This document shows positions 1 to 57,120 of a stretch of 57,120 bases of DNA, piece by piece. The position numbers and the translations under genes were made by a program. Location: NCBI GenBank assembly GCA_000934665.2, contig KZ538126.1, positions 62,001 to 119,120 on the forward strand, written 5' to 3'. The stretch is from Catajapyx aquilonaris. Taxonomy: Eukaryota. The notes beneath the pieces were generated by a model that saw only the letters and a list, made by a program, of their open reading frames with translations, did no database searches and had not been told where the DNA came from. Within the stretch, counting starts at the first letter, position 1. The number at the start of each line of letters is the position of its first letter.

Positions 1-19
1 CTCTTTTTATCTCCCCAAG

Positions 20-3000
20 TGTTCCGTGTCGTGTGGTGAAGGGATACAACAACGAACCATCATCTGCGTCGATCTCCATCACCTTCGCCGCATCGACGAC
101 AAGTATTGCTCCAGTATGACCAAACCGATCAGCTACAAAGTTTGCGAAGAAGGCTACTGTGGCAAGTGGAAGATTGGCAACTGGTCACCCTGCTCCGTCT
201 CTTGTGGTCAGGTCAGTTTCCAGCATCATGGAAACATTACTTGACCTTCCCTTAATATTTTTATGTATGTACACAGGGTCATGCGACAAGGCAGCTCGAG
301 TGCATCCATGTCTTGAGTGACGTTTCTGTCCCGGAAAACCTCTGCCCAGAGCGCCCGGAAAGTGAGGAACTCTGCAATATGCCTGCCTGTGTTCATTTCA
401 GCACAAATTCCATCACACCGCACTATGTTGTGGAGCAAAAACACTACTGGAGGACCGGACCATGGGGAAATGTACGTGTTCTTCGGTCGCTTTTATAACA
501 CGAATCCGTAGTCCCAAGTAAACTAAAACGAATTGTTGTCTATTAGTGCTCCAAACCATGTGGAGAAGGTTATCGTCGGCGACAAGTGGTATGCACCCTT
601 GCAAACGGCAACTTGTCCGCCAACTGTCCTCCTGAAGGAAGACTCATCGATACCATCCCATGCATCGAGAACCACTGCCCCAGGTGGGCATTTGGCGAAT
701 GGAGCGAGGTAAAAATACACACACAAAAATGCCCCGGCAGCAAAGCAGCAATCGCCAGCAGTACTGCAATAAATCTGCTTTTCTACTTATATCTTACTAT
801 AGTGTAACAAGTCTTGTGGAGGAGGATACAGATTCCGACAGGTTAGGTGCCACGATGTGGAGGACAACATTGTACGACTGGATTCATGCAAGCCCTCCCA
901 GAGGCCTTTCGACATCCAAAAGTGCAATGAACATCCGTGTCCACCTCTAGACAAGAGAAGACGATACCGGTGGAAAACTTCACATATGTGGAGCCCGGTA
1001 AGGTATTCTCGGCGGTACAGCTAACATTCAACCTTTTACTAGCTGCAATAATTAATATTGTGGATGCTTCGGGTAAGTCTGGGTGCAAGTTTTCACGTGC
1101 AAGTTTCGTCGTCTGTTGTGGTCACCGTTGTGTTTATATACATAAAAAAAAGTGGGCCAATGATGGTTCATTGGTTTTTGTTGATATTTTTTCAGTTAAT
1201 TTTGTTGTCAGTGTTATGTAGCTGTGATACAATAACTAACCAGTGTTTCACTGAAGAAGACTTTTTATCTACGAACTCTTTACAACCTGGGCTTTATGGT
1301 GCTTAGCATGATTGTCTTGTTCTGTCATTGTGTGCATTTAATAATAATAATTTCTTATACTTGTATAATAGGCGTAATAACTGGTGTGTACAAGTCACGC
1401 ATTCGATGTCGCTTCAAGTTGTTCAACCTCCATGTTCAGTTTTTTAATACACATTTTGACTTATTAATGAGCCATCAGCAGTATTTTATATCGTCATGTC
1501 TAATGCAATAATTATACTGGATTACTCGTTTTTAACAAAAAAAAAGCAGAGCAAATTACTTTTGTACAGCCACATTCGGGCAATAAAGAATGTTTTGTAA
1601 ATTCTCAGCGAAGAGTACGGAAAGCATGCTGGGGTTTTATGTCTGCCACTGTTCACACTCGACACACAGAAACGGAGCCACATCTTTACTCCTTCTCACC
1701 ATTACTTACTCAATTTACCGCATCAAGTACTGCCTTATTGCAAAGCCCCTCCGAGCTCCACCCCATTTGAAACACCAGCTGCATCCGACTGCACTTTTTT
1801 GCTCTTTGTTTAATGTTGATGGATAGCTAAAGCATCTGTGGCGAGCGATGGCAGACATGCAGTGAGAGGTACTGTAATCAGTAGAGCGAGGCCTTAAAAT
1901 TGTTGCTCAAAGCCAAATCGGTCAAGGGGGGTCCACACAAAAAATTGCATAAAGAAGCAAAAGTCATCCATAGATCAAGGTGACTATAGTGTCAAAAGAA
2001 GGGTAAAAGAATTGCACGGAATGGGATGTGGGTGTTTCCTGTCGCTCCACATAACTTCTGATTGGTGCATGACCCTCCTGCTGTGTTTTGTAACCTAATC
2101 CGGATTAATGTGTGCGGAGTCACACCAGAGAGAGCTGCTGAATCTTGCACACACAGTGCTGCTGCCCGCCAACCAGTGTCTGTGGGATGAAGGTGAGGAT
2201 GTTTGAAGAGAAAAATCAACCCCTGGCTCTCTCTTCCTCAGTGCTCTACCACCTGTGGCAAAGGTGTGCGGTACAGGAATGTGTTCTGTGTGGACATGGA
2301 GGATGACAGTCAAGCTCCCAATGAGTATTGCAGCGCTTTAGAAAGCAAGCCCAAGTCTAAGAAGTTCTGCAACGTGCACGTGCCCTGCCCTTACCTGTGG
2401 AAAAAAGATGACTGGTCTGAGGTAAGTAACCTGTAGACTATCAAGGCTGTTTGTACAAGGCCAAGTTATAAGGCAAATACAGAATGGAAGCAATGTGCCA
2501 ATATAGGAAAACTTATCCACTGCACGAATCTGGCCACATTATTTATGATTTACACGTGAAAATCATAATCAAAATATTCCATAGTGTTCCACTACATGCG
2601 GAACTGGGATCCAGCACAGGCAGGTGACTTGCCACAAAATAAACAGTTACGGATGGGTTGATCCGGAGCCGATATCTCATGGGTGTGTTCCGGAGGAAAA
2701 ACCGGAGGAATATCAGCACTGCAGTCACGGTGATTGTGACGCCCCGTATATTTGGCAAGTGGAGAATTGGAAGAAGGTATGGTGCTCACCAGTTCGAAAT
2801 AATAAGTGCGATGTTTTTTAACTGTTATTTTCCAACCATAAAGTGTACACAACTGTGCGGGAAACGTGGTCGTCAAAAGAGACGGCTGCACTGTATTCGA
2901 AGGGATGGAAGAAGAGTTGCACACCCTTTCTGCCAGCAAAAGTTTAAGCCTGAACGGAAACGAAAGTGTAACAGGAGGCCATGTAAGTGCATTTACAAGC

Positions 3001-4870
3001 AAGTGAAACGTGACTGATACTAATCATTTTTTTTTTGTGCGAAGGTGGATATCATGCCTGCAAGGACGTCCAACAAAAGCGGAAGAATCACCACGACGGT
3101 GACTACACCCTATTAGTTGGAGGCAAAAATATATCGATATATTGCAAAGGCATGGGCACAGCCAATCCTGAAGAGTACTTAACATTACCGGCAGGAGAAC
3201 AAGAAAACTATTCTGAAATTTATGGAAAAAGGTGCGTCTACCTCCTTTCATAATTCATATTCATTTTACCAATGACGTATATTCTACCTTGCCTTGTGAT
3301 TTTTTAAACATTCAAATAATTAATCATGGCGCTAATGTTCGTTTCCCAGGGTACACGACCTAACTGTTTCCCACTCTTTTCAGGCTCATCAATCCGGATG
3401 TGTGTCCTTATCAAGGATTGAGGAACGACAGTTGTGAATGCGTAGACGACATGCCTCAACGATCCGGCCTGACAACTTTTTCGAAAATAAGACTAAACGT
3501 CACCCTATTAAGGGTGATAAGTAAGTAACGGCCACATGTAGGCTACTTTTTCATGCTGAGCAGTCTGACTAATGTAGTTTTTACTTTCCAGCCGACGATT
3601 TCACATTTGCACACAACATTCTTGGTCAGTTCGTGCCATATGGAGCAGCAGGCGATTGTTACAGCACAGACAACTGCGCGCAGGGGAAATTCAGCATCAG
3701 TCTACTTGGGACGGACCTCAGGGTTTCGCCATCCACGTCGTGGATCGGAAACGGAAACCGAATGTCCCTTTGGGTCAACCGAATCGAGGCAAGGATATAC
3801 AATGATTCTAATCCAATGACTCAGTGAACTAACAGAATAAAGCCTTCAATTTGATATTAACAGTAATGAGGGCTCAATTTTCTTGTTTTTGGCAGCAAAC
3901 TCAGGCAAAGACAGTAAGACTTTATATTCTATTCACATTGACAATTATTATGTGGGCTAGAAAAATGCACTCACCTGCAGTTGGATGCCTGTTACTTGTA
4001 GTAACTGATCGTCAGGCTATATCCTAAATAGCCAATGACAGACAACAAATTCTGCAGTATCCATTAGGATTGCAGGACTTGGATCCATGCTACTTCAGCT
4101 TCCTTTCAAGTAATAGGCCTCCAACTACACTAGCCATGCAGCCTACTAAAAATTAATTTCGCTGGCGAGTGTAACTAATCTATGTCCACAGTTTTCATCG
4201 AGTGATTTAAATATAGCGTTTTCGAATTGGGACCTTGATAAAAATGTCATGGCAATGGCTCTGCTTATAGCATGAAATATCATTTTAGAAATGCTTTGTA
4301 CGATTTAACAGCGCCTTCCCCTTGAAAAGTTTACTTTAAAGGTTACATTAATAAAGTTTCTGGCGCTAACCAGTCTGTTGACATAAAAATAACAATGATA
4401 AAATTTTAAAATATCGTTGTGCATAATAAGCCTGCAGGAACAAGTTTCAGGTCTTGGCTTGAACCATTTCATTTTTAAAATCATGTTCAATTAAATATTT
4501 GAGTAAATTATTAATGCCCAAACATATTGCCATGTTAGTTTAGCCAAGAGTTTCATTCAAAATTGAATGCAGCCTTGTAGCCTTACTGTACAACAGAGAA
4601 AATTCTCTGAAGTTTCTCAAATGCCCAGATGAAAACTTTTATATTTAAATACACTTGTCAGCCTACTTTTCCATATTTTTTTGCAGCAAACTACTGAGTT
4701 GTGCACACACTGTCCATTAATATTGACAAACTGGGAGAATTCTCGGAAAATTTAATGTTTTGCTTCCTTGACAGGAAAATCAAAAGGTGCAAGGGAAATG
4801 CGGAGGTTATTGCGGTACGTGCACCCCACATCCTCACACAGGATTAAAGCTGGATGTAATAGAGTCATAA
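20..4870 (+). CDS. ADAMTS9/ADAMTS20/GON-1-like metalloprotease, 3' part (tandem TSP1 repeats + C-terminal GON domain); 5' end lies outside the window
   Basis: Exons 20-211, 277-471, 547-708, 803-997, 2242-2421, 2585-2776, 2844-2982, 3045-3231, 3384-3520, 3592-3788, 4775-4870, all phase-compatible. Repeated W..CS.TCG.G...R.V.C TSP1 motifs. GON domain (CKDVQ...IYCKGM...PEEYLTL...ENYSEIYGKRL...YGAAGDCYS...GKCGGYCGTCTP) ends in TAA. Confidence 0.92.
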
Positions 4871-7800
4871 ATAGGTATGTAATGAATCCCATAAAAGAAT
4901 TGTCGTCAAGTATAGTAACAAAATATATCTGACGAGATATCCTCATTTTTGCAGGACGTACTCTCAAGAGACAGTTACCAAGTTCCTTCATGATCATCTG
5001 TACATACGTCATTGCCATCAAGTGCACAGAATCTCCAATGCAAAAGGGACGTTGTACAGGGACTTCAAGTTTGTTCTCCTAATTTTATATGCCCACGCTA
5101 TACCGGTACGATAAAAATAGCACGACAATTTTGTAGCACCTTGTACTGTACACCCTTGAGTCATGTGCCAGAAATGTCAATGGACGGCATTTAAGGTATT
5201 TTTTTGTTGCAAATACTTACTCGTTAGTACTCACGATCTTTTTTTCGGTGCGCCAATGCTGACACTGCCTTTTGTAATTTTTTATTTCTCCGAGAAAAAA
5301 TAATAATAAGAGAGTGAAACTGAATGAACGTAAGTCGTATAGATAAATGAGATCAATTTTTGCGTGTGCTACACACAGCCTCTCTGTGGCAATAAAATGA
5401 TGCAACAGGTGTCTAGTCACCTTGCGTGTGGTCTCAAAAACAAGTTACCGTTAGATGTGTTCTAGGTATTGTTGCCATCATGAGGGCGAGAAAGGAAAAG
5501 CGCACCGTATATCGTGCACAAGTTGGTTGGTTTGTTTGGCTGTGATGACGTTTAAACAGTTTAAAGTCGGCGAAGCAGCATGTTTAGTTATTAGATTGTC
5601 ACTCTCGCCGAACAAATCGTACAGGAACTTTATGTAATAATGTCGCCTGTGGTCTTGCCCACAGGCCCTACAACTTGTTTATATGTGGCTTTTTAAGCAC
5701 TTGTGTTGAAACTCAGTGATCTATATTGATATTACAACTACAAAGAAAGTGCAAATGATTTACAATTTACATTTTGCATTTATGAAGCCATCAAAATGTT
5801 CACGTTGTAATTTTTTTTTCCTCTCAACATGTTGTTATCACCTACAGTAATCGGCTTATTTCACAGTGATTTCACAGCGATTTAATATCAATGTAAATTG
5901 ATAGCATCGTCTAATTGCACAATTTAACTCAGCTGTTGCACTACATTCAGTTTGCCTGATTTTAATCAAGGCATCGACTGCTTCTCAACCTCGATTTATT
6001 ATATCTTGTGACTGAGGGCCAAAGTTCTTCTGAAAATTACACGACGAACCTAAAGGAACTGGTCACCGAATATTCGTATGCGTTGTGTGAAAAGCATATT
6101 CCGTATACCCAAAGCACATAACATATGAGTCCACAATGTTTTTCCATGCAACAATCATGCCACGTATACCTTTCAAGCTATATGTGGCTGTATTTGACAT
6201 ATTAAAATTGTCGGTGCCAAACCGCGAAGACGAATAATTAATGGATACGAATATTTTAATGAGTAGCAGTAAAATCTGACCACACGCGTAACTATCATGT
6301 ATGACGCACTTATACTCTCTCGCAATTTAAAAACCATGACTCTGAAATACATTCTGTATTCCTCTCCAACTTAAGTAATTAGGAATCATAGAAAACTAAA
6401 ACTCAGTGCAGCCCAATATCTTTACTCTAATGCAGATATAAATTCATTCTCTTTTCGTACCAAACGATGTGTAAATATAATTTTATACAGTTGTACATAA
6501 ATCGGCTGACACTATATATAAAGAATTTGTGTGAAATTACCATTTCTTTGACGAAAAACAAACTTGACAGTTCGAAACTATGTCAAGTTTCGTTACTGTG
6601 TATATTACTTAGCTAATATTTTTATCTTACAATCGCAGCCAAGGAAACCTGAGAAGCAAACTGCACAAAAAAATAATCTCACTAGAGTGTGCGTGTACAT
6701 ATTATACATGTCTTAAAATTTATCTTTGTCTATGTGTCGCTTTGTTGGGAGTTTGTATCTATGCTATGCAGTTGTTTTGTACATAATTAAGTTTACATTA
6801 TTTATATTTCAAGATGTGGTAGGTACAAGTAACTTACAGTTATGATGATATCAACTTCTGAGATCATTACAGGAGAAAAGTCCATGGGCATTGGTTCTAC
6901 CTCATATTGCAATGAAAGCTTGTGTATGAAAACTATATAGCTAAAGTCACGTGAAACTAAAATGTTCGTAGTATTATTGTCACATGTTGGTGAGGTATGT
7001 CACATAAATATCATTTGCTACACTGATAACAATATAAATTATTCTCTCTTCTGTCATAGAAGTGTGTATGTGTACATGTATTTGTCAAAAATCGTGTATG
7101 AAGCAAAATATTTCACTCTGTAGTTTGCCTCCCAGCAAATACGCAAATGTGTGATGTTCATATCATCAACTTAAACTGCCATATAAAGATTGCAATGTTC
7201 ACTTTTTAGTTCACTGTGGATAACAAATACCTCGATGTTTTCACAATGCAAGTACAGTATGTGCCAGTTGAAATTTATTTGGTACTTTAATGCCATTCAT
7301 GTCTCAATGGCAGGAATAAGTTTGTAAAAAATACCTTTTTGAAATAATCCTTACCTCTTTACTGTAGTAGTCTGTGAATTCACCGTCCCAGCCCATTATA
7401 ATATACGCATCATATTTCTCTTAGTAATGCGTGTTGCCATTTTTAATGCTCCACCTAACATTTTTGAGTTGCAATTATATGAATTTATTTTTAAAAATAT
7501 GAGTTCATTTAATTTAAATGCACTGCCATTGGGAAATATATAGATTATTATGTGAACTAAGAGAGATGTGAATGTGAATTTTTGACTATGATCCACGTGT
7601 GTTACCACTGCCACAAACAGACTGTATTCCTGTTGATAAACCTTTATTATTCTCACTGAAAGAGTTACTTTTTTCCTTGAATTGATCAAAAATATCACCA
7701 AGTTGTCAGGAGCGTCTGAATCTACATTAATTCAGGAAACTTTTTCATTTATTTCTACGTCATCCCACCTGAACAAAATATAGCAAATATCAAAGTAACG

Positions 7801-8579
7801 TAACAAGGATCTAGAGCGGTGGGGGGGGGGGTGCACTCGTCATAGTAGGTCTACTGAACTTTTGATTCGTTGAACTATGTGTCCTAATTATGTCAAAATG
7901 CATGTGTAATGCATTATTTTCATCGGGCATGGTTATCTTTTTTTCACACGAATCGCCTTCAGGTGCTTTCATATTATTTTAATTTAAATACAGTATTTTA
8001 TTATCCTCAGAATTATAAGACACCTGCAAATCCTTCAAAAAAAAAGTATGGAGGAAATGATTTGCACATCACAATTTTTCACAAGTTTGACACTTAAATG
8101 TACGGTACAATCGTTAAATGAGCGTTGGGAATCTACCAACAGGACCAAGTCCATGAAACTGCAATGAGATCGTCTGTTTAGACTTTTAGATGAACCTTTC
8201 CACATAAATCGATTTCCAGGATGTAACTCTTCGCAGAGCAAGGAAGGGTAAGTTGCATGGACAGAACAGAATCAGAAATAACGGTCATATTCCTCCCCCA
8301 TGCAAAATACAGTAGGCTACATGCACTCCAGCTGACCTGCACCATGCGTCCAAGATGTCATTGGTATATGGAAATAAGTTTAGCTGGTAGAGTCATTCTA
8401 CGTCAATTCGGGCTAAATACATTTAAAAGCTGGATCGACCACCCAAGATTAGATATCATACCTTTTATAGTATATAATAAACGTATTGTTTGTGGCTATT
8501 GGGGACGATAAATTGTCACAAAGCCATGGTTATATACGCGTATAATGAATGTCAAAGGGCATAGATATGAATCATAATA

Positions 8580-8761
8580 CAGTAAAACCTCGATATAACG
8601 CTCTTCAAGGGACCACCCAAAAGTAGCTTTATAAGCGGGACAGCGTTATGAGCGGGAAGATTTACCTTACGGAAGTTATGGAAATGATCAAGGGACCGGA
8701 AAAATGGGCGTTAAAAGCGGGATAGCGTTATATGCGGGATCGTTACATCGAGGTTTTACTG
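8580..8761. mobile_element. Tc1/mariner-pogo-type MITE (182 bp)
   Basis: TIR CAGTAAAACCTCGATATAACG ... CGTTACATCGAGGTTTTACTG. TA on the left flank, TG on the right. Internal GCGGGA/AGCGTTA subrepeats. Confidence 0.8.
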
Positions 8762-8898
8762 TGATATAACGAACATCACATCATTTAGAATACAGCTACA
8801 CAATAAATTCCGTAATTATGTACATAAATATCACAAAAAAAAATCTGGCTCCCAAAAATGTAACTATAAACAAGTACCATTGAGATGCATATAATTAA

Positions 8899-9188
8899 CC
8901 ATGGAACCGTGGCGTGCCTGAGAGTTACGGCAACCGTGACGTGGGGTCTTTTAGGACCCCATCCATATTTTAATTTTTATTAATTTTTATATGATACTTG
9001 TCAATGTATTGACTACATGCAATCATTCTTTGAACAATGACTAAAATGATCGCTAATTCAAAATAAACATGCACTTCCTGTTACGGTATAGGCTACTTTA
9101 AAAAATGGCAACAGTTCATTGTAATTATCATTTTAATGCATTTTAATTCCTTTGGGGTCCTAAAAGACCCCACGTCACGGTTCCATGG
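8899..9188. mobile_element. piggyBac-like MITE
   Basis: TTAA on both flanks (8895-8898, 9189-9192). TIR CCATGGAACCGTG..ACGTGGGGTCTTTTAGGACCCCA versus TGGGGTCCTAAAAGACCCCACGTCACGGTTCCATGG. Confidence 0.8.
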
Positions 9189-9352
9189 TTAAATGTAGCC
9201 TACTGTACTATAGGCCTATACATATTCAGTAGCCCGTAAATAATGCGAATGTCGCAGGCACCAAAATAATAACTTTTAACCAACCGGGTGCCAAAATACA
9301 ACAACATTGTCTATGACCAATTCAAAAAAGAAAAGACAGGGAGGAAAAAAAG

Positions 9353-9425
9353 TACCCCTGGCGGGACTCGAACCCGCAATCCCCGGTTTAGGAGACCGAT
9401 GCCTTATCCATTAGGCCACAGGGGC
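9353..9425 (-). tRNA. tRNA-Arg (anticodon CCT)
   Basis: Reverse complement GCCCCTGTGGCCTAATGGATAAGGCATCGGTCTCCTAAACCGGGGATTGCGGGTTCGAGTCCCGCCAGGGGTA is 73 nt and folds as a cloverleaf with A and B boxes. A T7 Pol III terminator follows (A-run 9345-9351). Confidence 0.96.
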
Positions 9426-9799
9426 TCGACGGAGGAAAGGCCTTGGATAGCGCCCCTTCATTCCCCCAGCACCAATCGCCCGCGCTCTCCCAACCCCGCT
9501 CCCAGGGTATGAAATACGAATCATCCTTGCTGGCTGCACACACAGGGACGTGAAGCCTCCAATATTATGCACTCATAACTATACTAACAGCTGGTTGATA
9601 CACCTAGCTGGACGCCCCCAGTGCAATCAGGCATCATACACACTGTTAAATTTGCTGCTAACTATACCAGTACCGCAGATGTTGGTGATGGTGGACGAAA
9701 ATTCGACACTGTATTTTTTATGCTATGGAAAATAATGCACTTCATTGGGAGGGGTCTATACAACCTAACGTACGCGACACAAGTGGTCGAAATTATTTG

Positions 9800-10156
9800 C
9801 AACTTTAAAAACACGTCCCTCCTACCCCCACATGGCCACATATATGTCACACATAGTCACACTCCCAAGACACCCCCCTTTTAAGCGTCATCCCCCGCCT
9901 AGTTTGAGTCCACTATGGGGAGTCCACAGGAAAGACCTGTGCGAGGGCCGAGGGGTTATTCAGTTAAATTTTTTCCATACACGGACTACCGGACTACCCT
10001 TCCGACTACCCTCGGACTACCCTTATAGGGAATAATCCCTCGGACCTGAGTTCGACTTTCAAAACACCCCCTACCGCCTACCCCCATGTCGGCATAGTCA
10101 CACCATCCCAGACCCCCTCGTCTCTTATACGTCATCCCCCGCCTCGTTTGAGTCCA
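9800..10156. repeat. Diverged ~100-bp direct repeat with intervening (GG/CG)ACTACC mini-repeats
   Basis: CATAGTCACAC...CGTCATCCCCCGCCT(A/C)GTTTGAGTCCA occurs at ~9850-9913 and ~10093-10156. GACTACC occurs four times at 9983-10021. Confidence 0.6.
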
Positions 10157-10328
10157 GCACCGACCTGATGAGTTCGACCCCGGTTCCAGCAGCCCTACTC
10201 ACCTGACACGTCCTGTCTGCTGGGCACTGCTGTCACGGACGGAACAGGCTTGACATCCTCATACTTTTAGAACAAGTTCGAACAAGTGTCAAATCCATAA
10301 GGCATGATGTCTCTTTATATAAAAAATA

Positions 10329-10560
10329 ATGGCAGCCATTTTTGATCCAACCTACCGCCATTTTGTGTCCCCCAATAAAAGGCGTCAATCACGGCACGCA
10401 TGCGCACTGGTTACATGGAAACGCCGCTATGCGTCGCAGTGTGTCCAACAGGCGGGCTGCCCCCCNNNNNNNNNNNNNNNNCCCCCCCCCCCCCCCCCCC
10501 CCCCCCCCTCCTGCCCTCCTCCTTCTTCGTTTCGTTCTTTCCGATTGGCCGTCTCTGGAA
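10329..10560. promoter_or_regulatory. CpG-rich housekeeping-type promoter of MAN1, containing a 16-N gap inside a poly-C tract
   Basis: YY1/Pho-like GCCATTTT twice (~10335, ~10357), NRF1-like GCACGCATGCGCAC (~10394), inverted CCAAT (ATTGG ~10544). N at 10466-10481. Confidence 0.5.
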
Positions 10561-10561
10561 A

Positions 10562-13500
10562 ATGCCCAAGATGGCGGAGGTGGAGTCGATGTCGGACGAT
10601 GAGATCCGTTCGAAGCTGTCCCGAATGGGCATCAGCTGCCCGCCCATCACCGGCTCCACCAGGGACGTCCTGATCAGGAAGCTCAAGAAGGCCATGGCCT
10701 CCGCTGCCTCCTCGTCCTCCGTCGGACAGGCTGGAAGAGCGGCCCAGGCGGCGGCCAGGAGGAGCAGGGGCGGCGGGATGGACGACTCGGCATCCGAGTC
10801 GGACGATTCGGTGGTCACGGGCAGCAGCAGGCCTGCTCCCAGTCACAAGAGAGGGGGGAACAGCAGCAGGAGGAGGTCCTCCACGGATGAGGCCAGGCTG
10901 CGGAGGAGGAGCAGCAACAACAACAACAGTCTGATGCCCACACCGACACAGCCGCAGGCCTCCTCAGATGTGTTCAAGCGGCCACTGCCTCCATGCAGCC
11001 CCACACCGTCCACAAGTGCCTCGGGGCCTGCCGGATGGAGGATGCAGATGCCATTCATGTAAGGGGACGGTTTGGGCAGCTGGGCCGCCACTCACCTGAC
11101 CAGAGACGCTGCATGCGTACAGTCGCTATCTGGCGGGGAGTTGTCAGGAGCTCAGACGAGGCTGTCTCGTAGCGTAAAATATGGAAACTAGAATAGTACA
11201 GTCTACAGGGTGACCCAAAAGTGTAGACGCATAATATTGCCGGTTGACAATTGGCAACCTGACAACCAACAATATGTCCAGACTTTTGGGTCACCCTGTA
11301 GAGTAAGTGAAGGTAATGACAAGTGTACACTCTAATTCTAGAAGCCATCACCCGCTTTAGACGCAACTCGGAAATCATGACGTAGTTCATTTCCAATATT
11401 ACAATTGCGACCTTAAGTACAATTCACAAGTTCCAATGATATTGTAACGCAAACACCAGTAGAAAGGGAGCGGTGTGGTGTCTGACATCCAGGAAACAGC
11501 CAATGTGTCGAAAGATTTTATTATCAGTGGTGGTGTTTAATTCTATTAATGCAGCGTTTAACATGTGAGCGATGTGCAGCGACGAAATCAATAATTGTTT
11601 GCGAGAAAAATGCGGTGAAAGTTACAACTTTTCGCTCACATGTAAACACACTGTTACCAATCATGAGAACTAGTATTTTTGAATGACTTGGATACATTTT
11701 AGCATGAGCGAGAAGCCTGCGGATAAATGCGATGCAGAATTGGCTTCTCGCTCATGTTATGAAACATTTAAAAAACTGTGATGATTATTATTACCATGGA
11801 AGTGAGCTTCAAGTATTGCCCAACTTGAATCTTGAAGTCATGAAGGTGAAAATCATAGGCCGGATCTCATTGAATGGAGCGATGTGAAAGAAATTCCACC
11901 TCTGCTTCCTGTATGTTGAATTTTGCAGCTTGACAGCATGGGTGTTCATTGGTGGATTCTTATTCTTGTATCATGATCCAACTGCCTCATATGAAGGGAC
12001 CTTGACACTGAGAGACTGTCTAGACTCCAATAAGTAATGCATTCACTGGATGTCTTTTTAGGGGGCATTTACACAAGGTGACCCGGTTGTTGGGAAAGAC
12101 GTCTTAACTTGGTGGAGAGGCGATAGCTTCACTTTCTTCAAATTTTCATTCCAAAGTTGTCTCCCAAACGTACTGTAGCCCTTTGTTTGTCCAACAATTT
12201 CACTGCCCCGTATAAATTCAGATTGCTAAATGCTAGTATGGGCAGGAAGCACCAAAGTGAGTGAAACAAATCTGGCTGTAATGTGCTTGTTATTAATTGT
12301 TGATTAGTTTTTGACAGTAATTAGTAACAAGCACAAACCGACGGGATTTGCTTTCATGAGTTTGGTGCTACCCACCATAAGTACTGATATCCTGAATGAA
12401 AGAAAACCCACCTGAAATGAATAAGCAATAAGCCTCGGCCTGAGCAATAACAATGATCCCGCCTGCATTCTGGTCTAGCAGCAGGATTTAATTGAGGAGT
12501 CCCTGGTCACCTCCCCCACTTAAAACCATGATGCAAAGGGTCATAAAGCCGCAAGTACTGTTTCCTAATTCATTCGGCGAATGGGCCTATACGTGACATA
12601 AGCCACGGGCACATTCTGACTGTATGCCACAGAAACAGTCCTGTTGTGTGTAATTATGGCATTGAGCAAAATGCAAATGTGTCAAGAAAATATTTTGTGC
12701 ACTTAAATTTTTGTTACTAAGAAGCCTTGGAAAACCTGTATTGGCTGGCCTTGTAAAATGATGAGGGATGCAAGTGCAGCATAGATTTTTTTTTCTTACT
12801 GCAAGCAATACTTTTTTGAAGTTAATTTAGAGGTGTAGCTTTTAGTGTGACATTCCTTTACAGTGTAGCGTAAATTAATTTATTTTGCTAGTGCTCCAAA
12901 TAGAATCTTCATTTGTGGGTCACATTATACAGTAGTACTAATAACCACAAAAGTAATGTCGCACTGTTATGCCATCCACGACTTGTTATTTAGCATAGGT
13001 TGTGGATTCCGGAGTATTGCTAAATTAACATCCGTAACTCGGAAACGCCCATGCTAAACAAGTCGCGGAAGCCATCACATCACCGTGCGACATCACTTTT
13101 GCGGTTAATAGTACACCAATTAAGTAGTAGTCATGGTTAATGTTAGGTTTTTTCCCTCACTTGCAGGGGTTCGCCATCCAACCACCTTCTTCACACAAGG
13201 CCAGGTGATGAATTTGACACAGGCTCAGAGACCGAATCAGGAATCGACACCCGCCTGCTGCATTCTCGCCGTGTCCGCGCCTCTCGCCCCTCAACTCACA
13301 GGGGGGGTCGTATGATGGGTGCCATGGGGTCTGCCTTTACCAGCATGGTGGAAAGTTTTCGTGCCACAACAAGGATCGGGAATGGTGTGCGAGTGCCGCC
13401 CACACAAGAGTCCTCCAGTGACGAGGATGATGAGGATGAGGAGGAGCAGCCCAGCTTCCGAAAAGCTCATTCCAGCACTCCAAATGGACACTGCAGTAAC

Positions 13501-16500
13501 AGTGGCGGTAGTGGGGGCGGGAAAGTGAGTGTGGGGGTCACCAGTGGGGAGGAGTTGTTCAGGACCGTGGAAGAGGAGGCAAAGTTCTGGAACTCGCAGT
13601 CCATATCACGGACGCTGTTGTTGGTGGTGTTCTTTTTCTTTGTGTTCCTAGCAATCACCTACTGGAGCAAGCACATGTTAAAGGACCGGCCCTACTCACC
13701 CACGAGCACAGGTGAGTCACCTGATGCTTTTTACTTACTTATACTTACTTATAAAGCGAGTACTTGGCATGGCTTTTAGATCACCAGGGGACAATGTTCA
13801 GAAGAAGAGCTCTCCAGGAATCTGGTGCAGCAGTGAATATTTTCATTTTGAAAAACATTATTGTGGGGAAGTAATGCCCCCATTCATGTTTAAAAAAATA
13901 CAAATATATGAGTTTTGAAGTGGTACAGTGACATGAATAAAGGGGAATAATATAGAACTGGTCATAATTATTTGTCACTTCTGATCACGTGATATTCTTG
14001 CTTGAATAGGAAAAGGAAGTACTTAACTATTTATTAGCTTTAAATTTGTCAGGCTTGAATGTGACAGTAGGATGATTTGCCAATCGAAGTGTGGCTGACA
14101 AGGGAGTTTTATTCTCCTGCTTTACAAGTTGTTTTCTCTCTCTCATGCATTGCCAAAGTAAAGTGTGTCACTAGTGTCAAGGATGCCTGTCGAATTGATA
14201 GTGTTGAGTTGACAGGAATACATAACAGACATCCTCAGGGATACAAAAGTGGATGTACTCTCAGTTAGCACCAGAAAGCCGGAGTACTTTGAATTTCATA
14301 GCATCATGAGAGCAACATATCCCAGACGAATCTAGCATGTGTATAGAGCTGGCACATGTAAGCAGTTGCTGTGCTTATTTGCACAGTCATGTAGTTAATA
14401 TTGTCTCCTGGTTACAGCTCGGGGTGACCTGCATGTACCACACTTGCACCTAGGTGCACCCACTCCCCCTTAATCATCCCTTAACCTTTGCACTCTCAGC
14501 ATTAGCTGTCCATCTCCTAGACTGAAAGATTACGATAAGCCTCTCATCTGCTAAGGGTGTTGGTAATAGGGGTGACTCATTACTTATTGTAGACATGTCT
14601 GTCTGACCTTCCTCACAGGGAAGAGGATTTCCACTGGGATAAACTTGTATACTGTCAGGCTGCATGCAGAAACACATTCTTAGCATTTCGATTAAGTATT
14701 TGGTAAGTCAGCGTCTTGTCATCCCATACTCATCTCATGTCAATAGAAACTGGAGCAGTTATATGTACATCAAATCTCGCATTGACACAAAGGACAGGCA
14801 ACCTCTCCATCATCATTTATCTTTTCCCCAAGCATCTTGATGAAAAATATTTACTGTCTGCGTGACAAATAGTAATGACACAAATACCAACGAAAATTCA
14901 CGGAGGCCACCAAAGGGAGCATTGACAATATTTTACCTTCGCATTTGAGTTGGTGGCTTGTCAGGGTTGCGACAGGGGGAATTTTTTTGCATTTTAACAT
15001 ATAGGGTGGATAGTAGCACTTGAGAGTTGTGTCATGTAGGGTGATTCCTAAGGGAAAAATATTTTGCCAAATATCTGTCTTCAAGGCTAAAAATTATATT
15101 CTGTGAAAGCTGTTAATGGTGATGATGCTATTGCATGCATAGGAAATGTCCTGTATGTCACCACCCATAACAACCTTGCTTGACGGGTGGAATGACTTGC
15201 AGGGTAACACCTATACAAGCAAAGGCACTATGCCTCAATTCCAAAAATTATGTAGAATATTCTGGTCTTAGAAGAGGTCAAAGGAGGACCATACCTAAAG
15301 CAAATTTGGCATTTATTGCCCACTACACTAGAATATTGCAGACGTACAAGAAACCCATTAGGTCCAAAAACCAAGATAATCTTAGCTTCAAAGGTTTGCA
15401 CTAGTTCTTGTTTACTGGCAAGTGAATACAGAAAGTCGTGGCTTGCTAGCTCATTATGACTTTTTGACTTAATGGATTTCACGGCAGAAAAAAATGGCAT
15501 TAAAAAAAACTACTTCCCAAATCGGATAGTGTGTTTATCTTAGTACATTCGTGACATGCATTTAATCTTCAGTATCTTTAAGGCCTGATATCATTTGTAG
15601 GAGCATAGTAATGAGCATCATATAATGAGACTGATAAGTTTGTGATGCTTTCAATATCTGCAGTTATTTCAAAATTTTCATGATTCACATTTCTGGACCA
15701 CATCCTTATTAAATTATTATTGCCAGTGGGTCTCTCTCATATTTTACTTCAATGTTTTGCTTGAAGAAAGCTGACCTTATTGAGCTTACTTAGTACAGCA
15801 TTATTTTCTAACAGCAAAATCCCAGGCAACTTTTTTATTGTGGCTTAGGACGAATGCCCCATATCTTAATTGCTCCTGTAATTGAATCCAACCCCAAGAA
15901 AATGTGTTGATTATATTCTTCAATTTTTCAATTATTGCGAGAATTTCTGAAAAGTTCATTATCCCGTTTTATAGTTGGGAAAAGTTGGTATTGTGTACCA
16001 TCAAATTACAGGCTTATTTGAGTTTTTAATGCTTCATGTTGCACCGTGCATGAATGAAGGATATTACCTCTTCCATGTAAATGCCAAGATCATAACAAGT
16101 TGTGTTCTTTCTTCCCTTAGGGTACAACTTCACCCTGTGCACTGCTAGGAAGGAAGCAAAGGTAAGCTGCTTTTCTCTTGTGTGAAATTTTGCTCCCATG
16201 ATTGTTGAAAATTAAACTGGTGCCTACTTTGCAGCTACAGTTGGACGACTGCATTCCGAAGAACAGCCTTGTCCATGCAATGCGCCTGTTCAAGATCCTT
16301 CACCCAGATATGGTGGAGAGAACGCGTAACCACATGTGTGGTGTGTCTGAGGTGTTACCTAACATGTCCCTGAGTGAAGCAGAGGAACACCTGGCCGCTC
16401 GAGCTCCAGACATGGAGAAGCACGTGTTCCAGGAGGCCTTTGAGAGCCTCAAGGTCTTTGTGTCACATAATCCTGCACTCAACCTTCGCCTGGTTGATGA

Positions 16501-18170
16501 AGGAGGCAAGCCTGCTGGTATAGGGACGGCCACCGCAGTAGGACCTGTGGGCTTGGCTATACCGTTCCGATGTTGGGTGTGGCAGCAAGCGATCAAATTG
16601 GCAGCTAATGCAGCGGAAGCTATCTTTGGTGAGTGCTGGAACTTCCCATGGCCTCAATATTTGCTGTTAATTGTACAATATCCAAATACCTCTATTCCTC
16701 CCAGTTTTTGACACATTGTGACACTATTCTGGGTCTGCATGACTTCTGACAGTGCTGTTTTTTTTTCCACAGGCATGCTAATAGTGGCTGCAGTGTACTG
16801 GCTAATACGCTGGTGGGATCGCCGTCGTCGCTTAAGGGAGAACGAAGTATTTGAACTGGTGGAACAGATCCTGAACATCCTTCGTGCCCACCAACTGGCC
16901 ATCAGGGAAGAGTGCAGCAATGGCAGCAGTGGTGGTCTTTCCTCCAATTCTCCCTCCTACCTGCCAGTGAATCATGTCAGAGACCAGCTGATTCTACCAC
17001 AGGATCGTGCCTATAAGGCCAGCCTGTGGCTGGCAGCTGTGGAATACCTCCGCACCCATGAGTCACGTGTAAGACAGGAAATGCAGCAGGTGGCTGGTGA
17101 GGACTGCTTAGTGTGGAGATGGCTCAGTGATGCGCCATTGCATCGGTATTCACCACCACACCACTTGCCTAGCACCCCTGTCACCCAGCTGGCAGTAAAT
17201 GTGCCCATTGGAGGGTCAACCCCTACCATCTCCCCACTTCTTCACCCCTCACCTACCTCTTCATTGAAGCCGCACCTGACTCCTACTCCCAAGCTTCCTA
17301 CGTCAGGTTCGAAGGTGTGGCAGGGGCAGGCGTTTGAGATGAGAGACGGGAGCGTCAACCCCTTGCCCACCAGCTCCACCCCTTTCCTCAAGATCCGGAA
17401 TATGTTTGACCCTGACGTGTAAGTATTTCCCCTTGAATGTGTCTGAGAATTAGGTTTCACTCCAATATTTGTCAGCATAAATGACTTGCTATTCTCTTGG
17501 CAGAGAGTATGGTGTGGAGTGGACCGTACGAATCCAAGACGCCATCCTTGAGAAGTGCGAGCTCGTGCACATTATTCACATCGGAGTTCAAAAGTCATCA
17601 CCAGACGGGTGCGTGTATGTCAAGTGTGCCAGCCGAGAGGATGCCAGGGATGCATACCATGCGCTGCATGGGTGGTGGTTTGATGGTAAGGATACCTCTA
17701 GACGTGTTCCAATTTCTGCCCTGTCGGATGTATTAACAAAGCACTGCACTCCAACCTTGATAAAGCCAATTGGGAAGTGCCTTCCTATGCTAACCTGACA
17801 GTTGCTCTATAGTGCTGTGCAGAATGAGATTTTCATGGTCTTGTCTTGGTCAACCAATTTCATTCTTGGCATTGCATCATATTCTGTTATGTGAATAAAA
17901 ATAGGGCGTGAGTAGGGCAGCATAATACGCAAGTTTGCAAGTGGATGACATGTGATTCATGGATTTTTTTCAGGCAACCTCGTGACAGTCAAGTACCTAC
18001 GTGGAGAGCGCTACCACGAGCACTTCCCAAATGCCCGCAAGGCAACACTTCCACTCCAGCCGTCAAACGACAAGCGTCTGTCTTTGAGGGCAGACTTTCA
18101 GCATGGACAGGAGGAGGAAGAGGGTGAAAAAGGCGAGGTAGCAGTGGGAGGGGGAGGAGAGGACTTGTGA
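10562..18170 (+). CDS. LEMD3: Inner nuclear membrane protein MAN1 (LEM domain, two TM segments, MSC/winged-helix, C-terminal UHM/RRM)
   Basis: Exons 10562-11058, 13167-13711, 16121-16161, 16235(or 16241)-16628, 16773-17418, 17504-17685, 17974-18170 give 834 codons in frame. LEM motif [66 protein letters not shown]...[33 protein letters not shown]...GCVYVKC...[17 protein letters not shown]. Confidence 0.95.
11206..11298. mobile_element. Tc1/mariner-like MITE (93 bp) in MAN1 intron 1
   Basis: TA|CAGGGTGACCCAAAAGTGTAGAC ... GTCCAGACTTTTGGGTCACCCTG|TA. Confidence 0.85.
11552..11759. repeat. Two adjacent small inverted-repeat relics
   Basis: ACATGTGAGCGA...TCGCTCACATGT (~11561-11643) and CATGAGCGAGAAGCC...GGCTTCTCGCTCATG (~11703-11756). 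Confidence 0.5.
12235..12380. mobile_element. Degenerate fold-back element
   Basis: GCACCAAA...AAACAAATC pairs with GATTTGCTTT...TTTGGTGC. GTGCTTGTTATTAATT pairs with AATTAGTAACAAGCAC. Confidence 0.55.
12935..13114. mobile_element. Fold-back MITE (~180 bp) ending ~50 bp upstream of MAN1 exon 2
   Basis: GTACTAATAACCACAAAAGTAATGTCGCAC versus GTGCGACATCACTTTTGCGGTTAATAGTAC (3 mismatches in 30). Pairing continues inward (GACTTG..TTTAGCAT / ATGCTAAACAAGTC). Confidence 0.8.
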
Positions 18171-20759
18171 ATGGAGGAAGGAGGCAGGAGGGTTTGGGTC
18201 AAATCTATTGGGAGAGGGTGGTATTTTGACTGGATTATGTCGGAAGGTAGGTTTGTTTCCTGGTTTTTTTGGGTGTACGGGGAAAAAAACAGTGAGTGTG
18301 TAAAGGACCTGGCAGTAGTGCAGAGACTGGATTTTTCTTGGCGAAACATAACACGTGGAAGGGGGTTGGGTTGGGAGGGGGGGTAAACTTAACAAGTGTT
18401 TTTGCATCACAAGTGCCTGAAGGAAACCCAAAGCAGGACTGAATTTTTCTGTTTCCTTTCATAGTAGTTGTTTTTTGTTACAGATTTCTTTTAAGGGTGA
18501 AGGGAAGGTGGGATGTTAAGGGGACGGTGTGGGAAGACTGACTGCTTTTTATTTCCCCCCCACTTTGTTAAATATACATTTTTTTTTTGTTTCTTCCAAT
18601 TGGCATGAGGAGCATCTTCAACTTTCCTCATAAGGATTGCTCTTTTTGCGCAACACTAACTTGTAAGAAAAAAAAATTTTAAGCACAGCTTTGAGTCTCG
18701 TTAGGCAATGTACATATTGTAAAGAAGAAAAAAAATATTTTGATCTGCACCCCGATTTTTTTTAGGTATATTATGTTTTGCATGCTTTTTGTATTAAAAT
18801 TTTTTGTTTCTTTTTTGCCGAGATGGGTTTTAAAAATTGGAGTCTGCCCCCCTTTAAATAAAATGTGCAGGATTCTTTGTATACTTAAATAGTGATTTTT
18901 AAAGAAATAGTTTTAGCAAGCAAGAGCATGGATCAGGTGGACTGCAAAGGAGGGGGGAGGGTTGCGGGTATGATGTGACCTAACAATATTGCAGAAGGCT
19001 GGAAGGGGAATGGAACAAAACAAAATAAAATAAAGAAGTGCAAGGTGGTGGGTTGCTGCTGTCATGGACTAGGCTTAATAACATTTTTTAAAAACCCGAT
19101 TACCTGCAAAGTGTAATGTAGAACATAAACAGGTGTAACCATTCACAATCAACACATGCAATTTCTTGTTACGACTGCCGCCTACCGTTTTTGTCTTGTT
19201 ATAGTTTATGGTTCGGCGCCGAACTGTGTTCTATATTTTCTGGCTTGAGCTGCGCTCCTAAGTATAGAAGACTCGATGCACCATAGTTGGCGTTAACGTT
19301 TTATGGCCATTTAAAAGAAATACCTAACAGAGAAGCAAAAAATATATATATCGAGATTCATATTGTTGCCGACGTTGTTGCAAGTGAAAAGGGAATTTGG
19401 AAAGGACCCTCCAAACATGCGTAACTGTCTCCGTGCATCTGTTACTGACACACCGGTAGATACTATCAGGCAGGTGGTGTCAACAAGGCCAGCTAATAAT
19501 TTATTTAAAACGTGTTGACACCAAGGAAATGTAAAGATAGGATATTTTGTTTCTGGTGTGCATTCCAGATGCTCTCACTAGCTATAAGAAACCACTTCCA
19601 ATAAGTAAATTAGCAATAGTAAAATGTCCAGTTATAGGATATTGAACAGCATCATTTGGAGGGTTCGCTTCCATGTTTTACTATATTGTCTCTCCCCCCC
19701 ATAGATCAAAATAAAGTTGGGTGCAAGGAACAAGTACAGTACTGTTATTTCTAAAACTGCCAAGTGGGCAAACATTAAGACCTACAAACTTTTTGCAACC
19801 TACCCCGGGGTGCCTCGTACTTGTAACAATTAGATCACTGCCTATTCGTAGGAAACATGATCGCATCAACCTAATAATAATTTTTGATGCATTCAAAGGG
19901 GGTTTTAAAAAGTGGTGTTTGAAATTTTGTGTTTCAAGTGTTCAGCAATGTTAAGTACTTCTATTTGACCGAAAATAAATGTGATTTGTAAAAGCAGTGA
20001 GAATTTACATGGTGTCATTTATCCTTGCAGATTTTCCTCATGTTTAGCATTGGATTTGTGCATATATTTTTCTCCATTTCAGGATGCTACAGTATAAATA
20101 GTTGGTTTCAGAATTTACGTAGGAATTATCTGTGTGTCATTGAGCACATCCTTCATCGCTGAAGTTGCCTCGGGTTTCGTGAGATCTCATTTTTTTTCAC
20201 TTCAACGATCAAGGCAGGAGGAGGCTAATCGGCTCGAGCACCTAATTTTTCTGAAGTGTCTAAATTCTAACCAAATGCTACATGCTAATTTGAGATCACA
20301 TGATACACAATATCATGATATTTAAAAATCCTTCAGGAATGGAAATGCATTGGGCATTCACCTTTTGCACGCTTCATTCCTGGTGATACGTATAACGGCC
20401 CAAGATGTCTGATGGAGGAAAGATCTTTCTGCGACTGTCCTCACTTTTGCATGCCATGCTTTCTATTTGTGTCGATCTTTCTCAGGGCACCTGATGAACT
20501 TTTTACTGCCTCTATTGTCCCACAACCTCTGCAATATAACGTACACAACTTTTTCATTAATGTAGTAGAGCATTAGGTTGCATGGTGTCTGCTTATAAAT
20601 ATACTGCTTGGAGCATGTAAAAGTAAATACATAAATAAAATTATTTTCTGGAGTGCCTTGCGACATTCTCTACAGGAAGCAGCTGTCAGTGGTAAGTTGA
20701 GTAATAGATATCGCCTTGGTTGCTGAAAGTTCATTCCAGTAAACCCTGCATGTGCACCT

Positions 20760-20900
20760 CGGAGAATCCAAGAATTATGCGGAAAAAATTGTACGTCGGT
20801 AGAGTAGGCCTACCGATAATGAGAAATACGTAAGGAAATACGCGCGAAATTAATTGCATGACGTCATCGCGGAAAATCCTGGCCAATATTTGCATATAAA
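20760..20900 (+). promoter_or_regulatory. Immune-type TATA promoter of lectin 1
   Basis: kB-like CGGAGAATCC (20760) and CGGAAAATCC (20870), perfect CRE TGACGTCA (20859-20866), CCAAT (20883), octamer ATTTGCAT (20888-20895), TATAAA (20895-20900). Confidence 0.6.
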
Positions 20901-20978
20901 TGGGCTTCAGTTCTGCCAGCCAGCTAAAGCAAAAGATAACTCTGCAGTTGACCATACGTGTAACTTGTGTAAGTCAAC

Positions 20979-21747
20979 ATGGGGAAAGTTATGGAGATCT
21001 TGATCGTCGTTTGCATGTGCCTAATACCGTCTCTTTCATTAGGTGAGTACAGTACAGTACAGCCAGTTACATCAAGTCAAATTAATTTGTCGAGTATTGT
21101 ACGCTTATGCAACTGGAGATTTTTTTTTTTTAATTGAACAAAGTAATAAATTTTTATGGTTTTTGATGCAGGAATGGACTGCTCTCATCCTTACATCAAA
21201 CTAGCTACAGGGTGCTACTATTTTAGTGGCAGTCACACTGCAAACTGGTGGAAGGCTGCTGAAGTTTGCAGAGCCTTGGATGGATACCTAGCAATTATAG
21301 GCGATCCTATAGAAAACGAGTCAATTCGCCAATATCTGATCAATCGTAAGTCACACACGATTATACGTACAGCACTGTACCAGAGCACTAACTGGTATGA
21401 CCTAATTTGCAGAGGACCACAAGAATCATTATTACTTAGGCGGATATGACCTGGGCCACGAAGGTATTTGGTACTGGGAATCGACTAGAAAGCCGATCGA
21501 CTATTTCGATTGGTACAAGCCTCAACCTGACAACTACAAAGATGTCGAGCACTGCCTGGAGATGAGAAACACCAGCAGTTTCCACTGGAACGACGTCTAT
21601 TGCAGAAAGGACACGAACAGCTTCGTGTGCGAGGCTGCTATTCCAGAGAAGAAAGAGATAGTGTTACAAGTGACCGGAATTAAGCTTCAGGTAGAACCTG
21701 ATGCCCAACAACCCGAAATAGACTGGAGGACATTTCAGGCCAGTTGA
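20979..21747 (+). CDS. Secreted C-type lectin 1 (QPD/WND motifs, galactose-type)
   Basis: Exons 20979-21042 (signal peptide), 21172-21345, 21413-21747 give 191 codons. CYYF...W..A...C...GYLA.I...YLGGYDLGHEG.W.W...QPDN...EHCLE...WND..C...FVCE. Confidence 0.93.
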
Positions 21748-22059
21748 TTAATGCGCCTATTTTTAACTGTGAATCAACTATTGCGATGACATTTTTATCA
21801 CAAAAAAACAGCTTACCCACTTCCTCATGGGCGTAGTTGGAAAAATGATAACCCCAGAAAAGAGGTCATTCTGTACTGTCTTTGCTAATAAATGCGGTCG
21901 TCTTCATGAAGGGGCGTCTCTTTATTTGGTGCAATCGCAATCATTGCGGTTTTCAGCTACTTCCCGGAATTATTGTTGCTGATAAGTGCTGGTTAAAAGT
22001 GAGAGGTCGGCAAGGAAAATGTCTTATTCTGGAGTATCCACATTTGCTTATTAACAGCC

Positions 22060-22938
22060 ATGATAATGTATTCCCTTTTCGTAATGTTCATATTGGCGGT
22101 AGTGCCCTTTGCGTCAGGTAAGTCCTATTATAATTTGAAGGGCTCGGAAGAAAAACAGTGGCGGTTAACATGTTTTTCACACGAGCTTTTCATTTATTAA
22201 TAATTTAGTGGATGACATTAGGTTGATTCTTTCAAAAATGATATGCAGGACTAGTGTGTGAAAAAGGTTGGAGGTCAACGTCGACAGGATGTTACTACCT
22301 GAGCTACCCAGAGAGGCTGAACTGGTGGCAGGCAGTCGAGAGCTGCTACAGAAGAGGTGGCTACCTGGTGGTCATCCAGGACGCCACAGAAAACAGGATC
22401 ATCAACAACATGATAGGGAAGGTACTACTGCACTTCATAATGTTTGGGATACCTCAAGATGTACTGAACCACCAATATTTCAGATGCCAAGTGCAGCAAT
22501 TGGATCGGAGGGTACGACATGGGACATGAAGGACAATGGATCTGGGAGCACCAGAAGCACCCCATCAAATACTTCGACTGGCTTAGAGGTCAGCCCAACA
22601 ACGGAGGCAGCAGCCAGAATCAACACTGCCTGGAGATCTGGAAGGAGAACCAGAACTCATACGTCTGGAACGACGAAGCCTGCACATTCACCAGGGCTTA
22701 CATCTGCGAGTCCGACCCCATCCAGCCCATACCACCCGCTGTGCCATCTCCACCAGTACTGACCTGCGTGTGTCCATCAGGCGACGACGGATCCGTCCTA
22801 ATCAAAAAGATCATCAACTTCACAGGAACACTCAGTCTGGACGTCCCAGGTTATCCGGATCCAAACTGCGGCCGGATTCCACAGCTCGACCCCAGGTCAG
22901 CCCCTGATGACCCCGAAATCCCACCAGCTACACAATAG
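22060..22938 (+). pseudogene. C-type lectin 2 (QPN/WND), 1-bp deletion at end of exon 2; possibly rescued by an alternative acceptor
   Basis: Exons 22060-22117, 22249-22421, 22484-22938 total 686 nt (not a multiple of 3). It reads ATAGGGAAG|GTACTA where the paralog reads ATACGGGAAG|GTAACT. Confidence 0.75.
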
Positions 22939-25138
22939 AAGTGTACACTGCAGCAATAAAAATAATTTTAAAATTTTAGAATCTTAAAATTAAGCAATTG
23001 TGATTTCGATTGGTATTTTGTAGGATGAAAAATGCTTTATAATGGCACTTTATTTTTAATGTTTTGAATATTTGATTCCTGAGTGTCTTTAAGTTGTGTT
23101 TCCCAAATAATATCTGCAAGCTAACATTTTGGCTCAGCTTTGCAGCTAAGCGGGGTTTGTGAGAGCATATAAAAAAGCTCAAAGCTACGTATACTGTACG
23201 TCACATACATTCCTATCCTTATCAGTCTTTTTAGTGTTAATAATAAGAAGAGCAGATGATCTCTATTTTGAACAGAAAATGTAAGGGCAGCAATCCAGAT
23301 ATTCATGAGAGTGGACTCTGAAAGACTGAAAGGTCGCAGGAAGTTGCCATCCTCTCTGGTTCCTCGCAATCTCTTTGAGGTGCAAAACGCCCGCCATTTT
23401 TCCCTCGCTTGGAACTCTATCGCATTGAGGGCGACGCGACGGTTTCTTAAAACTGTCTGTGGCGATAGATGACACATGGCTCCGGTCATAGTGGTCTGAC
23501 TTGTCCCATACTCGAAAGAAGCAAGCTCCAGTGTCGTTGTCATCTCCGAGTGTCCCTCATGCAGCGTCCAACAGCTTCAAGCGCGGCGGGCTCGGGCCGT
23601 CTTAGGGCGATGGTGCGGTGGGGTGGTCACATTCCTCCTTTGTTTCCCCACCCCCCTGGCGATATGGGCAACATCTGTATGCCAGATAAAATTGTAATCG
23701 CCGGATCTCCAAAGCTCGGCAAAGGTCATCTCTGTATGTGTTACCGTTTTTGAATAAAAAAATACGCGCCATGACCTTTGACTCAACCCTCGTATTATAA
23801 ATTTTTTTCGTCTCCAAGAATTTCTTGACAAGTAAATTAATCATGCATAATGATTCTTTTATAACAGAAGGCATAAAGAATGAGCACTATTTGATGTGCC
23901 TAACCAAAGATCGTGGGTTCTTTACGAGAGAGCCCAAAAAAGAAGACCAGTGGCAGTAACAATACTTTTCTTTCTCTCTCATTTGTTTTGATTTTTGTGT
24001 TTGTATTTTTGTACTGAGCTTTTGCAATGATTTTTTTTTGTGGTTCTTCAAGAATCTGATATGTTTTGATAGGCTCTGGAGTATATTACATGAGCTAGGT
24101 GTTTAGGTATTTGAAGTAGTACAAAGAAAAGCGTGGTCCAAGTCAACTACATTCCTACAACATTGAATGAAAAGCACAATCGTTACTGAAATCGTGGATA
24201 TGTAGTATACTGTAAATGGGAAACGTTAAACAGCCTTAGGAGTCTACAAGTGATTCACGCTTTTTACGGATTTTATGTACTATGCAAAATAATGGGAAAA
24301 ACTGTTGCTTGAGGATGCTGGTTTCTGTTAACCCTTTCCTTCCAATGCTTATTGCATGCACATAAAAAAAAACTGCCACGACACTCAACGGCCATAATTT
24401 TTGGGGTCTTGTCCGTACAGGAATGAAAGGGTTATGAAATGCACAATATTTGAGGTGCGATTTCCTCACTCATGAAATTCCGGTTTGATCTTTTTTTTTT
24501 TCGACAAGTGGGGTTGCTACTGTAGTAGCCCTGTAGGCCCTAGGCCTATATATATATATATTTAAGGAAGAACGCACTGTTTGGGAATCCAGAGGTTTCC
24601 CGCCTGTATTTCGTGTTTCTTTGCTTCCCAGATATTAGACTGAGCACAACCGTATCATCTTTAATTTGTTCCTCAGGCTGGGAAATAAATCCTTATGAAT
24701 GTGCATAAATTATTTTTATTTTGATTGCTATACTTTTCAACAATGTCATGATTGCTATAATATTCTTCACACTCCCTATTTTCCATAATTATTAGTTAGA
24801 CTACTCTTGGACAAACCAGTTCATTATTGTTTGTATGCAGTCACCTTTATGAGATTTTCAGGCACTGACACAACTATTGCGATGTCATTTTTATCACAAA
24901 AAACAGCTTACCCACAGGCGTAACTTGGGAAAATGATAACCCCAAGAAAAGAGGTCACTGTGTTACTGTCTTTGCTAATAAATGTGGTCGTCTTCATGAA
25001 GGGGCGTCTCTTTGGTGCAATCGCATTGTGGTTTTCAGCTACTTCCCGGAATTGTGCTGATAAGTACTGGTTAAAAGTGAGAGGTCGGCAAGAAAAATGA
25101 CTTATTCCCAGAGTATCCACATTTGCTTATTAACAGCG

Positions 25139-26001
25139 ATGATGATGTATCCGCTTTTCATAATGTTCATATTGGCGGTGGTGCCCTTTGCATCAGGTAA
25201 GTCCTATATTATAATTTGAAGGGCTCGGAAGAAAAACATGTTTTTCACACGAGCCATTTATTAATTTAGTGGATGACATTAGGTTGATTCTTTCAAAATG
25301 ATATGCAGGACTAGTGTGTGAAAAAGGTTGGAGGTCAACGTCGACAGGATGTTACTACCTGAGCTACCCAGAGAGGCTGAACTGGTGGCAGGCAGTCGAG
25401 AGCTGCTACAGAAGAGGTGGCTACCTGGTGGTCATCCAGGACGCCACAGAAAACAGGATCATCAACAACATGATACGGGAAGGTAACTGCACTTCATAAT
25501 GTTTGGGATACCTCAAGATGTACTACTGAACCACCAATTTCAGATGCCAAGTGCAGCAATTGGATCGGAGGGTACGACTTGGGACACGAAGGACAATGGA
25601 TCTGGGAGCACAAGAAGGACCCCATCAAATACTTCGACTGGCTTAGAGGTCAGCCCAACAACGGAGGCAGCACCCAGCCTCAACACTGCCTGGAGATCTG
25701 GAAGGAAAACCAGAACTCATACGTCTGGAACGACGAAGCCTGCACATTCACCAGGGCTTACATCTGCGAGTCCGACCCCATCCAGCCCATACCACCCGCT
25801 GTGCCATCTCCACCAGTCCAGGCCTGCGTGTGTCCATCAGGCGACGACGGATCCGTCCTAATCAAAAAGATCATCAACTTCACAGGAACACTCAGTCTGG
25901 ACGGCCTCCCAGGTTATCCGGATCCAAACTGCGGCCGGATCCCACAGCTCGACCCCAGGTCAGCCCCTGATGACCCCGAAATCCCACCAGCTACGCAATA
26001 G
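25139..26001 (+). CDS. Secreted C-type lectin 3 (QPN/WND) with Pro-rich, Cys-containing C-terminal extension
   Basis: Exons 25139-25196, 25309-25482, 25544-26001 give 230 codons, intact. Signal peptide, WIGGYDLGHEG, GQPNN, HCLE, WND, YICE. AATAAA at ~26018. Confidence 0.93.
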
Positions 26002-26204
26002 AAGTGTATACACACAGCAATAAATAAAATACACATTCGAAAATTCGAACTTCCCTCTTTTTATCAGTACTATCGTCATATGAACAGGCTGGTAGCTCAT
26101 CCGATATTATCACTTCTCTGGTGCTGACTGCTGTCTGCTGGTGCTGGTTCTGGTGCTGGTGGACCAGCATGGCTTCTGGTTAGGTATCCAGTAGCCATCC
26201 AGGA

Positions 26205-27525
26205 ATGAGGGCCATGCACTGTCTTCGTCAGGTACTGAGAGGATGCAGTGTACGGTGCGTCTCCAGTGTGGCCGTAGCGGAGTCACCCATGGACATTTTC
26301 CTGGACCGGCTGTGCTCCAGGGCTGCACCTAGCCGCAATGGTCCATCCAAACATAGGTTGCGGAACACTACTAAACCGCTTGCAAGAGGCAGGGTGAAGC
26401 TACCGTTTACAGCAAGTACGGATGCAGATGTGTCGCTTGAAGCAGCCATTGCGGCCAGACAACTAGACCGAATGAGCAGCGTACTAACCCAGTGTATTCA
26501 CAACGAGGTGGCTCCTGACTCAAAGTTGCTGGTGGCCGCTGTGAGGGTATGTTGCGATCTACAGGCTGAAGAGGTGTTCAAGCAGGCACGGTATTTGTTG
26601 AAATCTGCGTATCCCAGAAAGTGCGAGGAGCAGGGCAACCTGGAGCATTACAGGGCTGAGCTTCTGTGGAAGTCGGGGTACTGGTCGGAATCAATTTTGC
26701 TGTTTGGAACGCTGCTTGATGATCCACCGGTGAACCTTGGCCGCAAGTACCGCACAATGTCCACCTTTCTAGTCATGCAGCTGGTGGAACAGGGACTTGC
26801 GGATCACCTCCAAAGGTAATGTTCTTTGATAAAGAGCAGTTGAACATAATCACAATGCTTTTAAACCTTAGTGTAGTGGAGCTCGGAAGGGAGTGTGCAG
26901 AACGAAGCGACTACTACTTGCTGGGTGCCGTGTGGAAAGCATGTTTTCTCAGCCAGAGGCCGGACTTTCAGAGGGTAGCCGACGAACTGGTGATGGAGGA
27001 GCAGGATGGGATCCGCCTGGCGATATCCGGAAAGGTTGAAGGTGTGCTTCAGGCAGCCCTTGCACAGGAGAATGAACTCAACACAATCAGGAGATGCATC
27101 GAGTTAGTTCTGAGGCTCAAGCTTACTGAACTCTACCCGAAAGTATTTGCAGCACTCTTGGAACATCAGTGTGAGTTTCCAAATGCTCCAAAATTGAATG
27201 TCAACTTAAAAGTTATATGCGAAAGGCAAAAATTGCGGCTAGGTGTTGATAAGCAATGTACACAGCAGTTTTAAAATCTGCAGAATTGTATTTTTGTTAC
27301 ACAGGTTCACACGCAGACCTGCAGGGTGCTGCTTCCACAGTTGAGTACATGCGGAAGTACCATATCCAACTAAGTACTGCCCAGCTTGCAGTCTACCTAG
27401 GCCTTCTCAACCACTACAAGATTCAAGTCCCGTGGATGTTGCTCAAAATGAAGTACAATGGTGCAAAGAGGGCTGTAATACCATCAAAAGTTGAACCGGT
27501 AGCACCATTCAAATTAAGATTCTAG
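26205..27525 (+). CDS. Uncharacterised alpha-helical protein with Arg-rich N-terminus (probable mitochondrial import; PPR/TPR-like is only a guess)
   Basis: Exons 26205-26815, 26872-27170, 27305-27525 give 377 codons with canonical GT-AG and matched phases. AATAAA at 27543. N-terminus MRAMHCLRQVLRGCSVRCVSS lacks acidic residues. Confidence 0.75.
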
Positions 27526-28292
27526 AGAGGATGGAAGTTTGTAATAAAAATGTAGTTTATATGAACTGTTATTTCATTCTGATGTTAGAAGAGCAGTAAC
27601 AACTAAAAAAAAAAAAAGAAGAATACCATGGAGGAGTTGCGAATAATAACAGAAGGGACTGCAAGTGTCGAGTGCAAATGAATTAAAAAATACTTTTGTG
27701 CTACAGTTAATATGCAACCCAAAAACCTCAATAAACTCCGACCTTTATAAGGCACTGGTAACAAACAGGACGAGAGCAAAAATTGTCTGTAAAAATTGTG
27801 ACCCAAACAGACCTGACAAATTATTGCAGATGGCTCAATATTCCAGTCCAATGCACAGGGAAAAACATGAGATTTACAACACACAACCGCATTGCAATTA
27901 CAATGTTGCAGGCAAGGGGGGGGGAAAAAAATACAGCATGAAATAACCTGTCCTTAACTTTTTTTTTCCCACATTGTGAAAATTAATGAGTATGCCAGAA
28001 AAACCTTTATATACAAGAGGAAAAATTGCATTTGCACCTTCATAAACCAGCTCTATATATAAATATATATGTATAAATCATGAATGACATTTTCTCAATA
28101 TTTTTTAAATCGAGCGGAACCCCCTAGTGGCGAGTTAAAAACAGCAGTTTGGAAGGGCAGCTTTTAACATTTTGTAGAGATGGATGGAGAAGGTAGGGAG
28201 AGGGGCGGAAATAAACACAAACAAATGGTTCAGTCTTGCAGCCCACTGATGTAGAAAAATATTCCTTCCATTGAAAGGAGACGTGGCAAATT

Positions 28293-31200
28293 TTATGAAG
28301 CAACTTCATCTGGAGGTGAGACTTCCTTCTCGACTGGTGGTGACACTGTCTCGTAGAACTTGGCCTGAAGCAAATAAGGGGAAAATTAATTAATTGCGTG
28401 TTAATTCAGTCAACGTCAGAGTGCACACACCAATCCATCCGCATGCAAAGTGAAACAGTGCGAAATGGTTACTATTGGTGAACTTGGTTATGGTGAATAT
28501 TGGAATTGCTTGCTGCCAGTTATTTTTTTTTACATCAAAGATAAATATTCCTCCCTTGAGGAATATTTACAAAAGGTGTGATAGGAAAAAGTTTCAAATT
28601 TTAAAGTTCAGGTCACATCAATATAATACACATTCATAGTGCACTACAGGTACAATACTATTGCGGACACTCTCCCATAAGAAGAGCATGTGAAAGTGTG
28701 CAGAATAATATCGTGCCCATAGTACATAGCGTGGACACACAAATGAAATCCACCAAGTCAAAGTGTCGATTTTGAGTTACTTTCACCATTACTCATATCG
28801 ACTTGAAACTACGACTTGTGCATCAAATTGTACTTTTGCACGTGCATGGTCTTGTTTGCATGGGAAATAGGCCTGTTTCCATATCGACTAGTGCGTCCGA
28901 AAATGAGGCCTTTTTAGGATAATATTTATTAATTGGTGGAAGTGATCAGGACTTCATAAACATATACAAAGGAGGAAGAGGAGGAAAACGTAACTTTGTG
29001 ATACTGTTGGCTTTTCCGTGAAAATGTAACTAGAAAAACGCATGCAACATTCCATTGCTCACATGCGCAAGTCTACCTTTTTGCCTTTTAAAAGTGAGAT
29101 AGCCATAGTTGCTTTGGCTCCTTCCTAATAAACGAAACTAATAAACCATGTGTCCGAGAATTTTGACCCCGACAATATATCAGTGATGTATTTGCGTAAC
29201 ATCAGTCATGTTATTTTGGTGATGTTCTGGGTACAGACCACCAGACGTGCTAGAGCAGAGCCCATGAACAATGGGAAGGTATATGAGAAGGTCGCACTCG
29301 ATCCACAAATCGCTCAAGGGGCAGCCTGCCACAGTGCCACTGGGCCGATTCACTTCGGGCATCTGGCAAGAGAAGGGCAGGTCTCTCCTCACTCCAAGAT
29401 AATCTGCAGCCTCTTGGTCAGACCACCAGATGTGGACAAGCAGGGGAGTCACACGTGACCACACAAGAGGACTGTGATTGGTTACCGGCCGTGCTTATGG
29501 CAGGGAGCATATACTACATAAGAGGCGCAAACTTATGTCGGCGCCTTTGTTGTTCGCGTCTTTCTGTTTATAGGGCGTTGCCAAGGCCGGCGGCCATCTT
29601 GACGTGTGTGGTATGCCAACGAGGTATAAATAGGGTACAGGCAAAAATAAGGTCCGCCATCTTTGATGGTTTTGGCTGCCATGGCAACTACATGGCAATA
29701 ACACGCGCGAATTTGAATTCTATATTGGAAAATGGGTAAGTAAATTGTTATTGCCGTGTATTGCCATGGCAGCCCAAATCATCAAAGATGGCGGACCCCG
29801 CGGACCTTGACGGCCTGCCTGTACCCTATTTATACCTCGTTGACATCCCACACACTTCAAGATGGCCGCCAGCCTTGGCAACCCCATAAACAGAGAGACG
29901 AAAAAAATCTAATGTTTGCGCCTCTTATGTAGTATATGCTCCCTGCTTATGGCATGTGCTTGCACGTAGGATCTACCTGGAATAGATCGAAGACGCACGC
30001 ACAAGGCGCAGATGCGAGCGGTGAATGTCACCACGAAACCACAATGCGTACCAACGGTGTTCCATCGAATTGTTGCATATCGATCTTGCCCTGGGGCAGA
30101 TGGAAGCCACACGCACCAGAGTGCCAACAGTTGCGGCGCGGTGAATGGCAACCACAGGGCAACCAATGTCAACAAGAGGCCTACACGCACGCAGAAATGG
30201 CGTTCCAACCAAGTTCCAACGCACGCAACAGTACGAATTTCGCGCACAAGTTGTAGTTTCAAGACGATATGAGTTTAGACTTAAGCAATTATTCTGCTCT
30301 ACTGCCTGGTGAAGTCCATTTAGTCCTAAGATTCATAATGAGGCAGCAAGACAGGATTTTCTGTCACTAGCGCATAAGCAAGTGCTTTGCCATTAATAAT
30401 AATTAATTTTGAAACTGGTTTTCTCCACTTGGTGGATTTCACTTGTTTGCCGAGGACATAATGTGGCAGGTAATGCATAAAAATTGGTGTCACAGGGTCA
30501 TGTGCCTCATGCTTTGCATGTAAGTACTGGGAGGCAGCTCCACTTTTGAATTACGGTGTAACCAAGTGATTGGTAAATACAGCTTCACATTCTAAAAACA
30601 AGTTAGCCCACTTGCTACAACTCTCTCTGGGGGATAAAAAGTGAACAATACCGCTATATAACAGTGGCGCTCCGTTTGCCATCACCTCCACCCCACCACC
30701 TATAAGGCGTCTACCAACAAAAACAACAAAAGATTTCATAAACACTAGATCAGCAGTACATGGCACAGCATCCAGTACTAGAATTTCTAATAGGCTATGT
30801 AAGTTGTAATGTAAAAAGTATAACATATAAAAGATGACACATAGTAAGTGACATGACAGCACATGAAAGCAAGAGGAGGATAAGTGAAATTCATGATATA
30901 TCTAAGACAACACCCCAACTTTCATGGAAAGAAAGTTGATTATTTCGGATAGAGATCCATCATTTTTGAACTCCTAACACACCACTTGCACTTAATCCTT
31001 TTGTAAGAAAATTTTTATAAGCTTTGTCAGTATCGCTGCACAATCTGTATTGCCAGTACTTGAGGAAAACTGACCTCATCTGGTGGAGATGTGATCCCCA
31101 TATCCCCCTGAGCCTGCTCCTCCTCGTCAGAATCCTCTTCTCCTGAGGAATCGCCCATGGCAGCATTTCCTCCCTTCCCGTCACCCTTGGAAGCCGCTGA

Positions 31201-34165
31201 TGTCCCACCAAGGTGCTGGGGGACCCCAGTATTATTGTGTGCCTTGGCCTTTGAGAGCACATCGTAGCAGGTGAGACAGATGCGCAATGGCTTGGAAGAC
31301 TGCATGGGCAACAGGAAGCGCTTGTTCGAGCAAGGGTTGCACACCACCGCTCCACATTTGCGGCAATGATGCTGGAAATAACAAAACACATGTAAAGCCC
31401 ACACATTTCCTCAACAAAACTGATATCCAGCAGGTGGTCGGTGCATTGCATTTACGAACTGTGGGAAATGAATTGGAGACAGCAATAGAATGCTTCACGT
31501 CTTAAAGAGCATTATAAAAGTGCAGTTTTCATTTCATGGATGGCTGGCCATGTGGAACCAATTACTGCTTAAAATAGCATGTGTGATGCCTGCATACTTT
31601 GCTGCAGTGATGTCATACAATTTTAAAGATCCAAGAAAGAAGCCAATGGAAGGGGAAAATGCATTCACTATTAGTAACAGATACTGAAAACTATCAAATA
31701 GTACTAAGACTAGATACACCAGCCGAGAAAAAAAATCCTGCAGCCACCTGCATAAGTATGAGAACATTAAGTCATCAAACTAATTACGGTGAATTGCACA
31801 GGCATCAGCAAATTGAATTTGTCCTATCTACCATTAGATTAATTCTTCCACTAATCATCACTTGAAAGGATCCCACACATTCTGCCCACAACATTAAATT
31901 GTGTGAAAGGGATAATGACCACCCTGTCAATGCCATTGTGTCGGGCAGGAGTCCATATTGGGAAGGGCGCTAATTCTCATCAGTGAAAAGGAATTCCTGA
32001 CTGTGCAGCATGAGTCCCATTGTATGCAAATATGAAGCTGTGCTATGCGTAGTATCTAATCAAAACCTGCAGCTTTCACAGGAGTGATTCACCATCTCCT
32101 CATGGTTCAATATTCTCAGAAGCCAACAACATTAAAAGTCCATATGGTATTACTCACCCTTCGATTAAGCATTGTAAACTGTGTCTTCTTGCAATGCATG
32201 CAAACGGCAGCCTCGGAGTCGGGCACCCAGACAGCTGCATGCTGCTCTATTGCTTTCTTGCCACCTGAAGGAAGACCCACAAATATTATTCTCATGGCAG
32301 TGACCAAGACCACGTACTCCAACTTGATTTAATTATTTACATTATAAAGGCATATAAAGAGAAAAAACATACTCTTCCTCAACAGATCCTCGATACACTT
32401 ATTAATGTGTGCCATCCACTCCTGCTTCTCTGTTGTAGTGGCAGCATACACAGCAAAAGACTTGGACGCGGTACAGATGAGCCAACCATTGCGAAGCTCT
32501 TCATATGGTATGAAAAGATGCAACAGTATTAATATAATATCACAATAATAATGCAAAACAATTGCAGCACTTTAAAATGTCTCTCATAAAATAATATTGT
32601 AAAAGGTTAACACTATTTTGATACAATTTGGTTAATAATTCTTCATATTTACATCCAAGATTTTACTATTCCCGTTCATATGGTGTACTGCATGAGTCAC
32701 AGTGTTGCTTTTCTCATATTTTAGCATTTCAACTCTATATATGCAAGATGTTATTGCAATATACCATGCACATGGTAACTGAATACTCATGACTCATGTG
32801 TAGGTAGCAAAGCTGAAAATGTGTCATACACAACATGCCTATCTGAGTGTACAGAGCAGTTAGTTACAAATGCCTGCAGACATTTGGGCAAACAGCATAT
32901 GCCCGGTTCTAATATCAGTATGAGAAATATCTGTAAAGAGACTTAATGTTTACATACCCTAGGCCTACATCTAAAATTGACCCATTATCTTATCCAAGCT
33001 CTTCCAGTTTAAAACAACACAATTTTAATACATTCAACAACACAAGAGATCAGATTTTAATCCAGATAGTGCCATTCTGTACATGACAAGAGGTTTCAAT
33101 GACCAATGAAGAAAGATAGCTAAACTTACGTCCATCGTCCTCAAGAGTCTGCAGCTTAACCTCTTCAAGAGGAATGATGTGCTGCTTGTTGTACTTCTTC
33201 TTGTTGATTACAATATTGCCATAAACCAATATGTCATTGAAGAGGAAGAACTGCCTGGGTTTTGGCTTCTTCCGACACATCTTGGTCAGCACCCCCTCTC
33301 CAACGAGCACCCTCCCTGGAACACCCAAGGGCTGCCCCGAGCTGCCGAAACAGCTCTCCACCATGGCAATGCGGCGGGCATTTGCCTCACTGTTAACTGA
33401 AGGAGAAAAACATGGCAATGAGTAAGAAAAACCACTTAGGCCGGGTTGCACCGGCACCCGGAAAATTTATCTGGCCGAAGAAGAGCCAGAACAGTTTGTT
33501 GTTCGTTATTGACAACAATGAATAACAAACTATCCAGGCTCTTCTGCGGCCAGATAAATTTTCCAGGAGCCGGTGCAACCAGGCCTAAGAATTATTTTTC
33601 ATGCAATAATTCCCCATGATAACTTATTACACGGTGGAGCCAGCATTTTTTTGTCGAACTTTGAAGTGTATTTTTAAATATTAATATTGATTGTTCTGGT
33701 GCCGTACAAACATAACAGATGTGGTTCCTTAAGTCACCTTGGGATGGGCAGCACTGAAGCTAATTAATGTGTCAGTTAATAAGAAAAGAAGCCATGCTGG
33801 AACAGTACTAATCGCTGAAGCGTAACATCAACACACCCACTTCGTAGCGATTCACTTCGCCCCAATCTGTCACCTGCCTAGCCACAAACCACGCAATTTT
33901 TGGCACTTGTCATCTCTCTCGTATCATCCTGCATGACTAACAAGCACCATCGATACGGCCATAATTGCCAAGAATGACGCCCATTCCCTGGCACACATGC
34001 CAAACATTTTTTTTAAAGAGCCCTCATACGATAGCCATGTCGCAGGTTAAGGTCACTGCCCAAGGTCAACAATTCAAGGCTGAGCCACATTTTCGCCTAC
34101 TAATTAGCCAAAAAATCAGCCAATTTTTCAGTACATAGACATAGGACCACATAACATGCTGTAGG

Positions 34166-34209
<44 letters not shown>

Positions 34210-34507
34210 GTGGCTGTTCTGTCGGCAACTGACATTGCACCAAATGACCTGCTGTAGGAACATTATTATTATTATTATTATGTGGCTGTTCTGTCGGCAA
34301 CTACTGAGAATGCAAACTGTTCTGTCCATCAGAATTTTTCCTTCCAAAGTCAGCGACTAGGCCCAGGTCCTTTCTTCTTCATCGACCCTTGACCCCGCCG
34401 GTGTCCACAAGCGTCTCTTCCCTTCTTCCTTGTGCCATCCCTTGACCACACAGTTAGTACCCAGAGCCCCCAGAAATATTCTTCCACCTACCCAATCGGT
34501 CCACCAT
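28293..34507 (-). CDS. PLEKHF2: PH- and FYVE-domain protein Phafin2 / Drosophila Rush hour orthologue
   Basis: Exons 34492-34507, 33130-33396, 32373-32498, 32158-32264, 31075-31371, 28293-28364 give 295 codons. MVDRLVNSEANARRI..VESCFG, PH domain GEGVLTKMCRKKPKPRQFFLFNDILVYG, FYVE WVPD...RRHHCRKCG, acidic DSSGEEDSDEE tail. Confidence 0.96.
28733..30451. mobile_element. ~1.7-kb TIR-bounded DNA-transposon relic in PLEKHF2 last intron (hosts the nested fold-back)
   Basis: Left GGACACACAAATGAAATCCACCAAGT; reverse complement of right end GGCAAACAAGTGAAATCCACCAAGT. No clear TSD. CpG-richer interior with short decayed ORFs. Confidence 0.6.
29501..29945. mobile_element. 445-bp fold-back transposon with ~200-bp arms (P/Galileo-like if 7-bp TSD, Mutator-like if 9-bp)
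   Basis: CAGGGAGCATATACTACATAAGAGGCGCAAAC ... GTTTGCGCCTCTTATGTAGTATATGCTCCCTG. Direct repeat CTTATGG at 29494-29500 and 29946-29952. Confidence 0.9.
33435..33589. mobile_element. Near-perfect fold-back MITE (Harbinger-like GGCC termini)
   Basis: CTTAGGCCGGGTTGCACCGGC..GGAAAATTTATCTGGCCG.AGAAGAGCC pairs along ~70 bp with GGCTCTTCT.CGGCCAGATAAATTTTCC..GCCGGTGCAACCAGGCCTAAG. Confidence 0.85.
34157..34302 (-). repeat. Two tandem units of a 22-bp sequence joined to a (TAA)n tract
   Basis: TGCTGTAGGA(ATT)nATGTGGCTGTTCTGTCGGCAACT at 34157-34230 and 34250-34302. Confidence 0.85.
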
Positions 34508-35010
34508 CTTTCCTCGGACTCTCCTCTTTCCCCAGCCAGCCCGAGAGAGTTTCGCCCTCTTCCCCTCCTCGCTTTTTTTTTCTTTTTTTTCTTCTTTCTT
34601 TTTGTCGCCTCCTTTTGACTCACTCGTTCTGTTGGATCCCTTGCTTCCGATATGGACCAAACTCATAGCGATACAGTAATCAGATATGACGCACACGTTA
34701 ATTAAAATAATTAGGAACGCAATTAATCACACGTTGCTAATCATGTTTGTAATCCTGATGTATGTTGGCTACCATGCATCTCATGACTCAATTAAGCAGC
34801 TAACAAGATGGGTTGTAAGCTGCTACTTTTAATCCCGCTCTTCTAATGCGCACAGGCTTTCAACAGTACTTATATTGCACTTACAGACAATTACAGGCCG
34901 TACAATTAACAACTACATGTTCGCTGATGCAGTACTGGTTTATTACCTGGCGTACTGTAAGAACAGGAGTGACATGCTGCTTATTAGGCGAGCTTCATTA
35001 GCTGTGTTGT

Positions 35011-35040
35011 TTCCGGCCCGTCACGTGAGGCGCCGCCATT
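35011..35040. promoter_or_regulatory. Bidirectional PLEKHF2/RNASEK promoter motif cluster (ETS, CLEAR/M-box-like E-box, YY1)
   Basis: TTCCGG-CCC-GTCACGTGAG-GCGCCGCCATT; E-box at 35020-35029. Confidence 0.55.
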
Positions 35041-35143
35041 ACTTCATCGGAGTTGATAAATGTTCGATCTGTTGTAGCGTCTCCTTCCTTTTGGTCTTTT
35101 CCCCATTCCCCTGTGGCCTCTGAGGACTTCCAAGGAACGAGCA

Positions 35144-36168
35144 ATGCCGGTGTGCGGTCCTAAGCTCTCCCTCTGCTGCACCATCATCAGCATATGGGGA
35201 ATCTTCCAGCTGGTGAGGCCTTTTAAAAAGGGAACATTCCATTTGGAATAATGGCTGGGTTGGGTTTTGGAGCTTAATTAATAATGTTTTGTTTCTTCAG
35301 GTGCTGATGGGCATCTTCTTTTACTTCAACTGCGTCACGCTTGTGGACGATGCGATGCCAAAGGGGTATATCTACACTTCAGACGCGCAGTTCCAGAAGG
35401 ATGTGGTTAAAAACTATACCCAGGTGGGTTTATCCTATCAAGTGATATGTCCATGGTCAAATGTTAATTAAAACTATTATTAAAAGTTACGTATTGCGTA
35501 CACTGTAAACCACGATACATTAAAAGAGCATCACTGCTGAGTCTCTCGTTGAACATCAATTTTTAATGCACCTGTGATGCTCCCGTGATGCTTTTTTGTT
35601 GCTAAAAAGCATCACAAGAGCATTAGAAGGACATTAAGAATTGATGTTCCATGAGAGAGACTCCACTGTCACCAGTGATGCTCTTTCTAATGTTTTGCTG
35701 TTTACAGTGTAGTTTGTGCCCCCCTAAACAAGCCTAGGGCTTCAGAACGGGGTAATAAACTAAAAATTAATGAAATATTGCTTAGTTTAGGCAACAGATT
35801 ATTTGCGAATCACGGTTAATTTGCAAGGTTGAAGTTTACCCGAGCACAAATTCTCAACAGATAAAATGGAATCCCATCCGCCACGGAATTTCGCAGAGTA
35901 GCGACTTGTAGACAAATAACACTGCATGATGGTATAGCATTTAAAAAATGAATTGCGATAATTGCGATAATGGTGCAGATTTTTCAAATTAAATGCATGG
36001 GCCGAACAGCACCATAGTGTCTTCCCCCTTGAGAAGCAACTAACGATCAATTATTTTTTCTTTCAGAATGCCCACAACTGCTGGATTGCTGCCTGCCTGT
36101 ATTTGGCAACCTTAGCTGTCTCGGCACATCAGCTGTACATGAACAACAAGGGATCAACTCGGCCGTGA
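35144..36168 (+). CDS. RNASEK: Ribonuclease kappa / V-ATPase subunit f
   Basis: Exons 35144-35212, 35301-35423, 36067-36168 give 97 aa. MPVCGPKLSLCCTIISIWGIFQLVLMGIFF...YTQNAHNCWIAACLY. AATAAA repeats at ~36303-36316. Confidence 0.95.
35501..35709. mobile_element. Fold-back MITE with CACTG termini (animal CMC/EnSpm-like) in RNASEK intron 2
   Basis: TA|CACTGTAAAC ... GTTTACAGTG|TA. Internal GAGCATCAC/GTGATGCTC subrepeats pair across the element. Confidence 0.8.
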
Positions 36169-36969
36169 AGGGAAAGCAAATTATCAAATTCACTTGTCAA
36201 AATTTGAGCAGAAGAAAGGATGTGAATAGATGCGACTTTTTGTTCAATACATGTATTAATTGTTGTTACTTCTGATAGTTATGTTTACATTCCAGGTCTG
36301 TAAATAAATAAATAAATGTTGATTGCACCCATTTATTTTTGTCTTTGAGGCACTATACAAAATACACTGGGGCCATTGAAACCTGTTGGCACTTGTCCTT
36401 GCAGTTTGCTCTGCAAGTGCAATACAAAGAAATAATAGTCTTAGAAAAAATGCCTGTCATTGCGAATGTTATGTCACTCACATGCTCGTACAGAAATTAC
36501 CTATTGGCACGCTTCGGACAATGGCGTTAAGAATGTTTGCTGCTGTGCTAAGCCATGCAACACGTGTTGCATGAATTGAAGGAATGTTAATGCTTATACT
36601 GCGAAAATAAAAGGCAGTGGCTTGTTGAAGTGTATGCAACTAGCTTTCTACCAGTTTGATGAAGACTGATTTCCCTACAAAATAAAGGAAATGAAAAAAA
36701 ATGGCAGACTTATGTGATGTGACTACTCAGTTCCAATATCGGAAACGAATGGAACCATGACCTTGCAGCTCCTACAAAAATGGACGGTAGTAAATGTTTG
36801 CACTACTCTCAGGTTCGGTGCCTGCGAACTACAGTACTGACTTCCGCCACAAAAATTAACGTCAACTCTTTGAAAGCAACAATGGGCAAAGGCATTATTT
36901 GGCATTTGAAAATTTCTGAGGGCAAGGCAAACACTTGCTACTGAGTACTCTCTGAAGGTAGCAACTCTT

Positions 36970-38507
36970 CTACCCATTCTTCTGATAAATCTTGTCCAAC
37001 AAGTCAAAGAACATCTTGTGTGGCAGCCCCCTGGAAATCTGCTGGATACGGGTGCAAACAAGGTCGTGCTGCTGCTCTTCGTAGGTGGTGTACATATGCG
37101 GCAGGCCCATCTCGGAATACAGGCGCCTCACTGCTTCCTCCTTCTCTGGGTCCTTGCTCCCGTAGCAGTCTTCCAGTACCTTCTTCTGTTGCATGTTGGC
37201 CCGCTGGAGGGCAACCACTGCCAGCCAGCTGCACTTCCCATCACGTATGTCTGCGCCAACCTTGCCTGTCAGTTCTGGATCTCCGAAGCAATCCAAGTAG
37301 TCGTCCTAATGTGAGAAGGATTTCATTTTAAAATTTCCCATTCAAACTCTGATCAATAATGCCATGAGTTATATCCAAGGGCCACACACACGGCCCTGGC
37401 TAGGCGATTCTATGCTGGATTGCGTGAGAGGAATCAGAGGCTGAGAATGGGCAACAATACTAACCTGCACTTGGAAGAAATGTCCCATCTCGAGAAGGAT
37501 GGTCTTTGCCTGCCTGTGCATCTCTTCGTCAGTGATGCCAGCCATGTAGAGGGCGAGCCCAACAGGCAGGTGGAAATTCGAGGAGCTGTTCTTGTACTTG
37601 ATGATAGCACTGTACCGATCCATGGTGAACTTGTCCAGAGAGGCCGACTGCATGTCTAGCGCCTGGCCCATTGCTGTCTTCAGTGTTACGTTGTGGAATA
37701 GCTCCATGCAGTCCAAGTAATATGGTTTGTCCTGCAACAGATATAGGTCATGCCAATGGAGATAACTTTTGGTTCCGTCCGCCAACATACCTGGAAATAT
37801 CGCCTGAGGATATGGTAAATCCCAGCCTCCACCAGAATGGCATCGTTACATGCGGAAAGCCCAACGCCTTCCTTCCTATGCCAGCATGTCCTTCCCCTCC
37901 GTGACTCTGCCTGGTCCATGATGTCGTCGTACATGAGAGAAAATGCCTGCAGCATCTCCACGCACCAGCCCATTATCTGAACCAGTTGAATATTCTCGGC
38001 TGTTAGGTGCTCAGGCTTGCACAGATGGCGATAGGCAAACAAGACTGTCAATCCACAAGTCTTTCGACCTCCAGACACATTGTACTGAAGTACCTGCAAC
38101 ACAATGCACATAATTGTAACAGCTGACAACTCATTGAATTTCCAACTAGGACGCACTTTGGAGAACCACTTGTTGACATCCGGGATATCCAAGTTGCGTC
38201 CAGCATCAGTCAGCTCACGAACAACATCAGGAAAAACGGCCATAAAGTCCCTCTTTTCCTTCTTGCTCACCACGTCACCAGTCACTATCGCAGGCACCAC
38301 ATAGCTATCGACATGGAAAATGTTAAAACCGGTTAAAACGAATTTTGTTGCGACTTACCTCCGCTTCAAGCTTGCGTTCAAAACTGGCAACGCAGTCGTG
38401 CACCGAAGCGTGTGCGACAATGGTTTTTGCACAGCCAGGTGCTTCCCAAGGAGACTCAGCCTGTTCATGCCTACGCTTAAATGGCTCCAACGCACGGCAC
38501 AACTCAT
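36970..38507 (-). CDS. FPPS-family trans-isoprenyl diphosphate synthase paralog A, divergent active site, N-terminal mitochondrial presequence
   Basis: Exons 38359-38507, 38157-38304, 37791-38093, 37465-37731, 36970-37305 give 401 codons. FARM AFSLMYDDIMD..SRRG, GQALD, SARM FFQVQDDYLDCFGDP, GKVGADIRDGKCSWL. Non-canonical GGRKTCG and KYKNSSSNF. Confidence 0.93.
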
Positions 38508-40084
38508 GTTTCCAATATGCTCAACACCAAACTACCATAACGTCCGGTGGAACTCTCTGAAAGTACAGCTCGTTAGGAACATACAAGTAGTAAACATTGT
38601 TTAAACATCAACATCCAACAACCTGTTAACCTCTGCTAACTGCTCTTAAATACCCCCCAGTACCCTGTATACCCTCCAGACAACAGCCAAAACCAAGTAG
38701 ATCACTCCTTGCAAGAGCTTGGTTCCTGTCACATTAATAAACTCAACCACTAAAACTTACTAGGGTTGGAAATAAAACCGAGGCTGGGCGCTGCAGCACC
38801 TGACCTGGTGTCAAACTGAGCTGGGAATAGAAGCCGTATGCGTAGTTGCATGAATTAAAGAGCAATGAGAGGGTGGGAAAGGGGGACAAAAAAGTGCGAT
38901 GGGAAAAGAGAGAGAGAGAAGCTCAAGGTCGAGTCAATCGTCACACGTGGTAATAAACACGCGCTTTTTTTTTCAGTCTCTTCCGGGGGTTGGGTTTGCT
39001 CAATAATCTGTCCAGGTTGATTATTAAATTGGTCTGTTTTTATATGTGAGATGACCTCTAATTCATAGTTGGGGCAATAATAGACGTGGCGATTATTGTC
39101 ACCCAACCTATACATAGCCTACACTACCTATGATAATAATTAGACCCAATCTCTTATGAAATTCAGTGTCAAGTACACTGTACACTGTACTAACCTTGCG
39201 CATCTGCAAAATTCCTACAATTATTGTTGAACATTGCATGGAATTATGCGTGCCTCAACGGCAGGTACTTTATTATTAGGGTGGTACTGTAGTTATAAAA
39301 ATAAATTGCGGACTAATGAGCAGCGTCATGCACTGTTGAGGACGTTGTACATATTGCAGTCCTTCACTTACCTTGTTACAGCATATGAATCAATAATATG
39401 AAGAGGCTGCAAATACGCAAGGTGCTGATCATATATTGATTCATGACTTGCTCATTTACTGGTCACGAATTTAATTTTTATGCGCTGCGTTTCACACTGT
39501 AGTACATATGTTTCAAAATTAATAGAAATGAAGATACAACCTGAAACGACAAAAAAATAAAGGGATCTCCTGACATAATGTAGAGCTGGCAGAAAAATAT
39601 GTCTTGATCAAGCTCATTCGTCATTCAAGGACCTTTGGGAAGCTAATTAGCAAAGTAAACCTGTCATATTGTTATATGAAAAGGAAGGCCTTCAGAAACA
39701 TGATAGTCCCATATGGATTAATAATTTTTGCTAATATTAGTCTAAGCCACTCTTGGGGTCCTCAATAGCACCACTTTTATTCCAAGGTCATTCTCATCCT
39801 GTTGCAGCCAGTAGTATGATGCCATAGACAGCTATCTGCAACCAGACTGTTAAGTTTTACCCCAGAGCGTAACACTGCAATAATTGTAAGTAATTAAACA
39901 ACACTTTATTACACAACACAAATAAATTACATGAAACAAACGAGGACAAGGTAAATGGTAACATTCACAGACACACGGACAAACACAATCTCTCTTTTTT
40001 TTTAAACAATTTTCCCTTTTTATCCACATTGACAAGATGCCCATGGTTTATGACTTTTGACACAGATATGTAACAAACATGACC

Positions 40085-43000
40085 TTAGATATTCCTGTGG
40101 TAAATTTTGTCCAAAATGGTTTTGCATAGAGTTTGCAGCTGCCTAGAAGGCAAATGGTCAATGTCATCATGGAGAGAGGTGTACATCTCCTCTTCAAACT
40201 CGGAGTAGAGACGAGGCAGCTCCAGAACTTGGTACAGGGCCTTCACTTTAGCTACTTTGGCAGGATCATGACTTCCGTAGCACTCCTGCAAAACACCCCA
40301 GAAGTAATCTGCTTGTAAGTCAAAGGTACTGTTTACAGGTTCATGATAGGAGGAACAGGATGTGGGCCTGGGGGGTGCCTATTTATAGTTTAGAAAAACA
40401 CAGGCTGAGTAGCCAGCTCTGCACAGATCTTTGCCTCTTCGTGTTGGTCTTATTAACCTTCTGCTCTGCATAACGTAATCAGAACTGGCCCTCATGAATT
40501 GTATTATTTCTATTTGCTACGTTCTGTACATTTTTGTCACGTATAGGAGAGACTTGTTAAGTACAGAAAAATTTTGTGCAACAAAGTAATTCTACTAAAT
40601 ACAATAAGTTTCACTGCATTAGTAAAAACTGCTAAAGTGTGGCGCATAAGATGTACAGAATGCAGAGATTCAATCATTACTTATTGAACTTTTCTCATTA
40701 ATTTGACTGAAGTGCACATACCAAATATTCGACGATAAAAATGGAGTTATCAGGGAGTCTCTTGATATCATAGTTACTTATATGAGATTTTTTACAGAGG
40801 GTTGTGCAAAAGTTGTACACTTCCTCTTAAATTCTTGTTGCTTAGGATATTCCAATATGAAATTGTCCAGATTGATTTGGGAGACTTTTGTGTCTTGCAG
40901 TAAGTTTTGTCGGGGTGGTTCGGAGATGGAATAATCAGCATGATGAATCCTGTCACTCGAAAAATTCCGGATGGAACCAAACTTTTCATGGGATTACTTT
41001 GCAATGGAACCAAAATTGCCTAGTTAAATTCTTGTAATTTTGTCATGGGATATGCCGAAAACATTCCTTTATCGAAATCCTGTCATTATCATAGTGGTCA
41101 TATCTTCCTCCCTAGGCAACCATACGTGGGTCCATCTGTCAGGCTGTTTCCATACAAAAAGATGTCACGTGTTTTGTTAAACATGAAAAACTCGAGCAGA
41201 ATCTTAATTGTGCAATTGCATTCACATGAAGTGGCTTATATCTCACTGCTAGGGAATCAGCAACAATTTAAAATTCATATGCAGTTCAAAAATTCATCCT
41301 CTAGTCATGACCAAGGGATGCGAATAATTTCTGTGAGTCAAGAACAACCAACTGACCTGCAACACCTGTCTATGTTCAGAAGTGGCAGCTTTTAAGGCAG
41401 TGACTGCAAGCCAGGTACACTTTCCCTCCTGTATGTCTGTCCCAACTTTCCCGGTGATTTCAGAGTCTCCAAAGCAGTCCAAGTAGTCATCCTGTGCTTG
41501 GAAGAAGTGTCCCACTTTGAGCAGGATCTCCGCCATCTGAGAATGAAGTTCCCCATCCGCTATGCCCACCATATGCATAGCCAGGGAGACGGGCAAGCAG
41601 AAGGAGTAGTAGGCGGTCTTGTACTTGACTATGGCTGCATACTTGTCCTCTGTGAACAGGTGCAGCTGGGGCTTTGACTCAGAGCTGGTCAGGAGGTCCA
41701 GTGCCTGACCACGACTTGTTTTAAAAGTTACCTGAAATGGAAATCATTCTGTTTTATGGCAATCCTTCTGTATACTGCACAGTGTAATCAAGAATCATTT
41801 ATTCAAAGAACTGCAACACAATATTAATTCACCTTGAACACTTGTTATGCTATACCTACAGAATGAAACAGCTCGAGGCAGTTGAGGTAGTATGGCTGTC
41901 CCTTGTGATGCTTTTCCAGAAGCATGTAGATCCCAGACTCGAGCAAGAAAGCATCGTTGATGGCTCCAAGTCCCACCTGGCAGTGCCTGTACCAGCATGG
42001 CTGGCCTCGACGTGTCTCCGAGCCATCCATTATGTCGTCGGCTACCAGGAAGAATGCCTGCAACTGTTTAAAAGGGGGTTGAACATTAATAAATTTACCA
42101 GTTGTAGACGTCTCCCTGGATGCACAAATACTAACCAGTTCAACACACCATCCCATTATGTGCACCAGCCTCAAGTCAGCATTGCCGCATTCCCCCTCTT
42201 TGAGCAGCTTGTATGCCGTGAGGACAGTAAGACCCCTGGCAAGCTTTCCTCCGACCACATTGTAGTTGAGCACCTTCTCGAACCAGGAGGAGGCCTCCTT
42301 CGTGTCATGCTGGCCTGTCTGAGTCAGGTCACGCACAACCTCAGGAAACACAGAGAGGAACTCCACCTGGTCATCCATCATGGTGGCTGCTGCAGTCTGG
42401 ACACATCTGAAATTGCCAGCAAGATTTTAGTCCATGTATCTCTATTTACCTTAGTTCATGATGCTACACGTTCCTCTTTTAGCAAGCCAATCATAGTCCC
42501 TTGGTTTGTTTAGAAATTTTGTTTGCAGTACAGATTTAAAAGGAAGTACCATGAGAACCAATCACACACCAGTTCATAATATATTTGTTCACATAACAAC
42601 TCCAATGCTGCAAACTTGTGCATAACAGCCTTGCTACATGCACATGCCAACTAGTGGCTCAACATCTGCGTGTAAATCAAGCTCAAGGCTCATTATTAAT
42701 CCCTTTTGACACCACAAGCATAAATTAATCGCTGCCAACCCTAGCAACATATCGTTTTGCCCAGTTTCATGTCCACATCCCAACATTCAGGCAACGTTAC
42801 TCTTGCATTTTTACATAATCACTTATTCATCATCTCTTGCTGAATATTCTAATGCAGCTCTATATGTCAGCCAAGGCCCTCCGAAACACCAATTTCCCTC
42901 ACTCTACTGCTTTCTTTACCAGTAATTTTCACATGGTAAAGTCTGGGGAGGCAGAGTTGCGCTGCGGAAACGTATGCGCCCACGGATGTAAGTGTCCCGG

Positions 43001-43236
43001 GATTTCCCCCTTTCATCTCGTGCAGAGTTTGGGGTCATCTCTGGCTTCGTCTCGGGTGGGATTCCTTGGGACTAACCACCCTGGTGAGTTCACAAAATGA
43101 CCATAGCAACGACATTTCACATCCCCTCGCTCGCAGTACACGGGGCGATACGGAAAAGGGCCAACACAGCTTGTATGCCTAAAATGCAAATAAAGGTACC
43201 ATGCCAAATGCCCATCAAATTGGCAGTGCACTAACC

Positions 43237-43301
<65 letters not shown>

Positions 43302-43599
43302 TTATGATAAAATCAGTTATGCACAGAATTTATCTTCATCGTATGGCCTGACCCCGCTGCTTCCATACTTATGGTGCTGTTCTAATGTCGCATCATTTAC
43401 TGAACATTAACTTGACTTTCCCTGTTGCTATGTTCCAACCCTTTCTGTGCCCTGCATCTGTTTCACATCATGCTTACGGCCTGGGTGTGGATACTCCGAC
43501 CCTTCGTAGCGGTGCGGTGTGCAGCTGGCAGGCTGCTCGTCTCCACCTGAAGGGCTTGAGGTATCGGCAGAAGCGGATCATCAGAGGCAGTGGCAGCAT
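40085..43599 (-). CDS. FDPS: Farnesyl pyrophosphate synthase paralog B (canonical), presequence on a separate exon
   Basis: Exons 43478-43599, 42136-42406, 41860-42063, 41357-41731, 40085-40285 give 391 codons. GGKLARG, LQAFFLVADDIMDGSETRRGQPCWY, KYKTAYYSF, FFQAQDDYLD, KIYHR. Confidence 0.95.
42860..43300 (+). mobile_element. Probable SINE or 3' end of a non-LTR retrotransposon with (AAT)20 tail
   Basis: GC/CpG-richer block ending in AATAAA...(AAT)n at 43241-43300 inside an FPPS-B intron. 5' boundary uncertain and no TSD found. Confidence 0.5.
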
Positions 43600-44691
43600 C
43601 CTTTGGCATCAATAAATGCAGGCATCCTATAAATATATATGTCAACCTGACTTTGATTAGTTGGCAGTCGTGGTCCCTTTTGCCCCCACTGATGCCCTGC
43701 TGTTGCTTCTATTTCTGGAAGTGGGCCAAGAGGAGGACAGGGCCAAAGCCACACTCGGCTGGCTCGGCCTAGAACTTGACCTCCTTTTTACCCTCCAGGC
43801 AAACTACCCACACCAAGTGCTGCATTCCACACCGTTTCATTCTCCGCCCACCGAAACGTTGACTTGCTACACCCACCAAATACTCATCCATATTTTTTGG
43901 AGAAATTTTAATTTCAGGAATTTCGGGAGGATGGAGAATGAAAGAAAAAAAACATGTGAAAGCATGCGACCTACTTTTGACGTATTTCCAACACTAGATT
44001 AGCTGACGTGTTAAAATGTAGTTAAATGTTTCATCGGTCATATTTAATCTAGATGTGTAATCAATATTAGATTGATAAATAATACGAATTTTATTAACTA
44101 CGGATGTTTTTGGGTGATGGGTAATTCCAACCCTGTTTTTATATTGCACATGTTCTACCGGCTCACGTTGCGTTGGTTTGCAGGCAGATTTGCAAGTGTC
44201 GAATGCAATTTTTGAAGCTGAATTCGCATCTTGGACATGCAGGAAATCAGCCTGGACACTTTATGCTGGAGATACGGACAGAGTACAATGCACAGAAGTG
44301 CATTTCCACTTTCCTTCAAGCCAGGATGAGTATTTACCACTACGTAAGTATCATCCTATTAACCTGATACGTTAGCAGAGAGAAATAATTGGGCCATCAT
44401 TTGCATGTAACCAAGGGTCACGGAAGAAGGACAGGAAGCCCTGGAAAGGATGTGGAACACATGATCTGGATATAATAACGTAACGGAGCTCCTCTTCTAC
44501 GGTGGGGTCGCCACAGGTCTTGCACCTGAAGAAAACCGGGCAAAGCACGATCATGCAACCACCTCCCGCAAACCACCCCGTCAGACCCCCCAAAGGTGAT
44601 GAGATAAGAGGGTAGTGTCCAGACCTTAGTATTGCCATTTTTCCAAGGTGGCGGCGTGTTCCCCCACACCAATTGCAGTCAACTTTGGATA

Positions 44692-44949
44692 TCGTCGGCC
44701 GGCGATCAAAAACTCGCAACTACATTTTGCGCGAAAATGGACTTACGTACCTCGTAAGTCCCTTTGCACAACTTTGCAACAGTGTACATGAATTCAACAT
44801 CATCCTCATGAAAAGTAAGGTTTACGTTATGCTATACTGTAGGAATAATTGTCAGCATGAACAGAAAACATGATTTTACAAAATGTTTTTTGTCCCACCT
44901 GTAAAATTTGGTCTTGAGGAGTTACGAGGTTTTGATGGCCGGCCGACGA
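44692..44949. mobile_element. mariner-like MITE (258 bp)
   Basis: TA|TCGTCGGCCGGCGATCAAAAACTCGCAACT ... AGTTACGAGGTTTTGATGGCCGGCCGACGA|TA. Confidence 0.8.
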
Positions 44950-45179
44950 TATGTTGTTCTTCACATTTTTCTGAACATATGGTGAAAATCTCATTTCTAT
45001 TGCAAATTTTTGGGGGTTAGGGGTATATTTTTCCATATCTATCCTGGACTAATTGACTTCTTTCACATGATAAAATAATTATCTTGAATTTGATAAAAAA
45101 AAACAGGTTATTGCTAGCTTGTAAATGTACCTTTTAGACATTAAATAGGGACTTCTACCCGTTCAACAGGCCCTAGACC

Positions 45180-46260
45180 CCACACCCCAGTACCTTTTTG
45201 TGGACCATCCTGTACATTGCATTCTTTGCAGGTCATTATTCAATATGTTCCAAGAAGACGAGCAGTTGCAAGCTATGCTATCTGCCTTGATACTTCCATT
45301 GTGGCTGGTGATCCGGAAACATGACAGAAACCACATGGTTCTACAGGCACTTACGTTACCAACTGACCTGCTATACCAGAGAGGACATTAGAAACTGGAA
45401 AAGTTTGGCTCCAGCAACTAATCAATGTGGTGAGTAGTATTGGCAGAGCATGGCCAACCTATGAAAAAAATGTAGCCAGCAATAAGCAGTCAAGTAGGTT
45501 ATGAAAGGTCACTTCCTCCAGATATAAGAATAAGCATTAGCGAGACTAGCAGCAACTGATCTGATATGCACTGCATGCTGCCGTAAGGTGGGCCTGTTGC
45601 ATTGCTACAATCTTTGGTAGGGGGGGCCAGAAGAGCCACAACCTCTATTTTCTGGCCTTCCTCTAACCTCAGGTCAACACCATCCACCAATTCAACCTCT
45701 TGACATGGCTCCATCACATGCCAGATCACATTTTCGCCTCCATTGGGCATTTGTCATGATCAACTGGTGATACTGTGCCATGTGCCTACCCTGCTTAGAT
45801 GATAATATGTGGGGTTATGCCATCGCAGTCAGGCTCATGCACTCCTACCACAAAAGCTGCTATCTTTCCTGGTGAGAGTTGGTCTGGTTCCGCCACTAAT
45901 GAAGCTATCTCCTCTTCTGCAGCTAATAGCCTTTTTTGTGCATATTGTGATGGGTCTTGGGGCACTTACACCTTTCCATCTTCAAATGCCAGGGTCACTT
46001 CCCACTCTGTCATCCAGTCCATGCCCAGCAAGAGTTGAAAAGACAATGTCTGCACCACTACTTCATGACATGGTAATCGGTTCCTCTGCCAATGAAGCTC
46101 TAGTTCAACTGTCCCAGCAGCTCCACTAGCATGCCATCGCCAACCACAATCAGAAGACAATCTCAGTCCCTGGTCTACAGCTGCTGTTGTGCACTACACC
46201 CTCTCTCACACCACTCTGTGTCTGTGTCTTATATGTCCCAGCTACGAATCTGATATGACT
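45180..46260 (-). mobile_element. Decayed Ty3/gypsy LTR-retrotransposon pol fragment (aspartic protease region)
   Basis: Minus-strand ORF with GTVELEL...VVVQTLSFQLLLGMDWM, a typical retropepsin C-terminal motif. Followed by LRLEEGQKIEVVALL (pre-RT linker-like). Many stops; boundaries approximate. Confidence 0.6.
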
Positions 46261-47190
46261 CACTCGAGGGCAAAGAGTGTCGACACTCTTCCTCCAGCAC
46301 ACTATGGCGTTTGTGCAACGATATTTTTCTCTCTCCCAGGTGACTTACCTAAAATTCATGCGAGTCCATTCACCATCAATTCTTTCACTTTTGGGCACTT
46401 CAACTTCCATCAAAATTGGTTGAGCATCTGCATGCTAAGAGCTATGAACCTTTTCATGTGGTAGAGTGTGGTATGGCATGGATAAAAATAGACTTTACAT
46501 TACATCGTTTCTGTCATATCAGTGTATGGGGATATTTCATAAATTATTTCCAAGTCAAATTTTATAGTTTTGTGGTATACTTATTAATCTTAATGCAATA
46601 TATTAAATCTTAGGATTTCCCCTCAGTCTCCCCTCAAAGCCTGAGTACAACCTGCATAATTATGAACTTGTCCTAGTGCAGTTTCTATCCCATGCAAGTT
46701 CGAATGCCCCTGTAGTTTACAACCAATATATTACAACATGTACTGATGAAAAGTGCAACTGCAAGGTTTTTTCCTCCCAATTCCTATCCGAATCAGAATC
46801 AGATGTAGAGTGAAACATAATCCTACACACTCACTCAGTAAGGTAATATTCCTGGCTCCAACATCAAGTTTTCTGTAACAAAAGTAACAAACTGAAATCC
46901 TACCTTTCTTCTGGAATCTAATGCCGGAATATCTGACGCAACTAGTTACCTTCCCATCTGGTTGTCATCATAGTACAGTCTGAAATCAGTTATTATGGGG
47001 AGCATAGTGTTGATGTAAATAGACATAATTACCAGTTAACAATCAGTCAGTTTAATGACAAAATATTGTACTGTTCCTTAATTTGTACATTACTTTCATC
47101 CTTTGCATAACAGTGTTACATCCTAACGTACAGTAGATAGCTCAGTCATAGACATTACAAAAATATCTCAAAAGGAGAGGAATGAATGTA

Positions 47191-47490
47191 CAGTGTGCCC
47201 TCTGCATCCGCGGAGGATTGGTTAGAGGCCCCGCCGTTGATTTTGGTACTTGCAGATGCCCAAGTACCTTACATAAAAAGATGTAGTATATGCATGTACC
47301 TATGCACATACTCCTGTATACTTACTACACTGTAAATGCTACATGTAAATAGTTGTTAGTCTCTATTGTTGTGCTTGTCATGTGGCAAATTCAAGCTTTG
47401 TATACTGACTAGCTTTTTAAAACAAGTACTTTCAATGTGCAGTTGGTTGAATCAATGGATACAGAGCCCACGGATGGGAAGAGCCCACTG
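47191..47490. mobile_element. pogo/Tigger-family MITE resembling mammalian MER2/Tigger3 derivatives
   Basis: TA|CAGTGTGCCCTCTGCATCCGCGG.GGATTGGTT ... GTTGGTTGAATC..TGGATACAGAGCCCACGGATGGGAAGAGCCCACTG|TA. Internal TGTAAATGCTACATGTAAATAGTTGTTA. Confidence 0.8.
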
Positions 47491-47750
47491 TACATTTACA
47501 TTGGATAATACCACTATACATGAATATCAATATCTGTGTTGAAAGGCATTACAGATCAATTCCTGAGATATGTTAAGATTGAGCTACACGTAATGGTCTC
47601 TCTCAGTCTGACGATAAGTCCTTATCACAATGACATTACCATGATAGCTAAATTGCAATAACTGAACTTTGTGATATCAAAACACCACATTACAAGAATC
47701 CAAGTGAACCATGATTTGGAATGCAAGAGATTGCATTGACTCAGTTTAAT

Positions 47751-49610
47751 TCACTTTTTGTGTACTCTTCCGAACAGTCCAAACTGACGAGATTTTCTCA
47801 TCCCCTCCTCAAATTTCTTGCCTGTAGAACTTTGGTTCAGCAACTTCTGAAGCAACTTGCGAGTTTCTTGGGATGAGTCGATTGCCTGGTACAGGGCAGT
47901 ATCCCGTTCGGTTGATCCACTTGGCTGTTGTGCTGTAGCAAGGCTGATGGGCCTGAAAATGAGAAGACATGATCTGTTGTAATTTGTAAAATACTGGCTG
48001 TTAAGGACAGGGTTGCCTAAGTTGCTGCAGAATTACACGACATCTGAATCCAGGGAAAGTAAAATCACGTTACTGAACTTTTGATCATCTGCAGTTGCAA
48101 CGTTGTCTTTAAAATTTGCTAGGAAGACCGAAGTCTAATAATATTTTGAGATAAAGTTTAAGCTGGCATGTATCATAGAGTAGTCTCACGACAATTTGTC
48201 ATTTATTGTGGAAGCGCTTTTATCGCCAGTGTAATGTTTTAAGTACAGTCTGCCCCCTTTATCTACGGTAATTAAGCCTTCCCAATTAACTTATCCATAT
48301 TTGGGACTCTCAGCCTGAATATTGCACCTAAACAGTTTGAAGTTGTGAAAGTGGCTGCATTTTATAAACAAATCAAAGGCCATTCTGGCCATTGGAATGA
48401 CTCGGATCTTTTTAGGTACAATACTGGGCCCAAGAGCCCCAAATTAATGGTTATGTGACTTGGACCAAAGAACAGCAGGGAATGTGATATGAGATTATAC
48501 TTACTGGCTGAAATCTTGTGGTTGCTGCTGGTTTCCTCCATCAGGCATTAGGTTGGGTGTGGGATGGACCACAAGTCGTTCCAAAAGTGCTAGTTGTAGG
48601 CAACATTTTTCGAGCTGCTTCAAGGCCTTTCCGAGTGTGTTTTGGCCACTCTTGCTGCTCGCCTCAACTGTCAGTTCCTTGATGGTTTCTTCATGCTGAC
48701 TGATTAATCGCCTCTGCCTGACTATCTCATCTTGTGATCGTTCCACGAGTGTCCTCAGCTCATCTCGTTTCTTGTACAGCCGGTTGTTGTCTTCCTCCAG
48801 GTGCGTGATTGTTGTTCGAAGGGCTTCTGCTTCATCGTGGACCATTTCCGTGAGCGTCGCATCCGTAAAACGAAGCTGAATGATGTCTTCTTGAAGGATG
48901 AACTTATGGCACACTGGACATGTCCTTTCCGTGTTACCCCTGAAATAGGCAAAACAATTGCTGGTTAATGAAATGGTCTGCTCATTTTCCAGTTGTTCTT
49001 TGCATGTGGCATAATTGAGCGATGTGAAGCAATTGTAAGTGAAAGTTTGGAATAAAATACTGCGATCCATAAAGTGATGGCGTGCGAGTCTTGCGAATAA
49101 GAAATGGTAGGCCCTGGGTGATATCACCGTCTGGGACCAATCGCCCAGTCAGTGACATCACCCAGGTCCTACCATTTCTTACTCGCACGGCTTGCACTCA
49201 TCATTTCGATGTGCTCTTCTGCCACCTCGGGAAATGTCGCTAGCAGTATGACGGAATTAATGTCTAGCACTATACCTTAGCTTTTACAATACAGTCCATA
49301 ATTAGAAGACTAGCTTAATTATGTGGATATGCACTTGGTTGCACATTTACATAAATCCAGTAAGGTGAAGTGGAGGAAGTGCACACCCGGGGTAAGTGCA
49401 CATATTGTGCCCCCATATTGGAATGAACAATATGTGCACTTACCCCGGGTGTGCACTTCCCCCACTTCACCTTATAGTAGATACTATTGCATACCTGTCA
49501 AGCCTTGCCCGAATGCAGTCACGGTGATAGAGGTGACCACATCTGGTAGCAGTCATGATCTCCATCCCAGCGTGCAGCTCATCAGAGCAAACAGTACAGA
49601 ACAGCCTCAT
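47751..49610 (-). CDS. RING-H2 + coiled-coil protein, TRAIP/NOPO-like, paralog A
   Basis: Exons 49495-49610, 48505-48939, 47751-47952 give 251 codons. CTVCSD...CGHLYHRDC...RTCPVC, then long heptad repeats. Likely non-coding exon with donor at ~50672. Confidence 0.85.
49071..49206. mobile_element. Fold-back MITE in RING-A intron
   Basis: AAGAAATGGTAGGCCCTGGGTGATATCAC pairs with GTGACATCACCCAGGTCCTACCATTTCTT and extends outward imperfectly. Confidence 0.75.
49363..49472. mobile_element. TA-flanked fold-back MITE (110 bp)
   Basis: TA|AGGTGAAGTGGAGGAAGTGCACACCCGGGGTAAGTGCACATATTGT ... ACAATATGTGCACTTACCCCGGGTGTGCACTTCCCCCACTTCACCT|TA (1 mismatch). Confidence 0.85.
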
Positions 49611-49885
49611 CTTCAGTCAATAACCTGGAATTTTTTTAAAAAAAAGAAGCAATATGAAATATGTGATGGAGGCAGTTACTTTAATATCTCCTGAAAAGTA
49701 GCAATGAAATAATCCTGCCTAGGTAATGGCGAAGCAGCCAAACGTAGAACATATTAAAACATTCAGCACCGCCATTTCCAGTGAGTCGATAACATGACAA
49801 ATAAATAGCCCTGGAAAAGCTTGCATACTGTACATAAAAAGTAGAGTGACTGCAAAACGATATCTTAGCGACATCCTTTATCGTC

Positions 49886-50525
49886 CCTCCGAGTTATATC
49901 GCATTTCCCCATCTCGGGAAGTGCGCATTACATCTCCTTTTCTACAACCCTAGTTGTTATATTCTTTTCATAAAAGGTGCCATTTAAAATCATAGCTATT
50001 ATATCCACAAATACATTTCCCGTCCAGTTTTCAGGATTGCGTTCAAAACTAATGGCTTTCATCATATTCTTAAAATTTGTTGAATTTCTCCCAAATTTAA
50101 TAAATATTATTTGCTTATTAAATACTCCCATACTGAGCACACGTTGCCTACTTTAAAAAAATTACAGCAATAAATCTCTTGGCAATACTCTGAATTTTAG
50201 CCTTCCTCCGAGTTGCATCCATTTTCTCATCTCAGCATGTGCTACGTTTGGACCTCCCTCACAAGCCTACAAGCCTTTGCTATGCTTTTCATCATAATTA
50301 TGTAATTTGAAAGCAACTGTTATACCCACAAAAATACTTTCTATCCTATTTCTACAATCACATTCAAAGCTTATGGCTCTCAACGCATTGCATACACTTA
50401 CTAATCTTCTCGAAACTGTGGTAAATTTCTCCCACATTTGATAAATATTATCCAGGCCTACTCATTCATTTAAATACTCCTCTACAGAGTACTCCTATAT
50501 GCAGAGCAAACATTCGCTATTAAAA
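49886..50525. repeat. Diverged ~300-bp tandem duplication
   Basis: CCTCCGAGTT...CATCTC...AATTTCTCCCA.ATTT.ATAAATATTAT...TTAAATACTCC at ~49886-50156 and ~50206-50525. Confidence 0.65.
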
Positions 50526-50859
50526 TAAATGGTGACGGTTACTTCAGTAGGTTTATATTCTGCATAATAGCCCCATAGCATTCCCGTAACTTTTCCCCAG
50601 TATACGAAGTGGAACCCTCCCCATGAGCCACCAGCAATATCAGTCATTCCCTTCAATACTAATGGAGCTTACCTTTCGGTCGACCCGCAAACGGCTAGCA
50701 GATGAAGAAAAAGTGGTCCGAAGATCCGTCAGCGTCGTGTACCCAGCACACTCGTCAGCACCCGAAAGGGAAAGGGAAAGATGGCGACGCCCGTGGCTTG
50801 AAGGGGGACGCGGGACGCGGGAGCGACTCGCATAAGGCCCGCTGGAGGCGCCTCCAATT

Positions 50860-51173
50860 TCAACGTTCAACAATTAATATCTCGCTAATAACCAATTCCT
50901 TTATAAAACTAAACCCGTGGTTGGATGTGGAATATTATTGGCCGCATTTTGATATATAATGCGTTTTTTAAACTTGCGAATTTCGAAAAATTACGGTGTC
51001 AAATTACGGGAAAAATTACGGGAGTCTTAATTCGAGGGAGAACCACTAGGGCGCACTGATTTTTCATGTTAATCATTTAATATCTCGCTAATGGTTAATT
51101 ATTTAATGAAACTAATTATATGGTGGGTCGTGGAATATTATTGGCTGCCTGGCCATATATAATTCGCATCTTA
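50860..51173. repeat. Duplicated ~110-bp module in the shared RING-A/RING-B promoter
   Basis: TTAATATCTCGCTAAT...AAACTAA...GTGGAATATTATTGGC.GC...ATATATAAT at ~50860-50970 and ~51062-51173. AATTACGG occurs three times between them. Confidence 0.75.
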
Positions 51174-51836
51174 AGTCCGCGGAATTAGGGGAAATGCCTT
51201 TAGACTTTCGGGCCACGCTGCTGCCACTCTGGAAGGGATATCCCCGGCATTACGGGCTCCCCATTACGGGCCACTTCCCTGAAGGAAAGGAGAGGACTTT
51301 TGGACTTGCTGCTTTTCCAAGGGAGATTGTTGGCTGACGAGATTCTTGTAGCTGTTGAACGAAGGTGAGTTGAGACTGGTGGTTGGGTGAAGGGGAATAG
51401 TTCTTTTGGAGAAGGGAAAACTGAGGGTTTATTTGTGGGGGGAATGTAGAGAATAGGGCGTTTCTGCCATCTTGGTTTCCGAGGGTAATATTTTGGTATG
51501 TAGGCCTACATTTGTGAGGAGCTGCAGGTAATGGGTTGGTGGTTATAAGGGGATTTGGCCACAGGAGATAGGGACTCATGGTGAATGACTGTTGCCCGAT
51601 TGCACCAACCGAAATTACCGATTCGATAGCTTCTAATGGATCGTTAGGAGCCCTTTTAGCGTGTGCTAACGATCTGTTAGGAGCTATCGAATCGGTAATT
51701 TCGTGGGTGCAAGCGGGCATAAGACTTATGTTCTTGGGGGTGTGGATAAGATAGTAGGTAAAATCAGGGTTTACTGGCAATAGCTTGTGATTGCAATGAT
51801 ATTTATGTTCTATATTCTTGACCTGCAGGAGGCACC

Positions 51837-53431
51837 ATGAAGCTTCAGTGCAGCGTGTGTTTGGAGGAATTCTGCCCATCGTCCGTCATCATGGTTGGTC
51901 GCTGTGGGCACCTTTTCCACAAAGATTGCATGGAGCGCTGGGTTGCAAGGTAATTTAACCCTAATTCTCGTTTCTAATTTATAATTGCCCTAACTGTCAC
52001 AATGATGCATCAGCAAAGTAACATGACCAGTCCTGAGGGGTAAATGAATAAGATATTCAACGTTGCAAATTAATGCATGTAAGCTTTGCAGCGATGTAAG
52101 TTCGGTGTTTCTTTTTATTCTCGAAACATTTCACTACAGTACAGTACTATATTATTAAAACTATTCTGATTTAGTAATAATTTTGTAGCTCGGAACCAAT
52201 TACTTGTAGATATGGGGAATGGGGGACTGACTGTCTATATTGGCAATATAATTAGTTGCAAACATGCTAATTTTTGCAAATGTCTATTCAGCTCTGAGAG
52301 AACGCTTGGACGAGTCGGCACCTGCACATGCCCAATTTGCCGTACGATGTTGCTCCGAGATAAGTTTATTCGAGTCATCCATTCAGAAGGGATGGCAGTA
52401 GGTGGGGTAGAGGAAGACCCAGCAGTGCTTAAGGAATCTATTTACCGTCTGAAGGATGACATCAAGTACATGAGCCACGACCACAGCAGAATGAAGCTGG
52501 CCATGTTTCGCTGCCAGCAGCATTTGGCTATGCTTGAGCGGGAGATTGCTGAGAAGAACCTCACAATCGCAGCTTTGAGGGAACAGGTGTCCAGCAGAAA
52601 GGCTAAGGAAAATGTTGCCGAAACATTAGTGGAGCTAGAAAGGTGTACCGAGATGCTGGCAACCCTTTCACGACTTCTGTCATCCCCACCAGCAGCGATG
52701 AACATAAAGTAAGTCATGCTTTTAGCAATAAAATTATGGTAGGAACAAGTAAATCATAGCAGAGTTTTGTGCTTCTAGCTATTAATGATTTATTATAATT
52801 CATTTATTGGAATATGTATGTCTTGCATTCAAAAAGTTATCTGGAAATTTATTATAGCTGTATGTTTTGATTTGGCATTTTTTGCAAAAAGGCTGTATTT
52901 GCAATGTGTTAACATCTCTGTGCTATAGAAATTTGAGTCAAACATGTAAGCATGATTTCTGCAAACATTATCTGAGGTGAATATTGTGGTGTGCCGTATA
53001 AATAAGAAGCATTACTTAACCTTTCATGTAAATGTATGTGAGCATTATAATTGATAGCATGTCCATTGATTATGATATCACCAAGAGCATTTTTGTATGG
53101 AGTCACTGCAATATCATGAAATGAAATCATCTCATTTATTTTACCAATGCATTTTGTTATTTTTAGCCCAGCCTCTGCAGAAGGGAACAGTGTTGGACTC
53201 ACCAGCTTTGCAAGAAATGACATGGATGAGGTGATCTATGATGCTGTTGACTCAGTGCATGAAGCACGCCACTTGCTCCAGGAAGCTATGGTCTTAATGC
53301 CCGATGGAGAGTCTACCATGGAGCAGGAGTCTCAGGGTCTGATTCCTTCAAATCAAAGAAGGTCCTCCATGCAACAAGGGGGAAGCGAAAACGCGTTTGT
53401 GAAGTTCTTCTCAAGATTTAGTCGGAGCTAG
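51837..53431 (+). CDS. RING-H2 + coiled-coil protein, TRAIP/NOPO-like, paralog B
   Basis: Exons 51837-51949, 52292-52708, 53167-53431 give 265 codons. CSVCLEEF...CGHLFHKDCMERW...TCPICR, then coiled coil. Likely non-coding exon with donor at 51365. Confidence 0.87.
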
Positions 53432-56040
53432 TTTACATTGACATTGTATTGTGATATTATGATCTGATAGTGTCCTGCTTTTGAGCGCAAATTAACAAAG
53501 AATGGGACTGTGTGTGTAGCAATTTTCACATGAATACTTCACGAATTTTTAATGTATCTTTTACAAAGAAAGATGAATTAATTTGCCAAGGATTCTTTAT
53601 TTATAGGAGACAATCTCATTGCTAAACTTTTTCCAAAATGAGGATGAAAAATTTGCTCATTTCGAATTTAATTGTGAAAATGTGTGTATAATTAATCATA
53701 TGCATTTTTGTACTCATATGAATTCAGGATGAAGCTATTGTACATGTTTTAGATTTTTAACATGTACAAAATGTGAAGAATATATTTTGAATGATGTATT
53801 TTCAGGAATTAATTTGTTAACGAACTTGTTATGGACTCCCTATGGACTTGGACCTGATCTTATACTTGATTGCCAATTTTGTGGACAGTGCTCTGTATTT
53901 TAGTACAAATGAACTCAGGAATGAACTGTAAAAGAGAACATTTGTTATTGTACTTGCAATAATTTTTAATGTTCTTTCATGTACATAATATGATGAATTT
54001 GATATTTTTGCCAATTAAATGAGTATATGGTATGTTGTATTTGACATATTGCTTTTCTCTCACTTCACTTTCTTGTTTTCAGAAATAGGGGTAGGTTAGC
54101 CACAATCCAATTTATGGAATCTTTCTGCTATTGCCTAGAACTACGAGGGTGTTAGGTAGGGGTACGTATAATTAGGAAGTTTGTTTGATTGTTTGTAAAA
54201 TTTGCGTTTCATACACTCGAAACTCGATATGCCTTAAAATAGGCCTTACACGAGTAGTATGGAGTCCAGATTTTTAGGCACGAAAATCCCCCGAAATAGG
54301 CATGAAAAAACCTCAAATAGGCACAAAAATTTTACCTTTTCCGGAGTATGGAGGATAATATTAATAAAAAAAGCTAGAATAATTTTATAGGCCTAAACCC
54401 TAAAGTATAAATATAAGGTCACGAACCACAGCAAAAACCGAATAACAACGATAAACTGACAGGAAATACGAACTTTGGGCAAAAGACACAAAAGTGCAAG
54501 CAAGTATCACTTGCTCTGTACTCTACAGCTTATAGCCAGTTTCCACTTGCACAATATGTAGCCAAATATAGACCGAAGTAAGGGCGGGCCACGGCTTTAA
54601 ATAGGGATAAAATTGCTGAGAAAAAATCGCGCAAACTGACAACACCAGAGCCACAATATTTTTTTGTGTGACTTTTTAAGTAGTGTCACGTCACATGCAA
54701 ATGTTCGCCGTACTTTTTCAATATTTTACGTCTTGCAATGGAGTATACTAGCGTTGATGTACTTTCATTATGCCATGTCGAAGAATCACAAATAAGACAA
54801 CTTAGTGCTTTTGTTTGCATTGTTTGATGGAACTGCAATATTACTGGAAAAAAGCAAGTAGAGGAAAAATTAAAATGATGTCGCGAGACTTATTGTATAG
54901 AATAGATGTAACATTGCCCTCAATTTCTTCAGGAGTCAGCATTGATGCACGAGGGACTTTCATTCACTACTGGCATTGTCATATGTACTGTACAGTAGCA
55001 TTGGTGAACATTATCCAGAGCGGGTGAATTGGATTTGGGTGGGAACTTTGACTATAATATTACTGTAGGAGCTTTAAATCATAATAAGTGTGTAACTGGC
55101 TAACTGCACAATTTATTTGCTCTCTTCAATGACATCAGGCCATGTTTCCCGGGCTATCCTTATTTTCTCATGCCCCGTGGCTTCTTTCCTTTCCGATGTT
55201 GAAATTACCAGCTGAAGATGCTTCATAATAATTATTAAGATTTCATCATGTACAGTACCGGTATGCATAAGTTACGTAAGAACTCTATGGGATGAGATAA
55301 TCGGGAGTCTTCCAAAAAAAAACTTACTACTTAGGTATACAAGAATATTTTGACGTTAATTGGCATCAAAAGTTCACCAATACTGCTGCATTAAAATTGA
55401 CCATAATTTATATACCTGTATAATATCATTCCTTTAAAAAATAATTCCTTTTGACTGCTTGGGGCAAATGGTAATATAATTACATGCGTATAAAGGTATG
55501 ACGGCATTGGTTTACGTGATTCTCGCTTACTGCACTACAGTATAATTATTGTAATACCAATTTTCCCATGCCATCGCGTCTCCAGCTCACACAATGACCT
55601 TTTTTCTTTTGATTTTTTAACCCTTACCATTGCGTTATTTGCGCACGCTTGAGGTCACGAATGTCGTGGCGTAAGGTATATTTTTTGCGAAAGTGTAAAA
55701 GTTACGATTTGTTCATATGTTGTAATAATTAAACCTCATTTGATGACAATTGTTTCCTTCAGTTCAAAGAAAATATGCGATTTTTTTGACAAAAACAAGC
55801 TATAGGGTAATGGAAATACGTAGGCTAAATTATCATTACAGCGGATTTTTTTTGTTGTTCAAAAATGATTGGAAATAAAGGATCGGGACGTGAAGATTAT
55901 TACTGAATTTGCAAAATAATTTATGTTTATTAAATGCATAAATTTGAATTTACATGTTAATATGTACAATGTTCACTTATCTTCTGGGGTAATGGACACA
56001 ACGTTTAAATATTCATACACACAATATATTGTAGCCTGGA

Positions 56041-57120
56041 TTATTCCTTGGAAAGCGGCTCCGAATCTCCGTTGCTGATGTCAACGTAAGAGGAACCGTC
56101 AGTGGGGATCAGATGAGAAGTGAACTTGTCCAGCTCTCTGGAAAGTGAGGGGACATTGAATTTAGAGCGGTGCACACCTCACAATATGCAATGCAACAGA
56201 ATGGTGCCATCAGACGAGAGTGTCAACTCACGATTCTGGGTAGTGGTTGAGGACGGAGACGTCCAGACTGGAAACGAAGAGGTGGTCACTGCAGAAGGGG
56301 GCGATGCAGACGGGGTCAAGGAGGTCACGCTGGTAGTCCCACTCCAGCTCCACAGACTTGACCTGACCCACGTTCAGATCCGTCACGTACAGGAAGTCGT
56401 ACGTCTGACCGTGGTAAAACTTCACCTTCGACCTGCGGATGTCGAGAAAAGAACACGTTACACATCGTCTGTCATAAATCGACCGTCCGATGGCGAGAGG
56501 CATGCAATTGAGGTAGTGATTTGCTTTATAAAAGGTGTGACGAGACTCACGGAGTAATGAGAAGGTCGCTGGCTGTCCTCAGACTTCCGTGAATGGTCAG
56601 GCTCAGTGATCCTCGGAGCCAGTCGTGAGACTTGCTTGGCTTGGCCAGGCTTACCCTCACATGGTAATGGTATTCTGGAGAAAACAACAAGAATTAACTT
56701 TATAGCAGATGTCCAACCTATAAGTCGAATTGGACGTAAATGATGAGGACCATTTAAACCACATTGAACTTACTGCTGAAGGAAGCGTCGGATCCAGTCT
56801 CAAAGTACATCCCGACCTCTTTTCGTCCAGTCTTGGAGAAATCAGCTGCCTCCCAGCCCATCTCTGCACAGTGGGTGTTGTCCTGCCCACAGTCAAAGCA
56901 CTTCCCCTGTGGAACGATATTCATTTTGTGCGTGTTACTACACTTAAGTGTATGTTCTCCTCTGCTCCACACATGCCATGCATTACAAGTCTTGTAATGC
57001 ATGGCATGTGTGGAGCAGAGGAGAACATACAGTTGGACTAATCTGTTCTAGACTCACCTGTGTGAAGGTGTCGTAATCTGTGCACTCGTATCCGACGTAT
57101 GGGCAACCGGTGACGAAGGC
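56041..57120 (-). CDS. Pancreatic-lipase-related protein, 3' part (end of lipase domain + PLAT domain); 5' end lies outside the window
   Basis: Exons 57058->57120, 56774-56906, 56551-56674, 56232-56432, 56041-56137, phases matched. CPYVGYECTDYDTFTQGKCFDC....CAEMG...MYFETG; PLAT YHYHVRV...VGQVKSVELEW. Confidence 0.88.
56949..57031. repeat. Perfect 83-bp palindrome (41-bp arms, 1-nt centre) in a 151-nt lipase intron
   Basis: TGTATGTTCTCCTCTGCTCCACACATGCCATGCATTACAAG-T-CTTGTAATGCATGGCATGTGTGGAGCAGAGGAGAACATACA. Confidence 0.95.

Follow-up and report, generated by a model that had tools for sequence, protein, structure and literature searches.

Insects have repeatedly converted isoprenyl diphosphate synthases (IDS) into terpene synthases, which serve in pheromone production and defence. 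The mutations behind this switch remain unknown (abstract of PMC10108439), and the characterised terpene synthases are too diverged to reveal its first steps. A 57,120-nucleotide stretch of the Catajapyx aquilonaris genome (GenBank GCA_000934665.2, contig KZ538126.1, positions 62,001 to 119,120 of the forward strand; hereafter the window) raises the question of what becomes of a farnesyl-diphosphate synthase (FPPS) whose IPP site is altered while the rest of its catalytic apparatus is kept. Two FPPS-like genes, here called A and B, lie within 3 kb of each other in the window and have the same orientation; gene A has the altered IPP site and gene B retains every catalytic motif and IPP residue.

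Gene structure and orthologues

Gene A occupies positions 36970-38507 on the minus strand, from an ATG at 38507 to a stop codon ending at 36970 (Table 1). An earlier sequence-only reading of the window had described it as an intact 400-aa ORF; the length and coordinates are exact, but the coding sequence is spliced from five exons and is not a single open ORF. The four introns are all GT-AG and 54-159 nt long, and only one combination of splice sites leaves an open frame, giving the 400 aa. All four are joined at the predicted sites, with 0 differing letters, in a 1901-nt contig from public run X1, and gene A is called expressed on the spliced form of the X1 contigs, X1 being a run of unrecorded kind. 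An in-frame stop lies 27 nt 5' of the ATG, and the presequence is basic (first acidic residue at aa 60) and probably of mitochondrial type. The PF00348 profile (trans-isoprenyl diphosphate synthase superfamily) scores above its curated cut-off of 27 bits in each of exons 3, 4 and 5. A search of 5.8 billion clustered proteins found P0002 as the sole orthologue of gene A (85.8% identity over 388 aa).

Gene B likewise has five exons and encodes 391 aa including a presequence. Its upstream coding exon was placed by the loose end of the B contig, which matches exactly, and the frame is open to the upstream ATG; P0299, the gene B orthologue (75.8% identity), bears a similar presequence. An internal ATG at 42381 in exon 2 would yield a 342-aa form without it. 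Both genes are present as spliced contigs in run X1.

Table 1. Coding exons of genes A and B and active-site motifs of gene A (positions in the window)
Feature	Position	Strand	Content
Gene A exon 1	38359..38507	-	ATG at 38507; basic presequence; intron 1 (38305-38358) joined in X1 contig
Gene A exon 2	38157..38304	-	End of presequence and start of mature enzyme (RDFMAVFPDVVREL...)
Gene A exon 3	37791..38093	-	IBM-1, chain-length positions, FARM, RRG; PF00348 85 bits
GGRKTCG	38052..38072	-	Gene A exon 3
EMLQAFSLMY	37929..37958	-	Gene A exon 3
DDIMD	37914..37928	-	Gene A exon 3
RRG	37893..37901	-	Gene A exon 3
Gene A exon 4	37465..37731	-	GQALD, IBM-4; its end, FFQVQ, is the SARM block's first half; PF00348 67.9 bits
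KNSSSNF	37573..37593	-	Gene A exon 4, IBM-4
Gene A exon 5	36970..37305	-	SARM DDYLD, C-terminus, stop; PF00348 65.9 bits
GKVGADIRDGK	37234..37266	-	Gene A exon 5
KIYQKNG	36973..36993	-	Gene A exon 5, followed by stop
Gene B upstream coding exon	43478..43599	-	Presequence of the 391-aa long isoform; ATG at 43599
Gene B exon 2	42136..42406	-	GGKLARG
Gene B exon 3	41857..42063	-	LQAFFLVADDIMD and RRG
Gene B exon 4	41357..41731	-	KTAYYSF, SARM, lysines; PF00348 126.4 bits
Gene B exon 5	40085..40285	-	C-terminus KIYHRNI and stop, after a 1071-nt intron

Active-site residues

Direct motif comparison reproduced every difference between A and B listed in the sequence-only reading: IBM-1 is GGRKTCG in A vs GGKLARG in B, the block before FARM is FSLMYDD vs FFLVADD, IBM-4 is KNSSSNF vs KTAYYSF, and the C-terminus is KIYQK vs KIYHR. 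In human numbering the substitutions in A are K57R, R60C, F99S, A102Y, T201N, Y203S, Y204S, S205N and R351K. The proposed correspondence to human K57/R60, F99, T201/Y204 and R351 agrees with PMC4652608 and with Table 1 of PMC10108439, where the motif numbering is offset by 14 (K71, R74 and R365 in 1zw5). Both chain-length positions said to be changed, -4 and -1 before FARM, are indeed so (F99S and A102Y), and -5 is F; canonical insect enzymes also have L, Y or I at -4. Apart from the Tyr at -1, none of the aromatic gains typical of terpene synthases was seen in A. Its ortholog P0002 retains the odd motifs (GGRKTCG, FSLMYDD, KNSSS.F and IYQK).

Retained in A are FARM (DDIMD, aa 155-159) and SARM (DDYLD, aa 290-294), both identical in P0002, together with RRG, GQALD and the two lysines after SARM. 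The donor-site residues D103, D104, D107, R112, R113, K200, F239, Q240, D243, D244, D247, K257 and K266 are all those of the family majority. On the IPP side, Q96, R112, R113, F239, Q240 and K257 are kept and K57R and R351K are conservative. The earlier description of a remodelled IPP site beside an intact metal and allylic site is thus borne out by a conserved spliced gene with 5/11 IPP contacts altered, but the loss is partial.

Frequency of the substitutions in the family

The substitutions were set against 323 further members of the family, each between 300 and 480 aa long (per-column totals of about 306-321). The residue found in A is rare at each position: K57R in 2/320, R60C in 2/321, F99S in 2/318, A102Y in 1/319, T201N in 2/320, Y204S in 2/317 and R351K in 8/306. 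The family majority at the IPP-diphosphate ligands is K57 (303/320), R60 (303/321) and R351 (280/306), where A has R, C and K, respectively, and in the KT..YS floor it is T201 (292/320) and Y204 (286/317), where A has KNSSSNF. Fifty-two columns are at least 90% conserved among the 323 relatives; A and P0002 depart at five, which are 5/11 of the IPP-contact columns vs 0/41 of the other conserved columns (Fisher p=1.8e-4). This pattern is beyond chance, and its confinement to IPP contacts argues for targeted remodelling and not decay. B and P0299 depart at one of the 52, a column that is not an IPP contact. Taken one at a time, such substitutions do turn up sporadically elsewhere in the family, examples being K57R (two wasp proteins) and Y204S (copies from Anabrus and Diploptera), but their combination is absent from all 323 relatives.

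The strict regular expressions in Table 1 of PMC10108439 were also tried, but several of them are failed even by the canonical FPPSs of Blattella and Hetaerina, and the direct-contact residues were therefore used in their place.

Phylogeny and the A/B duplication

In trees A nests within the canonical insect FPPS clade. It is 57-63% identical to named ordinary insect FPPSs, and its nearest rows are canonical FPPSs at a tree path of about 0.95, whereas the family's 21 members showing three or more of seven core departures lie at 1.84-2.75; the altered-IPP-site sequences in the tree are unnamed representatives. A link of A to hemipteran rows is unsupported (80/27 and 84/67), and neither the genes nearby nor the one tRNA was informative on species or order. 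The free tree places B outside malacostracans and insects (96/84), but the stem of B is long (1.04) and hence prone to long-branch artefacts, and the AU test did not reject A and B as a single clade (p=0.115). Intron positions of the two genes differ at three of four; the single candidate for a common site is the first, of phase 2 in each gene. To see A simply as the derived member of the pair and B as the canonical one is not quite right: A has the altered IPP site but lies inside the canonical clade, and B keeps all motifs but is the long-branch copy. A possible, if doubtful, history is that the housekeeping FPPS orthologue (A) was repurposed in this lineage and the divergent paralogue B took over FPP synthesis, in which case A would be a minimally altered natural intermediate toward a terpene synthase or toward a synthase with an acceptor other than IPP (e.g. 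irregular coupling).

Predicted activity

The best explanation of these observations, offered tentatively as a whole, is that gene A is a selectively maintained enzyme derived from FPPS. Its activity may be, at rather less than even chances, that of an early-stage IDS-type terpene synthase which ionises a short allylic diphosphate and condenses IPP poorly. Characterised insect terpene synthases are told from IDS enzymes by substituted direct IPP contacts (PMC10108439, sections 2.3-2.6). With 5/11 conserved IPP contacts changed, A would be a predicted IDS-type terpene synthase by the heuristic of section 2.5, which is itself a prediction rule; IBM-6, excluded from that heuristic, is also affected in A along with IBM-1 and IBM-4, all less extensively than in characterised terpene synthases.

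The donor side is whole, including the Mg-binding aspartates of FARM and SARM and R112, K200, K257 and K266, which bind and ionise the allylic diphosphate, so A should remain able to bind DMAPP, GPP or FPP and to form an allylic carbocation. In the acceptor pocket one diphosphate-binding arginine is gone (R60C) and the basic residues K57 and R351 are swapped like for like (K57R, R351K). Small polar residues (T201N, Y203S, Y204S, S205N) also take the place of the floor on which the IPP tail, Q96 and R60 are positioned. In human FPPS, Q96 is positioned by Y204 and R60 by S205; T201A and Y204A raise Km(IPP) 10-fold and 24-fold and lower kcat/Km(IPP) about 10-fold and about 190-fold, respectively, and Km(GPP) is unchanged (PMC4652608, with Table 2). 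Tyr at -1 and Ser at -4 stand at positions that determine how deep the allylic pocket is, and Tyr at -1 probably favours short (C5-C10) substrates. Product length is set by positions -1, -4 and -5 (PMC10175749); in avian FPPS, A116W, which lies at -1, turns the product towards GPP, and F112A/F113S give a deeper pocket (PMC10563020). IPP condensation by A would then be slowed and the carbocation quenched by elimination, water or cyclisation, making A a terpene synthase or a prenyl-alcohol-forming enzyme while B would supply ordinary FPP; we infer every step of this catalysis from the residues. To be set against it, K57R and R351K stay positive, other contacts are kept and IPP might bind with a higher Km; the terpene products could not be predicted; and A is in none of the diverged altered-IPP-site lineages.

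Alternative explanations

A may instead be a prenyltransferase with changed partners, either GPP-selective, as avian A116W is (PMC10563020), or taking something other than IPP into a roomier and more polar acceptor pocket, such as another molecule of DMAPP (coupled irregularly, non-head-to-tail), an ethyl-branched homologous unit or a nucleophile that is not an isoprenoid. This is possible but on the unlikely side. FARM, SARM and the IPP-diphosphate ligands Q96, R113 and K257 are kept, two more are swapped for like charges, and the two Tyr-to-Ser changes and T201N widen the acceptor floor instead of filling it. In a mealybug FPPS, lavandulyl and maconelliyl diphosphate form only when there is no IPP (PMC10960109), so exclusion of IPP could unmask irregular coupling. 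R60C and the loss of T201 and Y204 would, however, weaken any diphosphate-bearing acceptor as well, and A has no irregular-coupling signature; in the mealybug enzyme a SARM Asp-to-Asn change abolished irregular coupling (PMC10960109), so there is no reliable marker. We consider it unlikely that A is an ordinary FPP/GPP synthase whose changes are tolerated or perhaps compensated, with B a redundant or tissue-specific second FPPS. Its place inside the canonical clade, an identity to insect FPPSs equal to that between FPPSs of different insect orders, and the sporadic single changes elsewhere are consistent with such an enzyme; five concurrent departures, each at an IPP contact whose column is conserved to 90% or more, in a combination found in none of 323 other proteins, argue against it, as do the 10- to 190-fold costs in kcat/Km(IPP) of human single mutants at two of the sites (PMC4652608) and the spliced canonical copy next door.

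A role for A mainly as a non-catalytic heterodimer partner that modifies the product or activity of B, for which plant GPPS small subunits are a precedent, seems improbable. FPPS enzymes are dimers, lepidopteran FPPS1/FPPS2 provide a precedent for a partner-modified FPPS, and A and B are adjacent in the same orientation with spliced contigs in one run; adjacency by itself is weak evidence. Regulatory IDS subunits are usually without Asp-rich motifs, whereas in A both such motifs, FARM and SARM, are present along with the full set of allylic-site residues, all conserved in P0002, which argues for retained catalysis. The loss of otherwise near-invariant residues might also mark a decaying duplicate without function, but this is very improbable given that the 400-aa frame is intact over five exons with all splice sites canonical and used, that identity to an orthologue with the same odd residues exceeds that of B to its own (85.8% vs 75.8%), and that none of the 41 conserved non-IPP columns is changed.

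Comparison with known systems

Canonical insect FPPSs share with A the PF00348 fold, FARM, SARM, the allylic-site residues and an N-terminal presequence, but A is changed at K57, R60, T201, Y204, S205, R351, -4 and -1. The insect IDS-type terpene synthases (flea-beetle PsTPS1 and stink-bug MhTPS among others; PMC10108439) are like A in their FPPS-like origin, in the Asp-rich motifs kept and in having IBM-1 and IBM-4 as disruption hot spots; their IBM-1 shows insertions or a change to aromatic or acidic residues, and R127Y occurs as well, whereas A has small polar replacements. Characterised insect terpene synthases retain only about 10% of direct IPP contacts (PMC10108439), and A, far less diverged, retains about half. 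As A appears to lie outside the characterised terpene-synthase clades, judged from unnamed representatives with altered IPP sites, it would be an independent origin. An FPPS-like terpene synthase of Empoasca (Matsumurasca) onukii converts GPP to geraniol (PMC6995508; PMC10108439, section 2.4). It resembles A in being near-canonical, and the activity credited to it means that high identity to FPPS does not exclude such a function; E107Q is its one departure from the consensus IPP contacts, whereas A changes IBM-1, IBM-4 and IBM-6.

The avian A116W, F112A and F113S variants alter the positions that are naturally changed in A (-1 Ala to Tyr, -4 Phe to Ser), but in these engineered forms the IPP site is unaltered and they are still prenyltransferases (PMC10563020). 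Cockroach, termite and stink-bug tandem FPPS/FPPS-like pairs resemble A and B in that an FPPS gene is accompanied by a tandem paralogue that has diverged. In the blattodean FPPS-like proteins both FARM and SARM are disrupted and no activity was seen, among them a termite protein with altered motifs and no detectable activity, whereas A has both motifs intact (PMC13143122). The kind of change seen in A is already known from other insects, and its terpene chemistry would probably be new.

The differences between A and a canonical FPPS are nearly confined to the IPP pocket and the chain-length positions, and B is a built-in control. No more than about nine active-site changes lie between A and a functional FPPS, so the pair would permit a direct test of which substitutions switch IDS chemistry, and if A has a new activity their small number brings the switch within reach of experiment. 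Should A prove to be a plain FPPS, residues held to be essential would be dispensable and the prediction rule applied to 430 insect sequences would be weakened.

The nearest solved relative is PDB 8a6u, which matches P0002 at E=5.9e-131 and is entitled 'Isoprenyl diphosphate synthase'; we take it to be a leaf-beetle IDS. A search of the ESM Atlas returned FPPS clusters only.

Gene structure and transcripts

Gene A, the FPPS paralogue with the altered IPP site, starts and stops exactly where the sequence-only reading had placed it (ATG 38507, stop 36970, minus strand); its "intact 400-aa ORF" holds as an uninterrupted coding sequence of 400 aa, carried on five exons and not on a single open frame. 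The introns are 54, 63, 59 and 159 nt, all GT-AG, and for exon 2 one splice-site combination of those tried left the frame open, giving 400 aa. Exons 3-5 each match polyprenyl synthetase (PF00348) at 65.9-85 bits (cut-off 27). Contigs of X1, a public sequencing run whose kind is not on record (85,611 contigs, 31.8 million letters in total), were aligned to window positions 36500-42700. A 1901-nt contig omits precisely the four predicted introns of A with no differing letters, the intron ends reading CT..AC on the plus strand and hence GT..AG on the gene strand. Judged by their joined form, the contigs are most simply taken as the species' own spliced mRNA; contig depths were not used for comparing A with B.

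Gene B, the neighbouring FPPS with all catalytic and IPP motifs, lies on A's strand 1.6-6.6 kb away (exons found by tblastn with A as query) and is ~50% identical to A. A four-exon model gives 342 aa, and a 1612-nt X1 contig omits three introns. Beyond 42406 this contig continues with a free end identical to 43478-43507, in an upstream coding exon that had gone undescribed and that gives B a basic 49-residue N-terminal extension, for 391 aa. Presequence-bearing forms are therefore encoded by A and B alike, with the first acidic residue at position 60 in A and 52 in long B. An internal ATG at 42381 in B (40085-43599, minus strand) could yield a form without the presequence; two start sites would permit mitochondrial and cytosolic forms, as for other FPPSs. 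Two X1 contigs of 241 nt (40369-40609) and 269 nt (40842-41110), at a depth of ~3, lie within the 1071-nt last intron of B and could come from precursor RNA before splicing or from a small independent transcript.

Features located in the window
Feature	Position	Strand	Remark
Thrombospondin type-1 (ADAMTS) repeats, several, then GON domain	1-3824	+	3' part of ADAMTS9/GON-1-like gene
tRNA-Arg (anticodon CCT), single	9352-9425	-	
Assembly gap	10466-10481		16 N
ORF with Man1-Src1p C-terminal (MSC) domain	16712-17419	+	inner-nuclear-membrane MAN1-like gene
C-type lectin domain exon cluster	21406-21744, 22242-22935, 25474-25998	+	
FYVE zinc-finger exon	31030-31410	-	
PH-domain exon	33053-33466	-	with the FYVE exon (31030-33466), probably one Phafin/PLEKHF-like gene directly downstream of A
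Long (ATT)n / (TAA)n-type microsatellites	34066-34329, 43240-43300		
A exon 5	37305-36970	-	PF00348 match; stop at 36970
A exon 4	37731-37465	-	PF00348 match
A exon 3	38093-37791	-	PF00348 match
A exon 2	38304-38157	-	splice-site combination giving open frame
A exon 1	38507-38359	-	ATG at 38507
B upstream coding exon	43478-43599	-	loose end of B contig; frame open back to ATG 43599
Lipase PF00151, C-terminal end	56757-57047	-	weak match, 24.8 bits, under cut-off 27; at window edge

Motifs and relatives

Comparison of the two translations bore out every motif statement made earlier. A and B read, respectively, GGRKTCG and GGKLARG at IPP-binding motif IBM-1, LQAFSLMYDD and LQAFFLVADD before and into the first Asp-rich motif (FARM), KNSSSNF and KTAYYSF at IBM-4, and KIYQKNG and KIYHRNI at the C-terminus; A keeps FARM DDIMD, RRG, GQALD, the second Asp-rich motif (SARM) DDYLD and both lysines after SARM. 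Residue positions were taken from the motifs listed in Table 1 of PMC10108439 (section 2.3), where 14 is added to mature human numbers to give 1zw5 numbering. The human residues assigned earlier stand, that table and the numbering of PMC4652608 concurring.

Of 373 family members collected, 48 outside 300-480 aa were removed and 325 aligned with A and long B; residue frequencies were counted in 323 relatives, leaving out P0002 and P0299, the orthologues of A and B. The residues of A are rare there: K57R (2/320), R60C (2/321), F99S (2/318), A102Y (1/319), T201N (2/320), Y203S (4/317), Y204S (2/317), S205N (1/317) and R351K (8/306). The majority residue is present at every FARM and SARM aspartate and at R112, R113, K200, F239, Q240, K257 and K266. 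The combination of changes occurs in no other of the 323 aligned relatives, and the rare sharers are scattered (K57R in two wasp proteins, Y204S in Anabrus and Diploptera copies). Near-identical FPPS copies also occur within other insects, one of the copies having changes in the IBM-4 floor motif (KAAYSSF, KTAYSSF; Anabrus simplex P0074/P0075, Diploptera punctata P0012); this floor may have changed repeatedly among duplicated FPPSs of Polyneoptera.

An exon 3 query gave 51 matches among 98 candidates, with P0002 (389 aa) 85% identical and the others 45-62%. P0002 is 85.8% identical to A across 388 aa and retains GGRKTCG, FSLMYDD, KNSSSSF and IYQK. Queried in turn, it gave 854 matches among 2457 candidates, with no further protein above 64% identity among the 120 matches listed, and HMMER run exhaustively against 1.84 billion representatives gave 12,419 matches, the best full-length one 57% identical; the A type is therefore known from just two sequences. 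For B, too, a single orthologue turned up: P0299 (387 aa, presequence included), which shares 78% identity with it over exon 4 and 75.8% over the whole protein. If P0002 and P0299 share one species, A would be the gene with less change after the split.

Departures common to A and P0002 were counted at the 52 columns where conservation across the 323 relatives reaches 90% or more, with IPP contacts as given in PMC10108439 Table 1. The pair differs at five columns: 5/11 IPP-contact versus 0/41 other (Fisher one-sided p=1.8e-4). At an 85% threshold the counts are 5/14 and 1/54 (p=0.001). B and P0299 depart at one column (90%) or two (85%), none an IPP contact. A looser screen (consensus at least 50%, A-type residue in <3% of relatives) found 13 changes common to A and P0002, nine of them within or beside IBM-1, the chain-length position, IBM-3, IBM-4 or IBM-6.

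Origin of the pair

The view of A as a mere derived copy beside a canonical FPPS did not survive a maximum-likelihood tree of 49 rows, in which A and P0002 (100/100, stem 0.51) fall within the canonical insect FPPS clade (90/88). They sit next to a Cimex pair, but support for a place among insect orders is lacking (80/27); by this tree the source organism is an insect or a near relative of insects. The pair B and P0299 (100/100, stem 1.04) falls outside a group uniting malacostracans with insects (96/84), and an AU test did not reject A and B as a single clade (p=0.115); either an ancient duplication or a lineage-specific one with faster change in B would therefore fit. Three of the four intron positions do not coincide between A and B, and only the first, a phase 2 intron within each presequence, may be common to both genes. 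In a 327-row FastTree the nearest rows to A are canonical FPPSs (path ~0.95-1.0), and 21 members with at least 3/7 core IPP-site departures lie at 1.84-2.75; some of these have R127Y, a change reported in beetle terpene synthases (PMC10108439). Were A a terpene synthase, its origin would be independent and recent.

Predicted function

For human FPPS, the kinetics in PMC4652608 put Km(IPP) at 1.8 uM, rising to 18 uM in T201A and 44 uM in Y204A; the latter mutant is also slower, with a kcat of 0.052 per second against 0.42. From 0.23, kcat/Km(IPP) drops to 0.022 in T201A and 0.0012 in Y204A, with no change in Km(GPP). Y204 forms a hydrogen bond with Q96, and R60 is held in position by S205 (PMC4652608). 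Product length is set by positions -1, -4 and -5 before FARM, aphids included (PMC10175749); avian A116W (-1) shifts product to GPP, and F112A/F113S deepens the pocket, giving C20 and longer products (PMC10563020). R60C, T201N, Y203S, Y204S and S205N would together make A bind IPP poorly, allylic diphosphate should still be bound and ionised, and Tyr at -1 would favour short allylic substrates.

PMC10108439 argues (sections 2.2-2.5) that elimination and cyclisation can compete once IPP binding or alignment is disrupted, and predicts terpene synthases from direct IPP-contact substitutions, so classing 126/430 insect sequences. Since such contacts are substituted in A, it is a predicted terpene synthase under this rule, itself a prediction rule. 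The termite FPPS-like proteins of PMC13143122, in which FARM and SARM are disrupted, were inactive. The terpene-synthase interpretation is plausible, and we tentatively favour, at rather less than even confidence, an early-stage isoprenyl diphosphate synthase (IDS)-type terpene synthase or prenyl-alcohol-forming enzyme. Just ~10% of IPP contacts survive in characterised insect terpene synthases, against half in A, and K57R and R351K are conservative. An altered prenyltransferase, somewhat unlikely yet a serious candidate, would suit the enlarged, polar acceptor pocket equally well by taking another acceptor; the mealybug FPPS described in PMC10960109 joins two DMAPP irregularly only without IPP.

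That A is an ordinary FPPS seems improbable, and a role as partner of B is doubtful indeed. The departures of A do not look like those of a decaying copy: with P0002 they are confined to IPP contacts at the most conserved columns, which makes decay very improbable. The observation on A is thus confirmed and strengthened. Paralogues derived from FPPS whose IPP site is disrupted, many of them tandem copies, are already established in insects, so A is a further example of these, and an unusually little-diverged one.

None of the window's other genes (ADAMTS/GON-domain, MAN1-like, C-type lectins, PH-FYVE, lipase fragment) has a link to isoprenoid metabolism. One microsatellite lies between the first two coding exons of B, and another yields a poly-isoleucine pseudo-ORF.
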